From contig CAJTQT010000001.1 in NCBI GenBank assembly GCA_910578325.1, forward strand, positions 4,527 through 68,526: a stretch of 64,000 nt of DNA, given 5' to 3'. The DNA comes from an uncultured Christensenella sp. (lineage in GTDB: Bacteria; Bacillota; Clostridia; Christensenellales; CAG-917). This document shows, one piece after another, positions 1 through 64,000 of this stretch (position 1 is the stretch's first letter; each line of letters begins with the position of its first letter). The notes beneath the pieces are model-generated. The model had not been told where the DNA came from and searched no databases. It saw only the letters and a program-made list of their open reading frames with translations. The position numbers and the translations under genes were made by a program.

Positions 1-286
1 AATCTCCTTCTTTGAAATCCGCATTGTCATAGCGTTTTGCCCCTTTCGTTGTGAGATACCAAAAACGCCCGCCCTTGTTTTTCTCAAAAAACTCGGCAAG
101 ATTTTCGTACACAATAAAATCCGTCAAATGCCAGTAATCCAGTCCCGCGCGCTTCAACGCTCTGTCGCTTATATCAAAACCCAAAGGCTTTATCAAATGC
201 ACTTTGCAACCTGTCGCCGCCGACGTCCGAACGATATTTCCTGTATTTTGCGGAATTTCAGGTTCTACCAAAACTATGTTAAACAA
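1..286 (-). CDS. trmL: tRNA 2'-O-methyltransferase TrmL (SpoU family), C-terminus cut by window edge
   Basis: Minus-strand translation reads (M)FNIVLVEPEIPQNTGNIVRTSAATGCKVHLIKPLGFDISDRALKRAGLDYWH, the TrmL/SpoU N-terminal signature. TTG start at 286 follows an AGAGGTAAAGGA RBS. It is absent from the ORF track because it runs off the window. Confidence 0.7.
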   Translation of the reverse strand, partial: MFNIVLVEPEIPQNTGNIVRTSAATGCKVHLIKPLGFDISDRALKRAGLDYWHLTDFIVYENLAEFFEKNKGGRFWYLTTKGAKRYDNADFKEGD

Positions 287-366
287 TTCCTTTACCTCTT
301 CTATTTTACTTAAACCGCGCTTTAACCGTTAAATATGGCAGGTTTAAGTGTAATTTCTGTAAATAC

Positions 367-1305
367 TCAACTTTTAAAAAAGTCCCCGACGATCCGCATT
401 ATATCGTCAAGGCACTTCGCCTCGCCCGCCTTTACGCGCACCGCTTTTGCATAGTCCTCTCCCTTTGCATAGTGGCACAGTTGAAGTTTCATCACGTTTG
501 CCACAACTCTGTCGGGCATATATTTGCGCAGTATCGCAATATGTTCGGTTGCCGCCGCGGCTTTGTCGTAAACGTAATTCTCACCGCGCAGTTGCGCAAA
601 TACATACGGTCTGCCCAGCGCGCCGCGCCCTATCATAAACCCGTCCGCGCCCGTTTCGCGCTCAACTCTTTCGAGGTCGGAAACCGAAACTATGTCGCCG
701 TTTGCAATGACAGGAATACTCACCGCCTGTTTGACCGCTTTCGTAATAGAATGGTCCGCCGTTCCGCTGTAAAACTGCGAACGGTATCTCGGATGAACCG
801 TGACAGCCGCCGCGCCATATTTCTCGGCGCTTACAGCGCACTCTACGGCAAGTGGATTTCCCTCCGTAACTCCTGCGCGCATCTTTACGGTTACGGGCTT
901 TTTACTTCCCTCTCTCACCGCCTGCACTATCTCTCCGAGCAACGCCGGATTCATCATCAACGCGCTTCCGTCTCCGTTTCCGAAGACCTTTTTAACAGGG
1001 CAACCCGCGTTTATATCGAACACGTCGAAATTAGCCAGTCGCTCGTCCTTAGCGGCTTTATACATAAACTCCGGTTCGTGACCGAAGAGTTGAACCGCGC
1101 AAGGGCTGTCGAGCGTTGCAAGCAGTTCCGCCGTGCCTTTATTGTTATACACAATTCCTTTTGCGCTTACAAGTTCCGTAAAGGTAAGCCCCGCGCCGTA
1201 TTCGGCGCACAGATGCCGCAGTCCTACGTCCGAAAAGCCCGCGATAGGCGCGAACAAAAGATTGCTTTTAAGATTTACGTTCCCTATACGCAAAGTTTTT
1301 TTCAT
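367..1305 (-). CDS. dus: tRNA-dihydrouridine synthase (Dus family)
   Basis: 312-aa ORF. LLFAPIAGFSDVGLRHLCAEYGAGLTFTELVSAKG, INAGCPVKKV, VTVKMRAG and VTVHPR are typical Dus TIM-barrel motifs. Confidence 0.9.
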   Translation of the reverse strand: MKKTLRIGNVNLKSNLLFAPIAGFSDVGLRHLCAEYGAGLTFTELVSAKGIVYNNKGTAELLATLDSPCAVQLFGHEPEFMYKAAKDERLANFDVFDINAGCPVKKVFGNGDGSALMMNPALLGEIVQAVREGSKKPVTVKMRAGVTEGNPLAVECAVSAEKYGAAAVTVHPRYRSQFYSGTADHSITKAVKQAVSIPVIANGDIVSVSDLERVERETGADGFMIGRGALGRPYVFAQLRGENYVYDKAAAATEHIAILRKYMPDRVVANVMKLQLCHYAKGEDYAKAVRVKAGEAKCLDDIMRIVGDFFKS

Positions 1306-1392
1306 AAACAGCCCGATTTAGTTTTATAAACTTTTAAACCGCCGCTAATGCGCGCTTAATTCTATTTTACCGAAACTTATCAGTAGGATACG

Positions 1393-2445
1393 TCAGTTAT
1401 TTTCCCGTTCCTGCGATTTGACTTCTTCCCAAAAGGCGTCGAGTTGTTCAAGCGTATATTCGGACATCTCTTTGCCGCTTTGCAAAACGAGTTTTTCCAC
1501 GCCTTCGAATCTGCGCATAAACTTATCGCTTGCGCCGCGCAACGCCATCTCCGCTTCCACGCCGTACATCCGTACTACGTTCATCGCCGCAAAAAGCAAG
1601 TCCCCTGCCTCTTCCGTTCTGTGCGCGTCGTCCGCTTCTGCGAGTTCGGAAATCTCCTCTTTCAGTTTTTCAATCGCGCCGATAGGATTGTCCCAGTCAA
1701 AGCCCGCCTTCTTTGCGAGTTTCTGCACTTTTTCTGCATACAGCAACGACGGCAAGTTCTTCGGGACTCTGCTCATCGCGTCGGAAGTGGACTTATACTT
1801 TTTCTCTTTCTTCTTAGCCTCGTTCCAGAACACAAGCGCTTCGTCAGCGTTGCCCGCATGGTTCTTACCGAAGATATGCGTATGGCGGTCTATGAGTTTA
1901 CGGCAAAGTTCCGTCAACATATCGTAATATCCGAACTCGCCGTCCTCCTGCGCTATCTCGGTGTGGAACACCGCCTGCATAAGAACGTCGCCGCACTCCT
2001 CTCTCATCATATCGGCGTCGTTACAGTCAATACCTTCGACGAGTTCATACGCCTCTTCGATGAGATTAATTCTGATACTGCTGTGCGTCTGAGCCTTATC
2101 CCACTCGCATCCGTCGTCTGCGCGCAACCTTTTCATAATCTGAACGAAATCGGAAAAGCCGAACCTCTTGCATTCGGTAACGGCGCAACCGTCAATGATT
2201 ACGGTATCGACCGACATTCCGTCCGAAAGTTGCGAAACGCTTGTTTCCACGTCGTTGCCGTCGCATTCGCAGACAATGCTCACGTCGCCGTAACAATCCA
2301 GAAGTTTGTCACGCAAAGCGGCGATTTCGCCATCGGAAACGTTGTCGATAACAAGCGGAATGCGCTTATCGAAAAAAATCGCCGACAAAAAATCCGCGAT
2401 TATGTAACGCTGATAAGAACCTTTTAAAACCTGATCAAGTTTCAT
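1393..2445 (-). CDS. mazG: MazG-family nucleoside triphosphate pyrophosphohydrolase (YabN-like, reduced N-terminal domain)
   Basis: Two MazG repeats are present (EEAYELVEGI..ECGDVLMQ and EEISELAEA..EAGDLLFAAMN). The position downstream of spoVT and yabM matches Bacillus yabN. Confidence 0.85.
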   Translation of the reverse strand: MKLDQVLKGSYQRYIIADFLSAIFFDKRIPLVIDNVSDGEIAALRDKLLDCYGDVSIVCECDGNDVETSVSQLSDGMSVDTVIIDGCAVTECKRFGFSDFVQIMKRLRADDGCEWDKAQTHSSIRINLIEEAYELVEGIDCNDADMMREECGDVLMQAVFHTEIAQEDGEFGYYDMLTELCRKLIDRHTHIFGKNHAGNADEALVFWNEAKKKEKKYKSTSDAMSRVPKNLPSLLYAEKVQKLAKKAGFDWDNPIGAIEKLKEEISELAEADDAHRTEEAGDLLFAAMNVVRMYGVEAEMALRGASDKFMRRFEGVEKLVLQSGKEMSEYTLEQLDAFWEEVKSQERENN

Positions 2446-4042
2446 CGCTGTACTCCCAAAATCTGACTATTCTGTGCAGAGTGCGGAAAAATCTGCGCAT
2501 AGGCAAATACTCGATTTCGTCTCTGCCGACGATTCCGAAGAGGAAAGTCAGCCAAAGATAAACCGCCGAGCAGACCGCCGCGCCCACTATCGTCGCGACC
2601 AGATTGCTTCTGATAAGACTGCTTACGCCCAACCCTGCCAAAGCCATTATAACACCGCCGAGCAGATTTAGACCAATATTTTTTTCAAGATGCAGACCGC
2701 ATATTTTCAGATACGCGATATTTACTCCCGCAAGCGCAACCGCCGCCATAGCCAGCGAAGCAAGCGCGCCCCCTGCTATACCTATATACCGTACAAGCAC
2801 AACGCTTAGGATAATTTTTACCGTAATCGCACAAACAAGACTTAAAACTGCGAATTTGGTTCTATCAAGTGCCTGTAATAGCGAAACATATATCTGCATT
2901 GCGGAAAGCATAACTACGTTTGCCGCCACAATCCGCAACAGTTGAACTGCAAGATCGAGTTGCGCCGGCGTTAACGCGGGATATATAACCGGCAGAAGTC
3001 TGGGCGCAAAAACCATAAAATAGAAGGCGCAAGGAACGCCGATAAGGTATGCAAGTTTTATCGACAGCCTACTTTTGAGCATTACGCCGCCTATATCTCT
3101 CTGCACTCTCGACACCGAGACCGAGGGGACTATTACGACCGCCAGCGACATTATAATTACGATCGGCATATTTATAAGCGAATTGACAGGTCCCGAAAGC
3201 AGCCCGTATTGAGCGGTAGCGATTTCCTGCGCGACTCCTGAATCTTTGAGTACGTTTACAAGTATAATACTGTCAAAGAAATTTGAAAGCGGCATCAGCA
3301 CCGCGACAATCGCAATAGGGAACGCCACTTTAAACATCGTCCGCGCGTCGTTCCTGCTGACTTTGAGTTTTTCCCCTTTAAGTTTGCGTCCGCGCACGAA
3401 ATACGTTATAACGAGATACGCAAGCGCAAACGCCTCCGACGCCGCAATTCCCAAAAGCGCGCCGTTGACCGCCGCCGTAACTCCCTTAGGCATCAACGCG
3501 ACGGAAAGTCCTATTCCGACCGCCAGTTTGACAACTTGCTCGATAATGTTGGATACAGCCGTCGGGAGCATATACATCTCACCCTGAAACCAACCTCTGA
3601 ATCCCGCTATAAGACTGACAAGTATAATTGTCGGCGCGATTATCATAAAACCCGTACGCGTATCGGAGTTCCCCTGCCACTGCGCAAGTTTACCTGCAAG
3701 CGTAAATGTGAGAATTGCCAGTATCGCCCCGAGCGCGGTCAGCACGAGAATGGCGGATACAAGATATTTCTTCGTAGGCGCTCCCTCCGCCCGCTTCTCC
3801 GCCACCATACGCGAAAGCGCGGTGGGAATACCCGCCGTCGAGAGCACCATAAACAAAGCGAATACGGGAAAGACCAACTGGTACATTCCCATTCCCTGTG
3901 CGCCGAGAATATTCGTAAGCGGAACTCTGTAAAGCGCGCCGAGCATCTTTGCGACTATGCTGCCTATCGCCAGCACCGCCGCGCCCGAAAGCATAAAGCC
4001 TTTATTACGCTTTACCGCGTCTTTGGTCTTCTCTTTCGGCAT
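2435..4042 (-). CDS. MOP-superfamily polysaccharide/lipid-II flippase-like membrane protein (YabM/SpoVB/MurJ type)
   Basis: 535-aa polytopic membrane ORF with a MurJ/SpoVB-like N-terminus (GAAVLAIGSIVAKMLGALYRVPLTNILGAQGMGMYQ). It overlaps the mazG start by 11 nt and sits in spoVT-yabM-yabN synteny. Confidence 0.85.
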   Translation of the reverse strand: MPKEKTKDAVKRNKGFMLSGAAVLAIGSIVAKMLGALYRVPLTNILGAQGMGMYQLVFPVFALFMVLSTAGIPTALSRMVAEKRAEGAPTKKYLVSAILVLTALGAILAILTFTLAGKLAQWQGNSDTRTGFMIIAPTIILVSLIAGFRGWFQGEMYMLPTAVSNIIEQVVKLAVGIGLSVALMPKGVTAAVNGALLGIAASEAFALAYLVITYFVRGRKLKGEKLKVSRNDARTMFKVAFPIAIVAVLMPLSNFFDSIILVNVLKDSGVAQEIATAQYGLLSGPVNSLINMPIVIIMSLAVVIVPSVSVSRVQRDIGGVMLKSRLSIKLAYLIGVPCAFYFMVFAPRLLPVIYPALTPAQLDLAVQLLRIVAANVVMLSAMQIYVSLLQALDRTKFAVLSLVCAITVKIILSVVLVRYIGIAGGALASLAMAAVALAGVNIAYLKICGLHLEKNIGLNLLGGVIMALAGLGVSSLIRSNLVATIVGAAVCSAVYLWLTFLFGIVGRDEIEYLPMRRFFRTLHRIVRFWEYSDET

Positions 4043-4043
4043 A

Positions 4044-4592
4044 TCAGATAAGCGCGGACGTTATGAGTTCCACACAGAAATGAAGATACGAACGGTCGAT
4101 TTCCGACGCCTTCGATTCCGACAGCAAAAGTGCCGCACCCATCAAATCGCCGCCGACTATCACGGGCTCCATCACACAGTTTTCAAATAAAGGCTCTCGA
4201 TCGGCAAACATATTTTTTACGTTGTTTTTTTGCAACTCTTCCGCGCGTCTTTCGCGCACTGCGGAAGCAAAGTCTTCGCTGAGTTTAGCCGACTGATAGT
4301 GCTTCTTATCTTTACCCTCCGAAACGGTAACCGCGGACGTATCCACAAACAAAACGGTGGATTCGGTCGCCTTTGCAAGCAATTTCGCCGTGGATTTGAT
4401 TATCGGCATAACGCTTTCGAAACTGCTGTACTTGCGCAGCGTAAGAGCGTCGCCGCTTGACAGTATTTCCATTTCGTCACCCTCTTTGAGGTGCATAGTG
4501 CGGCGCATCTCTTTGGGAATAACGATACGTCCCAACTCGTCTATTCTTCTGACTATTCCCGCCGCTGTCATTGTTGATGATAATGTAGACAT
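4044..4592 (-). CDS. spoVT: Stage V sporulation protein T (AbrB-family regulator)
   Basis: GIVRRIDELGRIVIPKEMRRTMHLKEGDEMEI is the AbrB/SpoVT swapped-hairpin DNA-binding domain, followed by a GAF-like C-terminal domain. I chose the ATG at 4592 (MSTLSS) because GGAGG lies 5 nt upstream. The track ORF extends to 4643. Confidence 0.85.
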   Translation of the reverse strand: MSTLSSTMTAAGIVRRIDELGRIVIPKEMRRTMHLKEGDEMEILSSGDALTLRKYSSFESVMPIIKSTAKLLAKATESTVLFVDTSAVTVSEGKDKKHYQSAKLSEDFASAVRERRAEELQKNNVKNMFADREPLFENCVMEPVIVGGDLMGAALLLSESKASEIDRSYLHFCVELITSALI

Positions 4593-4703
4593 AATTTCCT
4601 CCGATTTGAAATTAGTATTTTTCAATCGCCGAGGAATATTCAACTCTTATAAACTTTATAAATCTCTATGCCGACACACCGCGGTTTTGACAAATCTTTA
4701 CCA

Positions 4704-4732
4704 TTGACTGCAAACATACGCAGGCGTATAAT
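4704..4732 (+). promoter_or_regulatory. sigma-A type promoter for the collagen/LRR lipoprotein gene
   Basis: TTGACT (4704-4709), a 17-nt spacer, then TATAAT (4727-4732), about 80 nt upstream of the ATG at 4812. Confidence 0.55.
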
Positions 4733-4811
4733 TATTATAGATATTTATACTCATATATTAAGTTAATACTAATGCATATCTAATACGGGTGGAAAATTCA
4801 AGGAGAAAAAT

Positions 4812-6848
4812 ATGAAAAAGAAATCGGTTTTCATAATATCGGCGTTAATGCTAATTGTCGCGTGCATATTCGTTTTAGTTGCCTGCGACAATAACAACGA
4901 AAACAACGGCGGCAATAATAACACACCGTCTGCCGAATGGGGCGAAGTTTATACTGTGGACGCCGCATACGCCCGCGCCGCAGATTTGGGATATGCAGGC
5001 TCGCTTGAAGAATTCATCGCGCTTATAAGCGGTAAAGACGGCATTGACGGAACTAACGGAAAGGACGGTAAAGACGGTATAAACGGGACCGACGGAAAGG
5101 ACGGCATAAACGGAACAAACGGCAAAGACGGAGTGGACGGAATTAACGGAATCAATGGAAAGGACGGCATCGACGGTAAAGACGGAGTCGGCATTGTAGA
5201 CATAGAACTAACTTCATCGGGAAATTTGATAATTCGTCTATCCAACAATGAAAGCATCGACCTCGGAACAGTGTTCAAGTGCGAGCATTCCTATTCCGAC
5301 TGGCAAACCGTGCTCGAACCTACCTGCACCGCTGTCGGATACGATGTCCGCACCTGCACGAAATGCGACAGCAAGGATTATAAATTTTATGAACAACTGG
5401 GGCACGAATGGGACGACGCCTCAATCGCAATAGAACCCAACTGCTTTAATCGCGGTCTGAAGATATACGGATGTTTGGTATGCGACGCAACAAGAAGCGA
5501 AATTTTGGAAAAGCGGCATAACTATGTCGACGGCGTCTGCACCGTCTGCGAAACTCTCGAACCGACTGAAGATTTGCTGGACTTCACTCCTATTGAAGTT
5601 GGATATAGCGTCCGCATAAACCTCATCGAGCAACAATCGGCAAAAAACATTGTAATTCCCGACACATACAACGGATTACCCGTTACTCAAATTGAAATAA
5701 ACGGATTTCGCAATTGTACCGAACTTGAAAGCATATATATTCCTAACAGCATTACGTCTATTATGAACGACGCATTTGCTAATTGCTCAAAACTGAAGAA
5801 TATACATATTCCCGAAAGCGTTACGTATATAAATAAATCCGCATTCATAAGAATTCCTTTGGAAAATATAACGATAGATAAAAGAAACTCCGTTTATCAC
5901 AGTGCGGGAAACTGTATTATTGAGACCGAAAGTAAGACTCTGTTGACAGGTTGCCAAAACAGCGTCATACCCAGTGACGGTAGCGTTGTAAAAATCGGAA
6001 GTTACGCATTTTACCACTCTGCACTGACAAGTATCATCATCCCGGAAAGCATTGTTGAGATAGAAGACTATGCTTTTGGGCAGTGCATTGACTTGAAAGT
6101 GGTCTACAATTTTTCTGACCTGGATATTGTCAAGGGTTCTGCTAACCACGGTTTTGTGGCATATTATGCGGAAGATGTTTACACCGCTCTTGATAATGAC
6201 ACTAAGTATGATTCGATTATGTTCACGTTGACTAATGATTTAACCGGCTATGAAGTGCATGCAAGAAACAAATCAATCACGAGCGCGGAAATACCTGAGA
6301 CATACAAGGGCTTGCCGGTAAAAGAAATCGGCGACAGCGCATTTACTAATTGTACGGAACTCGAAAGCATACAAATTGCCGACAGCATTACACGCATAGG
6401 CAACAATGCATTTGCGAGATGCACAAAACTGAAAAGCCTGAATATTCCTAAAAGCGTAACGAATATCGGACGCAATATATTAACGCTTTCGGGAGTAGAA
6501 AATATAACCGTTGAAGAAGGGAACCCCGTTTTCCACAGCGACGGGAACTGTATTATAGAAACGGAAAGCAAAACATTGATTGTCGGCATAAATAACAGCA
6601 TTATCCCCCGAGACGGAAGTGTTAAAATAATCGGGGAATATGCGTTTCTCCTGTGCGAAGAGTTGACTCAAATCGTAATACCCGAGTGCATTGTCGAAAT
6701 CAAAGAAAGAGCGTTTATGAACTGCACCGCTCTAAAAACGGTTTATAATCTTTCTGCCTTAGATATTACAGTCGGCTCGTCTAAACACGGTAATATAGGA
6801 TCTTATGCCGAGAATATCTATACAACTCTTGAAGAAAACGTATTGTAA
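4812..6848 (+). CDS. Surface lipoprotein with collagen-like GXY repeats, a Cys-motif region and two BspA-type leucine-rich-repeat modules
   Basis: AAGGAG RBS. Signal peptide with lipobox LVAC (Cys25). 18 GXY triplets. CxxxGxxxxxCxxC..LGHEW motifs. Two paralogous LRR blocks (NCTELESIYIPNSITSI.. and NCTELESIQIADSITRI..). Confidence 0.8.
   Translation: MKKKSVFIISALMLIVACIFVLVACDNNNENNGGNNNTPSAEWGEVYTVDAAYARAADLGYAGSLEEFIALISGKDGIDGTNGKDGKDGINGTDGKDGINGTNGKDGVDGINGINGKDGIDGKDGVGIVDIELTSSGNLIIRLSNNESIDLGTVFKCEHSYSDWQTVLEPTCTAVGYDVRTCTKCDSKDYKFYEQLGHEWDDASIAIEPNCFNRGLKIYGCLVCDATRSEILEKRHNYVDGVCTVCETLEPTEDLLDFTPIEVGYSVRINLIEQQSAKNIVIPDTYNGLPVTQIEINGFRNCTELESIYIPNSITSIMNDAFANCSKLKNIHIPESVTYINKSAFIRIPLENITIDKRNSVYHSAGNCIIETESKTLLTGCQNSVIPSDGSVVKIGSYAFYHSALTSIIIPESIVEIEDYAFGQCIDLKVVYNFSDLDIVKGSANHGFVAYYAEDVYTALDNDTKYDSIMFTLTNDLTGYEVHARNKSITSAEIPETYKGLPVKEIGDSAFTNCTELESIQIADSITRIGNNAFARCTKLKSLNIPKSVTNIGRNILTLSGVENITVEEGNPVFHSDGNCIIETESKTLIVGINNSIIPRDGSVKIIGEYAFLLCEELTQIVIPECIVEIKERAFMNCTALKTVYNLSALDITVGSSKHGNIGSYAENIYTTLEENVL
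5031..5192 (+). repeat. Collagen-like triplet repeat (18 x Gly-X-Y) inside the lipoprotein gene
   Basis: aa 74-127 read GKD GID GTN GKD GKD GIN GTD GKD GIN GTN GKD GVD GIN GIN GKD GID GKD GVG. Confidence 0.85.
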
Positions 6849-6875
6849 CTTAGAATACATCGATTCCCCAAAAGC

Positions 6876-6902
6876 AAAACCGCCGGATTTATCGGCGGTT
6901 TT
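6876..6902. terminator. Bidirectional rho-independent terminator between convergent genes
   Basis: AAAACCGCCG-GATTTAT-CGGCGGTTTT hairpin flanked by A and T runs, between the stops at 6848 (+) and 6949 (-). Confidence 0.7.
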
Positions 6903-6948
6903 CAATTATGGTTATACGTTTCTCAGTTCCTTAATTATATAGTTAAAT

Positions 6949-7971
6949 TCAATTGCCCAACATTGTATCATAAATCTCAGCGCAATCATTTTTGACAAGG
7001 CCTTTGGCAACATTGAGTGTAAGCGCGTCGCAATTTTTGGAGGGGCTTACAAAATCCCGCATAACAATATTTATATATTGAAGATACTCGCTGTCCGAAA
7101 ACCCTCTCACGCACGCATTCATATTGCTCTCGTGCTGACCTTCTCTATATCTCGGTCCGAACACGAAACAGCCGTCGGTAAGTTGGCTCTGCAACACAAA
7201 CAATCCGCCTATGCTGTTTTTATAACTCTCTATATAAGCGGGAATCGCTTTATCTATATACTTTTTAGAGGAATAATACCTGTTCCAACTTCCTTTATAA
7301 AAGGATTGCAAGCATCCCACGTTCACGTCGCCGTTATCATCGTTTCGGACGAAATAACGGTTGTCGTTTTTCGCGTAATCGTCATCATATCCCCAAATAA
7401 GCAGGCATTTCCCTCTCGTATCCCCGAGCGTAAGCGTTTCGATAAACTCCAAGTCTGTCTGTCCCGACTCTTTTGCTATAAATTTGCCGCCCAGATACTC
7501 GTCGAGCATAGCCACAGTCTTTTCTATAGCCTCGTCGTTGCCGAATTTATGAACATCAAGAATGACGCATTCGGACGGATTAGAATCCAGAAAATCTCCG
7601 ACATCCGTCAACACGTCTTTGAGATACAAACTGTACGCGGGACCGTGATAAATTCTGCACTCGCCTTTCTTCGCCTTTACGCGCAAATCGAAATATCTTG
7701 TTCCGCAGGCGAGTTGGTCTCCTATATCCCTGTCCTGCGTAATACTGTACCACGGCATACCCACAGTCCCTGCGTCGTGCGACCCCGGTATGACGACCTG
7801 TCGTAGCAAGGCGTCGTCCTTAATATACGACATCCATTCGGACAGTTGTGAAGAGGGTTCGGACGTATCGTTTATACGATTAGAAACAATAGAACCGACC
7901 GTTGCCATAATAACTACTATAAGCAGAACGCAGACAACTGCAATCAATGCGATTTTCAGACCTAATTTCAT
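6949..7971 (-). CDS. Membrane-anchored PI-PLC X-domain (PLC-like phosphodiesterase) protein
   Basis: N-terminal TM helix, then VIPGSHDAGT, YFDLRV and RIYHGP motifs characteristic of the bacterial phosphatidylinositol-specific phospholipase C X domain. Confidence 0.7.
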   Translation of the reverse strand: MKLGLKIALIAVVCVLLIVVIMATVGSIVSNRINDTSEPSSQLSEWMSYIKDDALLRQVVIPGSHDAGTVGMPWYSITQDRDIGDQLACGTRYFDLRVKAKKGECRIYHGPAYSLYLKDVLTDVGDFLDSNPSECVILDVHKFGNDEAIEKTVAMLDEYLGGKFIAKESGQTDLEFIETLTLGDTRGKCLLIWGYDDDYAKNDNRYFVRNDDNGDVNVGCLQSFYKGSWNRYYSSKKYIDKAIPAYIESYKNSIGGLFVLQSQLTDGCFVFGPRYREGQHESNMNACVRGFSDSEYLQYINIVMRDFVSPSKNCDALTLNVAKGLVKNDCAEIYDTMLGN

Positions 7972-8007
7972 AATTCCCCCAACCGAATCGCTTTTTAAAC
8001 GACGGTT

Positions 8008-8295
8008 TTAATAGTTGAGATAAAGTTTTGTTTTCTTTTCGTCCTGAACGCGCTCAATTATGAAAGTATCGAAATCCACTTCTTCTATAAAATCGCGCGG
8101 AAGGTATTTTATGCGGTTAAACTTCTCGAAATGCTTTATGTGATTAGGAAGCGTAACGGGCGCGGAGATATCGAGACGGTAGGCAAGTTCCTGCAAAAGT
8201 TTATGATAATCGGATTTGGACAGAGTGAGATTGTCCTCATATATAACGTCCCGCAGTATCTTGTCTGCCTTCATAACTTTTGCCCAAACTTTCAT
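8008..8295 (-). CDS. Hypothetical small protein (95 aa)
   Basis: The ORF has a GAGGTAGG RBS before the ATG at 8295 (MKVWAKVMKADK..). I recognise no family. Confidence 0.5.
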   Translation of the reverse strand: MKVWAKVMKADKILRDVIYEDNLTLSKSDYHKLLQELAYRLDISAPVTLPNHIKHFEKFNRIKYLPRDFIEEVDFDTFIIERVQDEKKTKLYLNY

Positions 8296-8524
8296 CAACC
8301 TACCTCGCAATTTGCATATATCGTTTATAATCATATCACATAGTGCAATTTACGGCAATACCATATATGGGAATTTAGCGTAAATGCGCGTATACGCAAC
8401 TCATAAACACTATATATGGTATATTTTACGATTGAATGTTTTGCAAATTGATTTAGAGCGCGGAATGTGCTATTCTTATTCTCGCGCCCGCGGGTTCGGG
8501 TAGCAGAAAAGGCAGGGATATTAT

Positions 8525-9967
8525 ATGAGTTTCGCAAGATTTTCAAGCGACTTTCTTATGGAAACTTTCACGCTCGTGGACAATCTTTTTATCAACGAGC
8601 ATCTCCCCTATTGCGACGAAAAGCAGATTAAGGTATATCTGTACGGGCTTTTTCTGTGTTCTAATCCCGCAAACGACAATTCGGTAGACGCTCTATGCGC
8701 GAAACTGGATATGACAGAATCGGCAATTCTTTCAACATACGGTTATTTCGAAGATATGGGGCTCGTCCGCATTATCTCGCAAAAACCGCTTGAAGTAAAA
8801 TATCTCAGTCTCAAAAAATCTATGCAGCCGCCAAAAAAATATAAAGGCGAAAAGTGGAACGATTTCAACGCGCATTTACAGCAACTTTTCCCCGAACGTA
8901 TGCTCACGCCCAACGAGTACAACGAGTTTTATATGTTCCTTGACGAGAGCAAAATGGAACAGGACGCTATGCTTATGATAGTGCAATACTGCATAGACCT
9001 CAAAGGTATGAACGTACGCTATCCGTATATTCTCACCGTAGCAAGGAACTGGGCTTCAGACGGAGTGCGCAATGCGTCCGACGTGGAAGATAAACTCAAA
9101 GAATACGACACACAGTCTGAACAGATGAGAACGGTGCTTGCGGCTTTGGGAAGAAAAGGAGCGGCGGAACTGGAAGACAAGCAGATGCTTCTAAAATGGA
9201 CTCGCGTATGGGGCTATGAACTCGACGCAATCCTCACCGCGATAAAGACGCTCAAAGGCGGCAAGAGTTTCAACAAACTCGACGCAAGGCTGGACGAGTT
9301 TTACAGAATGTCGATATTTACAGCCGCGGAAATGAACGACTATCGCGCGCACCACGAACACCTGAGGAATCTCGCGCTTTCCGTCAACAAAAACCTCGGC
9401 GTGTTTTACGAATCGTTCGACCACGAAATCGAAGTTTACATCGTACCGTGGACGGCAAAGGGTTTCTCTGACGACGCTCTTGTCAAAATTGCGCACCACT
9501 GTTTTATTACAAACGTACGCACTCTTGACGGAATGAACAACGTCGTAAACAAATTCTACGCGCAGGGACTTCTTACAAGCGAGAGCATCGACGAATATTT
9601 GCATACGCAAATCGTAACGGACGGAAAAATCAAGAAGATAATCGAGAAAAGCGGGCGCTCCCGCGCCGTCACTCAGTCCGACCGCGAATACTATCGTACC
9701 TGGACGGTTGTTTGGGGGTTTGACGATTCCGTTATCCTCTACGCCGCCGAGATGTCAGTAGGCAAAACCTACCCCACTCCGTACATAAATCAACTTTTGT
9801 CGGGGTATAAGTCAAAAGGCGTGACAACCGTAGAAGATGCGAAAAAGATTTCGCCTGTAATTCCCGAGCAAACCCGCAAAGCGAATTTCGAAGAACGCTC
9901 CTACACAAAGGAAGAATTACAGTCTATAGTCACAAGCATAGACAGTCTTAAAGACGCGAAGGTCTGA
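8525..9967 (+). CDS. DnaD-domain replication initiation / membrane attachment protein (Bacillus DnaB/DnaD-like helicase-loading partner)
   Basis: 480-aa ORF with repeated DnaD C-terminal-type segments (YILTVARNWASDGVRNASDVE; YINQLLSGYKSKGVTTVEDA). A DnaI-like loader follows immediately, with the stop 1 nt before the next ATG. Confidence 0.75.
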   Translation: MSFARFSSDFLMETFTLVDNLFINEHLPYCDEKQIKVYLYGLFLCSNPANDNSVDALCAKLDMTESAILSTYGYFEDMGLVRIISQKPLEVKYLSLKKSMQPPKKYKGEKWNDFNAHLQQLFPERMLTPNEYNEFYMFLDESKMEQDAMLMIVQYCIDLKGMNVRYPYILTVARNWASDGVRNASDVEDKLKEYDTQSEQMRTVLAALGRKGAAELEDKQMLLKWTRVWGYELDAILTAIKTLKGGKSFNKLDARLDEFYRMSIFTAAEMNDYRAHHEHLRNLALSVNKNLGVFYESFDHEIEVYIVPWTAKGFSDDALVKIAHHCFITNVRTLDGMNNVVNKFYAQGLLTSESIDEYLHTQIVTDGKIKKIIEKSGRSRAVTQSDREYYRTWTVVWGFDDSVILYAAEMSVGKTYPTPYINQLLSGYKSKGVTTVEDAKKISPVIPEQTRKANFEERSYTKEELQSIVTSIDSLKDAKV

Positions 9968-9968
9968 T

Positions 9969-10886
9969 ATGAAGAGAAGAGTAATGCAGGTTGTGCAGTC
10001 AAAACGGCTGGCAAGAATAAATACCCGCAAACGCGAAGTCGAACAACGTCTTACGCACGCTCTTTCTGTGCCCGAAATTTCAACCGCGCAGGAAAGATAT
10101 ATCAATATGCGTTTCGACGCGGCAAAAGGTGCCGACGAATCCGAGGTATCCGCCGCGCTTGAAAACTATCGCAACGCGCTTACAAAACACGGATACAGCG
10201 AATCCGACTTCGAATATACCCCCCTCTGCCCTATATGCGAAGACAAAGGAGTTGTCAACGGTAAACTTTGCAAATGTGTTTGGAAAGAATTTATACGTGC
10301 ATTGAAAGCGGAATGCGATATAGAACGCAAAGCGCCTTTTACTTTCGCCGATTGCGACCTCGATACGGTCAATAACGCAACTCAGCGCAACACGCTTGAA
10401 CAACTGTACGGATTTATGCAAAAGTATGCGGCGCAACTGCCTCTTGTACACAACCTGAACATTGTGCTGTCGGGAGGAGTCGGAAGCGGAAAAACCTGCC
10501 TTGCAAGCGCAGTAGCGCGCGCCGCGGCAGACAGAGGCAAAAGTTGCCTGTTTATGTCCGCGTACGAATTCAACGGCGCAATGCTTGCCTGTCATACTTC
10601 ACCCATATCCGAACGCAACGCACGTATGCACGATATCATAACAGCCGATTTACTCGTAATAGACGACCTCGGCACCGAACCGTTTTTGAAGAACGTCACC
10701 GAAGAATATCTGCTGCTCATACTCGAAGAAAGGCACAATGCACATTTGTGCACAATCATTACTACAAACCTAAACTCGGAGCAACTGCTCACAAGGTATC
10801 ACGAGCGCATATATTCACGTCTCAGCCACAAACGTAACTCGATGTTTTTCGTAATTGACGGCGACGATTTGCGGCACAACCTATAA
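9969..10886 (+). CDS. dnaI: Primosomal helicase loader DnaI/DnaC-type AAA+ ATPase
   Basis: Zinc-ribbon CPICEDKG..CKC. Walker A GGVGSGKT. Walker B DLLVIDDLGTE. IstB/DnaC-like C-terminus. Confidence 0.85.
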   Translation: MKRRVMQVVQSKRLARINTRKREVEQRLTHALSVPEISTAQERYINMRFDAAKGADESEVSAALENYRNALTKHGYSESDFEYTPLCPICEDKGVVNGKLCKCVWKEFIRALKAECDIERKAPFTFADCDLDTVNNATQRNTLEQLYGFMQKYAAQLPLVHNLNIVLSGGVGSGKTCLASAVARAAADRGKSCLFMSAYEFNGAMLACHTSPISERNARMHDIITADLLVIDDLGTEPFLKNVTEEYLLLILEERHNAHLCTIITTNLNSEQLLTRYHERIYSRLSHKRNSMFFVIDGDDLRHNL

Positions 10887-10901
10887 ACTAAATATAAATA
10901 T

Positions 10902-10932
10902 AAAAATCCACCGCGCTTAGGTGGATTTTTTA
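10902..10932. terminator. Bidirectional rho-independent terminator
   Basis: AAAAATCCACC-GCGCTTA-GGTGGATTTTTT between the convergent dnaI and ABC permease genes. Confidence 0.7.
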
Positions 10933-10955
10933 TAATTCTAAATTTTCTATAACCG

Positions 10956-11912
10956 CTATCTCTCTTCTCGGAAATACGAAGTTCCGAGAGCCGCAGGCGG
11001 TTGAGATTCCCTCTTGTTGACTATACTCGTTATTATAAGAACAATAATTGTAACTACATAGGGTATAAGTTTAACGAGTTCCTTCTGTGAGAATGAAACA
11101 TTCAGATAATTAGGCGCGATATACAATGCTCCAAACAGTATCGATCCCAAGATGCCCCAGTTCGGTTTCCAAACCGAGAAAATAACGAGCGCGACCGCCA
11201 TCCAGCCGTAAGTATCGACGCTATATTCTATGTTTCCGCCGAGATAGTCCATAATATAGAACAGTCCGCCGAGTCCGGCAAAAGCACTGCCCACTATAGT
11301 GGCTATATATCTGTATTTTGTGACGTTTATGCCCGCCGCATCTGCGGTTGCGGGATTTTCACCGACTGCTCTCAGATTAAGTCCCGTACGAGTCCTTTTT
11401 ATAACTACCGCCGCGATAACGGCAATTATGATAGCCAGATACACAAGCGTTCCGTAAGACAAAAACATCTGCCCGAACCATCCTGCATCCGCGGCACAAG
11501 GAAAACCATTAGTAAAATATGTGCTTGCTATACCGAAATTCGTCTTGTCTATACGGTTCATATAAAACCCTATAAAACCAATGCCAAACGTTGTTATGGT
11601 AAGTCCCGTTACGTTTTGATTACAACGCAGAGTAACTGTCATAAAACTGAACAGCAGTCCTGCAAGCGCGGCAAAAAGCATTGCAAAAATTATAGGAACA
11701 AATACCGCGGCAAAACCGTTAATGTTGCTTATATCAGCAAGAGATTTCAGATATAACGACTCGCCTATTACTCCGCCGACCGCGCCTATACACATTATTC
11801 CGGGAATACCGAGGTTGAGGTGTCCGGACTTTTCGGTTATTATTTCGCCGGTTGCACCGTAAAGAAATATAGTACTGAATCTTATAGATCTTTGTAAAAA
11901 CGTCCAGAACAT
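10956..11912 (-). CDS. BMP/nucleoside-type ABC transporter permease (NupQ/RnsD-like)
   Basis: 318-aa polytopic ORF and last gene of an SBP-ATPase-permease-permease operon. Its start shares nt 11912 with the upstream stop. Confidence 0.8.
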   Translation of the reverse strand: MFWTFLQRSIRFSTIFLYGATGEIITEKSGHLNLGIPGIMCIGAVGGVIGESLYLKSLADISNINGFAAVFVPIIFAMLFAALAGLLFSFMTVTLRCNQNVTGLTITTFGIGFIGFYMNRIDKTNFGIASTYFTNGFPCAADAGWFGQMFLSYGTLVYLAIIIAVIAAVVIKRTRTGLNLRAVGENPATADAAGINVTKYRYIATIVGSAFAGLGGLFYIMDYLGGNIEYSVDTYGWMAVALVIFSVWKPNWGILGSILFGALYIAPNYLNVSFSQKELVKLIPYVVTIIVLIITSIVNKRESQPPAALGTSYFREER

Positions 11913-13255
11913 TATTCCTGCACCTCCTTATCGGATACTTCTGCACAATCTGAATTTTGTATAGTCGCAGTTAAATCATCGGTTTGAGAAGTTGCCGGTA
12001 TCTGCAAACACTCATTCTCGACTGCTGCGACCGAATTGTCGGCTACTGTTTTCGTCTTTCTTTTTGTAAACAACCTGAATATCTTATTTTCTATATTAGC
12101 AAAAAACTCGGTGATGGAATTATCAAACTTTTCAAGTTTGCTCGGCTGAATTTCCTCTCCTTCTACATTCATTTTTCTACGCAACTTAATTCTATAACTT
12201 ATGAAAAATTCACTTGCAATAACTAAGAAGAAAAACACTGCCGTAATAATATTCGGAAACGAACCTCCGAATCCGAAAGTAGAGGCTGCCTGCATAGAAC
12301 CTTGACTCAAAAATGCAATCAGAAAAGAACTGATAACCATAGCAATCGGATTGAAATGCGCAAGCCAACTTATAAGTATCGCGGTAAATCCCCTTCCTGC
12401 GACAATCGACGTGCTTATAGTGTAACTGGTACCTCCCACAAGCAACCATCCTGCAATTCCGCACAGCGCGCCCGACAAAATCATAGTACGCACTATAACT
12501 TTTCTTACGTTTATTCCGATATACTTTGCCGTGTTGACTGATTCACCGACAACGCTGAGTTCATAGCCGTGTTTAGAAAAACGAAGATAAATATACATTA
12601 TGACAACAAGGACGGCCACAATGATTATATTCAGAATATATGGATACTGACCGAGGCGGGGAAATTGACCATAGCGTATTATGCCTACTACGCCAGAACC
12701 GCTTGGCACCCATACCGTAATGATAAACGCAATCAAGCCCATTGCTATATAGTTCATCATAAGCGTAAACAGCGTTTCATTTGTATTCCACTTCGCTTTA
12801 AAAATCGCGGGAATCGCGCCCCAAACAGCGCCGCCGGCTACGCTGGCAACAAGAGCCACTATTATTATAACAGGATCTGCCACGCTTCCGCCCATATAGC
12901 GCATACACGTTGCGCACATCAATGCGCCCATCAGAACCTGACCTTCCGCACCGATATTCCAAAACTTCATTTTGAACGCTGGCGTAACCGCAAGAGCAAT
13001 GCACAGGAGCATAGCGGTTTCCTGAAAAAGATTTACTATTCTTCTCGGAGTGCTGAAAGTCCCTTTAAACATTTCGTCAAAAAAAGTGCCGAAACTGTTC
13101 GGTTTAAGAATAGAACTGATAATGCCGCACAGCAATAATGATACAAGTACGGTAACAAGCCTTATAACCCATTTTTTCCATCTGGGAATATCAGTGCGCT
13201 TAACGATATGAAAAGGTGCTTCCGTTTTCAACTTTTTAAAAATATTCGTCACCAC
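11912..13255 (-). CDS. BMP/nucleoside-type ABC transporter permease (NupP/RnsC-like) with a hydrophilic C-terminal tail of about 90 aa
   Basis: 447-aa polytopic ORF. The tail RKMNVEGEEIQPSKLEKFDNS...SDKEVQE is non-membrane. Confidence 0.8.
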   Translation of the reverse strand: MVTNIFKKLKTEAPFHIVKRTDIPRWKKWVIRLVTVLVSLLLCGIISSILKPNSFGTFFDEMFKGTFSTPRRIVNLFQETAMLLCIALAVTPAFKMKFWNIGAEGQVLMGALMCATCMRYMGGSVADPVIIIVALVASVAGGAVWGAIPAIFKAKWNTNETLFTLMMNYIAMGLIAFIITVWVPSGSGVVGIIRYGQFPRLGQYPYILNIIIVAVLVVIMYIYLRFSKHGYELSVVGESVNTAKYIGINVRKVIVRTMILSGALCGIAGWLLVGGTSYTISTSIVAGRGFTAILISWLAHFNPIAMVISSFLIAFLSQGSMQAASTFGFGGSFPNIITAVFFFLVIASEFFISYRIKLRRKMNVEGEEIQPSKLEKFDNSITEFFANIENKIFRLFTKRKTKTVADNSVAAVENECLQIPATSQTDDLTATIQNSDCAEVSDKEVQE

Positions 13256-15016
13256 TCAGCCCTCCTCAATCATTGATTCAATAACATCTTCTGTCATTTT
13301 TGTATTATTTGTCATAAGCAGACCTATCTCATCTTTCTTTGCGCTTCTTCCGTCTACTATACCTGTGATCTTTCCTCCGCAGATAACCATTATGCGGTCG
13401 CAGAGATCAATTAAAACGTCGAGATCTTCTCCGACAAATATGACAGCCACGCCTTTTTCTTTCTGGTCATTTAAAAGGTTATAAATGGTGTAGGAAGAAT
13501 TTATATCCAGCCCTCTTACTGGATAAGCCGCCATAAGCACCGTCGGTGCAGCCGCGATTTCACGCCCCACAAGCACCTTCTGAACATTACCGCCCGACAG
13601 CCTGCGAACGGGAGTATGAGTACTCGGAGTTACTACCTCGAGATCATCGACTATTGTTTCGGCAAGCGTTTTAGGGCTCTTTCTGTCAAGGAACATCGTC
13701 TTGCCTTTGTTGTATGAGCGCAGCATCATATTGTCGATTAAATCCATATTACCGACAAGCCCCATTCCGAGTCTGTCTTCCGGAACAAACGAGAGACGCA
13801 CGCCCATATTTCTTATCTGAACGGGAGATTTGGAACGCAAATCCACCTTTTCATTTTCTTTCGTCGGATCGAAATACCAAATATCTCCCGCATTCAACTT
13901 CTGCAATCCCGCAATCGCTTCAAGCAGTTCGCGCTGACCGCTGCCCGCTATACCCGCAATTCCGAGAATTTCGCCCGAACGCGCCGTAAACGACACGTTA
14001 TCAAGCACCTTGACGCCGTCGTGACTTGTAGACGAAATATTCTCCACAATAAGCCTATCCTCAACGTCGTGCGGCTCGGTACGGTCTATATTGAGTTCAA
14101 TCTTCTTACCTACCATCATCTCGGTAAGTTCCTGTTCATTCGTTTCGGAAGTATTTACCGTTGCAATATGCTCGCCTTTTCTGAGAACCGCAACTCTGTC
14201 GGAAATTTCCATAACTTCGTTGAGTTTGTGCGTTATGATTATAATAGACTTTCCGTCCTCTCTCATACGTCGCAAAACCGCAAAGAGTTTTTTTATCTCC
14301 TGCGGCGTCAAAACAGCGGTAGGCTCATCGAGAATAAGAATATCTGCATTGCGATAAAGAACCTTTATAATTTCAACTGTCTGCTTCTCAGATACAGACA
14401 TATCGTATATTTTCTTTTTTAAATCGATTTCGAAACCGTATTTGTTTGCAATGCTTTGCAGTACTTGCGCACGGTTGCGTGCAAGCCAGCCGAATTGAAT
14501 ATGCTTTTTCAATTTTATGAAAGGCAACGCCGCAATTTTGCGTTTGGTTTCTTTTTCGGTATGGAATTTCGGAGCGGTCATATAAGACAAAATTCCCGTA
14601 TGTTCTTCGGGAACGTACGCTTCGAATTCTTCGTTTTCTTTTTTATGAGCGGCGCGGATAGCGGCTTCCTCTGTCTTTATATTGAAACCTTTAAACTCCT
14701 CGCCGAGTATGATATTATCAGCCGCGCTGAAAACGTCCACCAGTTTGAAATGCTGGTGTATCATTCCGATATGATGCGAAAACGCATCTTTTGGCGAACG
14801 TATTGACACCGCTTCGTCGTCGATAATTATTTCTCCCGCGTCGGGATAATAAATACCGGCAATCATATTCATAAGCGTAGTCTTGCCGCTTCCGTTTTCG
14901 CCCAAAATCGAAAGGACTTCGCCGCGATACACGGTCAAGTCCACGTTATTGTTGGCAATCACTTCTCCGAAAGTCTTCGTGATGCCTTTAAGTTGTATAG
15001 CAACATTATTTTCCAC
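13256..15016 (-). CDS. Duplicated-NBD ABC ATPase of nucleoside/sugar (CUT2) type (NupO/RnsA-like)
   Basis: Two ATP-binding cassettes. Walker A is GENGSGKTT in the first NBD and degenerate in the second (GIAGSGQ). Signature-like LSGGNVQK. It is larger than usual (586 aa) because of an insert in NBD1. Confidence 0.9.
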   Translation of the reverse strand: MENNVAIQLKGITKTFGEVIANNNVDLTVYRGEVLSILGENGSGKTTLMNMIAGIYYPDAGEIIIDDEAVSIRSPKDAFSHHIGMIHQHFKLVDVFSAADNIILGEEFKGFNIKTEEAAIRAAHKKENEEFEAYVPEEHTGILSYMTAPKFHTEKETKRKIAALPFIKLKKHIQFGWLARNRAQVLQSIANKYGFEIDLKKKIYDMSVSEKQTVEIIKVLYRNADILILDEPTAVLTPQEIKKLFAVLRRMREDGKSIIIITHKLNEVMEISDRVAVLRKGEHIATVNTSETNEQELTEMMVGKKIELNIDRTEPHDVEDRLIVENISSTSHDGVKVLDNVSFTARSGEILGIAGIAGSGQRELLEAIAGLQKLNAGDIWYFDPTKENEKVDLRSKSPVQIRNMGVRLSFVPEDRLGMGLVGNMDLIDNMMLRSYNKGKTMFLDRKSPKTLAETIVDDLEVVTPSTHTPVRRLSGGNVQKVLVGREIAAAPTVLMAAYPVRGLDINSSYTIYNLLNDQKEKGVAVIFVGEDLDVLIDLCDRIMVICGGKITGIVDGRSAKKDEIGLLMTNNTKMTEDVIESMIEEG

Positions 15017-15071
15017 GTTGCTACCTCCGATACTTTACGCAATCTCCCGTCGCAAGGACGGGAAACGCGCT

Positions 15072-15106
15072 CAAAATGGTTGGACGGAGTTCAACACTCC
15101 GTCCAA
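15072..15106 (-). terminator. Intercistronic hairpin / partial terminator between the SBP and ATPase genes
   Basis: On the minus strand, TTGGACGGAG-TGTTGAA-CTCCGTCCAA is followed by CCATTTTG. This is a typical way to give excess SBP transcript. Confidence 0.45.
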
Positions 15107-15124
15107 CAAATCAATTTTTATACA

Positions 15125-16363
15125 TTAGTTTCCAAATGCTTGATTGAGAAGCGTAATTCCGTCTATTTGCAATGCAAAATAAGGAGCAGAACGGAAAAAG
15201 GATTCCTTGAAGATTCCGTTCACAATCGCTTCAGTATCACCGGCAAACGCCGCGTCCGTGTCAACGTCTGCAAGATAAGTCGTTACTGCTTTGCCGTTTA
15301 CGGTGAAGTTTGCCGTGTCAAATACGTTAAGCGTGCCTGCAATAAGTTTTGCTTTTGCCTCGTTGACAGCCGCTTCCGTTCCCGCTGCAACGGTTTTGCC
15401 GTAGTCTTCAACAATAACGGAACCCGTTTCAATAGTACCGGTCCAGTCATAAGCAATTTCAGTGTTATTGATAGCGCTGTTTACAATATACTCATAGTAT
15501 GGCGCCCAGTTGATTCTGGAGTGCACGAGATAGGAATCGGGGCATTCGGTCTTTGTGCTGATATTGTAAGTAACGTTAGGAACTCCCGCGGTTTTGCAAG
15601 CGTTAGGCGCACCCCACGAGTCTGCGTGTTGGCTGATGAGTTTGCAACCTCTGTTGATAAGGTTCGTTGCACTCTCGCCTTCCGCAACTTCATCATACCA
15701 GGAACCTGTGAACGTAACATCCATCGTTACAGTCGGGCAAACCGATTTTGCCCCGAGATAGAAAGAGGTGTAACCGGAGATAACTTCAGCATACGTAAAC
15801 GCACCGACATAGCCCATTTTCGCTTCCGCCGCTGTGAATTTGCCTGCTGCGATCATTTCGTTGAGTTTCATACCCGCAACGACACCTGCAAGATAACGTC
15901 CTTCGTAGATGGAAGCGAACGCATTGTAGTAGTTGCCGTATTTAGCGGTGTGCGCTTTCGTACCCGTAGCGTGGCAGAAACGAACGTCGGGATATTCCCA
16001 AGCCGCCTGCATAATGTAATCCTCGTGGCCGAAACTGTCCGCGAAGATAATGTTGCAACCGTCCTCGACAAGGTCTACCGCCGCATTATAGCAAGCCTCA
16101 CTCTCCGAAATATTCGTTCTGATAACAAGTTGAGTCTCTTTATTCAAACCAAGATTCTCAACCGCTTCGTTCATTGCATTGATGAAGTTCGCGTCATACG
16201 TAGAGTTCTCGTCGTGCAAGCAGATGAGACCGATTTTGATATTCTCTTTCTCAATAGCCTGAAGGTTGACTTCACGTTCCGTCTGGTTGCAAGCAACAAG
16301 ACCGATAGCCAAAGCCGCAACAAGTGCAATAGCAAGCACAAATGCTAAAACTTTCTTTTTCAT
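15125..16363 (-). CDS. BMP-family (Med/PnrA/TmpC) ABC substrate-binding lipoprotein, probably nucleoside-binding
   Basis: Lipobox GLVAC. The BMP fold is indicated by IGLICLHDENSTYDANF and GYVGAFTYAEVISG. It sits upstream of the CUT2-type ATPase and permeases. Confidence 0.85.
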   Translation of the reverse strand: MKKKVLAFVLAIALVAALAIGLVACNQTEREVNLQAIEKENIKIGLICLHDENSTYDANFINAMNEAVENLGLNKETQLVIRTNISESEACYNAAVDLVEDGCNIIFADSFGHEDYIMQAAWEYPDVRFCHATGTKAHTAKYGNYYNAFASIYEGRYLAGVVAGMKLNEMIAAGKFTAAEAKMGYVGAFTYAEVISGYTSFYLGAKSVCPTVTMDVTFTGSWYDEVAEGESATNLINRGCKLISQHADSWGAPNACKTAGVPNVTYNISTKTECPDSYLVHSRINWAPYYEYIVNSAINNTEIAYDWTGTIETGSVIVEDYGKTVAAGTEAAVNEAKAKLIAGTLNVFDTANFTVNGKAVTTYLADVDTDAAFAGDTEAIVNGIFKESFFRSAPYFALQIDGITLLNQAFGN

Positions 16364-16400
16364 TTTGTTTCTCCTTATACAGCCCCTCGGGGCATTATTT

Positions 16401-16979
16401 TCAATTTTGATGTCTGAAAGTTAGCGAATCGTCTGTCATACTCTCAACGATTGCCAGACTCTCGATACGTACGCCCTCAGCGCGCAGTTCCTCTCCGCCT
16501 TTCTGAAAGCCCTTTTCTATCGCGATAGCGCAACCCACAAGCGTTGCTCCCGCTTGCTCTATGAGGCTTCTGAGTCCGCGGATTGCCGCGCCGTTGGCAA
16601 GAAAATCGTCTACAATGAGCACCCTGTCCTCGGGGAGCAGAAATTCTTTATCCACAATCACGGTTGAAGTGTTGTTATGCGTATAAGACACTACGTCCGC
16701 GCTGTAACAGTCGGCGGATACGTTTGCCGTCTTGCTCTTCTTAGCAAAAAGCACCGGCGTATGCATATAGTGTGCAGCAGCGCACGCTATGGCTATACCC
16801 GATGCCTCTATCGTCATAATTTTGGTAACGTTCTGCTCGCAAAAGCGCGCGGAAATTTCCTTGCCTATCTCGTCAAGCAGATGCTCGTCTATGAGATGAT
16901 TGAGAAACCCGCTGACTTTGAGGACATTTCCGGGATAAACCTTGCCGTCTCTCAAAATACGCTCTTCCAAAAGTTGCAT
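16401..16979 (-). CDS. xpt: Xanthine phosphoribosyltransferase
   Basis: MQLLEERILRDGKVYPGNVLKVSGFLNHLID is the Xpt N-terminus. PRPP loop is RVLIVDDFLANGAA. Confidence 0.9.
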   Translation of the reverse strand: MQLLEERILRDGKVYPGNVLKVSGFLNHLIDEHLLDEIGKEISARFCEQNVTKIMTIEASGIAIACAAAHYMHTPVLFAKKSKTANVSADCYSADVVSYTHNNTSTVIVDKEFLLPEDRVLIVDDFLANGAAIRGLRSLIEQAGATLVGCAIAIEKGFQKGGEELRAEGVRIESLAIVESMTDDSLTFRHQN

Positions 16980-17069
16980 TTTGCACTCCTCTCCACATAA
17001 GACTGTGGCAAACGCGGTAAATATCCGCTAACGTGCAGGTGCTTTTGTTTGCTTGCAAATGATAAACGA

Positions 17070-17098
17070 ATTATATCCAAATAAAAATTCTCTGTCAA
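17070..17098 (-). promoter_or_regulatory. Near-consensus sigma-A promoter of the xpt-nucleoside ABC operon
   Basis: The minus strand reads TTGACA (17098-17093), a 17-nt spacer, then TATAAT (17075-17070), about 85 nt upstream of the xpt ATG. Confidence 0.6.
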
Positions 17099-17272
17099 AC
17101 GAAAAGGGCGGATAACTCAAATATTTTAGGAGATTTTGTCGTAAAAACACGAAAGGTATATTTTAAAAAAATATTGTCTTCTGACAGCATAAAAAAACAG
17201 GAAAATTTTTCCATTAAACTGCGGATATTACTATGGTTTTCCTCTTGCAAAAACGTGTTTTTAAAATACGCG

Positions 17273-17304
17273 CAAAATTGAAACGGCGGATGTCTCCGCC
17301 GTTT
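17273..17304 (-). terminator. Rho-independent terminator of the aldolase-like gene
   Basis: On the minus strand, AAACGGCGGA-GACA-TCCGCCGTTT is followed by CAATTTTG. Confidence 0.65.
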
Positions 17305-17354
17305 GCAAACTATTTATTATTGTATTTAAATAAAATAATATAACTACGATATAA

Positions 17355-18491
17355 TTATTTGCTTTCTATAAACTTTTTGCAGGCTTTTTCAAGCGTACGG
17401 CAAACTTCAAGCGCGTCGTCTGCGTCCGAACCGCGTACGACAACTCCGTGACCTGCGATAAAGCAAGCGGGAGATTCGCCTATAACTTCGCAAACGTTTT
17501 TGACCGCCCTCTTAGTGCACGTCATAGCGGAAGCGGCGCAGGGAATTTCTTCTCCGAGTTCCTCTTTAAACTCCTCGGGCACAGGCATAGGCTTGCCCAT
17601 AGCCGAAAGCACGCTTGCATAAAACGGATGCAAAAGCAAAGCGACTTCTTCCTGCGACTCGTCTTTGAACAGCGCGAATTCCGTTGCTTTTCCGAGTTCG
17701 CATTCTCCGTTGCCGTCGGATTCTTCCGACGTTTCGGGTTGATTTGTTTCTTCCGTCCGCTCCTGCTCTTCGGTCTGTTCGCTCTGCGCGTCCTCCGCAA
17801 TCGCGTCGGGCTGAGCGGATGGCTGGCTTTGCGCCGCCGTTTCGGAAGCGTTATTATCTCCGCCTTCGGTCTGATTTTTTAATTCTTTTGCCGTTTTAAA
17901 TCTGAACACCGTCTGTTCGATCAGCGCGCCGAACATATTTATGTGTTGCGTATCGTTCCCGCAATTGTCCGCAATGAGTTGCGCGGTGCAGGCTTTGTCG
18001 AGCACGGCAGTCGCGTCAAACGCCTCTTTAAGACTGCGCGCCTTTATAACCGCGCCAGCGTCGGGCATAAAGCACGCATTGCGGCAACCCGACAGCGACG
18101 TAACTACTTCCGCCGCCACGTTTTTAGTCGCGCACTTTACGGAAATTCCGCACAACTGAGCGACCTCGTCAATAATGGGCATAAGCGACTTCCTCTTTGA
18201 CGAGAATTTCAATATTGCGTCGCTGTCTGCAATGACAGCCGCTCTCGCGTGTTTATCCTGTCTGATCGCGCAGAAGAGAATAACCGCCGCAGCGCGGAAA
18301 TTACCCTCGAACGAATCTATATTTTTATCGTTGACAAAAACGGCGTCATCGTCTTTGAGATTGTCGAAATCCGCTTTCGTGACAGTGATAATTATTCCGT
18401 CGTTATCGCGAACGGCGATATAACCGCATTCTATAAATTTTTTCGCTTTGAAGGATTGCGCGTACTTTCTTATAATGTCGATGTTTTGCAT
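17355..18491 (-). CDS. Class II aldolase/adducin-like protein interrupted by an acidic low-complexity linker
   Basis: The C-terminus ACFIAGHGVVVRGSDADDALEVCRTLEKAC resembles the class II aldolase fold end. The N-terminal 200 aa are also aldolase-II-like. The two parts are separated by about 60 aa rich in E/Q/T/S. Confidence 0.55.
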   Translation of the reverse strand: MQNIDIIRKYAQSFKAKKFIECGYIAVRDNDGIIITVTKADFDNLKDDDAVFVNDKNIDSFEGNFRAAAVILFCAIRQDKHARAAVIADSDAILKFSSKRKSLMPIIDEVAQLCGISVKCATKNVAAEVVTSLSGCRNACFMPDAGAVIKARSLKEAFDATAVLDKACTAQLIADNCGNDTQHINMFGALIEQTVFRFKTAKELKNQTEGGDNNASETAAQSQPSAQPDAIAEDAQSEQTEEQERTEETNQPETSEESDGNGECELGKATEFALFKDESQEEVALLLHPFYASVLSAMGKPMPVPEEFKEELGEEIPCAASAMTCTKRAVKNVCEVIGESPACFIAGHGVVVRGSDADDALEVCRTLEKACKKFIESK

Positions 18492-18540
18492 AACTGTCTC
18501 CTGCTAAGTGCTCTGACTGCACTATTATTGACTATTAATT

Positions 18541-18568
18541 ATATTATCAAACTATTTGTTTAAATCAA
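18541..18568 (-). promoter_or_regulatory. Candidate extended -10 promoter for the aldolase-like gene
   Basis: The minus strand reads TTGATT, a 16-nt spacer ending in TGA, then TAATAT. An AGGAGA RBS follows. Confidence 0.4.
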
Positions 18569-18640
18569 AGCAAAAAATCGCATATTGACAAAATTTATTT
18601 ATTCTTATGCCGCAACGCGAAACTTTGCGGTAAATCCTAA

Positions 18641-18668
18641 AACAAAAATCGCCCCGAACGTTCGGGAC
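18641..18668 (-). terminator. Rho-independent terminator of lysC
   Basis: On the minus strand, GTCCCGAACGTTCGGGGC is followed by GATTTTTGTTTT. Confidence 0.65.
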
Positions 18669-18704
18669 GAATCAGTTTAAAAAAAGTTTAACGGACGGCA
18701 TTTA

Positions 18705-20021
18705 TCATTGTTCACAGCAGAACGCGTGATAAATGGAATTGATTGCTTTTTCATAGTCGAACGTGTCGACTCCGACTATAATATTGAGTTCCGAAGAGCC
18801 TTGATCTATCATACGCACGTTGATATGGTTGCTTGCAAGCGCGCCGAACAGAGTCGCCGCAGTTCCGTGTCTCGACGACATATTGTGTCCGACTGTCGCT
18901 ATAAGCGAAAGTCCGCTGTGAATTTCAATATTGTCGCTGTTGACCGCTTCCTGCAACTTTGCAAGAATTTTCTGCATTTTCCCGACAAGGTATTCATCCC
19001 TTATAACGACCGAAAGCGTATCGATTCCGGACGGCACGTGCTCGAAAGAAATGCCCTCGTCCTGCAACACTTCAAGGACCTTTCTGCCAAACCCGATTTC
19101 GCTGTTCATCATATCCTTTTCGATGTTTATAATCGTAAATCCTTTTCGTCCCGCAATACCCGTAATAACCTTATGTTCTTTTGGCAGTTTATTGCTTGCG
19201 ACAATCATAGTTCCCTTATAATCGGGATTGAACGTATTTCTTATATTGATGGGAATCCCCGCGCTTCGGACAGGGAAAATTGATTCGGGATGCAAAACCT
19301 CCGCGCCCATATACGCCAACTCGCGCAGTTCTCTGTAACTGAGACAGTCTATAAGTTCCGGCTTATCGACTACCCTGGGATCTGCGCTGAGGAATCCGTC
19401 CACGTCCGTCCAGTTTTCATAGACGTCCGCGCTCACCGCTCTTGCCAAGATTGCTCCCGAAATGTCCGAACCGCCTCTAGAAAACGTCCGCACGTTTGAG
19501 TTGCAGTCGGTGCCGTAAAATCCGGGGAGCACCGCCTTTTCCACGCCTTTTAATCTGTCGCCCAACTTTTCTATGGACTCGTCCAGCAAGAGATTTCCGC
19601 CCGCGTCGAAAAGAATTAACCCTGCCGTATCTATAAACTCCGCCCCTGTTTTTGCCGCGAGCAACCTTGCGCTGAGATATTCGCCTCTCGATGCGCAATA
19701 GTCTTTTGTGCGGAATTTCTCCATATCGGCTTTAACCTGAGAAAGTAAAAGTTGAATATCCACGTCGAGAGACAATTCTGTCGATATGTCTTCAAAACGC
19801 TTTTTTATCAATGCAAAAGTTGTGTCACAACTGCCTGTTTGTGCAATTTCGTTATAACAGTCATACAGCGCGTCGGTGACTTTCAAATCCGAGGCGTCCC
19901 GTTTTCCGGGCGCAGAAACGACGACAAACCTTCGTTCGCCGTCGCTGTTTATGATATCGGCAACTCTCGAAATTGTCTTCCCGTTTGCCATTGACGTTCC
20001 GCCGAATTTACATACCTTCAT
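18705..20021 (-). CDS. lysC: Aspartate kinase
   Basis: MKVCKFGGTSMANG N-terminus, amino-acid kinase core, and C-terminal ACT-domain region (LIATVGHNMSSRHGTAATLFGALA). Confidence 0.9.
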   Translation of the reverse strand: MKVCKFGGTSMANGKTISRVADIINSDGERRFVVVSAPGKRDASDLKVTDALYDCYNEIAQTGSCDTTFALIKKRFEDISTELSLDVDIQLLLSQVKADMEKFRTKDYCASRGEYLSARLLAAKTGAEFIDTAGLILFDAGGNLLLDESIEKLGDRLKGVEKAVLPGFYGTDCNSNVRTFSRGGSDISGAILARAVSADVYENWTDVDGFLSADPRVVDKPELIDCLSYRELRELAYMGAEVLHPESIFPVRSAGIPINIRNTFNPDYKGTMIVASNKLPKEHKVITGIAGRKGFTIINIEKDMMNSEIGFGRKVLEVLQDEGISFEHVPSGIDTLSVVIRDEYLVGKMQKILAKLQEAVNSDNIEIHSGLSLIATVGHNMSSRHGTAATLFGALASNHINVRMIDQGSSELNIIVGVDTFDYEKAINSIYHAFCCEQ

Positions 20022-20117
20022 TGTATTACCCCGATTGTCGTATCAATTTAGTATCAATTTATTGTATTATCCCACGGCGGTTTTGCGTCACTTCCGTTCG
20101 GACTAATTTAAAATTTC

Positions 20118-21317
20118 CTAAATGCGTTTAGCCTCGATATAATATCTCTTCTCCTGAGCCTCTCCCATAGAAAACGTCTTCTTGCAAAGCGCTCCGTGAG
20201 CCTCAACGTAAGAGAACAGTTCCTCTTTACGCATAGGAGGCATAACGATTGCGACGCCGCTGTTTTGGCTTGCAACCGACAGCAGATTGTCTTCGCCGTG
20301 GATATAATCGGCTTTGCATCCGACGTTGTTTTTTACAAACTCTTCAACTACCGCCTGCACCGCGCTTATCGCTTCCGCGCTGTTTTGCGGAACGCCAAGA
20401 GCAATCTTCTCCCCTCCGAGATACGCATTGACAGTCGCATCTCCGCCGACTTTTTCGGCAAGCATATCGATAAGACGTCTGTCTGCGCCGAACACAAATC
20501 TGTGTATCGGCTCGAACTTTATGCCGTCGTCATACAGGTTTTCCACCTCGCAAAGAGCGAATCTTGCAGGATGGGTTTTGCGTTGTTCCTCGGTCAGAGT
20601 CGGCTTTATCTCATTCCAGTATGCCTGTGCGGAAGCAAGCGAATGATTGCCGTCGCCAACAGCAAACAGGAAGTCCTTTCCCTGCGAAAGTTTATCTGCC
20701 GCATAGTTTTCAAACAACGCAACCGCCTCGTCTGCGTTTACCCTGTATCCCGTAACGTGGCCGCCGCCCATATTTAGGTCGAAATCGTAAACGACGTCGT
20801 TTGCATTTTCACGCAGTTTTTCTATGACGCATTTTTTTCCGTCGTCTATCAGGATTATGACGTGCGGCAGTTCGAGAGGCGCGCCTCTCCTGATTTTAAG
20901 TCTCGGAGGAATCCTGTCCATAACGACGTCTTCGGTCGAGCGCACCTGCGCGTGGGACGGATGAGTAAAGCAGTAGCAGTCAAGGTCAAGTCCTACGACT
21001 ATACCCCAACGCACGTTGCCGAACGGCGTTTGTCTTTTGACGAGTATGAAAGTATTCTTATACTTCTCGAACACGCCGTCGCGCAGATAACGCGCCATTT
21101 GAGTATGTATGTCCGAGATACGCGCGTCGCCGTTTTCCTCGCCGAGATATACCTCGGGATAGATGAGTCGCAAAGTGCTCTGTCCGTCCCCGACAAGACT
21201 GTCGAGAGACTTCCAATAATCCTCTTGCGAAGTGAATTGGTCACAAGCCACGACAGCCCATTTATTCAAATCGGCGTTGCGCGGCAGAAGAATATCAATC
21301 GGTTTTATCGCTATCAT
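20118..21317 (-). CDS. DUF1015 family protein
   Basis: MIAIKPIDILLPRN..WAVVACDQFTSQ N-terminus and a length of about 400 aa are typical of DUF1015. A 4-nt overlap with the cdaA stop suggests coupling. Confidence 0.75.
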   Translation of the reverse strand: MIAIKPIDILLPRNADLNKWAVVACDQFTSQEDYWKSLDSLVGDGQSTLRLIYPEVYLGEENGDARISDIHTQMARYLRDGVFEKYKNTFILVKRQTPFGNVRWGIVVGLDLDCYCFTHPSHAQVRSTEDVVMDRIPPRLKIRRGAPLELPHVIILIDDGKKCVIEKLRENANDVVYDFDLNMGGGHVTGYRVNADEAVALFENYAADKLSQGKDFLFAVGDGNHSLASAQAYWNEIKPTLTEEQRKTHPARFALCEVENLYDDGIKFEPIHRFVFGADRRLIDMLAEKVGGDATVNAYLGGEKIALGVPQNSAEAISAVQAVVEEFVKNNVGCKADYIHGEDNLLSVASQNSGVAIVMPPMRKEELFSYVEAHGALCKKTFSMGEAQEKRYYIEAKRI

Positions 21318-22183
21318 AAGAATCTGTTGTTTTTGTGTTTCTTTTTGGTTTGAGTGTCTCTGGTTGCTATTATACTGGGCGAAATGCCGTACGCGATTTC
21401 GATCTCGTCGTTGAGTTTGTCCATCGTCATATAGCGTTTTATTTCGCCGTGCTTTACGACGGAAATAATTCCGGTCTCCTCGCTGACGACGATTGAAAGC
21501 ACGTCGGTCTCCTCCGTTATGCCTATCGCCGCGCGGTGGCGGGTGCCCATTTCTTTATTGACGTTGCGCTGTGTCAAGGTAAGGAAACATCCCGCGGCAA
21601 TTATTCTGTTGCCTCGGACGATAACCGCTCCGTCGTGCAAAGGGGCTTTGGTATTGAATATGCTTTCAAGCAAAGGCGCGGACAGCACAGCGTCGAGTCT
21701 CGTGCCCGTATCGAGTATGTTGTCGTGAATGTCGCCCAACGAATCTATGATTATTATCGCGCCGACGTCCTGCTTCGCCATATCCTGACAGGCGGTAAGT
21801 ATTTCCATAGTGGAAGCACGGAGTTCCTCGTTGCTGTTGTGAAGTTCGAGACTTCTCGCGCTTGACACTTTCTGGAAGATGTTTTTCAAATCGTTTTGAT
21901 ACACGACGCAAGCCGCAACTATATCGAATACGACAATAAAGTGCGTGACGTATCTCGCGATTTCGAGCGCGGAATGTCCCAGTATTTCTGCGAGCACGTT
22001 GACTATTACGTCAAGCACGCCGCCCAAAAGCAACAGGAACAACGCTCTTACGTTGCGCTTGTAAACGAAAAAGCAGATGATGACCGCAAGCACTAAAATC
22101 AAAAGTACCGCGTCAATCACCATCGACCAATGATGAGTTTCAAAAAACTCTTTGAAATTATATTGCATATTGCCCCTCCGCAA
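21314..22183 (-). CDS. cdaA: Diadenylate cyclase CdaA (membrane-anchored DAC domain)
   Basis: Three N-terminal TM helices, then DAC motifs GAIIII, PLHDGAVIV and GTRHRAAIGITEETDVLSIVVSEETG. Confidence 0.9.
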   Translation of the reverse strand: MRRGNMQYNFKEFFETHHWSMVIDAVLLILVLAVIICFFVYKRNVRALFLLLLGGVLDVIVNVLAEILGHSALEIARYVTHFIVVFDIVAACVVYQNDLKNIFQKVSSARSLELHNSNEELRASTMEILTACQDMAKQDVGAIIIIDSLGDIHDNILDTGTRLDAVLSAPLLESIFNTKAPLHDGAVIVRGNRIIAAGCFLTLTQRNVNKEMGTRHRAAIGITEETDVLSIVVSEETGIISVVKHGEIKRYMTMDKLNDEIEIAYGISPSIIATRDTQTKKKHKNNRFL

Positions 22184-22188
22184 TAATA

Positions 22189-23064
22189 TTACAAATCGAA
22201 TTCTTCAAATACGTTGTCTTCCTTTCTCTTTTCCGCAGAGTGCTTTACGCTTTCCTCTTCGAAAACTCTTTCCGCGTCGTTACGAACGCTGTACGCCCTA
22301 CCGTCATACTGCGAATAATACTCCCCTCTCGTTTCGGGATTGCGGAATTTGTTTGCTCGACTGCGCATAATTTCGCCTATAACGATAAACGCAACTAGAT
22401 ACGCAACGTATATGCAAATCGCGGCGATACTGCATCCGACCTGAACTTCGCTGAGAAAAATCCCGTATCCCAGTTCTTTCAGTCGCAACAGTATTTCAAC
22501 GGACAAACCGCTATCTGCGGCAAGCATAAGAATCATTCCGTTTCCGCCGATTGCGCTCAGCCCCGTAAGCACCATAAATACGATGGACCACGCTCTGAAC
22601 GCGTTGTATTTCTCGACGGGATTGAATCTGTGCATTTTCGCAAATATGAAAAAGAACATTGCAAGAAACGCGCCCATAAGCAACGCGGGTTCCAAAACCG
22701 TGGAAGAAACCGCGGAGATTTCAGGACTGAGAATGGAAAATATCTCGATAAGTCCGACCGTAAAATATACGCCGGCAGTCACGGACATAACCGTATAGCA
22801 GAAATCGTTGCGCGATATGCATCTTACGTATCTCGAAAAACCTATCTGCCACGTTATCAGCGCAAGCACGAACACCACCGCCGTCGGAATCACCCCGTAA
22901 GAGAATATAGAAATGAACACGTCTCTTATTATCAAAAGACGCGACACGTCCTCCATAGCGGAGAACATCAGATACATCTGATAGGAGTTCCGCATAAAAC
23001 AGGCTACGAGCAACGCAAGCCATATCAATACGAAATACTTTCTGTCGATTTTACCGTTTGTCAT
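22189..23064 (-). CDS. Hypothetical polytopic membrane protein with acidic C-terminal tail
   Basis: 291-aa ORF with about 7 hydrophobic segments. I recognise no family. It is tightly packed upstream of cdaA. Confidence 0.5.
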   Translation of the reverse strand: MTNGKIDRKYFVLIWLALLVACFMRNSYQMYLMFSAMEDVSRLLIIRDVFISIFSYGVIPTAVVFVLALITWQIGFSRYVRCISRNDFCYTVMSVTAGVYFTVGLIEIFSILSPEISAVSSTVLEPALLMGAFLAMFFFIFAKMHRFNPVEKYNAFRAWSIVFMVLTGLSAIGGNGMILMLAADSGLSVEILLRLKELGYGIFLSEVQVGCSIAAICIYVAYLVAFIVIGEIMRSRANKFRNPETRGEYYSQYDGRAYSVRNDAERVFEEESVKHSAEKRKEDNVFEEFDL

Positions 23065-23107
23065 TATTCACCTATATCCGCCCCGAACGCCCGTGCGGGG
23101 GAATCTT

Positions 23108-24091
23108 TCATATTCCTAGCAATTCGAACATCGCCTGTTGCAATGCGGAATTCTCCGTACGTTTTCCGCTCAGCACCGCGCATTGCAGGGAGTGCAGGCA
23201 GTCTACGCATTTTTTCAGTCTGACCTGCGAATATGCCGACGAACTCTTTTTAATAAAATACACCGCCGCGCCCTTAACGCCGAGCAGCGCGCCCAACTCG
23301 TCGTTGCCCATACCTTTGTTGAGTTCGGCAAGCAACATCTTGCGGTATCTGTCGTAAAGTTGATTTATTATGCGCATAGGCCGTACGCCGTCGTTATAGA
23401 ACACATCCAACGCCCTGAACGCCTTTTCCGCGTTTTTATCGCTGACCGCCTGCGTCAAATCGTACACCTGAAATTCAAAATCGGCGGTCACCATTTCGCA
23501 GACGTCACGTCTGGTAATAACGCCGTTGCAATAGGATTTGAGTTTCACGATCTCGCAGGCTATACGGGACATCGAGCCTTGCGTTCTCTGCGAGAGTTCC
23601 GTTATCGCGGCAGGCTCTATTTCAATAGACGGCGACTGCTCGCAGACTTTTTTTATCTCTGCGACAAGCGCGTCGTTTTTGAGTACGGAACAGTCCACCG
23701 ACTGCGCGCCTTTGACTTTTACAGTCTTCGCCACGTCCGCAGACTCGCAGTCGACGACCAGCACCGACGACTGCAACGGAGCGGCAACATATCCTTTGAG
23801 CGCGTCCTTATCCGCGTCGGAAAACTTCTGCGCGACCGTAAGCACAACTACCCGATATTCCCCGAACACGGGATAAGTGTTGAGCACGTCGATAGCGTCC
23901 CCCACTTCGCCGTCGGATGAAAACACTGACACGTTAAAGGAAGCGAAATCCTCCTCGGCTATATCTTTCAGCATTTTGACGGCGTGCGAGCGCAGATAGT
24001 CGTCGTTTCCGTAAACCACGTAAGCGGGAGCAAGTTTTTCGCTTCCGCCGAGGGCGCAGACTATGTGACGTTCAAGTTCGCCGTATTCCAA
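23108..24091 (-). CDS. holA: DNA polymerase III delta subunit
   Basis: 327-aa ORF with the overall HolA pattern (APAYVVYGNDDYL N-terminus and helical C-terminal domains). The call is from general similarity only. Confidence 0.7.
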   Translation of the reverse strand: MEYGELERHIVCALGGSEKLAPAYVVYGNDDYLRSHAVKMLKDIAEEDFASFNVSVFSSDGEVGDAIDVLNTYPVFGEYRVVVLTVAQKFSDADKDALKGYVAAPLQSSVLVVDCESADVAKTVKVKGAQSVDCSVLKNDALVAEIKKVCEQSPSIEIEPAAITELSQRTQGSMSRIACEIVKLKSYCNGVITRRDVCEMVTADFEFQVYDLTQAVSDKNAEKAFRALDVFYNDGVRPMRIINQLYDRYRKMLLAELNKGMGNDELGALLGVKGAAVYFIKKSSSAYSQVRLKKCVDCLHSLQCAVLSGKRTENSALQQAMFELLGI

Positions 24092-24252
24092 AACGCAATA
24101 CTCCGATTTTTAGTATATTTATATTATCACTATTTAAATGATGTGTAAAGATAATATAAACCTATTATTTGAAATTTAAGCGGTTATTTGCGCAATTCTC
24201 ACAAACAGATATAAAACACGGCGATATTCAATGTATCGCATAAAATCAGCAT

Positions 24253-24280
24253 ATAAAAAGCGCGGACGCAATGTCCGCGC
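24253..24280 (-). terminator. Rho-independent terminator of the amino-acid ABC operon
   Basis: On the minus strand, GCGCGGAC-ATTGC-GTCCGCGC is followed by TTTTTATAT. Confidence 0.75.
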
Positions 24281-24305
24281 CGATGTGACGAAAATCCCCG
24301 TACGT

Positions 24306-25607
24306 TTACAAAACTTTTCTTAGAAACTCCTGCAATCTCGGGTGATCGGGATTTCCGAAAAACTCGGATGGCGCGCCCTGAGCCAGAATTTTGCCCTGCG
24401 CCATAAACAGTATACGCGTCCCCACCTCTCTTGCAAACGCCATTTCGTGAGTAACCACGACCATTGTCATTCCCTCGTCCGCAACCTGTTTAATGAGGTC
24501 GAGAACCTCTCCGACCATTTCGGGATCCAGCGCGGACGTCGGCTCGTCAAACAGCATAACTTTCGGACTCATCGCAAGCGCGCGGGCAATTGCGACGCGC
24601 TGTTTTTGACCGCCGCTCAGCGTGGACGGATAAACGTCCGCTTTTTCGGAGAGTCCGATACGTGCAAGCAGTCTGTCCGCAGTGTCCGACGCGTCCGTTT
24701 TTATCTGCTTTGCAGAGACGTATTCGGGCGAGACTTTCTCCCTCAGGCAGGCGTGCGCCTTACGTCCGATTTTACGCTCCGTCTTCTCTATTTTATCGGT
24801 GAGTTTAAGTTTTAAAGCGGTCAGTTTACTGTCGTATTCCACATACGATTTTCCCGCGATCTCCTTAGTGCCTTTTGTGCTTTCCCACGCAGAAAGTATA
24901 GGTTTAAGTTTCGTATTGAGCGATTCAAGTTCCGAATTGAGCCTTACAATGCATCTATCGACATAGTTGTTGTATGCATTCCCGAAAACCTTGTACCAGG
25001 CGTTATACACAGGCACCCAGACGTTTTTGAGTTTGGCTTTGCGCATATTCGCCAGCCCGATTCTGACAGGCGCAAGCATTATATTCTGCTTCACCGTCAT
25101 ATTGTTGAACAGATTGAATTGCTGAAACACCATTCCCATTTTCTGTCTGTGGATATTGATGTTCACCCTGACGTCCGCTATATCTACGCCGTCGAAAAAA
25201 ATCTTGCCTGCGGACGGATCTTCCAGACAGTTCAGGCAACGCAGAAACGTCGACTTTCCGCCGCCCGACGGTCCGATGACAACAACTCTTTCACCCTCGT
25301 ATATATCCGCGGAAATATCGTCAATAACAAGCAAATCTCCAAATTTTTTAGATAAATTTTTAACCTCGATAAGCGGGGCTTTTGCAGAACCCTTTTGCTT
25401 TGAAGCATCGGCAACCATCGCCGTTTCTCCTGCTTCCGAACGAGAGTCTGTCGCATTTATTCCGATTTTCAAACCAGTGTCCGCTCCGTAAGGCGCGTCT
25501 GATTCTTCCGCGTTTACGTTTTTGGAAACCTGCGTATCGACGTTTTCGTTTTCAGTGATATCTGCGGTTATGCCGTCAAAGCAAATGTTATTTTTAACGT
25601 CTTTCAC
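24306..25607 (-). CDS. Polar amino-acid ABC transporter ATPase (GlnQ/HisP type) with N-terminal extension and large internal insert
   Basis: Walker [11 protein letters not shown]-loop MVFQQFNLF, signature LSGGQKQR and Walker [12 protein letters not shown] are present. About 80 extra N-terminal aa and about 105 aa are inserted between the Q-loop region and the signature. GTG start overlaps the permease stop. Confidence 0.85.
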
Positions 25608-26298
25608 TCTTACGCAACCTCCTTTCGATAAGTTTTATCACAAGCGTCAGCGCAAGCACGATGACAAGATAGAAAATCGCAAGCACGATATACGGAATCA
25701 TATATTCGTATGATGACGAGCCTATAAGTTTAAACGCCTGAGTGAGGTCGAACACCGCGATAAATCCCGCTACGGAAGTATCCTTTACAAGCGCGATAAG
25801 TTCGTTGCCCAGCGCGGGCAGACTGTTTTTGACAGCCTGCGGAATGACTATTCTCATCATCGCGCCCGAGTACGAAAGCCCGAGACAGCGTCCCGCTTCG
25901 AGTTGTCCCGCGTCAACGGACTGAATGCCGCTGCGCATAATCTCGCTCACATACGCGCCGCTGTTCAGTCCGAACGTAATTATCGCAACGGCGAGTTTAT
26001 CCACCTGAACGCCGATAAGCGGAAAAAACACGTAGTATATCAAAAGCAGTTGTACGATTATAGGAGTTCCGCGGAAAAAGCCAACGTATATATCGCCTAT
26101 TCTCGACGCTACTTTCGCAACCTTATTGCGTTTCGCGCTCACCTTGATTATGGCGATTACGGTACCTATAAGGATACCTATCAAAAACCCGAATAAAGCA
26201 ATGTATGCTGTGTTTTTAAAACCCAGCAATACATTCTTGTAACCTTCATTCGTCACGAACGAGCGGACGAATATATTCCATTGTTTAGAAAAATCCAC
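25594..26298 (-). CDS. Polar amino-acid ABC transporter permease (His/Glu/Gln/Arg/opine family)
   Basis: 234-aa ORF with 5 TM segments. [13 protein letters not shown] and the EAA-like loop [21 protein letters not shown] are present. Confidence 0.85.
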
Positions 26299-26311
26299 TT
26301 TCTACACCGCC

Positions 26312-27193
26312 TCAGGCGTTGAAACTTTTCAGCAACGAAATCGCAACCGCCTTATCGACTATGACGAACCCGATGTTTCCGTTGAGCATCGACTGAACCG
26401 CCTGCGCTGGAGAGTCGTACGCGCTGAATTCAAGGTTGGAATATCCGTCGAACTCAAGCGATTCGTTTCCTATCACAAACTGCTGTCCCGTCGTTCCGTT
26501 CTGTCCGCCGCATTTTGCCGCATTGCCGCTCAAAGTTGCAAGCACTGCTTTCACCTCGTCCGCCGTAGTGCAGTAATCGAACACCGTCAGATCGTTTTTG
26601 GTGAGTATAACCTGAGTCGTATCATAATAAGGATTGCTGAAATTGACAACTTGTGCGCGCTCATCCGTCACCGTCAGCGCAGCCATACCTATGTCGTAAA
26701 CGGACTGCGTTCCCACAGCGTTTACAACCGCTTCGAATTCCATATGTACCACAACCAGCGTTTTTCCCAAAGCGTTGGCGATCAACTCCGCTATCTCGAT
26801 ATCGATACCCGCAATTTTGTTTCCGTTGACGTATTCAAAGGGTGCAAAATCCAGATTCGTCGCAACGACAAACTCGTTTTCGGGATTCGACGGCTCTGTC
26901 TGATACGCCTTTCCGAACGTACTCGCCTGCTCTGAAGTCGCTCCGAGATACTTTGCCTTTATCGCTTCGATTTCCGTAGATTTCTCGTCGAGCAAACCGT
27001 TGACCTGCGACATAAGTTCGGTCTTGTCTTTGTTGAATATAAAAGCATACTGCTCGCTTGACAATTCCACGTTAACCATATTTATTGACTTCGTCACTTC
27101 CGCCGAACCGTTGCAAGCAACCAACGCGAAGCAAAGTCCGACCGCAAGAGTCAGACACATTATAACGGTGATAATTTTTACTGTTTTTTTCAT
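26312..27193 (-). CDS. Polar amino-acid ABC substrate-binding lipoprotein
   Basis: Lipobox LVAC. Family-3 SBP motifs (ATNLDFAPFEY, GIDIEIA). I chose the ATG at 27193 (MKKTVK) behind AGAGG. The track uses a GTG at 27202. Confidence 0.85.
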   Translation of the reverse strand: MKKTVKIITVIMCLTLAVGLCFALVACNGSAEVTKSINMVNVELSSEQYAFIFNKDKTELMSQVNGLLDEKSTEIEAIKAKYLGATSEQASTFGKAYQTEPSNPENEFVVATNLDFAPFEYVNGNKIAGIDIEIAELIANALGKTLVVVHMEFEAVVNAVGTQSVYDIGMAALTVTDERAQVVNFSNPYYDTTQVILTKNDLTVFDYCTTADEVKAVLATLSGNAAKCGGQNGTTGQQFVIGNESLEFDGYSNLEFSAYDSPAQAVQSMLNGNIGFVIVDKAVAISLLKSFNA

Positions 27194-27387
27194 TGTATAC
27201 ACCTCTTAAATTCAATCGATTTCCCGTTTGTGTCGTTATACTATCATTTTGAAAAAAATAATGCAACTGATTTTGCATAAATTTTCAAAATTTTTTAATT
27301 TTAATCAGTTTTTATCAATTTTATGCACAGTTTATGCAAATATGCGCTTTGATTTTGTATAAATTGCATATGAGGGCGCGAATTGCG

Positions 27388-27416
27388 TTGACGGACGGCG
27401 GCAATTGATATATTAT
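27388..27416 (+). promoter_or_regulatory. Candidate sigma-A promoter for leuA
   Basis: TTGACG (27388-27393), a 17-nt spacer, then TATTAT (27411-27416), about 70 nt before the leuA ATG. Confidence 0.5.
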
Positions 27417-27486
27417 ATCTATATTTAAATCAGATGTACGTTCAATCAGAGGTTGCCGACTATCCCCTGATAAGGTTTAAGGTGCT

Positions 27487-29001
27487 ATGAACAATAAAAA
27501 GATTATAATTTTTGATACCACCCTTCGCGACGGAGAACAATCTCCCGGATGCAGTATGCACATCGGCGAAAAACTCGACGTGGCGGAAGCGCTCGAATCT
27601 CTCGGAGTGGACGTAATCGAAGCGGGATTTCCCGCGGCGAGCGAAGGAGAGTTCAAAGCCGTGCAGGCAATTGCCGCAACCTGCAAGCGCAGCGCGGTAG
27701 CGGGGCTTTGCAGATGCAGGAAAACGGATATAAACAAAACCTACGAAGCGATTAAAAACGCTGTTCATCCGCGCATACACATCTTTATCGCCACATCCCC
27801 CGTACACCTTGAACGCAAATTGAAAATATCCGAATCGGAGTGTCTTGATATAATAGACGAATATACTCGCTATGCCCGCACGCTCGTAAGCGACGTGGAA
27901 TTCAGTTTCGAAGACGCTTCCCGTACGCCCGTCGAGTTTCTTACAAAAGCCACTCAAACCGCTGTCGACGCAGGCGCGACCACGGTAAATCTGCCGGACA
28001 CCACGGGCTACGCTACCCCGCAGGAAATATTCGGTATGATTACGCATATACGCAAAAACGTACGCGGTATCGACGGCGTGGTTTTATCGATGCACTGTCA
28101 CAACGACCTCGGAATGGCGGTTGCAAATTCACTCGCGGGCGTAAGCGCAGGCGCGCGTCAAATCGAATGCACTGTCAACGGCATAGGCGAGCGCGCAGGC
28201 AACGCGCCGCTCGAAGAAATCGTTATGGCGATAAAAACGCGGGAAAACTTTTTCAACGCGCGCACGGACATAAAGACATCTCTGCTGTATCGCACTTCAA
28301 AACTGGTTTCCAACATCGTCGGCGTAAAACTTCCCCCAAACAAAGCGGTGGTCGGAGCAAACGCTTTCGTACACGAATCCGGCATTCACCAGCACGGAAT
28401 ACTTCAAGACAAAGCGACGTATGAAATCATAAATCCCGAAGACGTCGGCATTCCCAAAAACACTCTTCTTCTGGGCAAACACAGCGGAAAGCACGCGTTT
28501 AAAGAGTTGATAACCGAAATGGGTTACACCCTCAACGACAGTCAGATCGACGACGTATTCCCCTCCTATAAAGCGCTTGCGGAGCGAAAAAAATCCCTGT
28601 CGCGCATTGACATCGACGCTCTTTTGAACGGCTACACGCGCAGAATAGTCAAACGTATTTATAAACTGAAAGAATACGATATCTCCACCTATAACAACAG
28701 CGCGGCGGCAACCGTTACGTTGGAATCCGACGGCAAACTCACCTCGGACAAGATGAGCGGCAACGGTCCTATCGACGCGGGATTTAAAGCGATAAGCGCG
28801 GCAACGGGACAGAACTTTAAACTCATCGACTATCAGGTGCACTCCGTTACGGGCGGAAAAGACGCGCTCGGCGACGCCACCGTCAAACTCGCACACGGAG
28901 ATATCCAGACAACCGGACAGGGCATTTCCACCGACGTGCTCGAAGCGTCGCTTTTAGCATATCTTGACGCAACAAACAAACTTCTGCAATACGAACAGTA
29001 A
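27487..29001 (+). CDS. leuA: 2-isopropylmalate synthase
   Basis: IFDTTLRDGEQSPG, HCHNDLGMAVANSLA and the C-terminal LeuA-dimer regulatory domain are present. 504 aa. Confidence 0.9.
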   Translation: MNNKKIIIFDTTLRDGEQSPGCSMHIGEKLDVAEALESLGVDVIEAGFPAASEGEFKAVQAIAATCKRSAVAGLCRCRKTDINKTYEAIKNAVHPRIHIFIATSPVHLERKLKISESECLDIIDEYTRYARTLVSDVEFSFEDASRTPVEFLTKATQTAVDAGATTVNLPDTTGYATPQEIFGMITHIRKNVRGIDGVVLSMHCHNDLGMAVANSLAGVSAGARQIECTVNGIGERAGNAPLEEIVMAIKTRENFFNARTDIKTSLLYRTSKLVSNIVGVKLPPNKAVVGANAFVHESGIHQHGILQDKATYEIINPEDVGIPKNTLLLGKHSGKHAFKELITEMGYTLNDSQIDDVFPSYKALAERKKSLSRIDIDALLNGYTRRIVKRIYKLKEYDISTYNNSAAATVTLESDGKLTSDKMSGNGPIDAGFKAISAATGQNFKLIDYQVHSVTGGKDALGDATVKLAHGDIQTTGQGISTDVLEASLLAYLDATNKLLQYEQ

Positions 29002-29079
29002 TCTTATCAAGTCAAAAACGACGTCGATAAAATCGCCGTAATTGACGAAACAAGCAGTTTATTTACATAAAACAAGCCT

Positions 29080-30633
29080 ATGAAATCTAAGATCGAACTT
29101 TTAGACACAACGTTACGCGACGGAGCGCAGGCGGTCGGAATCAGTTTTTCCGACTGCGACAAGTCCTGCATTCTATCCTTACTCGACAGCATCGGCATAA
29201 ATCTTATTGAAAGCGGAGTATCGAATCCGAAAGATCGCGAATTTCTGTCTAATACGAAAAATGCGAAACTTGTGTCGTTCGGGGCGACCTGCCGCAAGGA
29301 CTTTGTTCCTGCGCAAGACGAGGGGCTTAATTCGCTTGTAAATGCCGAAACGAGCACAGTATGCATATTCGGAAAATCCTGCGCCGAACAGGCTCGGCGC
29401 GTACTGGGCGTATCTGCCGAGCGCAATCTGCAAATTATACGGCAATCAGTGGAATATCTGAAATCAAAAGGCAAACGCGTTATTTTCGATGCGGAACACT
29501 TTTTCGACGCATATTTTCAGGATAGGCATTACGCTCTTTCGGCACTGCGCGCCGCGTTTGAATCTGGCGCGGACACGCTTGTGCTTTGCGACACCAACGG
29601 GGGCACTCTGCCGCAGCGCGTTTACGACGCAACTAAGGAAACGGTATGCGAATTTGCAAATTCTCCTCACTCCCCCGTTATCGGAATACACGCGCACAAC
29701 GACTGCGCGATGGCAGTCGCCTGCACGCTTGCGGCAGTCGACGCAGGCGCAAGACACGTTCAGGGCACCTTCCTCGGTTTCGGCGAAAGGTGCGGAAACG
29801 CAAACCTCTCTTCCGTCATAGCCAACCTGCATTTCAAGACAGAGTTCGAAACGGACTGCGACGTGAAAAATCTTACGGCGGCAGCACGCAAAATCGCTGA
29901 AATCTGCAATGTAAAACTTCCCGAAGATATGCCCTACGTTGGCGCGGCGGCTTTTGCCCATAAAGCGGGAATGCACGTCGACGCCGTTCTCAAAGACGAA
30001 CGGAGTTTCGAGCATATTCCCCCGTCGCAGGTGGGCAACGAACACCGATTGATTCTGAGCGAAGTATCGGGCAAAAGCGCGGTATCCGAAAAGTTGCAAA
30101 GCCTGTTTCCTCATATTGAGAGACAGCATCCGAAGACGAAAGAAATCCTCAATGAAATCAAAAATTTAGAAAAGGACGGATTCCAGTTCGATACGGCGGA
30201 CGCAAGTTTTGCACTGCTCGCCGAAAGGATACTCGAAGTGTATCAACCCTCTTTCAAACTCGTGCGGTATTCCATTCACGCAAGTCAACCGGACGGCACA
30301 AGCACCGCGGAAGTTTGCATAGACGTCGACGGAGTTGTCACATCTGTCACAGAAAACGGCAACGGTCCCGTTAACGCGCTGGATAAGGCTTTGCGCGGCG
30401 CGCTTATAAAACACTATCCGCAGATTGCAGATATGTGTCTGGAAGATTATAAAGTCCGAGTCGTCGACTTCGCCGCAGCAACGGGCGCAATGGTAAGAGT
30501 CCTCATAACCTCCTCCGACGGCAAAGACAGTTGGACTACGGTCGGCGTATCGCGGGATATAATAGAGGCAAGTTGGTTTGCGCTGCGCGACAGTTTCGAA
30601 TACAAACTGACGGGAAGAAGAAAGTTCCTTTAA
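29080..30633 (+). CDS. cimA: (R)-citramalate synthase-like DRE-TIM synthase
   Basis: LLDTTLRDGAQAVGISFS, IHAHNDCAMAVACTLA and a C-terminal LeuA-dimer domain are present. The 517-aa length and N-terminus are typical of CimA. Specificity is not provable from sequence alone. Confidence 0.75.
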   Translation: MKSKIELLDTTLRDGAQAVGISFSDCDKSCILSLLDSIGINLIESGVSNPKDREFLSNTKNAKLVSFGATCRKDFVPAQDEGLNSLVNAETSTVCIFGKSCAEQARRVLGVSAERNLQIIRQSVEYLKSKGKRVIFDAEHFFDAYFQDRHYALSALRAAFESGADTLVLCDTNGGTLPQRVYDATKETVCEFANSPHSPVIGIHAHNDCAMAVACTLAAVDAGARHVQGTFLGFGERCGNANLSSVIANLHFKTEFETDCDVKNLTAAARKIAEICNVKLPEDMPYVGAAAFAHKAGMHVDAVLKDERSFEHIPPSQVGNEHRLILSEVSGKSAVSEKLQSLFPHIERQHPKTKEILNEIKNLEKDGFQFDTADASFALLAERILEVYQPSFKLVRYSIHASQPDGTSTAEVCIDVDGVVTSVTENGNGPVNALDKALRGALIKHYPQIADMCLEDYKVRVVDFAAATGAMVRVLITSSDGKDSWTTVGVSRDIIEASWFALRDSFEYKLTGRRKFL

Positions 30634-30681
30634 AACAAATAAAATTAAACGAAGCGGCTAATTATGCCGCAAGGCTGAGAT

Positions 30682-31686
30682 ATGAAAACCGATTATAAAA
30701 TTCTTACACTCTGCGACGGAGCCGCGTCGGCGGAAACGATAGACTGCGCTAAACGTATACTCTGCTCCGTTGCGGCAAAGTCGCACGCAGAATTCACATT
30801 TGACGACTGCTCCCTGTCCGACATCTGCACGGAATCGGAAACGGACGCGCTCGAAAAAGCCAAACGCGCGCACGCCGTTTTATACGCGGCAACCGACGAT
30901 TCGCGCCAAAAAACGGCGTTGACACTGCTACGCAAATCCTTAGGTCTTTATGCCGAAACCCGCCGATATAATTCCGCAGTCGCAACGTCAACGTATTCCG
31001 CATCGAATGCCGATTCTAAAAAAGAATTCGATTTTATCACGGTATGCGACGCCGCGAGCGGAATCTGTTTCGGGGAACAGGGATATTCAAACAATCCCTC
31101 TTTCGGGCGGGAAGCGTATGACGTAGAAAGATACAGCGAACTCGAAATCGAACGCGTCGCACGCGTCGCATACGAACTTGCAGACCGCCGCCATAGAATT
31201 CTGACGCTTGCCGATAAAGCGGATTCGATGACGACCTCCAAACTGTGGCGCAAAATCGTCACGGATATAAACGAAGACTATCCTTACGTGCGCGTAGACG
31301 CTTTATCAACAGGCGAAGCGGCGGCAAAAATAGTTTCGGAGCCCTACTCGCAGGACGTAATTCTGACGTCGAATCTTTTCGGGAGCATTCTGAACGGAAT
31401 GTGCTCGGCGCTTGCCGATTCAGACAGCGTCGCTCAATCGTCTTTCGGAGAAACGGCGCTCGGAATTTACGGAGTGCAAACCGAGGGCGGCTCTATCTAT
31501 AACAACGGAGAAACTAATCCCTGCGGAATGATACTCGCCTGCGCGGATATGCTTAAAAACTCCTTCGACTTACAAACCGAAGCCGATATAATTGAAAAAG
31601 CGACAATCCGAACTATGTCGCAAATAAGGTCTTCCGGCAGTCTCCCGACAGCAGCGGTTTTGGAAGAAATCATAAAAGAGTTGTAA
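30682..31686 (+). CDS. Isocitrate/isopropylmalate dehydrogenase-family protein with degenerate catalytic motifs
   Basis: The length (334 aa) and the order of family blocks (DKA.., NLFG.IL.., ..NP.G.ILA.A.ML) fit LeuB. Several invariant residues appear substituted, as described in the findings. Confidence 0.65.
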   Translation: MKTDYKILTLCDGAASAETIDCAKRILCSVAAKSHAEFTFDDCSLSDICTESETDALEKAKRAHAVLYAATDDSRQKTALTLLRKSLGLYAETRRYNSAVATSTYSASNADSKKEFDFITVCDAASGICFGEQGYSNNPSFGREAYDVERYSELEIERVARVAYELADRRHRILTLADKADSMTTSKLWRKIVTDINEDYPYVRVDALSTGEAAAKIVSEPYSQDVILTSNLFGSILNGMCSALADSDSVAQSSFGETALGIYGVQTEGGSIYNNGETNPCGMILACADMLKNSFDLQTEADIIEKATIRTMSQIRSSGSLPTAAVLEEIIKEL

Positions 31687-31710
31687 AACACAACTCTATA
31701 ATAATGATTA

Positions 31711-31733
31711 AAAGCACGCAACTGCGTGCTTTT
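31711..31733. terminator. Bidirectional terminator between the leuB-like and ACP genes
   Basis: AAAGCACGC-AACT-GCGTGCTTT with A/T runs on both sides. Confidence 0.75.
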
Positions 31734-31789
31734 AAATTCCCCGCGAAAATCCGCGGCAAATAAAAGTTGTTATTTAACTCGAATACAAA

Positions 31790-32020
31790 TCATTTCGTTC
31801 TGGCTTCTATATAATCCGCCACGCTTTGCACTGTGGAAAATTTAAGCATATCTTCGTCGTCGATAACAAGTCCCCACTCCTCTTCGACGGTCATAAGCAT
31901 TTCCACAATATCGAGACTGTCCGCGCCGATATCTTCTTTGATTCTGCTATCCGCCTTTACCTCGCATTCTTCAATGCACATCTGCTCGGCAATAAGTTGC
32001 CTGACTCTGTCTAAAACCAT
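31790..32020 (-). CDS. Acyl carrier protein
   Basis: 76 aa. DIGADSLDIVEMLMTVEEEWG contains the phosphopantetheine-attachment DSL motif. Confidence 0.85.
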   Translation of the reverse strand: MVLDRVRQLIAEQMCIEECEVKADSRIKEDIGADSLDIVEMLMTVEEEWGLVIDDEDMLKFSTVQSVADYIEARTK

Positions 32021-32109
32021 AACTCACCTCTGAATTTTTTTCTTGCCGCCACCGAGCGGACATTGCCCCTCTGTGCGGGAATATTATTATACCGCCTCTT
32101 TGCGCGTCA

Positions 32110-32595
32110 TCAAATTACGTCCGCACTGTTTATGTCGTACGCTCTGATATTCTGCTCCTCCGCGCAAACGCAGGCGTGATAATCTCCGTATACAGGAAAG
32201 TGTTCGAAATGCGCGTCCTTAGGTATCTCGCACCTAAGCGCACCCAGTCCTTCACCCGTAAATTTAAGATAACTCTCTCTTTCCGTCCACTTCTCGAAAA
32301 ACTCTTCCTCGTCCTGCGCTTCGATAAAACCGAATTTAGCAAAGTCTATTGGACGCACCTTTTCGATATCCACCCCTATCGGCGAGTGGGATATGCCGAG
32401 CATAACCGCGCCGTAAGAATGCGACAGATTGAAATATACCGAATCCGTATCCAGACGGGGCTTTTGTCCCTCTTCCCGAATCACGCTTACTTTTTTAGGC
32501 AGGTCTTCGTCGCCGATAATATCGCGATAGTAGTTATAACAATATCCGACAAACTTATCGCTGTCAACCTCGCCTCTGGTAAAAAACAGTATCAT
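32110..32595 (-). CDS. Short Sfp-type 4'-phosphopantetheinyl transferase
   Basis: Motifs KPRL, FNLSHS, GVDIEKV and WTERESYLKFTGEG are present. At only 161 aa it is shorter than typical Sfp enzymes. Confidence 0.75.
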   Translation of the reverse strand: MILFFTRGEVDSDKFVGYCYNYYRDIIGDEDLPKKVSVIREEGQKPRLDTDSVYFNLSHSYGAVMLGISHSPIGVDIEKVRPIDFAKFGFIEAQDEEEFFEKWTERESYLKFTGEGLGALRCEIPKDAHFEHFPVYGDYHACVCAEEQNIRAYDINSADVI

Positions 32596-32597
32596 CG

Positions 32598-34121
32598 TTA
32601 TCTCATTCTCCCGTACGTGCTGTTGAGGTCGAGGAAGTAGTTTCTGTCAACGGTTGTCATAAGATGATACGGCAATCTGTACGTCCAGTTGCCCTCCGCA
32701 ACGCCCGGAATATTCATTCTGGTATCGCCGCCGTAGCCGAGCAAGTCCTGATAAGGTATCACGGCAAGCGTTGACGACGACATCATTATCGTCTTAACAA
32801 TCGCCTTTGTAGAACCGCATTCGGGACCGCCGGCTCCCCAGCCTGCGCCCTTGAATCCGCAGTATTTGAGAACGTAATCCCTTGCGCCCTCGTTGAGTTC
32901 ATACAGCCAACCGAGCGTAGTGTTGTTGTCGTGCGTACCCGTATACGCAACAGTGTTAACGTCATAGCGGTACGGAAGATGCGCGCTCGGAGTACCGTCG
33001 AAGCCGAACTGAAATACTCGCATAGTCGGTATGCCGGTAGAGTCGATATACTCTCTGCACTCCGCGTCGATGAGCCCGAGGTCCTCCGCAATAAAGAGCG
33101 CGTCTTTGTTGTCCGCATAAACCAAATCGAGAAGGCTGTCGGCAGGTCCCTTTTCCCAGTGCCCGTTTTCTGCCGTATTGTAGTCTCTGGCAGGAATTGA
33201 GAAATAATTGTAGAACGCGCGGAAATGGTCTAATCTTAGCGCGTCGTACATTTTCAGACAGTGGGAGATTCGGTTGCGCCACCAGCGATAACCGTCTTTT
33301 TTCATATTTCCGAAATTGTACAGACAGTTTCCCCACACCTGACCCGTCTTTGAAAACGCGTCCGGCGGAACTCCCGCTATCGCCTTTGGCAACAGATTTT
33401 CATCAAGTTCGAAAGCCTCGGGATGCGCCCATACGTCCACGCTGTCGGTTGCGACGTAGAATGGTAAATCTCCTATAATTTTTATGCCGCGGGTATTAAC
33501 CCGTTCTTTAAGGGCGTTCCACTCCCTGAAAAATTCAAACTGTTCGAACACATAAAAATCGATATCGCTTTTATACTCTTCACGCGCTTTACGCATTGCC
33601 TCGGGACGGCGGAATTTAAGCCCGTCTTCCCACTTCCACCAGGATGTAGACCGCTCGTCGGCAAGAGCCATAAACAGCGCGTAGTCTTCAATCCATTGCG
33701 ATTGTTCTTTGCGGAAATCTGCAATCTTTTGCGCAATTTCAGGGTTTATACGTTCAAACGCAATACGTAAAAACCTTTCCGTGTTAAGTCTGGCAAAATC
33801 GTAATCTGTGCGGTACGGCTCCCCGTGATACTTTGAAGCGTTTACTTCATCGCTTGTAAGCAGACCGATTTTTTCAAGTTCGGCAGGACAAATATACAGC
33901 CTGTTACCCGCATAAGTTGACAGCCCCGAATACGGAGAATTCCCGCATCCTATGGTAGTGATCGGCAGTATCTGCCACCATCCGAACCCCATATCCGCCG
34001 CCATATCCGCAAACGCATCCGCGTCCGCAGAAAAGCAACCGATCCCGTACTCTCCGGATAACGACGACACGTTTAGCAGTATCCCAGACGCTCTGTCGAA
34101 TTTTCTGAACTTCTTTTGCAT
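32598..34121 (-). CDS. malQ: 4-alpha-glucanotransferase (amylomaltase, GH77)
   Basis: RASGILLNVSSLSGEYGIG, LRLDHFRAF, IAEDLG and YTGTHDNNT are GH77 signature blocks. Confidence 0.9.
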   Translation of the reverse strand: MQKKFRKFDRASGILLNVSSLSGEYGIGCFSADADAFADMAADMGFGWWQILPITTIGCGNSPYSGLSTYAGNRLYICPAELEKIGLLTSDEVNASKYHGEPYRTDYDFARLNTERFLRIAFERINPEIAQKIADFRKEQSQWIEDYALFMALADERSTSWWKWEDGLKFRRPEAMRKAREEYKSDIDFYVFEQFEFFREWNALKERVNTRGIKIIGDLPFYVATDSVDVWAHPEAFELDENLLPKAIAGVPPDAFSKTGQVWGNCLYNFGNMKKDGYRWWRNRISHCLKMYDALRLDHFRAFYNYFSIPARDYNTAENGHWEKGPADSLLDLVYADNKDALFIAEDLGLIDAECREYIDSTGIPTMRVFQFGFDGTPSAHLPYRYDVNTVAYTGTHDNNTTLGWLYELNEGARDYVLKYCGFKGAGWGAGGPECGSTKAIVKTIMMSSSTLAVIPYQDLLGYGGDTRMNIPGVAEGNWTYRLPYHLMTTVDRNYFLDLNSTYGRMR

Positions 34122-34122
34122 A

Positions 34123-35388
34123 TTATTCCTCTATTCTTATGATTGCGGCGACGCGGTCTACTCCCGAAAGTTGTTCGGCTTCGCCTATTGCTTTGCGTAC
34201 AACGCTTTCCTTGACTTCGTGTGTGACGAACACGAGAGTGTCCTCGCTCTTTTGCAATACGCTTTTGAGCGACACGTTGTTTTTTCTCATCGCTCCCGCT
34301 ACTTTTTCAAGCGTTCCGCAATCCGATTTCACGTCGAAACGCAGATAGTATTCAGAAGAAAAATCCTCCGTAAATTCTGCCGGTTCACCGTCGGTTTCAA
34401 AATCAAACCGTCTGTGCTCGCACTGTCTTGCGGCAAATACGATATCGCTGACTATCGCGCTTCCCGTAGGCAACGCCCCCGCACCTCTGCCGTAAAACAT
34501 AACGTCGTCCACACTGTCGCCCTGCAAAAACAACGCGTTGAACGAGCCTTTAACAAACGACAGCGGATGAGAATCCGGCAGGAATGCGGGATGTACTCTC
34601 GCCTCGATTTTGCCGTCCCTGAGTTTGGATACGGCAAGCAGTTTAAGCGTATATCCCAGTTCCTTTCCGTACGCTATATCCTTGACGTCAACGTCCTTGA
34701 TGCCTTCGCGATATATTCTGTCGACAGGCACCCGCCTGCGATATGCGAGCGAACTGAGAATGCTGTTTTTATACGTCGCGTCGTATCCCTCTACGTCTGC
34801 CGTCGGATCAGCCTCGGCGTAACCGAGTTTCTGCGCCTCTTTAAGACAGGTTGCATAATCCGCGCCTTCGTCGCTCATTTTTGTGAGAATATAATTAGTA
34901 GTTCCGTTGACAATGCCTTTCAACGATAAAACGCGGTTTGCCTGCATACTGTCGGTAATCGCCCTTATGACGGGCACTCCGCCCACGCAACTGGCCTCGA
35001 AATACAGTCCGCCGCCGCCTTGTTTTGCGGCTTGTTCGAGTTCGCTCCAACATTTGGAAAACATTTCTTTGTTTGCAGTGACGATACTTTTGCCAGCAAG
35101 AAGAGCCTTGATAAGAAAAGTCTTCGCAGGTTCGACCCCGCCGAAAAACTCGGCTACTATATCGACTTTCGGATTGTTTATGATTTCATCGATGCCGCCC
35201 GCAACAAGAGCCCCGTCTATGCCGAGTTCCCGTACTCTGTCCGCATTTCGTTCGAGCACGCTCACGACCTGAATATCGACTCCGTCGTTGCGCATTATCA
35301 TCTCGCGCTTATCACGCAATATTTGATACGTTCCGCCGCCCACGACTCCCAGTCCGAGCAACGCTACGCCCGCTTTTTTTATTTGCAT
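34123..35388 (-). CDS. hom: Homoserine dehydrogenase with C-terminal ACT domain
   Basis: GLLGLGVVGGG Rossmann motif, NKE...EASVGGGIP-like block (YFEASCVGGVPVI), and an ACT-like C-terminus. Confidence 0.9.
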   Translation of the reverse strand: MQIKKAGVALLGLGVVGGGTYQILRDKREMIMRNDGVDIQVVSVLERNADRVRELGIDGALVAGGIDEIINNPKVDIVAEFFGGVEPAKTFLIKALLAGKSIVTANKEMFSKCWSELEQAAKQGGGGLYFEASCVGGVPVIRAITDSMQANRVLSLKGIVNGTTNYILTKMSDEGADYATCLKEAQKLGYAEADPTADVEGYDATYKNSILSSLAYRRRVPVDRIYREGIKDVDVKDIAYGKELGYTLKLLAVSKLRDGKIEARVHPAFLPDSHPLSFVKGSFNALFLQGDSVDDVMFYGRGAGALPTGSAIVSDIVFAARQCEHRRFDFETDGEPAEFTEDFSSEYYLRFDVKSDCGTLEKVAGAMRKNNVSLKSVLQKSEDTLVFVTHEVKESVVRKAIGEAEQLSGVDRVAAIIRIEE

Positions 35389-35413
35389 ATTATCTCCCTT
35401 GTGCGCGATGCCT

Positions 35414-36184
35414 TCATTTGTTCGCGTCGTATATAAATCTCAGTCCTTTGAGCGCGAGCGCCCTGTCCACGACGTCGAACAATTTAGGCTCCGTCGCCGC
35501 GACAATTTCGCTCAGTCCGCCAGTGGCAATCACTTTCGCGCCGCTCATACGCGGCAGTTGTTTATACTTTTCCACCATATATTTTACGAGTCCGCTATAA
35601 CCGAATATGATCCCGCTCTGCATACATGCCCGCGTATTCGTTCCGACAACGTCCTCCGGCGGAGTAAGTTCGATACGCGGAAGTTTTGCCGTCGAAGTTA
35701 CAAGCGATTCGGTTGCAGTCATAATGCCGGGTGCAATCGCGCCGCCTATAAATTCGCCGTTTCCCGTAACCAGATTGAACGTAGTTGCCGAGCCGAAATC
35801 TATCTCTATGACAGGGCCTCCGTAAAAGTGATACGCGGCGGCCGCGCCGACGATTCTGTCCGCCCCGAGTTCGGAAGGATGATCGTATCCGAGCGTGATG
35901 CCCGTGTTGAGCGTATGCGTCACGCAGAGCGGTTTTCTGCCTATGTAATACTGGCACATATGCTCTATTGTATAGTTGAGCGCAGGCGCAACAGACGACA
36001 GCACCGCGTCGGTTATATCCTCGAACTTCGCGCCTCTCTGTTTGAGCAAATCGTAGAGAACCATTCCGTATTCGTCGGCAGTACGGTACGCTTTTGTAGA
36101 CATACGCCAGGACGCGACGACCTTATCATTGTCAAACACGCCGATTTTCACGTTTGTATTTCCGATATCCATAGCAAGCAACAT
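35414..36184 (-). CDS. coaX: Type III pantothenate kinase
   Basis: MLLAMDIGNTNVKIGVF, DFGSATTF and ATGGLS motifs are present. I chose the ATG at 36184 behind AGGAGA. The track ORF extends to 36211. Confidence 0.85.
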   Translation of the reverse strand: MLLAMDIGNTNVKIGVFDNDKVVASWRMSTKAYRTADEYGMVLYDLLKQRGAKFEDITDAVLSSVAPALNYTIEHMCQYYIGRKPLCVTHTLNTGITLGYDHPSELGADRIVGAAAAYHFYGGPVIEIDFGSATTFNLVTGNGEFIGGAIAPGIMTATESLVTSTAKLPRIELTPPEDVVGTNTRACMQSGIIFGYSGLVKYMVEKYKQLPRMSGAKVIATGGLSEIVAATEPKLFDVVDRALALKGLRFIYDANK

Positions 36185-36274
36185 AAGTTTCTCCTGCGCG
36201 CGTAGGCGCATATTATACAGATAAAATTAGTATATCAAAAATATTCTCTTTTATCAAGCGCGTATTTGACTGAA

Positions 36275-36739
36275 TCAGTTGTTCATCGCAATGCTCATAA
36301 TGCATAAAAAACAGTATACGTAAAACAAAAACGCCGGCAGGAATTCTACGGCAATTTTGACGTCTTTGAGCAGAAACCGCACAAAAAGCGTGTACGCCAT
36401 TGCCAGCGACAGCGTGATAAACACAAGCCCCGCGATTATGTTTTTAAAGTAGAAGAAACTCATTACGAACATCACGCTGCAAAAGCCCAGTATCGCAAAA
36501 AATATCATCGACGGAAATATGTGTTTAAACTCCACGAGTCTGCTTATTGCCAGAATAGATGAAAGATAACTCGCCGCTACGAATACGGTAAACCAGCCGC
36601 CGCTCACTAAAAATATCGGTTTGTTGAGTTCGACGTACCACTTTAAGTCGAGTTTGAAGAAATAGGAACACAGTCCCGCAACTATCAAAGTGCAGAACAA
36701 AGCCGCCACTATTCCCAACATACGTTTCAAGTACTCCAC
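36275..36739 (-). CDS. tspO: TspO/MBR-like five-TM membrane protein
   Basis: 154 aa with 5 hydrophobic helices. The WYVELNKP motif is in the position of the TspO WYxxLxKP block. The remainder is divergent. Confidence 0.5.
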   Translation of the reverse strand: MEYLKRMLGIVAALFCTLIVAGLCSYFFKLDLKWYVELNKPIFLVSGGWFTVFVAASYLSSILAISRLVEFKHIFPSMIFFAILGFCSVMFVMSFFYFKNIIAGLVFITLSLAMAYTLFVRFLLKDVKIAVEFLPAFLFYVYCFLCIMSIAMNN

Positions 36740-36844
36740 GCAATAATATATTGAAGATTATTATTTTCAATGCTTAGGAACACATTTTTTTAAATAAGCG
36801 TAAGGTAATGTAGGAGAAATCCAAAAAACTCGGAGGTACATACT

Positions 36845-37054
36845 ATGAACTTTTTTGCAAACGGTGGCTCAAACGGTTGTGGTTGTGGTTGCAATTGCTG
36901 CGACCTGATTCTTCTTATGCTCATACTCAACAGTTGCGGATGCGGCTGCGGATGCGGCAACACGGGATGCGGCGGCTGCACCAACAGTTGCGACCTCGTA
37001 TGGCTTATCCTCATTCTGTCCTGCGTATGCGGCAATAACTGCTGCTGCAAGTAA
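36845..37054 (+). CDS. Cys/Gly-rich hydrophobic mini-protein (69 aa, 17 Cys, two-fold internal repeat)
   Basis: GGAGG RBS 8 nt before the ATG. Sequence is MNFFANGGSNGCGCGCNCCDLILLMLILNSCGCGCGCGNTGCGGCTNSCDLVWLILILSCVCGNNCCCK. A strong hairpin follows directly after the stop. The antisense ORFs are nonsense. Confidence 0.6.
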   Translation: MNFFANGGSNGCGCGCNCCDLILLMLILNSCGCGCGCGNTGCGGCTNSCDLVWLILILSCVCGNNCCCK

Positions 37055-37178
37055 GGAATCCTTACACCCGCAAAATAGTTTTGCGGGCCCTTGCGGAACG
37101 CAGTACACCCCGACGGACGGGAGTGTAAACAAGAATGAAGTGCGTATGTTCGCCCTGCCGCGAACACGCGAGGGACGG

Positions 37179-37204
37179 AAAGCGGGAAGCGATTCCCGCT
37201 TTTC
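37179..37204 (+). terminator. Rho-independent terminator ending the Cys-rich gene transcript
   Basis: GAAAGCGGGAA-GCGA-TTCCCGCTTTTC, about 125 nt after the stop codon. Confidence 0.6.
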
Positions 37205-37273
37205 GCTTCGTCGCGCTACATTATATGCACTGAAAACCCGAAATGATATTCGCCGCATAATAATGCGAAGTAT

Positions 37274-37302
37274 TTGACTTTATAAGAGTTTTTATTTATT
37301 AT
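37274..37302 (+). promoter_or_regulatory. Candidate sigma-A promoter for glyQS
   Basis: TTGACT (37274-37279), a 17-nt spacer, then TATTAT (37297-37302). Confidence 0.5.
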
Positions 37303-37431
37303 CATAATTACAATAAGGTACGCATTCCGGCGTGCCGACATCGTCGCATTGAAACGGTTAGCGTCAAATAATTGCTATAAGGTAAATACAAGACGCGTCC
37401 GATTCAAACGCGCGAAGTGTGGAGGTATAAT

Positions 37432-38817
37432 ATGGCACAACTTACAATGGAAAAGATTGTCGCGCTTGCAAAAAACCGCGGCTTTGTCTATCCCGGCAGC
37501 GAAATTTACGGCGGACTGTCCAACTCGTGGGATTTCGGTCCTCTCGGCGTCGCGCTCAAAAACAACATCAAACAAGCCTGGTGGAAAAAATTCGTCGTCG
37601 AAAATCCTCACACAGTGGGTATCGACAGCGCGATTCTTATGAATCCGACTACCTGGCAGGCTTCCGGACATATCGGAGGATTCTCCGACCCGCTTATGGA
37701 CTGCAAAAGTTGTAAATCCCGTCACCGCGCAGACAACCTCATCGAAGACTATATGGCAAAGCACGGCATCGAGGGCAACATCGCAGGCTGGACCAACGAA
37801 CAAATGGAACAGTACATCGCAGAAAATAAAATTCCCTGCCCCGTATGCGGCAACAGCGATTTTACCGGCGTAAGAAAATTCAACCTTATGTTCAAGACCT
37901 TTATCGGCGTAACGGAGGACAGCACTTCAACCGTATATCTCCGTCCCGAAACCGCGCAGGGCATTTTCGTGAACTTCAAAAACGTTCAGCGCACTACGCG
38001 CAAAAAGATACCTTTCGGAATAGGTCAGATAGGAAAGAGTTTCCGCAACGAAATCACGCCCGGGAACTTCATCTTCCGTATAAGAGAATTCGAACAAATG
38101 GAAATGGAATTCTTCTGCAAACCCGACACCGATCTCGAATGGTTTGCATACTGGAAAAACTTCTGCCATCAGTGGTTGCTCGGTCTGGGTATGCGCGAAG
38201 AGAATCTCCGTCTGCGCGATCACGACGCGGAGGAACTCTGCTTCTATTCAAAAGCAACAACCGACTTCGAATATAAATTCCCCTTCGGATGGGGCGAACT
38301 GTGGGGCGTTGCCGACCGTACCGATTACGACCTTAATCAGCATATCAAGACGAGCGGCAAAGATTTGAGTTATGTAGACCCTGTCACAAACGAAAAATAC
38401 GTACCCTACGTTGTCGAGCCGTCGCTCGGCGCGGACCGTGCGTTCCTCGCGTTCCTCTGCGACGCATACGACGAAGAACAGGTCGGCGAAAACGATACGC
38501 GAGTCGTGCTTCACTTCCACCCCGCGCTCGCACCCGTCAAAGTTGCAGTACTTCCGCTTCAAAAGCAACTCAATGAAAAAGCGGAATCTCTGTACGTCGA
38601 ACTCTCCAAACACTTTGCCTGCGATTTCGACACGTCCGCGTCAATCGGCAAACGTTATCGCAGACAGGACGAGATAGGAACTCCGTACTGCGTAACGGTT
38701 GACTTCGAATCCCTCGAAGACGAGTGTGTAACCGTGCGCGAGCGCGACACGATGGCGCAAGTCCGCCTGCCTATCGAAGATTTGGTGAAATACTTCGAAG
38801 ACAAAATGGAATATTGA
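37432..38817 (+). CDS. glyQS: Glycine--tRNA ligase (single-chain alpha2 GlyQS type)
   Basis: [34 protein letters not shown], class II motifs ([11 protein letters not shown]) and an anticodon-binding C-terminus are present. I chose the ATG at 37432 behind GGAGG. The track starts at a GTG at 37417. Confidence 0.9.
38787..38817 (+). repeat. Direct repeat copy 1 (last 10 codons of glyQS, including the stop codon)
   Basis: GAAATACTTCGAAGACAAAATGGAATATTGA recurs at 40774-40804 with 30/31 identity. Confidence 0.85.
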
Positions 38818-38834
38818 ATACAAATTTGATTTAT

Positions 38835-38866
38835 AAAAGAAGCGCGCATTTTTGCGTGCTTCTTTT
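38835..38866 (+). terminator. Rho-independent terminator after glyQS
   Basis: AAAAGAAGCGCGCA-TTTT-TGCGTGCTTCTTTT. Confidence 0.75.
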
Positions 38867-38883
38867 ATAAATCAACAAAATTC

Positions 38884-39096
38884 TTAATTTAAAGTTATAC
38901 TTATTTTTGTATCAGGCTCATCAACCATATTCGAAATAATCAATTTATCCGAAATATCCCCCTTTTCAATATTTAATTGAATTACCTCAAGAACATAATG
39001 CTTTAAATCCATTAAATCATTTAAATACATTTTTTTTCTTAGTTTATCACTGTTCGTCTTATGAACCTTTTCAAAATTTTTTAAAACCTGCTTCAT
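38884..39096 (-). CDS. Hypothetical 70-aa protein (island gene)
   Basis: AT-rich ORF with a GAAGG RBS 6 nt upstream. Sequence begins MKQVLKNFEKVHKTNSDKLRKKMYLNDLMDLKHY. I recognise no family. Confidence 0.45.
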   Translation of the reverse strand: MKQVLKNFEKVHKTNSDKLRKKMYLNDLMDLKHYVLEVIQLNIEKGDISDKLIISNMVDEPDTKISITLN

Positions 39097-39128
39097 ATTA
39101 ACCTTCTTTTTATAAATTTTACATTAAA

Positions 39129-39272
39129 TCAATTTAAGTACTCTATTTCAATTGTTGCCTTAGAATTATCAGATAAAAAAATCAATATCTTGTTATTGTC
39201 ATAAATTATCTCATTTGAAACTTCTAGATTCATACCTGCTCTAATTAACTCCAAAATCAAAGGTATTCCCAT
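39129..39272 (-). CDS. Hypothetical 47-aa protein (island gene, below ORF-track cutoff)
   Basis: Hand translation gives MGIPLILELIRAGMNLEVSNEIIYDNNKILIFLSDNSKATIEIEYLN*. GAGGAGG lies 9 nt upstream. It sits 32 nt upstream of the 70-aa ORF on the same strand. Confidence 0.35.
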   Translation of the reverse strand: MGIPLILELIRAGMNLEVSNEIIYDNNKILIFLSDNSKATIEIEYLN

Positions 39273-39403
39273 AATGCATCACCTCCTCTATTGCTTATTC
39301 GTTCGAATTATATTGCATAGGCTCATTTTAACATCTCCTAAGACTGACACAAAGCATTTTTACTCATACTTTGCAATAAAATTTTAGCAGAAGGTGGCTT
39401 ATT

Positions 39404-39862
39404 ATGTCGAAACTTGTCTATAGGCTTAAAACACTTTTTGATAGTTATGATTTATCAACCGTAACTGGACAACAAGCGTTAGAAATCAGCAAAACACAAT
39501 TAGGTAGATACTTATCGGGATTTTATGTGCCGTCATTAAAAAACGCAATAAAGATTTGTGATTACTTTGACTGTTCACTGGATTACCTACTTGGTATAGA
39601 CGAAGAAAAAAATCGATTCGGAAATTTTGAAGAACCTAATTTTGAGATTTTTTCAAAAAGATTCCTACAAATTCTCAGCGAGCACAATTTAAGCATATAT
39701 CAGGTTGCGAAGAAATTAGAAATCAATAGAAACAATTGGACTTATTGGAATAAGAAAAAAACTTTACCGACTTTGGAAACAATTTATAAGTTGGCTAAAG
39801 AGTTCGAAGTATCTGCCGAATTCCTAATCGGTCGGACAAAAATTAAAAAAGGATCACTATGA
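39404..39862 (+). CDS. Dual-HTH XRE-family regulator, paralog 1
   Basis: Two Cro/C1-type HTH modules are present (..ISKTQLGRYLSG..AIKICDYFDCSLDYLLG and ..IYQVAKKLEINRNNWTYW..LAKEFEVSAEFLIGR). AAGGTGG RBS. Confidence 0.8.
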   Translation: MSKLVYRLKTLFDSYDLSTVTGQQALEISKTQLGRYLSGFYVPSLKNAIKICDYFDCSLDYLLGIDEEKNRFGNFEEPNFEIFSKRFLQILSEHNLSIYQVAKKLEINRNNWTYWNKKKTLPTLETIYKLAKEFEVSAEFLIGRTKIKKGSL

Positions 39863-40293
39863 ATTTCAATCTAAGATTAAAAGAACTTCTTGACGAACAA
39901 GAGATTTCTGCAAGAAAACTGTGCGAACAAATAGGTATCGACCATACGTCGATATATATGTATTTACAAGGCGGTTATCCAAATTTAGAAAACGCAGTTA
40001 AAATTGCGAACTATTTCGACTGTACGCTAAATTTCTTGTTCTGTATTGATGAACTTCCTAATCAATATAAGTTTTTCTATGAATATAATGCAGGCTTATT
40101 TTTCAAAAGATACACGGATTTATTACGACTAAACAAAATCTCTCATTACAAGGTCGGTAAGGAACTGAAATTAGGGAATTCTACATTTAAAAAATGGCAA
40201 AGTGGCTGCATCCCTAAAATCGAAACGCTGACAAAACTATCAAAATATTTTGGCTACTCTATTGATTACCTCGTTGGTCGTAGCGATACGTAA
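39859..40293 (+). CDS. Dual-HTH XRE-family regulator, paralog 2
   Basis: Same two-module layout as paralog 1 (..ARKLCEQIGIDHTSIYMYL..IANYFDCTLNFLF and ..HYKVGKELKLGNSTFKKW..LSKYFGYSIDYLVGRSD). ATGA start/stop overlap with paralog 1. Confidence 0.8.
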   Translation: MNFNLRLKELLDEQEISARKLCEQIGIDHTSIYMYLQGGYPNLENAVKIANYFDCTLNFLFCIDELPNQYKFFYEYNAGLFFKRYTDLLRLNKISHYKVGKELKLGNSTFKKWQSGCIPKIETLTKLSKYFGYSIDYLVGRSDT

Positions 40294-40305
40294 AGGATAA
40301 AACAT

Positions 40306-40749
40306 ATGACCGAATTTACAAGAATTTTAAAAGAATTATTAGATGAACAAAACACTACAATTCGTTCTTTAAGTCCGCAAATTGGTATTCCCTACCAGGA
40401 ACTGTACACATACGTTAATGATGATTATTTTCCGTCAATATATAACGCCGAAAAACTTGCGAACTATTTCGACTGTTCGTTTGATTATCTCTTCGGTCTT
40501 TCAGATACTTTTAAAACATCCGAATTTAAAGAAGTCGACATTTCTAAATTTTATCCGAGGTACTTAGAATTATTACAAGAAAACAAAATTAGCCACCACC
40601 ATTTATACAAAACATTAGGGTTGAGCAAATCAGGTCTGAGTAAATGGAGAAACGGTTCTGTTCCAAAGATTGAAAGCCTGTTAAAAATCGCCAAATTTTT
40701 TGGCACTCACATAGATTATTTAGTAGGACGTAGCGACATAAGGTATTAG
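40306..40749 (+). CDS. Dual-HTH XRE-family regulator, paralog 3
   Basis: Same layout (..LANYFDCSFDYLFG and ..IAKFFGTHIDYLVGRSD). AAGGA RBS. Lies 12 nt after paralog 2. Confidence 0.8.
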   Translation: MTEFTRILKELLDEQNTTIRSLSPQIGIPYQELYTYVNDDYFPSIYNAEKLANYFDCSFDYLFGLSDTFKTSEFKEVDISKFYPRYLELLQENKISHHHLYKTLGLSKSGLSKWRNGSVPKIESLLKIAKFFGTHIDYLVGRSDIRY

Positions 40750-40773
40750 CAAATCAAAACCCACAGTATCGGA

Positions 40774-40804
40774 GAAATACTTCGAAGACAAAATGAAATA
40801 TTGA
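40774..40804 (+). repeat. Direct repeat copy 2 (relic glyQS 3' end)
   Basis: GAAATACTTCGAAGACAAAATGAAATATTGA differs from copy 1 by one substitution. In the glyQS frame it would read KYFEDKMKY*. Confidence 0.85.
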
Positions 40805-40832
40805 TATATCATCATCTATATATTTATAATAT

Positions 40833-40865
40833 GAAGAAAACGCGCAGGACTGCGCGCTTCTTTTT
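40833..40865. terminator. Bidirectional terminator between the island/relic glyQS end and rex
   Basis: GAAGAAAACGCGCAGGACTGCGCGCTTCTTTTT has a GC-rich stem with A/T runs on both sides. Confidence 0.6.
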
Positions 40866-40898
40866 AAGTTGCGATATATACAAAAGCGACAGACCTGT

Positions 40899-41546
40899 TT
40901 ATTCTCCGAGCGGCGGAGTTTTCAACTGCATACTCAAAAGCGCGAGCGACGCCGCCAAATCTTCGCCTTTGACCGCTATGCCTTCGGGCAATGTAAGATG
41001 TACAGGCGCAAAACACCATATCGCTTTAATGCCCGCGTCAACCATACTGTCGGCAACCGACTGAGCCGCAGCCGACGGCACGCAGATAATGCCGAGCCGT
41101 ATTTTGTATCTTTCCACAATGCCTTTAAGTTTATCCGTCGAATAAACGGGCTTTCCGTTGACCGAAGTATCTACCACTTTTTCGTCGGCGTCGAAAGCGC
41201 ATACGATATTCAAGCCGTAGTTACGAAATCCGTCATAGCCGAGGATTGCCCTTCCCAGTCCGCCTACACCTACAAGCACAGCGTCGCGCGTATTGTTATA
41301 GCCGAGGAAATCTTCGAGGTCGGCAATGAGTTCTTTTGTGACGAATCCCGTCTTAGGCTTGCCCGCCACCGAGGATACGAGCGCAATGTCTTTGCGCACC
41401 TGTACGGGATTGAGCCCAAGTCCGTTTGCTATCGTAGTGCTCGAAACGTTGGGAACGTTCTGTTTGTTGAGTTGATACAGATAGCGCAAATAGGACGGCA
41501 ACCGCCTCAGCGTTGCTTTTGACATTTCGCTGTTCTGTTCCTGCAT
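40899..41546 (-). CDS. rex: Redox-sensing transcriptional repressor Rex
   Basis: ATLRRLPSYLRYL winged-helix N-terminus and a Rossmann GVGGLGRAI motif. 215 aa. Confidence 0.9.
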   Translation of the reverse strand: MQEQNSEMSKATLRRLPSYLRYLYQLNKQNVPNVSSTTIANGLGLNPVQVRKDIALVSSVAGKPKTGFVTKELIADLEDFLGYNNTRDAVLVGVGGLGRAILGYDGFRNYGLNIVCAFDADEKVVDTSVNGKPVYSTDKLKGIVERYKIRLGIICVPSAAAQSVADSMVDAGIKAIWCFAPVHLTLPEGIAVKGEDLAASLALLSMQLKTPPLGE

Positions 41547-41593
41547 ACTTTCACCTTATTCCGTCTCCTGCAAGGAGATTAGTAGTATTTTAT

Positions 41594-42967
41594 TCAGTCA
41601 TTCTGATTTTCAAGCGCTTCGTCGACTTTGAGCATTATTGCGCACTCGATGCGCTTTTTAAAGAGGTCGCAACCGTAAGCATAAACGCCGTTGACGCTTC
41701 CCGTCGCATTGTACGCGTTCGCCGCGCATCCTCCCGAACAATAGAGTCTCGCCCAGCAGTCGGCGCATTCCGTGCGAGAATATGCGTTGCATCTTTTAAA
41801 CTCGTCCCTGATATCCGTGCGGATTACGCCCTGCCAGATATCGCCCATAAGATAGTCTTTGTTCCCTACAAACTGGTGGCAGGGATACAACTCGCCCGTC
41901 GGTGTGACGGCAAGATATTCCGTGCCGCTCCCGCAACCCGATATCCTCTTATATATGCACGGTCCGCCGTCGAGGTCGAGCATATAGTGATAAAACGTAA
42001 ACGGCTTTCCTTCTTTGCGCCTTTTTATCATCATCTCTGCGAGTTTGCCGTACTCGGCGCAAACAATCAACTTGTCCTCTTCGGTCAAAGCGTACTTATC
42101 TGTCGGCGGAGATACAACAGGCTCCATACTCAGTTCGTCGAATCCGAGGTCGAGCATCGTCTGTATGTCCTTCGTGAAATCGGGATTGAAATGCGTAAAC
42201 GTGCCGCGCATATAATAACTCTTATCGCCGCGGGCTTTTACGAACTTCTGAAATTTCGGGACTATTACGTCGAAACTGCCCACGCCTCCCGCCGTTTTGC
42301 GGAAGCGGTCGTTCACCTCTTTTCTGCCGTCGAGACTGAGCACGACGTTGTCCATTTCTCTGTTGGCAAATTCGATAACCTCGTCATCAAGAAGCATACC
42401 GTTGGTCGTAAGCGTAAAGCGGAAATTCTTGCCGTGTTCCTTTTCGACCGAACGCGCGTAAGCGACAAGTTTTTTTACTACGTCGAAGTTCATAAGCGGT
42501 TCGCCGCCGAAAAAATCCACTTCGAGATTGCGACGCGTTCCGCTGTTTTCTATGAGGAAATCAAGGGCGCGTTTGCCCACTTCAAACGTCATAAGCGCGC
42601 GTTCGCCGTGGTATTTCCCCTGAGCCGCAAAACAATACTCGCAATCGAGATTGCACGTATGCGCAACGTGCAGACACATCGCCTTTACAACCGTTTCGCG
42701 CTTTGCAAGCGCGTCTGCGTTGGGGCGGAATTCATCGCAAGAGAATAAAACTCCCTGCGCTTTCAATGCGTCGACATCATCGAGACAAGCCTTTACTTCT
42801 TCCTCGCTTATCCCGTGTCGTATTGAAACCTGCCCAATGAGTTCTTCCCGCGGAGTGCTTTCGTATAAATTGATAATATCAAACGCAACGTCATCCACGC
42901 AATGCACGCTTCCGCTCGCTACGTCGAGCACGATATTATATCCGTTTTGTCTGAACGAATGTATCAT
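41594..42967 (-). CDS. Radical SAM/SPASM thioether cross-link-forming SCIFF peptide maturase
   Basis: CNLDCEYC radical-SAM cluster motif, a Cys-rich SPASM C-terminus (CADCWARLYCSGGCAANA), and a location immediately downstream of a SCIFF precursor. Confidence 0.9.
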   Translation of the reverse strand: MIHSFRQNGYNIVLDVASGSVHCVDDVAFDIINLYESTPREELIGQVSIRHGISEEEVKACLDDVDALKAQGVLFSCDEFRPNADALAKRETVVKAMCLHVAHTCNLDCEYCFAAQGKYHGERALMTFEVGKRALDFLIENSGTRRNLEVDFFGGEPLMNFDVVKKLVAYARSVEKEHGKNFRFTLTTNGMLLDDEVIEFANREMDNVVLSLDGRKEVNDRFRKTAGGVGSFDVIVPKFQKFVKARGDKSYYMRGTFTHFNPDFTKDIQTMLDLGFDELSMEPVVSPPTDKYALTEEDKLIVCAEYGKLAEMMIKRRKEGKPFTFYHYMLDLDGGPCIYKRISGCGSGTEYLAVTPTGELYPCHQFVGNKDYLMGDIWQGVIRTDIRDEFKRCNAYSRTECADCWARLYCSGGCAANAYNATGSVNGVYAYGCDLFKKRIECAIMLKVDEALENQND

Positions 42968-43003
42968 AATTTCTTTCGCTGACCTGAAAATTGCCGTATT
43001 TCA

Positions 43004-43030
43004 CAAAAAACGCCTATCGTCGGATAGGCG
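43004..43030 (-). terminator. Intra-operon terminator/attenuator between the SCIFF precursor and its maturase
   Basis: On the minus strand, CGCCTATC-CGAC-GATAGGCG is followed by TTTTTTG. Confidence 0.6.
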
Positions 43031-43056
43031 GCTTTCTGTATCTGATGCAAGTCGGA

Positions 43057-43203
43057 TTATTTGCCCGCTTTCTCGCACTTCTGATTTGCTACTCCGCAGG
43101 ATGTTTTGCACGCGGACTGGCAGGAAGTTTGGCATTCGCCGCAACCGCCGTTCTTTTTGCTATCGCTGAGATTGCGGGTTTTCAAAGTGACAATTCTTTT
43201 CAT
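43057..43203 (-). CDS. SCIFF (six-cysteines-in-forty-five) ranthipeptide precursor, 48 aa
   Basis: Hand translation gives MKRIVTLKTRNLSDSKKNGGCGECQTSCQSACKTSCGVANQKCEKAGK*. The GGCGECQTSCQSACKTSC core is the SCIFF hallmark. AAGGAG RBS. It is below the ORF-track size cutoff. Confidence 0.9.
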   Translation of the reverse strand: MKRIVTLKTRNLSDSKKNGGCGECQTSCQSACKTSCGVANQKCEKAGK

Positions 43204-43244
43204 TATCGGTACTCCTTTGAGTGTTGTTTTTATATTCTATAAGC

Positions 43245-43273
43245 ATTATATATACCTATGCGCCTTTTGTCAA
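43245..43273 (-). promoter_or_regulatory. Consensus sigma-A promoter of the SCIFF operon
   Basis: The minus strand reads TTGACA (43273-43268), a 17-nt spacer, then TATAAT (43250-43245). Confidence 0.65.
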
Positions 43274-43363
43274 GCGCAACGGCTTGTATACTTTACCGCG
43301 CCTTAATCACGTATTTACAACTTGCACAAACTGCAAGTCGTGATTAAACCGAATCAATATTTC

Positions 43364-44857
43364 CTATTCTTTTTCGGGAGCCTGCGCCACGACGTAAATT
43401 CTGTCGGGAAACTGTTTGCGTTCGCTCTCCACACTCACTCCGCTTTCATACAGAAACATCGCGTGTCTGATGAAATCCGGACTTATCTTTTCTCCTTTAC
43501 ATATTATGGGACATCCCGGAGGGTACGCCCAGACGTTTTCGGCGCATACAAGTCCGGTTGAAGTATCAAGATTTGCAAATTCGCAGTTTAATTTATACGT
43601 TTCGTGCGGTTCAAATACCTTTTTCGGAATTTTAACGTTATTTATATTCACGAGTCCGTATCTTTCGTTCACTGAGTTTTCCATTGCGAAAACCGCTTCT
43701 GAAAGCGCGAGATACGCGTTTAACGAATCGCCCGCACCCGTCATTGCGAGCGCGTAATTTGCGCTTGCCATTTCAAGTTCGATCTTATAATCGCCGCGAA
43801 GTTCACGCATAAAAGATATGCCGCTTATCGCGCTGTCGACTGTCAGGAAAACAAGTTTGGTTTTATCGTACGCAAACACTCTGCCCTCTCCGTTGCCGTT
43901 GAACAGCCTTATACGCTTAAAACGGGACAGGCTTCGTCTGAATTTATCAACCTGTTCGCTCCACCTGTCGAGTTCGCGCAGACCGTCGCATTCGAAAAAC
44001 CGCATACAGCCCTCGATTGACGCCATCAGAACGTACGACGGCGAACTTGTCTGAAACACCGCAAGATTTCTGTCTATTGCGTTTACATCGACGTTGTCGC
44101 TGCAAATATGCAGAATCGCCGTCTGAGTTAGACAGGGAAGCGTCTTATGCAGACTGTTTACGACAACGTCCGCGCCGAGATTTCTCGCGCTCTGCTCAAA
44201 CTTTTTGCAAAGCCCCAGATGCGCGCCGTGCGCCTCGTCCACAAACAGTTTCGCATTGTGCGACCGACAGATTGCCGCTATGGATTTTATATCGGAAATC
44301 ACGCCCTCGTAGGTAGGACTCGTGACGACTACAAGCGTCACGTCAGGATGTTCGTCAAGCGCATTTGCTATATCCTCGGGCATTACGGAGCCGTAAAAAC
44401 CGTATTCCTCGAAGTATGCTGGCGCAACGTAATACGGACGCAAGCCGCACAACTCCACCGCATTGTACACGCTCCTGTGGCAATTTCGGGCAACGAGTAT
44501 TCCGTCCCCGCTCGACGTCATCGCTCTGATTGCCGCAAGCACTCCGGCAGTACTTCCGCAAGTGAGATATCTGCTCTCTCTCACCCCGTACAGATCTGCC
44601 GCCCTGCGCTGCGCGTCGGCGAGAACGCCGTTGCAATTGTGCAGATTGTCAAATCCCTCGATTTCCGTAATATCCATTTCCTGCAAATTGCTCAGAAACG
44701 AATAGTCCTTAGAACGCTTATGTCCGGGCATATGAAAAGGAATATAGCCCTCTTGCGAGTGCTCGCGCAAAAGCATTGCAACCGACTTTGCATCCCGCGA
44801 TTTCACGCCCGCGACCGCTTTACCCGACGTTTGAATGTTTTTAAATTTCTTTCTCAT
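43364..44857 (-). CDS. PLP-dependent Orn/Lys/Arg decarboxylase family protein (YaaO/SpeA-like)
   Basis: IPFHMPGHK, the SLHKTL (PLP lysine) block and a C-terminal OKR_DC_1_C-like domain are present. 497 aa. Confidence 0.85.
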   Translation of the reverse strand: MRKKFKNIQTSGKAVAGVKSRDAKSVAMLLREHSQEGYIPFHMPGHKRSKDYSFLSNLQEMDITEIEGFDNLHNCNGVLADAQRRAADLYGVRESRYLTCGSTAGVLAAIRAMTSSGDGILVARNCHRSVYNAVELCGLRPYYVAPAYFEEYGFYGSVMPEDIANALDEHPDVTLVVVTSPTYEGVISDIKSIAAICRSHNAKLFVDEAHGAHLGLCKKFEQSARNLGADVVVNSLHKTLPCLTQTAILHICSDNVDVNAIDRNLAVFQTSSPSYVLMASIEGCMRFFECDGLRELDRWSEQVDKFRRSLSRFKRIRLFNGNGEGRVFAYDKTKLVFLTVDSAISGISFMRELRGDYKIELEMASANYALAMTGAGDSLNAYLALSEAVFAMENSVNERYGLVNINNVKIPKKVFEPHETYKLNCEFANLDTSTGLVCAENVWAYPPGCPIICKGEKISPDFIRHAMFLYESGVSVESERKQFPDRIYVVAQAPEKE

Positions 44858-44955
44858 ATTTTCAGTATAGCATAGATTTATAAAAAGAATATAGCATTTA
44901 TTTGTCTGTTATGGTATAATAAACATATTAAATTTGCGAAACGGGATAAAATCGT

Positions 44956-45747
44956 ATGCCTGTAAAAGTAAAATCACGAATTCTATATGCAATCTGCGCG
45001 GCAATTCTCGTTGCCGTATTCGCGATAGGTCTGTGCGCCTGCAACAAGGAGCAGTCTCCTTACGCGTCCGATAACGCCTTCGAAATCGAGATTTCCGATT
45101 CCGAAGACGCGCTCGTTTTCGCGCCAAAAGGCTTTTCATACACTTACGGCGTAATCTTTTACGTAGGCGCGCTTGTAGAGCCGACATATTATAGTTATTT
45201 AGGCGAAGCGCTTGCAAAGCAGGGGTATCTCGCTGTATTTCCCAAAATCGACGGAAACAATGCGTATAACAATTATACGGAATCCGAACCTGCGCTCGAA
45301 AAATACAAAAAAGTGAAATTCTTTATAGCGGGACACGATTTCGGCGGCGGCGCGGCTGTACGCAGAGCGTCCGAAAACGTCGGAGCAATAGGGGTAATGC
45401 TGTATGCGCCGCTCGGTTTTGCTAAACAGAAATTCGATGAAAACGGAAAACTGGAATATGACGATGACGGAAACGTAGTCTGGGAGCATTACAGCATTGC
45501 AGGATTGAGCATTCCCACCCTTCTTGTCGAAACGGACGACGCTTTGCGCACGGAGGATCTGAAACTTGCCGCAACGCAGCATACCGATGCTTCGAGCACG
45601 GAGATCGTGCTTTTGACGAACTCCGATTCGATTTCTTTCAGTTCGATTGACGCGTTCTCTTCGCTTACCGAAGAACAGCGGAGCGCTCAGCGGGAAAACA
45701 CATTGAACCACACCCTGTCTTTCCTCAAAAAGGTTGTTTGCGGATGA
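44956..45747 (+). CDS. Lipoprotein with alpha/beta-hydrolase-like fold
   Basis: Lipobox GLCAC. The nucleophile-elbow-like segment reads FFIAGHDFGGGAAV, with Asp where most hydrolases have Ser. Confidence 0.55.
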   Translation: MPVKVKSRILYAICAAILVAVFAIGLCACNKEQSPYASDNAFEIEISDSEDALVFAPKGFSYTYGVIFYVGALVEPTYYSYLGEALAKQGYLAVFPKIDGNNAYNNYTESEPALEKYKKVKFFIAGHDFGGGAAVRRASENVGAIGVMLYAPLGFAKQKFDENGKLEYDDDGNVVWEHYSIAGLSIPTLLVETDDALRTEDLKLAATQHTDASSTEIVLLTNSDSISFSSIDAFSSLTEEQRSAQRENTLNHTLSFLKKVVCG

Positions 45748-45770
45748 CGGAGACTAACTGACTATATTCA

Positions 45771-45796
45771 AAAAGAGCGGATTTCCGCTCTTTTTT
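45771..45796. terminator. Bidirectional rho-independent terminator
   Basis: AAAAGAGCGG-ATTT-CCGCTCTTTTTT between convergent genes. Confidence 0.75.
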
Positions 45797-45863
45797 ATTA
45801 CTCCTGTTATCACATAAATTATATCCGACAACGCTTACAAAAGATTATCCGCTAAGAGTTTTA

Positions 45864-46841
45864 TCAGTCTATTGTGAACATTACGGTGTTGTATTTATAT
45901 GGATATTTTATACACTCGTCGTAGATTTTGGGCAATTCGCCGAAGTCCTCTCGGGCAGTGATAATCCCGTCCGTATGCACAATGCTGTTTGCAAGCAGAT
46001 TTATCGCGGACGGCATTTCTCCCGCGCCGTTGCAAACGCCTTTGACGACAAGTTGCTTTTTCATAATGATATTCATATCGACGTGGTGTTGATTGCACGC
46101 GCTGTGTCCCGCTATGACAACTTCGCTCGCGTTCTTTACAAGCCTGAGAGCCGCGTTGAGTCCGACGCCTTCCGCCGTGAAAACCGCCGCCTCGCACATA
46201 CGTCCGCCCGTAATCTGTTCCACCCTGCGTTCGAGGTTGTCGAAAGTCGGATTGAGAGTATAATACACTCCCCACTTCTTTGCGAGTTCCAGTTTCTCCT
46301 CGTCCAAATCGACAAGTACGGGCACCATCTGATAATACATAGCCAACTGGCAGAGAATCAGCCCCAGCGTTCCTGCGCCAACAACTACTACGTAATCGCC
46401 CTCTTCGCAGGATAACGCCGAAAACACTTTGTTGCCCATAGCGATATAGTCCGCAAAAACAGCGTCTTCGTCCGCAATTCCGTCGGGCAGGTTGAACACG
46501 TTCTGCAAAGGTACGCAGACGAAATCCTGCATAAGTCCGTCGGTGTCGACTCCCATAGTCTTTATCGCTTTAACACCGTGTTCGACAACGTGCAGATAAG
46601 GGCTGACCACCACTCGGGAACCGAGTTTAAAGCCGAACTCTTCATTGTCTTCCGTCACGTGCGCAATCGCGGCGTGTCCGGGGACAGTGACGGAGTCGTT
46701 CTGCCGCTGAGCAAAACAGGCTACGTCCATTGCCGACAGTGCGACTTTGGATATCTTGACTTTTATCTCGCCCTCGCGGGGAGCAAGAGTGCCTTCTTCG
46801 AGATTGAATTCATTGAAATTTCCGATACGCCACGCTTTCAT
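45864..46841 (-). CDS. Medium-chain dehydrogenase/reductase (alcohol/polyol dehydrogenase-like)
   Basis: GroES-like N-terminus and a Rossmann VVVGAGTLGL motif. The usual catalytic-Zn GHE block reads GHAAIAH. I chose the ATG at 46841 (MKAWRI) behind AAAGGA. Confidence 0.7.
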   Translation of the reverse strand: MKAWRIGNFNEFNLEEGTLAPREGEIKVKISKVALSAMDVACFAQRQNDSVTVPGHAAIAHVTEDNEEFGFKLGSRVVVSPYLHVVEHGVKAIKTMGVDTDGLMQDFVCVPLQNVFNLPDGIADEDAVFADYIAMGNKVFSALSCEEGDYVVVVGAGTLGLILCQLAMYYQMVPVLVDLDEEKLELAKKWGVYYTLNPTFDNLERRVEQITGGRMCEAAVFTAEGVGLNAALRLVKNASEVVIAGHSACNQHHVDMNIIMKKQLVVKGVCNGAGEMPSAINLLANSIVHTDGIITAREDFGELPKIYDECIKYPYKYNTVMFTID

Positions 46842-46966
46842 AATCAAGTCCTTTCTATATATTTTACCACACAAGGCGGAATTTGGCAACACCGCGTTGA
46901 TCTATAACATTTTAGCGCGCGTCCTGTACCGAAAACGCCGCATTCAACAAATATAAACTTTTACGG

Positions 46967-48460
46967 TTACGGGCAAACTCCGCAGTCATCGCACAGGCGT
47001 GTGATGCATTTGTTTTGTTCCGGAAGAGCGAAAGGCGGCTCTTCTGAAATCTCGAATCTCTCGCGTCTTATGTTTTCGTCCGCATATAGATAAATTCTCT
47101 TATCAGCCCACGCCGTTTCCACGTGTTTTTGCAGTATTCCGCTTTGAATCAACATCTCGTACAGCCCCGGATACACGCCTACGTAAGCGGTTCCGCGCCT
47201 GTGCGCCAACATAAAGTCCACAAGTTCTTCTCTGAGCATAAACGCAAGTTGCGCGTCGCTGATAACAAAACCGCTTTCGCAGAGTTTACAGGGTTGCAAC
47301 ATAAAATCGTCTATGGGAAGCCTTGTCTTCTTGCGCGTGAGTTCTACCAGTCCGAGCGCGGTCATCCCCACAGTTGTGGTTTTCAGACGGTCGTGTTTGA
47401 GAACCCGTTTCAATTCGGCAACGACGGCGTCCCTGTGTTCTTCGAGCGCCATATCTATAAAATCGATGATGACGATTCCGCTGATATTGCGAATACGCAA
47501 CTGTTTTGCAATGCACTCCACCGCAAGCATATTCGTCTTAAAAACCGTATCTTCCAAGTCCCGCGAGCCGACGAATTTACCCGTATTAACGTCGATAACC
47601 GTGCACGCTTCGGTTTTGTCTATTACAATATATGCGCCGTTTGACATTGCGACTTTGCGGTCGCACAAATGATTTATCTGCGTACTAAGCCCGAAATGCG
47701 ACATAATGTTTCGTTCACCGCAATAAACTTCCACCTGCGCTCCGCCCAAGCCGCACAACTTATCCGCGATATCCGCGTCGTTTACAACCACTCTGTCCAG
47801 ATGTTCCCCGAAAGTATCGCGTATGGCGCGTTCAAACAGAGTCGCCTCCTCGAATACCGCGCATTTTTCTGGAGTACGTTCATAGTCCGACAGCACTTTT
47901 TTCCAAAGCGCGACAAGCCTTTTTGCGTCGCGCACTATATCGTCGTCGTCCGCCTTGTCCGACGCGGAGCGGATTATAAATCCCGAACCCTCGGGACATA
48001 CGGACTTTACAAGTGCTTCGAGATACTCGCGGCGTTCCTCGTTTTCGATTTTTCGCGACACGCCGATAAAATCAGACGTGGGTAGGTATACGAGATACGC
48101 ACCCGCAAGCGTAATATCCGTCGTCAGCCGCGCTCCTTTCTGCCCAAACTGGTCTTTTACAACCTGACACATTACGGTGTCGCCCGCCGAGAGGTTTTGG
48201 CTCTTCTTCGGCATAACGCTGTGCAGTCTGCTCTTATCGACAAGGGAGTCTCCGACGTACAGAAATCCGTTGCGTTCAAGGCCTATGTTTACAAACGCGG
48301 CCTTCATTCCGCCGAGCACATTCTCGACCTTTCCTTTGTAGATATTTCCTACAATACCCTTTACACTTGTCATCTCAACCGAAAATTCCAGCATTTCGCC
48401 GTCCTCGACAAGTGCGGCGCGAGTGCAGTAAGGTGTGTAGTCAAGTATGAGTTGTTTCAC
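46967..48460 (-). CDS. rng: Ribonuclease G/E family endoribonuclease
   Basis: S1 domain (GNIYKGKVENVLGGMKAAFVNIG) and RNase E/G catalytic core (VIDVNTGKF, IIIDFIDM) are present. Confidence 0.9.
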   Translation of the reverse strand: MKQLILDYTPYCTRAALVEDGEMLEFSVEMTSVKGIVGNIYKGKVENVLGGMKAAFVNIGLERNGFLYVGDSLVDKSRLHSVMPKKSQNLSAGDTVMCQVVKDQFGQKGARLTTDITLAGAYLVYLPTSDFIGVSRKIENEERREYLEALVKSVCPEGSGFIIRSASDKADDDDIVRDAKRLVALWKKVLSDYERTPEKCAVFEEATLFERAIRDTFGEHLDRVVVNDADIADKLCGLGGAQVEVYCGERNIMSHFGLSTQINHLCDRKVAMSNGAYIVIDKTEACTVIDVNTGKFVGSRDLEDTVFKTNMLAVECIAKQLRIRNISGIVIIDFIDMALEEHRDAVVAELKRVLKHDRLKTTTVGMTALGLVELTRKKTRLPIDDFMLQPCKLCESGFVISDAQLAFMLREELVDFMLAHRRGTAYVGVYPGLYEMLIQSGILQKHVETAWADKRIYLYADENIRRERFEISEEPPFALPEQNKCITRLCDDCGVCP

Positions 48461-48555
48461 GGTGTCCTCTTACACTATCATTTGAATTTTTATCATAACC
48501 GAACGTTTATATGCGGGAAATGATCAAATAAACGTTATTTATTGCAATTCCGAAG

Positions 48556-49212
48556 TCAATCGGATCTCTTTTCCGCTTTAAGCAGATACTCGTCCGCAGA
48601 GACAAATCCGTCCCCGACTTTCACAAACTGTTCAATTTTGACGACATCCTGAACATTCAGATTAAGACCTCTGGTCTTATTCAGCGCGGCAATCACTCTG
48701 TCAGGTCTGAGGTTCACGTTGCCGCTTGCAAGTCTCATCGAAAGTCTGCCGTTGGCGTCATACACCCCGAATATTTTGTCCGACGCGTTTTCTAAAACCG
48801 TCTGTCCTTTTTTCTCGTATTCTATCTGGAATCCGCCGGCCGTATCGATGTCGAAATACTCCGTATCGAAAACGTAATCCGCCGCGGAAATCACCGCCTG
48901 TAAGTTCGGATTTTTGCCGCAATCGAAGCACTCCACCGCTTTAAGCGACGGCATTACCGAATTGTTGTAACGTTCAAAAACTTCCTGTTTCGACATATCG
49001 GTGTCAATCGCGATATACTCCGAAAAAGAAGTGACTCCAACCGCAGTCGGCGGCGAAAAGAAAACGAGCGCGTGCGGATTGAATCCCTGTGAAAACTTTA
49101 CGGGAATCTGCGCGCGCCGCAATATTCTGGACGCGTGCCTCAGCATATCTATGTGCGAAATAAACCGCGCGCCGTCCTTTTTTTCATATTTCAAAACAAT
49201 CATATAGTGCAC
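48556..49212 (-). CDS. Radical-SAM-associated protein (DUF2344 / TIGR03936-like)
   Basis: The FSQGFNPH motif, about 218 aa, a 13-nt overlap with the upstream B12-binding radical SAM gene, and the conserved pairing upstream of rng in Firmicutes support the call. Confidence 0.75.
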   Translation of the reverse strand: MHYMIVLKYEKKDGARFISHIDMLRHASRILRRAQIPVKFSQGFNPHALVFFSPPTAVGVTSFSEYIAIDTDMSKQEVFERYNNSVMPSLKAVECFDCGKNPNLQAVISAADYVFDTEYFDIDTAGGFQIEYEKKGQTVLENASDKIFGVYDANGRLSMRLASGNVNLRPDRVIAALNKTRGLNLNVQDVVKIEQFVKVGDGFVSADEYLLKAEKRSD

Positions 49213-50963
49213 CTCGCGCTACGGTTTGCTCCGCACGCATTGCAACCTTCGCGACAGTTTCTCGTCGTCCTGCCTGCATAAGCGTTTTCACGCTCTTTAA
49301 GAAGATATTCTTTGGAAACGCCGCAATCGATAAAATCCCACGGCAGGGGCTGCGACAGGTCGCGGGCGCAGACGTACTCTTCCACGCTCAGACCGCATTC
49401 TGCAAACGCGCGTGTCCAGACGTCCCACTTGAACCCCTCCGTCCAAGCGTCGAATTTTGCTCCGAGCCTGTACGCTCTTTCTACAACCGCGCTCAACCGT
49501 CTGTCTCCCCTTGCAAGCGCGGCTTCGAGCACCGAAGTTTCCGCTCCGTGCCAAGAGAACGTAACGCCCTTTATTTCCCTTAGTAATCCTCTCAGATAAC
49601 TCTGCTTTCTAAGCATTTCTTCAAAACTTATCTGCGCCTCCCACTGAAACGGAGTACACGGTTTCGGGATAAACACCGCGCAACTTACAGATATATTCAA
49701 TCCTCTTTTGCGGCGCTTCTGATAATAAAGATTTTTCAACCGCTTGCAGATTTCCGCGATACCTGCGATATCCTCGTCCGTCTCGGTCGGAAGCCCGAGC
49801 ATAAAATAGAGTTTTATGCTTTCGTATCCGACTTCGAACGCTTCCGCGAGATTGTCTATCTCCTCGTCGGTGACGTTTTTATTTATTACGTTTCTCAATC
49901 TTTGAGTCCCCGCCTCCGGCGCGAACGTAAGCGAACTTCTCCTTGAACGCATAACCATATCCGACTTAAAGGAACTGATACGCAGACTCGGCAACGCAAG
50001 ATTGACGTGCTTTTCGTCGCAAAAGGGGACGAGTTCGTTTTCAAGGTCGAGCAATCCCGAATAATCGCCCGTCGACAGCGAACACAGCGACATCTCGCCG
50101 AAGCCCGTACTGTTTATCATCTCCTTTCCGAGCAACGCGCACTTCTGCGCACTGCGCTCTCTTATGGGACGGTACCAGAACCCCGCCTGACAGAATCTGC
50201 AACCGCTGCCGCAGCCTCTGTACAGTTCGAGCACGGCACGGTCGTGCACTGATTCGAGATTCGGCACAAGCGGACGCGTGGGGAACGGCGCGTTTTCAAA
50301 ATCGCGTACGACCGCTTTTCTGACAGTTTCGCCGTCCTTGTGCAGAGAGGGCACGTATGCGCCCTCGACGTCCTTTATCAACGCGAGTATTTCAGACTTT
50401 TTAAGTCCGCGTTTTCTTCCGTCGGACACTATGCGCAGTATTTTCAAGTCCGCCTCTTCACCTTCGCCGCAGACGATTACGTCAAAATAATCCGCAAAAG
50501 GCTCGGGGTTGACCGAGCACGGTCCTCCCGCTATAATCACGGGATACTCCTCTCCTCTGTCCTTAGCATAAAACGGGATCCGGGCAAGGTCCAACATATA
50601 CAGCACGTTGGTATACAGCAATTCGAAACCGACCGAAAAACCCACGACCGTAAAATCTTTAAGCGGCTTTTTGCTTTCGACAGACAAGAGCGGAATGCCG
50701 CTTTCTCTAAGTTTTTCGGCAAGGTCCTTTGCGGGCGCAAAGCACCTCTCCGCCACGAAATCGCTGTCGGAATTGATCATGTCGTAGAGAATCTGAACCC
50801 CGAGATTGCTCATACCTATCTCGTACAGTTCGGGGAAACAGAAGCACATATCGCCTATATGCGGTTTGTTTACGTCGGGAGTATTCCACTCTCCGCCGCA
50901 GTACCTTGCCGGCTTTTCCACTTCCGATAAAATTTTGTTGAATCTATCTTGCAAATTTTTCAT
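49200..50963 (-). CDS. B12-binding-domain radical SAM protein (TIGR03960-like)
   Basis: CGSGCRFC cluster motif (CxxxCxxC), an N-terminal B12-binding-like domain, and 587 aa. Confidence 0.8.
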   Translation of the reverse strand: MKNLQDRFNKILSEVEKPARYCGGEWNTPDVNKPHIGDMCFCFPELYEIGMSNLGVQILYDMINSDSDFVAERCFAPAKDLAEKLRESGIPLLSVESKKPLKDFTVVGFSVGFELLYTNVLYMLDLARIPFYAKDRGEEYPVIIAGGPCSVNPEPFADYFDVIVCGEGEEADLKILRIVSDGRKRGLKKSEILALIKDVEGAYVPSLHKDGETVRKAVVRDFENAPFPTRPLVPNLESVHDRAVLELYRGCGSGCRFCQAGFWYRPIRERSAQKCALLGKEMINSTGFGEMSLCSLSTGDYSGLLDLENELVPFCDEKHVNLALPSLRISSFKSDMVMRSRRSSLTFAPEAGTQRLRNVINKNVTDEEIDNLAEAFEVGYESIKLYFMLGLPTETDEDIAGIAEICKRLKNLYYQKRRKRGLNISVSCAVFIPKPCTPFQWEAQISFEEMLRKQSYLRGLLREIKGVTFSWHGAETSVLEAALARGDRRLSAVVERAYRLGAKFDAWTEGFKWDVWTRAFAECGLSVEEYVCARDLSQPLPWDFIDCGVSKEYLLKERENAYAGRTTRNCREGCNACGANRSARCTI

Positions 50964-50996
50964 ACCGTTGATATAACGCGCCTACACGCGTTCGAA

Positions 50997-51941
50997 TCAA
51001 AAACAAAGCGCCGCCGCGCCTATTATACCCGCGTCGTTTCTGAGCGTTGCCGCCACAACTTTGATTTCTGGATTGTACTCCGCTCCGTAAACATTTTCCG
51101 AAACGTATTTCTGCAACGGCTTGACAAAACTCTCGCCCTGATTTGAAATCCCTCCGCCGATAATGATGACTTCGGGGAAAAATATATTCGCAAACGTGAC
51201 AAGTCCCGCGCCGACGTATTCTATATAGCGTTGCAAAGTTTCCGACGCTACGGCATCCCCCATCTGAGCGCAGGTAAATACGGTTTTTCCGTCAACGCCG
51301 TGTTCGAGCGCGTATTTTGCAAGCAGACTGTCGGGGTGTTTTGCGCAAGCCTCGCTAACCTGAGATATCAGCGCGGTTGCCGAGGCATACGCTTCGTAAT
51401 GCCCGCGCTTTTTACAGCCGCAGGTTGCGCCGCCTATGTTTATCTGAATATGTCCGCCTTCCGCGCCCGCCGAGCAATTGCCAGTCAGCAATTTTCCGTC
51501 GACTACGATTCCCGTGCCGACGCCCGTGCCGAGAGTTACCAGCACACTGTTCTCCGCGCCGTTGCCCGCTCCGAACAGAGTTTCGCCGAGCGCGGCGCAG
51601 TTTGCGTCGTTGCTCACTTTCACAACCTCGACGTTAAGAAGAGATTTCATCATATCAACTATGGGAGTATTTCTGAAATTTATATTGCAACTGTATCTTA
51701 CAACGCCCTTTTCATCGTGTACCGAACCGGGACAGCCTATCCCGACTCCGCATATCTCCGATTTATCCGTTCCGCTTTTGCGAAGCACGTCCTCCGCGAG
51801 GGCGGCGATATCCTTTACAATCTCCGTGTCCGCTTCGCCTGCGCGTATAGGCGCGGCGTCCTTAAATAAAAGCGAACCGTCGCGCGAAACAACGCCGCAC
51901 TTGACGCTCATTCCGCCGATGTCTATGCCTAAGTATTTCAT
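50997..51941 (-). CDS. glcK: ROK-family glucokinase
   Basis: MKYLGIDIGGMSVKCG, the ROK signature region and a CGCKKRGHYE zinc motif are present. I chose the ATG at 51941 because a consensus promoter occupies the extended N-terminus of the track ORF. Confidence 0.85.
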   Translation of the reverse strand: MKYLGIDIGGMSVKCGVVSRDGSLLFKDAAPIRAGEADTEIVKDIAALAEDVLRKSGTDKSEICGVGIGCPGSVHDEKGVVRYSCNINFRNTPIVDMMKSLLNVEVVKVSNDANCAALGETLFGAGNGAENSVLVTLGTGVGTGIVVDGKLLTGNCSAGAEGGHIQINIGGATCGCKKRGHYEAYASATALISQVSEACAKHPDSLLAKYALEHGVDGKTVFTCAQMGDAVASETLQRYIEYVGAGLVTFANIFFPEVIIIGGGISNQGESFVKPLQKYVSENVYGAEYNPEIKVVAATLRNDAGIIGAAALCF

Positions 51942-51981
51942 AAATTTCCCCCGTTGCGAATTATATATAAAATCTTTTAAT

Positions 51982-52010
51982 ATTTTATAATATTGCATCT
52001 GAATTGTCAA
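51982..52010 (-). promoter_or_regulatory. Sigma-A promoter of glcK
   Basis: The minus strand reads TTGACA (52010-52005), a 17-nt spacer, then TAAAAT (51987-51982). Confidence 0.6.
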
Positions 52011-52036
52011 ACGAATAAAAAAGTGCTTGTAGAATG

Positions 52037-52063
52037 AAAAAAAGCACTCATAAAGAGTGCTTT
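52037..52063 (-). terminator. Rho-independent terminator closing the candidate sRNA
   Basis: On the minus strand, AAAGCACUC-UUUAU-GAGUGCUUU is followed by a U run. Its 3' arm can alternatively pair with AAGCACU (52028-52022), which is also followed by a U run. Confidence 0.7.
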
Positions 52064-52066
52064 TAG

Positions 52067-52164
52067 TCTTTGGTGTTTAAAAACTCATAAGTATTTCAAC
52101 AAACCTTAGTAACCCGAACTCTTTGGTGTTTCAAGTCGCGTTAGTTTCTCGAAAATCCTTAGTA
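52067..52164 (-). repeat. Two tandem 45-nt units sharing conserved ends
   Basis: The units at 52120-52164 and 52067-52111 (read on the minus strand) both have the form UACUAAGG-N25-AAACACCAAAGA. The period is 53 nt. Confidence 0.8.
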
Positions 52165-52173
52165 TATGATGAT

Positions 52174-52202
52174 ATATTACTACAAATTGCGACGAATGTC
52201 AA
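52174..52202 (-). promoter_or_regulatory. Consensus sigma-A promoter of the candidate sRNA
   Basis: The minus strand reads TTGACA (52202-52197), a 17-nt spacer, then TAATAT (52179-52174). Confidence 0.6.
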
Positions 52203-52352
52203 CAAATTTCGCGCTTAATTATAAATAAATCTCGCGCAACCCCTCAAGTTTAACAGAACGTTTAACTTCCTTTCAACCCCTCAACGCTTATCCGCACATC
52301 ACAAACAGATGTAAGCGTCATACTAGCCGCGCGATGATTATACAATTTCAAA

Positions 52353-52574
52353 ATGGAATACGGTTTGAAAACTACGGTCGGCAAAAATCTCAAAGAAAGC
52401 CGCACCGCCGCAGGGTACACTCAGGCGCAGGTTGCAAAACTAATGAATATGACGCAACAGCAATACAGTCGGTTTGAAAACGGCATATTCGAACTCAACT
52501 ATGACCAACTCGTATATCTTTGCACGCTTTTCGACGTTTCAAGCGATTTTTTATTAGGTCTTTCGCTGTTTTAA
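52353..52574 (+). CDS. Small XRE-family HTH transcriptional regulator (73 aa)
   Basis: GKNLKESRTAAGYTQAQVAKLMNMTQQQYSRFENG is a canonical Cro/C1 HTH. No SD is visible. TACAAT ends 6 nt before the ATG, so a leaderless transcript is possible. Confidence 0.75.
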   Translation: MEYGLKTTVGKNLKESRTAAGYTQAQVAKLMNMTQQQYSRFENGIFELNYDQLVYLCTLFDVSSDFLLGLSLF

Positions 52575-53483
52575 ACTTTTGGCAAAAAATGATTTTTTTG
52601 TTTTCGCGTTTTCAACCGCCTCTTTTTGCAATCTGTTTTTTTGCGTCTTCGCAGGCTTTCCTTTTCCGCTCAAAGCAGATTCGAGCGTATTAGATAGCCT
52701 GTTTTTCAGCGCAAGAGCCTTTAAATCCGCTTCTGAAAGCACCGCGACGGGTTCGCCTTGCGGACCTATGATTTCAAACGTCGTTTCACAAGTCGACGCG
52801 ACGTGATGATACAGCCTTATAATCGGAGCGTCCTGCGAAATTCTCACCGTCTTACGCTCTACCCCCAGCATATAATTCTTGCTCGCACTGTCCAGAATGC
52901 TGATATACATCTCCTCTTTTGTTCCGAACGCCGAACCGTAAAACAGAAATACCGCTATTATTCCGAAAGTAAAATTGAGTCCGAAAAAGAAGGAACCTAT
53001 AAAAAGCCCTAAAAATATCACGCTGCAAACTATCCCCGCAATTTGCAAGCCTTTTATCGCTTTGAGTTTGTTTTTGCAAAGTCCGAGAACTATGCGCGAG
53101 CCGTCCAAAGGATATATCGGAAGCAGATTGAAAATGCCCAGAGAAAGATTTGCGTAAAAGAAAATCTCCGTATACGAATATACCGAGGGGAACAGCCACC
53201 ATACGCCCAGCGTGATAAGCGAGAGCACAAGATTGCAAACAGGACCTGCAAGCCCCACAAGTACAGAGGACGGACGGTCGAAATTCTCTTCCGTACTCAT
53301 CATTGCGCCGAACGGAAGGAGCACCATTTTCTTTACGGTAAACCCTCGCAGCCGCGCCATAGCCGCGTGCGCGAGTTCGTGAAGAATAAGCGCGATAAAC
53401 GTCAGCACAAACGCCTGCGCCCGCCCGAGCGCGACAAGCGCGAGAGCGAGCACGAAAAACAGCGGATGCACTTTTATCTGCAT
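52554..53483 (-). CDS. spoIVFB: M50 site-2 metalloprotease, SpoIVFB-like
   Basis: HELAHA zinc motif in a TM helix, the NLLPIYPLDG motif, and a C-terminal CBS-like domain are present. The position after the min genes matches Bacillus. Confidence 0.8.
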   Translation of the reverse strand: MQIKVHPLFFVLALALVALGRAQAFVLTFIALILHELAHAAMARLRGFTVKKMVLLPFGAMMSTEENFDRPSSVLVGLAGPVCNLVLSLITLGVWWLFPSVYSYTEIFFYANLSLGIFNLLPIYPLDGSRIVLGLCKNKLKAIKGLQIAGIVCSVIFLGLFIGSFFFGLNFTFGIIAVFLFYGSAFGTKEEMYISILDSASKNYMLGVERKTVRISQDAPIIRLYHHVASTCETTFEIIGPQGEPVAVLSEADLKALALKNRLSNTLESALSGKGKPAKTQKNRLQKEAVENAKTKKSFFAKSLKQRKT

Positions 53484-53496
53484 AGCGAAACTCTTA

Positions 53497-53733
53497 TCAG
53501 ATATTAGTCAGGAAATTCGCAACCGATTTGATTGCGTCCACAGCCGCGGACGCCTTAAAGATGTTCGCAAACAAAAATCCCAAAGATACGAATACGCCGA
53601 GCACGACAGGAACTATCGCGACATCGAGAAAGTCGATAGAATGTTTGCGGCGGCGTTTTTCCGTCACTCTGTTTTCTACAAATTCGTTTGTCGAAATTTC
53701 TACGTCAAGTTTTTTATTCTCGTCAAATTCCAT
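53497..53733 (-). CDS. Small bitopic membrane protein (78 aa), unknown function
   Basis: GAGGTG RBS and one TM helix (VAIVPVVLGVFVSLGFLFANIF). It occupies the slot upstream of spoIVFB. Confidence 0.5.
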   Translation of the reverse strand: MEFDENKKLDVEISTNEFVENRVTEKRRRKHSIDFLDVAIVPVVLGVFVSLGFLFANIFKASAAVDAIKSVANFLTNI

Positions 53734-53794
53734 ATTGTCACCTCGGCAATATCCTATTCTTTGAGAATCCGTTTTATACCTGACTTTGCAAAAA

Positions 53795-54046
53795 TCAGTA
53801 CCTTTTTATATCGAACGTCGTTTCAAACTGTTTTATTCGCGTTGCCGAAGCGGAAACGGTTATTCTGTACTCGCCGCTATCCATAAGAACTATGTCTATT
53901 TCCGCCGCGTCCGTCAAATCGAAATAATCGTTTAAAATACGGTTTAAGTCACCCGTCAGCGCGGTGGAAAACCCTTCTTTTACTCCCACCTTGTCGTGAA
54001 TGAGCATATCCCGCATACGTTTTGCAATCTCTCTGTCCCTTTTCAT
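53795..54046 (-). CDS. minE: Cell division topological specificity factor MinE
   Basis: 83 aa directly after minD. IAKRMRDMLIHDK matches the MinE AKERLxxxLxHDR block. Confidence 0.7.
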   Translation of the reverse strand: MKRDREIAKRMRDMLIHDKVGVKEGFSTALTGDLNRILNDYFDLTDAAEIDIVLMDSGEYRITVSASATRIKQFETTFDIKRY

Positions 54047-54058
54047 AATACCTCTCTA

Positions 54059-54808
54059 TTACCTTCTGCGGAACAAACGGTGTCTGTACTTTACGTCAAC
54101 GAAATTCTTTGTCGAATTCGCTACGTTTTCGGCAAGCGCGTCGTACGCCCTGTCGGACACCGAAGACTGCGGCATAGTTCCGAGTTGCTGATAAAGAGTT
54201 ATCATATCGTCTTCGGGAATTACGCCCACCGGCGGCGTATGGAGAAGGGAACCTATTTCAGCCGCGCCGATCATCTCTCCTCTCGAAACCATATCGGGAC
54301 GAACCCTGTTTACCACTATGGAAATATCGGAAAGTCTGTATCCTGCAAGCAGACTTATCACCTTGTCCGCGTCCCTGATTGCCGAAGCGGACGGCGTTGT
54401 AACTACAATAGCCTCGTCCGCAGCCGAAACAGCGCGGTGAAAACCGTGTTCAATTCCGGCGGGACAGTCTATAATGACAAAATCGAATTCGGAAAATCCG
54501 TCCACTATGCCTCTAAACGCCTGAGCGGTCAGCAATGTACTGTCCTTTGACGACGGGAGTATGCGCATAGGGCTCAGCGTATCCGCCACCAACGCCTGAA
54601 ACGCGCGGCATTTACCTGCAAGCACATCGCTCATATCGTAAACGACGCGGCGTTCTATTGCGGTCACGACGTCGAGATTGTTTAATCCCACGTCTCCGTC
54701 GACGAGCACTACTCTGTATCCGTTCAGCGCGAGTTTGCGCCCGAGCGCGGCGGTTACGGTCGTTTTGCCAACGCCGCCCTTTCCGGAAGTTATAACTATT
54801 CTTCTCAT
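54059..54808 (-). CDS. minD: Septum site-determining ATPase MinD
   Basis: Deviant Walker A SGKGGVGKTT and a ParA/MinD fold. The C-terminal amphipathic tail is basic. Confidence 0.9.
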   Translation of the reverse strand: MRRIVITSGKGGVGKTTVTAALGRKLALNGYRVVLVDGDVGLNNLDVVTAIERRVVYDMSDVLAGKCRAFQALVADTLSPMRILPSSKDSTLLTAQAFRGIVDGFSEFDFVIIDCPAGIEHGFHRAVSAADEAIVVTTPSASAIRDADKVISLLAGYRLSDISIVVNRVRPDMVSRGEMIGAAEIGSLLHTPPVGVIPEDDMITLYQQLGTMPQSSVSDRAYDALAENVANSTKNFVDVKYRHRLFRRR

Positions 54809-54914
54809 AGATATATAATAAAAAACAGACGGATGAAACTCCTGTCTGTTTTTGAGATAAAACGTATTTATTTGGCGAAAAAATATTATATTTCCCGCGC
54901 CTGTCTCCCCATTG

Positions 54915-55913
54915 TCAGGACAGTTTTATGCCAAGCATATCACCGAGCAGAACTTTATTGTCGAAAAACTTCGCGCCGCCGCTCGCAACGGCATTGTCCA
55001 TATCGCGCAAAAGCGTAATGGGCAATTCCAACGCCTGTTCAAGATACTGCAAGAGTCCGGGGATATGCAAACTGCCGCCCGTAACAAAAATACCCTTTCT
55101 CAGAATTTCCGCCGCAAGTTCGGGGGGAGTCTGATTGAGTACGGACATAATAACTTCGATAATATCGTCTACAAGCGGAATAACCGCGTCGCGCATCTCC
55201 TCGGCAGATACGTACAGGCTTCTCGGACTACCGTCCTTTCCGCCGCCCGACACCGCATAACTTCCCGCATCGTTCAGATAAAACGAAAGCGCGGACTGTT
55301 TCAGATTTTCAATTGTGTACTCGCCGACCTTTACTCCGTAATGCATATAAAGGCTATCGATAATAGCGTTATTAAACGCGTCTCCCGCTATATTTACGGA
55401 ACAACCCGCCGCAATACCTCTGTTGGTCACCGCGGAGATTTCCGTCTTTCCTCCGCCGATATCCACAAAAAGACCTCCGATACTCCCCGTATATGCCAGA
55501 AGCGACAGCGGAGCCTCGACGAGAGTAACCTCTTTTATCCCCGCTTTCAGACAGCATTTTTCAACGGCGCGACGCTCCGAACCCGAAGACGACATACAGA
55601 TTGATACAATCGCTTTGATGCGCGGCGCAACGAGACTCGGCGGAAGGATTTTTTTAAGAAAATATTTAAGCATCATCGCCGCCATTTCCTCATCGACGAC
55701 AATTCCTTCCTTTATAGGAGCAATAATCTTTGCTCCGCCCAGCGAACCCGTCATAATGCTTTGCGCGCGATAACCGGCTTCGCGGATTTCAAGCCTGTTG
55801 CGCGCCTGCACCGCAATAGCAATAGCGGGCTCGCGCAAAACGGGACCTATTCCTTTTTGACAAATCGTAATGAATTTGCTTCCCAAATCGATAGAAAGTT
55901 CAACCGTTGACAT
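54915..55913 (-). CDS. mreB: MreB/Mbl-family actin-like protein (divergent)
   Basis: IDLGSKFITI phosphate-1, VDIGGGKTEI phosphate-2 and VTGGSLHIPGL adenosine motifs are present. 332 aa. Confidence 0.8.
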   Translation of the reverse strand: MSTVELSIDLGSKFITICQKGIGPVLREPAIAIAVQARNRLEIREAGYRAQSIMTGSLGGAKIIAPIKEGIVVDEEMAAMMLKYFLKKILPPSLVAPRIKAIVSICMSSSGSERRAVEKCCLKAGIKEVTLVEAPLSLLAYTGSIGGLFVDIGGGKTEISAVTNRGIAAGCSVNIAGDAFNNAIIDSLYMHYGVKVGEYTIENLKQSALSFYLNDAGSYAVSGGGKDGSPRSLYVSAEEMRDAVIPLVDDIIEVIMSVLNQTPPELAAEILRKGIFVTGGSLHIPGLLQYLEQALELPITLLRDMDNAVASGGAKFFDNKVLLGDMLGIKLS

Positions 55914-56493
55914 TTCTTACTCCGAATCCCGCAAGCACTTTTGCGAGTTTTTCCATCGGCAATCCCACAATATTTGTATAACTGCCCCTGTATTTTTCAA
56001 CTATAAGTCCGTCCTGTATGCCGTATGCGCCGGCTTTGTCGAGCGGATTTACGTCGTCCACATATTTCCTTATCTCATCTACGCTCAGTTTTTTGAGTTT
56101 TACCTTAGACTTCTCCGAAAAGCAAATTTCCCGTCCGTCGCAGATGACCATAACTCCAGTATACACCGAATGCCAACGTCCGCACAGCCTTGAAAGTATC
56201 TTTTCTGCGTCCTTATAGGAGCACGGCTTGCCGTAGACTTTTCCTCTCAATGCAACAACGGTATCCGCACCTATAACCGCAGCGTCAGGCTGTTGTTCCG
56301 CCCGCGCTTTTGCGGCGGACAACCGCTTTACAAGCATCCGCGGAGACGGAGCGCGCACCGCGCTCTCATCGATATCGGCGGGACGAATCTCAAATTCCAG
56401 TCCGTTAGATTGCAGAATTTCTCTTCTCCTCGGAGACGCCGAAGCAAGAATAATCCGCTTGTTGTTTGCATTCATATCGTCTTTTGCAGTCAA
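55900..56493 (-). CDS. maf: Maf-like nucleoside triphosphate pyrophosphatase
   Basis: IILASASPRRREIL and GAYGIQ motifs are present. It overlaps the mreB start by 14 nt. Confidence 0.9.
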   Translation of the reverse strand: MTAKDDMNANNKRIILASASPRRREILQSNGLEFEIRPADIDESAVRAPSPRMLVKRLSAAKARAEQQPDAAVIGADTVVALRGKVYGKPCSYKDAEKILSRLCGRWHSVYTGVMVICDGREICFSEKSKVKLKKLSVDEIRKYVDDVNPLDKAGAYGIQDGLIVEKYRGSYTNIVGLPMEKLAKVLAGFGVRNVNG

Positions 56494-56526
56494 ACCGCAC
56501 CTCTTTGCGGCAGGTAAGAACTTTTA

Positions 56527-58047
56527 TCAGAGTATTTCGAGATTCTTTCCGTAAGCCGCCTTGAAATCAGCAGACGCGCTTATGGCGTCTTTTATTTCAA
56601 GCGAACAGTCTCCGCCGTTTTCAGTTTCGGTTTTGACGATAACGCTGTCGCCCAGCACGTCGCAGTTGACGCCCGTCACGACGCCGCTCTGGCTTCTGTC
56701 GAAACTCTCGGCTATCCGCAGAATTACGCTCAGTTTCCTTATCGCTTCAAGATCCTCCTGCGTAATCATATCCTTATACTTCAATATATCATCTCTCGAA
56801 AACTCCGTCTTTCTGTGACCGTACGCCACAAACGAAGCGAGAACGATGTCTTTATGCGGCACTCCGTAAAGGTTGCTGTTGAGAATTATATACTGAGAAT
56901 GTATCTGATGATTGTAGAATTTTATTCTCATACCGCTATCGTGCAAAAGCGCGGCGATTTTGAGCACTCGCACGTAAGCGCGCGGCATTTTGTGCAGAAC
57001 TTTAAGTTGCTTGAACAACTGTATGGAAAGATTGTATACGTGTTCGGCGTGATCGACGTTGATGTCGAAATACTTCATCTGCGTGAGAAGCGAATGTCCC
57101 AAAACGTCGCTGAGCGGACGTTCGTTTACGGACGGAACCGCATAGCGGAACATCGCTCCCTCCCTGAGTCCGCAACCGCTTACCGTTATTTTCTGGAACC
57201 CGAATTTACCTATCACCGCTTTCATAACCGCAAGCGCACTGGGGAAGATATCCGCCCTTCCGCTGGAAAGCCCCTTTATCTTCATAGTGCTGTTGAGGTC
57301 GAGTTTTTTTATCGTGTTATAGATATTGTCAAAATCCGAAGTGCTCAACTCGTAATTGTGAGTCATATTGAAAGGATATTTGCTTATCATTCTGCTGATT
57401 CTTCCGAGGTTGCGGAAACTTCCGCCCACGCCGACAAAAGAAGTATCCGGCTCCACCGTGTCAAGCCAGGACACCTTTTCCAACTGATCCGAAATGAAAT
57501 CCTCTATTTTCTGCGCTCTTTCCTGCGGAGTGGATACGTCCGCCTTGAACAAATCCGTGAGCGTAACCGCGCCGAAAGGAAGCGTCTCGTAATGTATGAG
57601 ATTGCGTCTGTTGTAATAAATGAGATTCGTCGAACCGCCGCCCATTTCCATTATGAGACCTTTGGGGATATCCATAGAATTTATAACGCCCTGATATACG
57701 AGCATAGCCTGTTCTTCTACGGAGAGCACCTTGATCTTAATCCCGCAGGTCATCGCCACTTCGTCAAGAAAACTCTTCTGGTTTTTGGCACGGCGCACCG
57801 CGGCGGTGGCATACGCGAAAATCTTGTCCACGCGGTTAGCGTCGCAGAGCCTGCGGAACATAGTTAGCGTCTTTATGGTCTGTGCAATACGCTGCGGTTT
57901 GATGAAACCGTCCCAATCCATATCCTGACCGAGACGCACCGTTTCTTTAAGTTCGTCAAAAACGACGAAATGTCCGCCGTCGAGGACGTTGACAAGCACT
58001 AATCTTGCCGAATTCGAACCGAGATCGATAATTGCTATCTTTTCCAT
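56527..58047 (-). CDS. ppx: Ppx/GppA-family exopolyphosphatase with C-terminal HD domain
   Basis: IAIIDLGSNSARLV, the GGGS block and the HD-domain LLHDSG are present. Confidence 0.85.
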   Translation of the reverse strand: MEKIAIIDLGSNSARLVLVNVLDGGHFVVFDELKETVRLGQDMDWDGFIKPQRIAQTIKTLTMFRRLCDANRVDKIFAYATAAVRRAKNQKSFLDEVAMTCGIKIKVLSVEEQAMLVYQGVINSMDIPKGLIMEMGGGSTNLIYYNRRNLIHYETLPFGAVTLTDLFKADVSTPQERAQKIEDFISDQLEKVSWLDTVEPDTSFVGVGGSFRNLGRISRMISKYPFNMTHNYELSTSDFDNIYNTIKKLDLNSTMKIKGLSSGRADIFPSALAVMKAVIGKFGFQKITVSGCGLREGAMFRYAVPSVNERPLSDVLGHSLLTQMKYFDINVDHAEHVYNLSIQLFKQLKVLHKMPRAYVRVLKIAALLHDSGMRIKFYNHQIHSQYIILNSNLYGVPHKDIVLASFVAYGHRKTEFSRDDILKYKDMITQEDLEAIRKLSVILRIAESFDRSQSGVVTGVNCDVLGDSVIVKTETENGGDCSLEIKDAISASADFKAAYGKNLEIL

Positions 58048-58235
58048 TATTATTCTCCCGTCTAAATACTCCGAAGTGTATACGGAATATCAGTTCTTGA
58101 ATTACACGCGTTTTCCGCGCCCCTGTTTCCGCCCTTAAACACAATAATCAAGAAGTATACTTCTTGAACTTCAAACGGCGCGTCGGCAACACAGTACCTT
58201 GCAACCGAAACACCGCCGCTATTAAACTTGTATTG

Positions 58236-58264
58236 ATTATAACTTAATTGAAATGAGTTGTAAA
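58236..58264 (-). promoter_or_regulatory. Candidate sigma-A promoter upstream of ppx
   Basis: The minus strand reads TTTACA (58264-58259), a 17-nt spacer, then TATAAT (58241-58236). This leaves a leader of about 185 nt. Confidence 0.45.
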
Positions 58265-58326
58265 TACCCCTTTTTATGTTTTTGTCAACTTTTCGGATTA
58301 AAAGCGGAATAAATTCAACACGAGGG

Positions 58327-58737
58327 TTAAGTTTGACGGCTTGTTTTTTTATTTTTTTGTTTTCCGAACCTGAAATTCGCGGCTGTCTTGAACACCAGCG
58401 AACCGACCGCGACAACGCACAGGAATCCGCCGAAAAGTTTTTTGAGCAAATCGCCGTCTATCCGCGTTGCAAAAACGGAAGCGGCGGCGCACGTAACTAA
58501 CGCGGGCAGCAACAGCCATCCCAGATTTTGAGTCTTTACAAGTCCGTTATTTGTGTGTAACGCAAGCGCGATGGCGCCCGACGGCAAAAACGCAATCAGA
58601 TTTGCATACTGGGCAGTAAGTTGCCCTACCCCCAACACCAACACTAACAGCGGAAGCGTCAGCGTTCCTCCGCCCATACCCATTCCTGCAAGAATCCCTC
58701 CGAGCACGCCCGCGAGAATAAAATATAAAAAATTCAT
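58327..58737 (-). CDS. Half-size TauE/SafE (TSUP) family membrane protein, second half
   Basis: 136 aa with 4 TM segments. ILAGVLGGILAGMGMGGGTLTLPLL is a TSUP glycine-rich motif. Confidence 0.7.
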   Translation of the reverse strand: MNFLYFILAGVLGGILAGMGMGGGTLTLPLLVLVLGVGQLTAQYANLIAFLPSGAIALALHTNNGLVKTQNLGWLLLPALVTCAAASVFATRIDGDLLKKLFGGFLCVVAVGSLVFKTAANFRFGKQKNKKTSRQT

Positions 58738-58779
58738 AATCTTCTCCTAAATCAATATTACTGCATTAGAATATCGAAA

Positions 58780-59214
58780 TCATCCTGTAATCATCTTTAT
58801 TCCCGCAAAAAGCATAAGTCCGTAAAAGAGAAACGAAAGCAATTCGTTGGAAAGTTTTTTGAGCAATAACGCGCCGATTATTCCCCCTCCGACCACACCG
58901 ATCACGGTGGGCAGAATCACTCCCCACTCGAACGAGCCTCTTACGGAATAAACCACCGTGCTCACGAGACACAGCGGAAGAATCACCGCTATTGCGGTCG
59001 CGTGCGAATGCCTGTCGTCAAGTCCGCCTATAAACGAGAGCGCGGGAACGGCAAGCATCCCGCCTCCCGCTCCGAAAATTCCGTTTACTATTCCTATAAA
59101 CAAACCCGCAAGAGCAAGAAACAATCTGCGTTTTTTTATGCTCTTTGCTTTTAGACGGTTATATTTAAAGGTGTTGCCGTCAATTATTCTGTTGTAAAAC
59201 ACCGTATCCGCCAT
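58780..59214 (-). CDS. Half-size TauE/SafE (TSUP) family membrane protein, first half
   Basis: 144 aa with 4 TM segments. GIVNGIFGAGGGMLAVPAL is a TSUP motif. Confidence 0.7.
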   Translation of the reverse strand: MADTVFYNRIIDGNTFKYNRLKAKSIKKRRLFLALAGLFIGIVNGIFGAGGGMLAVPALSFIGGLDDRHSHATAIAVILPLCLVSTVVYSVRGSFEWGVILPTVIGVVGGGIIGALLLKKLSNELLSFLFYGLMLFAGIKMITG

Positions 59215-59293
59215 ATAAAATCCCCCTTTCGCAGCCGCGAAACATTAAAATCACGATTAGTGTTTTTAATTTAACGGAAAGTATGAAAATTTA

Positions 59294-59322
59294 TTGCCAA
59301 AAGGGGCTTTTTGTATTAGAAT
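59294..59322 (+). promoter_or_regulatory. Candidate sigma-A promoter for the 1465-aa surface protein gene
   Basis: TTGCCA (59294-59299), a 17-nt spacer, then TAGAAT (59317-59322). The leader contains the 14-bp palindrome GCGCGTATACGCGC. Confidence 0.5.
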
Positions 59323-59415
59323 GTTTAATCATATATATTTATGCGGCGCGTATACGCGCACGCGTTTAGGTATTGATAGGGCGAAAGCCTAAAAATAAAT
59401 CTTTACAGGTTTGGT

Positions 59416-62400
59416 ATGAACAAGAAGAAATTTACTGTACTGGCTCTACTGATGGTTGTGATACTTACGCTCACCACCTGCCTGTTCGTTGCCTGCAACC
59501 CCGATAATTCGGACGACGGCACGAATAAGGAAATCAAGGCGACGGAAGGATTGCTCATCAACAACAGCGACTTCAAGGTCGTGGACACGTCCGTAAAGAC
59601 GTATCCGCGCTCACTGACGAGTTGGACGGGCGCGAAGATGTATTCGACGAGCACGTTCAGAGACGACGTAACCGCGGGTATTATAAACCTCGAACAGTCG
59701 TTGTACAACGCGAACAAGTCGAAGTGGGAAGACGTTGACGACGTCATTCGCGAGAAACTTCTCGCAGGCGGAAGATACGGTTCCGACGACGAAATCAAAA
59801 ACGCGCTTATGATTTATATGCCCGAGGAAACCACAAACAGCAACGGCAATAAAATCCACGGCGCAACCGCATACGGCTATACGTCCACGAGTTTCACTCT
59901 CGACAAAGGTTCGTACTATAAACTCACCGTCGACGTACTCACCTACGACATCGCAGGCGAAAAAGACGACAAGGGCAACCCCGTCGAGGGAAGCCAGCCC
60001 GGAGCGCGCATTTACGTAAGTTCCAACACTTACGCCGAATTTGCGGGCATCGACACGAAGGGCGAGTGGAAGACTTACACCATTTATATCGAAACGGCTC
60101 CCGCCGCTACAACCAGCCTTACGCTTCAACTCGGTCTGGGTAAATATCAATCCTACTTCACCAAAGGTCTGACGACGGGATATGCGTTTTTCGATAACGT
60201 TCTTCTCGAAAAAATCGAAGAAGACGGCTCCGAAAAATTCGCTGACGCTTTGGAGCAGGAAAAGACCGACGGCGGAGTTGCAACCGCTACTCTGAAAGTT
60301 CCCAACGGACGTTTCGAGTTCGGCTCCACCACCATTTCGTCTTCCGGCGCGCCCAGTTCCTGGACGCTCACTCCCGGCAACAGCGGCAAGGACGATCCCG
60401 CACCCTCTTCTCTGGGCTACAACGCGGTTATCGATCTGAGCAAATTTGCCGACAACTATACAAAGTATTCCTCGACATATCACACCAGAAGCGGCGACAA
60501 CTCCACTAATACGGAATATATCCCCGCCAAAAATCTGAGCAACATCGTCGATTTGATTACCGCGTACGAAGGCAGAGTCGGCAACAACGCCTTTATGCTC
60601 TCCCAGCAACTTATGACCGCTCAGGGCATAAAGTCCTCTCGTACTATCACAATCGAAAAGAACAAAATCTATAAACTCTCCGTTCAACTGTACACTTACG
60701 CAATCCACGGAGCGGGCGTTTCGCTTATCCTTACCGGAAGCGACGGCAAGGACATCGTCATAAAGGGCATTTCCTCCGCGCCGTCCGACAACGTGTTTAT
60801 CGGTTCGACCATTATAGACCCCGACAACAAGGGCTATACCAGCGGCGAAGACACGGGCGCGAGCACAAACGGCTGGACAACGTATTCCTTCTATATTCAG
60901 GGCAACCAGTTCAAAGATTATTCGTACAATATGAACATCTGGCTGGGTACGGAAGGCACAAACAGCAATAAGCAGGTCAAATATCACAGTTACACATCCA
61001 ACTCCGACAACGCGACGACTTATCGCGCCAACGGAACGTTCTCGAACGGCTGGGTGTTTATCGACGACCTCGCTCTTGACGAAATCAGCGTACTCCCCGA
61101 GGCTGACGCAGGCGTCGGCATTATGGGCGCAAACGAAAATCAGACTCTCGACTGCGCAGTAAGCGGCAACAATTACACATCTCTCCTTGTCGACCTGACG
61201 ACTGATAACCTCTTTGGCGAAGGAGAAGATTACATGCTCGATAACGCGTCCGGCAAGACGTCTCTCGACGGCATCAACGCAATCGGAAGCGGCGCGCCGA
61301 AAGGCTGGAAGAGCAACTTCGACGTCACCGACGAATCGAATCCCGTCATCGCGGATAACTCGGGCGAGAGTTTCATAAGCGAAGGCATCGTTGACCTCAC
61401 AAGCGAAAGCACTTTCAAAACCGCTGTCGGCGACGCGCACGTCTATCCCGGTCTACCTTACAACACCGTTTCCAAAAACGCGTATATGATGCACTCCGCA
61501 AAAGTCGGATATTTCGAAGTAGACACGGATACGTTAACAATCAAAGCGAATCAATTCTACCGCATCTCACTGTGGCTCAAAACGACGGACGTCAGCGCGA
61601 CAAGCGGCGCGTACGTATACCTCGTCGATAAATCCGCCGAGGAAGAAGCGAATCTGACCAGTTTCACTAAAATCAACACCAAAGATTACGACGAGTATCT
61701 CAACGACTGGTGCGAAATCACAATGGTCATTCGCGGCGCGTCCGACAAAGACACCGACGTTGCGTTGCGCTTCACTCTGGGTACAGGCAACAGATTTGCC
61801 GCGTCCACTTTGACGAGCGGCGCGCTGTTCATCACAAATATGAATATGTCCACCATTACGTATGCAAACTTCAACGATACGAAGACGAGCACCTACGTAA
61901 AATCCGTGGATATGAGCGAATCGTATACCTACACTTTCACAAACGGAAACTTTGACGATTACGACCTCGACGACGAGAATCTTGCGGACGGCAAGCCCCT
62001 CAAAGAGCAGGACGTTGCCGCAACTCCCGACGAGTGGACAATCAACGACAATACGCTCGATATAAACGGCAAAAACGATTCCACCCTCTTCGCGGGCGTT
62101 ATCGCGCTCACTCCCGACGAGGACAGACTGCACTTCTCCACCAGCCATCAGGCTGAAACGGCGACCGGCATATCTTCGGATATTTTCAACAACTTCTATG
62201 ACGTTGACAATTATTCCGAGGAATACCTCAATTCGCTCGGCGGTCCGAATATGCTTGCAATAGGCAGCAAGGACGACAAGAGTTATGCCGCGGGCTTCGC
62301 TTCCGCAAGCGTAACGCTTTCGGCGAACACCTATTACAGCCTCAGCGTTTACGTCAAAACCGTAGGAAAAACGACTGCGAGCGTATTCCTCACAGGTGAA

Positions 62401-63813
62401 TCCAGCGCAACCGGCGAGAACGCGTTCATAATTCAACAGACCGCGTCCAACGGCGACTGGACGAAATACACTTTCTATATCGAAGTCGGCAACGCAAGCG
62501 TTTCCGTCAAACTCAACCTGTGGCTCGGAAGAGACGTTAAATATATGAACGTCGAAGGCGACGGCGAAGAGGAAAAAGAAGAGAACGCCAAATCTTCGGG
62601 CGCGGTATTCTTTGACAATATCAACTATCAGACTATCGACGAGGAAACTTACAACGAGTCCGCAGATATAGAAAGCAACAAAAAGATATCCTTCCTCACC
62701 GACAGTTTCGACTCGCTTTCCAGCACTATCGAATCCAGAAGTTCCCTCACCACCCCCAACGGCTGGACGGGAGCGGCGGATACCAACCAGAGCACTTCGA
62801 ACACCAAATCGGGTATTGCTTACGCAGACAGCGATTACTATGAAACCGAAATGGTGGACGGCACTCTCTACGCGAGACTGCTCGGCGTCGACTACAAGAT
62901 AGAAGACGTCAAAATAACCGACGAGGAACTCGAAGAGGCAAAAGAAAGCGGCAATTACGAAGATATGGAAGACTCCGATATCATCGCCGCGCTCAAAGAA
63001 AAGAAAGTGCTCGACCAGAAGAAAGAAAACTGGATTCCCGTCAGCGAACTCAAAGCGTTCAGCGGAAACAGAATGCTCGTCATCAACAACACCGTCAAGA
63101 GCGCGTACCGCTACACAAGTTCCTCCAACACTCTCAAAGAGAACAGTTGGTACAGAGTCAGCGTATACGTCCGCACTTACGGTCTTATCGGAGAAGATGA
63201 CGACGATACTATCGGCGCAAACGTCGAACTGTATCTCGGCTCCGCAAACGAATCCGACAATCCGTTCATCTTCAAAGCAATAAACACCCAGAAGCCCGAA
63301 ACGGAAGTCTCCCCCGCATCCAACGAATGGACTCGCTATGAGTTCTACGTAAAGACGCTCGACGACGACATCACTTCTGTCACAATCAAACTTTCGCTCG
63401 GCTCATATTCTTCTAACAACATCGACGGCGAAGACGTTGTCAAAGGTCTGACAAGCGGTTACGCGATGTTCGACGACGTCACGATTGAAAAAATCGACGA
63501 AGATACTTTTGAAAAAGTTGAAGAGAGCGATACCGTTCTCAAACGTACAGTAGCGGCATATCAACCGGGCGACAGCAATGATCCCGGAGAGAACGATACG
63601 CCTAACAATAAATTCAACCTCGATTATCTGTGGTGGATGATCCCGACCATCGTAATCGGACTTGTTATCATAATCGTTGTTATAGTCTTAGTCGTCCGCA
63701 AAGTTCGCAAGAATATGGTCGGCAACAAGAAGAAAGTCAAGAAATCGAATGCCCCGACGCGCTCGGAAGCAATCGACCACAAGCACAGCAGATACGACGA
63801 AGGCAAAGAATAA
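59416..63813 (+). CDS. Large surface protein: lipobox signal, five CBM/jelly-roll-like repeat modules, C-terminal TM anchor
   Basis: Lipobox LFVAC (Cys27). Five modules each carry the series YYKLTVDV / EWKTYTIYIE / LTLQLGLG / GYAFFDNVLLEKI, with variants at about aa 420, 715, 974 and 1246. TM helix at aa 1405-1427 followed by a Lys/Arg tail. Confidence 0.8.
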   Translation: MNKKKFTVLALLMVVILTLTTCLFVACNPDNSDDGTNKEIKATEGLLINNSDFKVVDTSVKTYPRSLTSWTGAKMYSTSTFRDDVTAGIINLEQSLYNANKSKWEDVDDVIREKLLAGGRYGSDDEIKNALMIYMPEETTNSNGNKIHGATAYGYTSTSFTLDKGSYYKLTVDVLTYDIAGEKDDKGNPVEGSQPGARIYVSSNTYAEFAGIDTKGEWKTYTIYIETAPAATTSLTLQLGLGKYQSYFTKGLTTGYAFFDNVLLEKIEEDGSEKFADALEQEKTDGGVATATLKVPNGRFEFGSTTISSSGAPSSWTLTPGNSGKDDPAPSSLGYNAVIDLSKFADNYTKYSSTYHTRSGDNSTNTEYIPAKNLSNIVDLITAYEGRVGNNAFMLSQQLMTAQGIKSSRTITIEKNKIYKLSVQLYTYAIHGAGVSLILTGSDGKDIVIKGISSAPSDNVFIGSTIIDPDNKGYTSGEDTGASTNGWTTYSFYIQGNQFKDYSYNMNIWLGTEGTNSNKQVKYHSYTSNSDNATTYRANGTFSNGWVFIDDLALDEISVLPEADAGVGIMGANENQTLDCAVSGNNYTSLLVDLTTDNLFGEGEDYMLDNASGKTSLDGINAIGSGAPKGWKSNFDVTDESNPVIADNSGESFISEGIVDLTSESTFKTAVGDAHVYPGLPYNTVSKNAYMMHSAKVGYFEVDTDTLTIKANQFYRISLWLKTTDVSATSGAYVYLVDKSAEEEANLTSFTKINTKDYDEYLNDWCEITMVIRGASDKDTDVALRFTLGTGNRFAASTLTSGALFITNMNMSTITYANFNDTKTSTYVKSVDMSESYTYTFTNGNFDDYDLDDENLADGKPLKEQDVAATPDEWTINDNTLDINGKNDSTLFAGVIALTPDEDRLHFSTSHQAETATGISSDIFNNFYDVDNYSEEYLNSLGGPNMLAIGSKDDKSYAAGFASASVTLSANTYYSLSVYVKTVGKTTASVFLTGESSATGENAFIIQQTASNGDWTKYTFYIEVGNASVSVKLNLWLGRDVKYMNVEGDGEEEKEENAKSSGAVFFDNINYQTIDEETYNESADIESNKKISFLTDSFDSLSSTIESRSSLTTPNGWTGAADTNQSTSNTKSGIAYADSDYYETEMVDGTLYARLLGVDYKIEDVKITDEELEEAKESGNYEDMEDSDIIAALKEKKVLDQKKENWIPVSELKAFSGNRMLVINNTVKSAYRYTSSSNTLKENSWYRVSVYVRTYGLIGEDDDDTIGANVELYLGSANESDNPFIFKAINTQKPETEVSPASNEWTRYEFYVKTLDDDITSVTIKLSLGSYSSNNIDGEDVVKGLTSGYAMFDDVTIEKIDEDTFEKVEESDTVLKRTVAAYQPGDSNDPGENDTPNNKFNLDYLWWMIPTIVIGLVIIIVVIVLVVRKVRKNMVGNKKKVKKSNAPTRSEAIDHKHSRYDEGKE

Positions 63814-63840
63814 TCCCCGCCTTTAAGTAATCGACATCGG

Positions 63841-63870
63841 GACGCCGCTCTTATGAGCGGCGTCTTTATT
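63841..63870 (+). terminator. Rho-independent terminator of the surface protein gene
   Basis: GACGCCGCTC-TTAT-GAGCGGCGTC is followed by TTTATTATT. Confidence 0.8.
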
Positions 63871-64000
63871 ATTAGCAGGTACGGACAAAACTCTGCAATC
63901 TTACGCGCGTATAAAGTGTTCTTATGCGCGCTCAGACAGCATAAAGTTTTAGCAATGAATAAAACTGCCAAATCTTTCGGAATCGTAACGAGTTTTGCCG

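Follow-up and report, generated by a model that had tools for sequence, protein, structure and literature searches.

BIG, a conserved gut Christensenellales protein predicted to carry five sugar-binding-like modules and a membrane anchor at each end

A 64,000-nucleotide stretch of a contig from an uncultured Christensenella sp. (hereafter, the window) encodes a large uncharacterised protein, BIG, which is predicted to be a cell-envelope protein with five sugar-binding-like modules, held in the membrane at both ends. That it is a core gene of Christensenellales-type gut Clostridia, present in single copy and evolving slowly, is strongly supported in silico. We tentatively favour the view that BIG is a vegetative and constitutive, wall-proximal glycan-binding scaffold. 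Coordinates of the gene and its surroundings are given in Table 1.

Table 1. Features of the BIG locus (positions in the window)
Feature	Position	Strand	Basis and remarks
TauE/SafE (TSUP) half-transporter B, 136 aa	58327..58737	-	Pfam PF01925
TauE/SafE (TSUP) half-transporter A, 144 aa	58780..59214	-	Pfam PF01925; divergent from BIG
Sigma-A-type promoter-like site, TTGCCA / 17 nt spacer / TAGAAT	59294..59322	+	top-scoring in scan, 10/12 matches
5' leader of BIG	59323..59415	+	sequence and conservation
CDS of BIG	59416..63813	+	stop codon included; ORF list; 100% identical database protein
Predicted lipoprotein signal peptide (aa 1-26) and lipobox Cys27 (L-F-V-A-C)	59416..59496	+	PS51257-like rule; Cys27 invariant
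Module 1, CBM-like beta-jelly-roll with helical insertion	59545..60222 (aa 44-269)	+	core HMM aa 141-269; hhalign; AF2 strands
609-codon antisense ORF, shadow of sense frame	59611..61440	-	codon register; variable length in orthologues
Module 2	60289..61092 (aa 292-559)	+	hhalign, core HMM, AF2
Module 3	61183..61863 (aa 590-816)	+	hhalign, core HMM, AF2
Module 4	61927..62643 (aa 838-1076)	+	hhalign, core HMM, AF2, weak PF22637 trace
Module 5, long helical insertion at ~aa 1169-1205	62683..63501 (aa 1090-1362)	+	hhalign, core HMM, AF2
Predicted C-terminal transmembrane helix	63628..63696 (aa 1405-1427)	+	hydropathy scan, AF2 helix, invariant columns W, M, P
Predicted cytoplasmic tail, Lys/Arg-rich	63697..63810 (aa 1428-1465)	+	pI 10.35; conserved C-terminal Y and D/K/E
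Terminator-like hairpin, 12-bp stem, 8 G-C pairs, T-rich tail	63839..63866	+	top terminator-like site in scan; equals L001 14424-14451
SpoVB-like MOP flippase, gene start	63853..64000	+	downstream of BIG; runs off the window

A conserved family of five-module proteins

The ORF list of the window contains the 1465-aa frame, with an ATG start, exactly as the initial annotation had described it. A homologue search retrieved one 100% identical database protein and more than 260 homologues. The family amounts to ~1000 clusters at 50% identity; every member is annotated as 'hypothetical protein' and comes from Christensenellales-type MAGs, and we found the family only in uncultured gut Christensenellales. 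There is one locus per species across 73 GTDB species, and conservation among the orthologues spans the whole length of the protein, linkers included. Median identity to the window protein is 50%; MurC from the same genomes stands at 48%, and BIG thus evolves about as slowly as MurC.

All 20 strand motifs quoted in the initial annotation sit where it had placed them, each occurring exactly once. The motifs closing the modules begin at aa 255, 545, 802, 1062 and 1348, which puts the module ends at ~267, 557, 814, 1074 and 1360, in agreement with the boundaries proposed earlier. A plain self-BLAST of BIG detected no internal repeats. We built per-module profiles from 119 orthologues and compared them pairwise with hhalign; the modules matched one another with E-values of 7e-6 to 2.5e-23 (probability 85-99.5%; 3.6e-13 to 2.5e-23 for module 1 against the other four), showing that they are real internal repeats. 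A module-core HMM located exactly five copies in BIG (aa 141-269, 390-559, 687-816, 944-1076 and 1218-1362). The comparison of module number across genomes, suggested at the outset, gave exactly five copies in 119/119 close orthologues and 3-6 in the wider family. Module 2 contains a motif, LSQQLMTAQG, that is nearly invariant in the orthologue alignment.

No Pfam family scored above threshold in the window protein, its sole trace being PF22637 in module 4 (aa 966-1038, E = 0.23), and CBM_4_9 was matched by 5/14 orthologues (best E 6e-8). AlphaFold2 models, built on shallow alignments of 14-16 sequences, had mean pLDDT values of 68.7 and 76.1. Foldseek searches of these models against the PDB returned the CBM22 tandem 4xup, CBM4-2, CBM16 (TM 0.55-0.58) and CBM70, and further GH101 CBM-like domains, Cry1 protoxin beta-rolls, reelin repeats and SGBP-B (7kwb). 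The structural matches and those to CBM_4_9 support the CBM4/9/22-like fold proposed initially, carbohydrate binding being a prediction, and in silico there is strong support for modelling the modules as five divergent, position-specifically conserved beta-jelly-rolls of the CBM4/9/16/22 type. They matched no well-characterised family of known function. Searches against Pfam, NCBIfam and PDB sequences found no catalytic domain in BIG, as had been claimed, nor did the same kinds of search in eight distant relatives.

With CBM4, CBM9, CBM16 and CBM22 (Pfam CBM_4_9 PF02018, GBD clan) the modules share the beta-jelly-roll fold, as modelled, and also the order of strand motifs, from an N-G-x-F-E...W start through Y-x-L-S-x-x-V-K and W-x-x-Y-x-F to a G-x-x-x-F-D-D-V end. 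Sequence matches from orthologues are weak, and the window protein lies under every Pfam threshold. Unlike these CBMs, the modules of BIG are joined to no enzyme, and their ligand binding is a prediction; helical insertions also make them larger (225-290 aa compared to ~140-160 aa).

The antisense ORF within the gene had been called a shadow, and its mechanism is now evident. It runs in codon-for-codon register with the sense frame, and its limits are exactly sense codons 66 and 680; BIG has only seven TTA/CTA/TCA codons (stops on the opposite strand), and these are two of them. As the open length in orthologues varies from 96 to 1541 codons, the frame is not conserved. The register and the non-conserved length rule it out as a gene.

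Membrane anchors and expression signals

The N-terminus, MNKKKFTVLALLMVVILTLTTCLFVAC followed by N, fits a PROSITE PS51257-style lipobox pattern with the Cys at position 27, which is invariant in the orthologue alignment; the signal is predicted to be of the lipoprotein type. Essentially all of the ~70 loci have a [LF][VA]AC[ND] box, and 283/343 (83%) full-length family proteins have a lipobox. A C-terminal hydrophobic segment is still more widespread (339/343, 99%). In BIG, aa ~1401-1436 form the only hydrophobic segment besides the N-terminus, and AlphaFold2 places a helix at aa 1402-1432. Residues W, P, T and G are conserved within the transmembrane segment, which is preceded by a conserved F-N-x-x-x-L-W-W-M-I-P-T motif. 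The tail following it (13 K/R in 38 aa) ends in a conserved H-S-R-Y-D-E-G-K-E, in motif form K-x-x-Y-D-x-x-K-E, and 242/343 family members have the aromatic-acidic end motif. Hence, the lipobox, C-terminal helix and Lys-rich tail described initially are all present, lipidation and topology being predictions. In silico evidence strongly supports export of BIG through a signal peptide of lipoprotein type and, at the opposite end, anchoring by one transmembrane helix, followed by a short basic tail predicted to be cytoplasmic. There is equally strong support for an acidic ectodomain of ~150 kDa (pI 4.3), which is rich in Ser, Thr and Asn and almost Cys-free.

We envisage that BIG is exported by Sec and then lipidated at Cys27, both ends remaining in the cytoplasmic membrane. 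A doubly anchored chain can extend from the membrane by only about half its contour length, and the five modules may form a membrane-proximal arch with little reach past the wall.

Both promoter hexamers are conserved across 23 aligned orthologous upstream regions, with the consensus TTGC[CA]A-17-TA[GA]AAT. The leader contains a palindrome, GCGCGTATACGCGC (59346-59359), that is GC-rich and alternates purines with pyrimidines, a GNRA-type hairpin of 4 bp (59379-59390) and a conserved stretch, AAAATAAATC...ACAGGTTTGGT, ahead of the ATG. In the hairpin 88.7% of the cells are paired, one pair is split 6 A-U / 6 G-C, and its score was reached by 0/500 shuffles; the leader matched no Rfam family. 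The terminator-like hairpin lies 26 nt past the stop codon. Among the genes of the window, which holds no ribosomal-protein reference set, BIG ranks first in GC3 and joint first in the share of two-fold codons ending in C. Strong in silico support therefore exists for a putative sigma-A-type promoter, structured leader and terminator belonging to BIG itself. As the promoter is conserved, the leader hairpin covaries and the codon usage is biased, the gene is probably expressed vegetatively and at a good level.

The annotated start of the flippase gene overlaps the terminator-like hairpin, and its true start may be further downstream.

The strong conserved promoter, structured leader and biased codon usage, which suggest abundance, and the composition of the ectodomain would also suit a non-lectin structural coat, in which the modules pack protein to protein, as in Cry1 protoxin beta-rolls or reelin repeats, into a membrane-anchored surface lattice resembling that of TM-anchored archaeal S-layer glycoproteins. 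The lowest Foldseek E-values (4e-14 to 1e-7) came from reelin repeats and from domains V and VII in the C-terminal extension of the Cry1 protoxin; like BIG, both have tandem CBM-like beta-rolls with helical segments between them. However, they are soluble or secreted, use their beta-rolls for crystal packing or receptor binding, have no membrane anchor and show no sequence similarity to BIG (7-12% identity). The multi-domain TM-scores are low (0.08-0.17), reflecting repeated jelly-rolls rather than a common quaternary structure. Archaeal S-layer glycoproteins have large acidic multi-beta-sandwich ectodomains and a C-terminal hydrophobic (TM or lipid) tether. BIG is like them in both respects, but they belong to another domain of life and are not homologous; BIG adds a predicted N-terminal lipid anchor, and its lattice is hypothetical. 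Self-assembly of BIG is conjectural, SLH and CWB2 domains are absent, and our literature search found no report of an S-layer in Christensenellales. We consider a coat distinctly unlikely.

Genomic neighbourhood and possible functions

BIG and the genes of a split TauE/TSUP transporter stand back to back, in most cases with a SpoVB/MurJ-like flippase not far away, an arrangement strongly supported in silico. The TauE pair adjoins BIG in nearly all close loci. It also does so in 7/7 informative distant loci, with BIG identities down to ~28%, 3-6 modules and different other neighbours. The adjacency outlasts changes of orientation (L143, L147 and L153), and BIG is adjacent in most TauE-seeded metagenome loci. 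This association, along with the conserved transmembrane residues and tail end motif, is consistent with BIG being an accessory, receptor or sensor subunit of the transporter. Its helix would pack on the TauE-A/TauE-B heterodimer, and a ligand outside the cell, perhaps an anionic or sulfated one, would be caught or sensed by the ectodomain, which would supply or gate the transporter; in another version, a signal would pass into the cell through the conserved tail. We regard such a role as rather unlikely, since split TauE pairs occur without BIG in eight loci of other lineages (L131, L137, L138, L139, L157, L160, L162 and L167), BIG occurs without an adjacent pair in a low-GC clade (L034, L062, L065, L076 and L077), and the divergent genes are not co-transcribed. 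We know of no TSUP transporter with such a subunit, and our literature search found nothing relevant.

RsgI-type anti-sigma factors of Clostridium thermocellum are membrane-spanning proteins with CBM-type sensor modules outside that signal to the cytoplasm, and BIG resembles them as a Clostridia membrane-spanning protein exposing modules of this type. In RsgI, however, the anti-sigma domain is N-terminal and cytoplasmic, and the only transmembrane segment is N-terminal too, whereas BIG starts with a predicted lipoprotein signal, has just its 38-aa tail and lies near no sigma-factor gene.

The flippase cluster is often close to BIG, but not beside it in L079, L086, L088 and the low-GC clade (L062/L065/L076/L077). 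Other envelope genes in the vicinity are DUF421 (YetF-like), DUF4363, MurC, LysM and M23, and sporulation-type neighbours include a SafA-like LysM protein, SpoIIID (L084), SpoVG and YpeB. Such company, the flippase, DUF421 and DUF4363 included, might point to a sporulation-specific envelope protein acting in cortex or coat assembly in the forespore intermembrane space. This is very improbable: the conserved promoter fits the sigma-A consensus and not the sporulation sigma factors, the flippase scores far under the SpoVB equivalog cut-off of TIGR02900 (212 compared to 372 bits, the alignment starting at aa 46), and several loci have no flippase cluster.

It is possible, though on balance doubtful, that BIG captures exogenous glycans, as an adhesin for dietary or host (mucin-type) polysaccharides that would keep substrate or host surface near, in the manner of Bacteroides surface glycan-binding lipoproteins or Ruminococcaceae multi-CBM proteins. 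The modules fall into a fold class known from genuine carbohydrate-binding modules, with SGBP-B and the CBM-like domains of mucin-active GH101 among the matches, and the CBM_4_9 matches of orthologues, the gut habitat of these bacteria and the variable module number of the wider family point the same way. An M60-like/F5_F8 mucinase-type gene lies ~8 kb from BIG in L001. Foraging proteins, however, are usually multi-copy, variable and PUL-encoded, whereas BIG is single-copy and slowly evolving and has a fixed place among housekeeping genes. No glycoside hydrolase or sugar (ABC) transporter gene adjoins it in ~90 loci, and double anchoring would restrict its reach. Bacteroidota SusE/SusF and SGBP-B are likewise lipid-anchored, non-catalytic strings of beta-sandwich/CBM-like domains, but they sit in a diderm outer membrane, are encoded in a PUL beside SusC/D and have no C-terminal transmembrane anchor; BIG belongs to a Clostridia lineage, has two predicted anchors and lies in no PUL.

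The wall-proximal scaffold that we tentatively favour draws on the family-wide conservation of the CBM-like architecture and anchors, the housekeeping character of the gene (one locus per species, fixed five modules, full-length conservation, MurC-like identity), its vegetative and probably good expression, its envelope-gene neighbourhood, the lack of PUL-like context at the examined loci and the limited reach of a doubly anchored chain. The ligand of the modules would be a glycan polymer, most probably from the cell's own wall (peptidoglycan strands or secondary wall polysaccharide), and BIG would serve as a constitutive scaffold or organiser coupling membrane to wall. Against this, the ligands of characterised CBM4/9/16/22 modules are beta-glycans from plants or microbes and not peptidoglycan, and the known wall-binding modules LysM, SH3b, SLH and CWB are absent from BIG. 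The neighbourhood argument is weakened as the flippase cluster is not adjacent in some clades and synteny within one order can be inherited rather than functional. In a scaffold, the transmembrane motif and the C-terminal Y-D motif may contact a partner in the membrane or the cytoplasm, most obviously the neighbouring TSUP pair.

Modules and fold of the 1465-aa envelope protein

Our results firmly support the view that the 1465-aa protein with five CBM-like modules (BIG) is a core, lineage-specific and probably vegetative envelope protein, made of five jelly-roll modules without an enzymatic domain and with a predicted tether at either end. All twenty strand motifs from which the initial annotation had derived the modules were found once each in BIG, at positions that reproduce the proposed module ends. 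Plain self-BLAST gave no internal repeats in BIG. Profiles of modules 1 to 5 (M1–M5) taken from a 119-orthologue alignment matched in all pairwise hhalign comparisons, with E-values from 7e-6 (M2–M3) to 2.5e-23 (M1–M5), and a module-core HMM counted exactly five copies in BIG (aa 141–269, 390–559, 687–816, 944–1076 and 1218–1362) as well as in each of 119 close orthologues. The five modules are thus repeats.

Features of the window and their coordinates
Feature	Window position	Strand	Description
BIG	59416-63813	+	intact ORF, 1465 codons
Promoter-like site	59294-59322		TTGCCA-17-TAGAAT, best in scan
Leader palindrome	59346-59359		perfect 14-nt GCGCGTATACGCGC
Leader hairpin	59379-59390		4-bp, GNRA-type
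Hairpin 3' of BIG stop codon	63839-63866		12-bp
Antisense ORF	59611-61440	-	609 codons
TauE-A, half-size TauE/SafE (TSUP, PF01925)	58780-59214	-
TauE-B, half-size TauE/SafE (TSUP, PF01925)	58327-58737	-
Ppx/GppA-family protein	56527-58047	-	506 aa
maf to M50 peptidase region	52554-56493	-	maf, mreB-like, minD, minE, small ORF, M50 peptidase
Low-GC region	38000-41000		GC 0.38
Three small ORFs	39404-40749		GC3 0.30-0.33 vs 0.5-0.6 elsewhere
Tandem LeuA/homocitrate-synthase-like paralogues, then isopropylmalate/isocitrate dehydrogenase gene	27487-31686	+	paralogues of 504 and 517 aa
678-aa protein	4812-6848	+	collagen triple-helix repeat and BspA-type leucine-rich repeats

Each module opens on an N-x-x-F-[DE]...W strand and closes with G-x-x-x-F-D-[DN]-[VIL], as CBM_4_9-type domains usually do, and in the AlphaFold2 models a helical insertion brings each of them to 225–290 aa. 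The most striking motif of the orthologue alignment is the invariant LSQQLMTAQG of module 2; HG[PA]TAYGYT of module 1 is likewise invariant. Each module is much closer to the same-position module of other species than to the modules beside it, so the five-fold duplication is old and each position has become specialised.

Direct searches with full BIG gave nothing usable in Pfam (no match at E ≤ 1), NCBIfam, PDB sequences, PHROGs or PADLOC. The first 1200 aa matched in Pfam only PF22637, a family related to CBM_4_9, within module 4 (E = 0.23, 12 bits vs a cut-off of 27). Pfam CBM_4_9 (PF02018) itself was matched by 5 of 14 orthologues (best E 6e-8), and the BIG sequence falls below its gathering threshold, the sequence criterion for CBM_4_9 or CAZy CBM4-9-16-22. 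Profile searches of PDB sequences with BIG-family alignments returned nothing except one chance TM match.

AlphaFold2 models of aa 1–1200 (pLDDT 68.7) and aa 826–1465 (pLDDT 76.1), built on shallow alignments of 14–16 sequences, both consist of serial beta-sandwiches that carry helical inserts. Foldseek matched them in the PDB to the CBM22 tandem 4xup, CBM4-2 (1k42/2y64) and CBM16 (2zey/3oeb, TM 0.55–0.58 over about 140 columns), and further to CBM70 (4d0q, TM 0.61), SGBP-B, the CBM-like domains of GH101 enzymes, reelin repeats and the C-terminal beta-rolls of Cry1 protoxins. The low TM-scores of the multi-domain matches are due to differing relative orientations of the domains; the single-domain matches establish, at the level of the predicted models, that the modules belong to the jelly-roll class. 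The resemblance to CBM4/9/22-type galactose-binding-like domains noted initially is, therefore, borne out for the fold, the beta-jelly-roll of CBM4-9-16-22. The absence of a catalytic domain was confirmed by Pfam and NCBIfam in BIG and in eight distant relatives. As CAZy's own definition asks for a module to be part of a carbohydrate-active enzyme, the modeled domains count as CBM-like and not as CBMs, and their carbohydrate binding is a prediction. The likeness to reelin and Cry beta-roll strings, together with an acidic, Cys-poor composition and signs of strong expression, would also suit a non-lectin surface lattice, a reading that we consider quite improbable.

SLH, CWB2, LysM, SH3b or choline-binding domains are characteristic of Firmicute S-layer and wall-anchored proteins, whereas none was matched in BIG by Pfam or NCBIfam. 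Similarly, the SGBPs (SusE/F-like) of Bacteroidota belong to PULs with SusC/SusD and glycoside hydrolases, which the BIG locus lacks. A phage or anti-phage defence origin was rejected in view of the conserved chromosomal context and the empty PHROGs and PADLOC searches.

Anchors, transcription signals and the antisense frame

The N-terminus of BIG comprises MNKKKF (K3–K5), a hydrophobic stretch and LTLTTCLFVAC ending at Cys27. It passes a PROSITE PS51257-style rule (basic n-region, hydrophobic h-region, lipobox [LIVMF..]-x-[AGS]-C, Cys at position 15–35). Cys27 is invariant in the orthologue alignment and about 70 orthologous loci share an [LF][VA]AC[ND] box, so the lipobox first read from the sequence stands, with lipidation as a prediction. 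The window holds neither lgt nor lsp. The single further hydrophobic segment (aa ~1401–1436), a helix in the AlphaFold2 model, is preceded by a conserved F-N-x-[DE]-x-L-W-W-M-[IV]-P-T motif and followed by a 38-aa tail (13 K/R, pI 10.4) that is conserved to the last residue and ends in a conserved K-[HR]-x-[KR]-Y-D-[DE]-x-K-E. These features agree with the C-terminal TM helix and Lys-rich tail proposed before, the topology being predicted.

Among 343 full-length family proteins retrieved, 283 (83%) have the lipobox, 339 (99%) the C-terminal hydrophobic segment and 242 (71%) an aromatic-acidic motif among the final nine residues. Given this family-wide occurrence, the predicted double anchor is a hallmark of the family and not an accident of the BIG sequence. 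For an extracytoplasmic chain to have both a lipid anchor and a C-terminal TM helix is rare, and this topology is worth documenting. A C-terminal sorting signal (LPXTG/sortase, PEP-, GlyGly-, IPTL- or GG_III-CTERM) would consist of a signature motif at the TM boundary with a match to a curated model, and then a very short basic tail. BIG has no LPXTG, its one hit among the curated models was NF041738 GG_III-CTERM at E = 0.54 (10 bits vs a cut-off of 22), and its tail is long and conserved; this candidate was, therefore, discarded.

Across 23 aligned upstream regions of orthologues, the two hexamers of the promoter-like site and the following AAGCATAT are conserved, which points to sigma-A-dependent, vegetative transcription of BIG. 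A sporulation-specific role, which the sporulation-type neighbours might suggest, is very improbable with a promoter of the sigma-A type.

The 5' leader is about 95 nt long. Its palindrome is GC-rich with alternating purines and pyrimidines, and orthologues have different, similarly alternating GC-rich palindromes at the same place. For the GNRA-type hairpin, a structure that we specified by hand, 88.7% of cells are paired, the observed score was reached by 0/500 shuffles, and there is one covarying pair (6 A-U vs 6 G-C). The stretch AAAATAAATC...ACAGGTTTGGT-ATG is also conserved in the 23 regions. The palindrome and the hairpin are candidates for mRNA stabilisation or for a binding site. A riboswitch or known RNA was rejected, as there was no Rfam match and RNAalifold on a MAFFT alignment yielded no meaningful consensus; the hand-specified hairpin is the one leader structure with support. 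The hairpin after the stop codon suggests that BIG is probably monocistronic. BIG ranks first among about 50 window ORFs in GC3 (0.65) and joint first in its share of C-ending two-fold codons (0.71); this codon usage fits good expression, weakly so because the window has no ribosomal-protein reference set for comparison.

The long antisense ORF runs codon-for-codon in register with the BIG sense frame. Antisense stops arise there only from sense TTA, CTA and TCA, of which BIG has seven in 1465 codons, and the ORF exactly fills the interval that sense codons 66 and 680 delimit. In orthologues, the open stretch ranges from 96 to 1541 codons. We, therefore, rejected it as a gene: it is a by-product of codon choice, the shadow that the initial annotation had taken it for. 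In several of the orthologous loci L041–L059, for example L050, L051, L055 and L059, the antisense frame is open for 1000–1541 codons, and in L050 it covers the entire BIG gene, because TTA, CTA and TCA are nearly wholly avoided. Such long in-register frames are a trap for gene callers.

Distribution, conservation and a possible ligand

A word-indexed search with BIG gave 266 homologues, the best 120 of which are full-length, 45–68% identical and unnamed or 'hypothetical'. Scanning one genome per GTDB species yielded 73 loci, one per genome, all in MAGs that, some evidently mislabelled bins excepted, carry the labels Christensenella sp., Christensenellales, Clostridia bacterium, CAG:238/475/917 or Candidatus Limadaptatus; one locus lies on a closed 1.65-Mb chromosome. 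HMMER, run exhaustively with a profile that covers modules 4–5 and the anchor, found 998 representatives (50% clustering) at E ≤ 1e-3, 711 at E ≤ 1e-10 and 231 at E ≤ 1e-30. Homologues were found only in Christensenellales-type genomes and metagenomes, and all recorded names in the family are 'hypothetical protein', from MAGs. Family members are about 850 to 1830 aa long, with 3–6 modules. Most of them keep the lipobox; in one subgroup, the signal peptide is of the ordinary kind and the tail is long and Lys-rich.

Conservation extends along the whole length of BIG, including the inter-module linkers. In the same genome set, the median identity to the window protein was 50% for BIG, 48% for MurC, 59% for the SpoVB-like flippase encoded downstream of BIG and 59–62% for the TauE halves. 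By this comparison, BIG evolves unusually slowly for a 150-kDa extracytoplasmic protein, which speaks for a conserved and probably endogenous ligand or partner.

We tentatively prefer a mechanism in which BIG would be a wall-proximal glycan-binding scaffold. A doubly anchored chain extends only about half its contour length, so a chain held at both ends would place its modules in or under the wall, where they would bind an endogenous polymer and not variable dietary glycans. Four observations favour an endogenous polymer: evolution is slow and position-specific, the gene is single-copy, PUL-like neighbours are absent and cell-wall genes lie around it. The same four observations speak against capture of exogenous glycans or adhesion, which the fold class and the gut habitat would favour and which we regard as possible, if on the unlikely side.

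The Ppx/GppA-family protein is 81–95% identical across Christensenellales species in which MurC is only 37–62% and BIG 40–65% identical. Either extraordinary constraint or recent spread between Christensenellales genomes could account for this.

Gene neighbourhood and other features of the window

In the window and in L001, the longer contig holding it, the order is Ppx/GppA (-), TauE-B (-), TauE-A (-), BIG (+), SpoVB-like flippase (+), DUF421, DUF4363, MurC (-) and SpoVG; the neighbours of BIG loci are the TauE halves, Ppx or Rnf, the flippase, DUF421 and MurC. The flippase/DUF421/DUF4363 cluster is near BIG in most loci but not in all, and the flippase scores 212 bits against TIGR02900, below the cut-off of 372. 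A BIG-flippase operon is doubtful, given the strong hairpin after the BIG stop codon and the four genes that separate the two at another locus, L003.

The TauE halves lie divergently upstream of BIG in nearly all of the 73 species loci. The same divergent pair was present in 7/7 distant contexts whose upstream sequence could be read (L079, L082, L083, L084, L086, L087 and L088), where BIG identity falls to about 28%, the modules number 3 to 6 and the remaining neighbours vary. In a TauE-A-seeded metagenome scan, a BIG homologue adjoins most split-TauE loci having enough flank, with the opposite relative orientation in L143, L147 and L153. BIG is absent beside distant split-TauE pairs of other lineages (L131, L137, L138, L139, L157, L160, L162 and L167), and an adjacent TauE pair is absent in a low-GC BIG clade (L034, L062, L065, L076 and L077). 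Therefore, the pairing is stable within the lineage but not obligatory. Synteny inside a single order can also mean inheritance instead of function.

The conserved TauE adjacency and the conserved TM and tail motifs would be expected if BIG served the split TSUP transporter as an accessory or sensor arm, which we hold to be unlikely. A broader version, to which we give little credence, is that BIG and the split TauE/TSUP pair form an envelope system that is specific to Christensenellales and had gone unrecognised: the ectodomain would act as the extracellular arm of a small-anion transporter, capturing sulfated/anionic glycan or wall precursors, and be coupled to transport or signalling via the TM helix and the Y-D motif. 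BIG might then also be the major surface coat, a bacterial counterpart of the membrane-anchored archaeal S-layer proteins.

In L131, L137 and L138, which are loci of other lineages, the split TauE pair also adjoins a large extracytoplasmic protein: in BIG's place, divergent from the pair, is a secreted protein of ~650 aa, followed by a ~184-aa protein with an N-terminal TM segment.

Christensenellales rank with the most heritable and health-associated gut lineages; they are mostly uncultured, and their cell envelope is essentially undescribed. BIG is among the largest proteins of these small genomes, is conserved about like MurC and lies outside all domain databases. Neither the fold nor the notion of a multi-CBM surface lipoprotein is new. 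Nothing relevant came up in our literature searches on surface proteins of Christensenellales, on S-layers and on the TSUP family, and the literature as found describes neither the BIG family nor its two-anchor topology, its confinement to Christensenellales (about 1000 clusters), its conservation on a par with MurC or the split TSUP pairing. Should BIG prove to be a major component of the envelope, it would mark the lineage, would probably be a dominant surface antigen and would offer a way into how this surface is built or used. The stable pairing offers a testable lead for a transporter family with poorly known physiological roles.

Elsewhere in the window, the 678-aa collagen/BspA-type protein is probably another surface protein. 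The order of the maf to M50 peptidase region mirrors that of B. subtilis (maf...minCD-spoIVFA-spoIVFB); by this analogy, the M50 protease may correspond to SpoIVFB, and the organism may form spores. The low-GC region is possibly foreign DNA.
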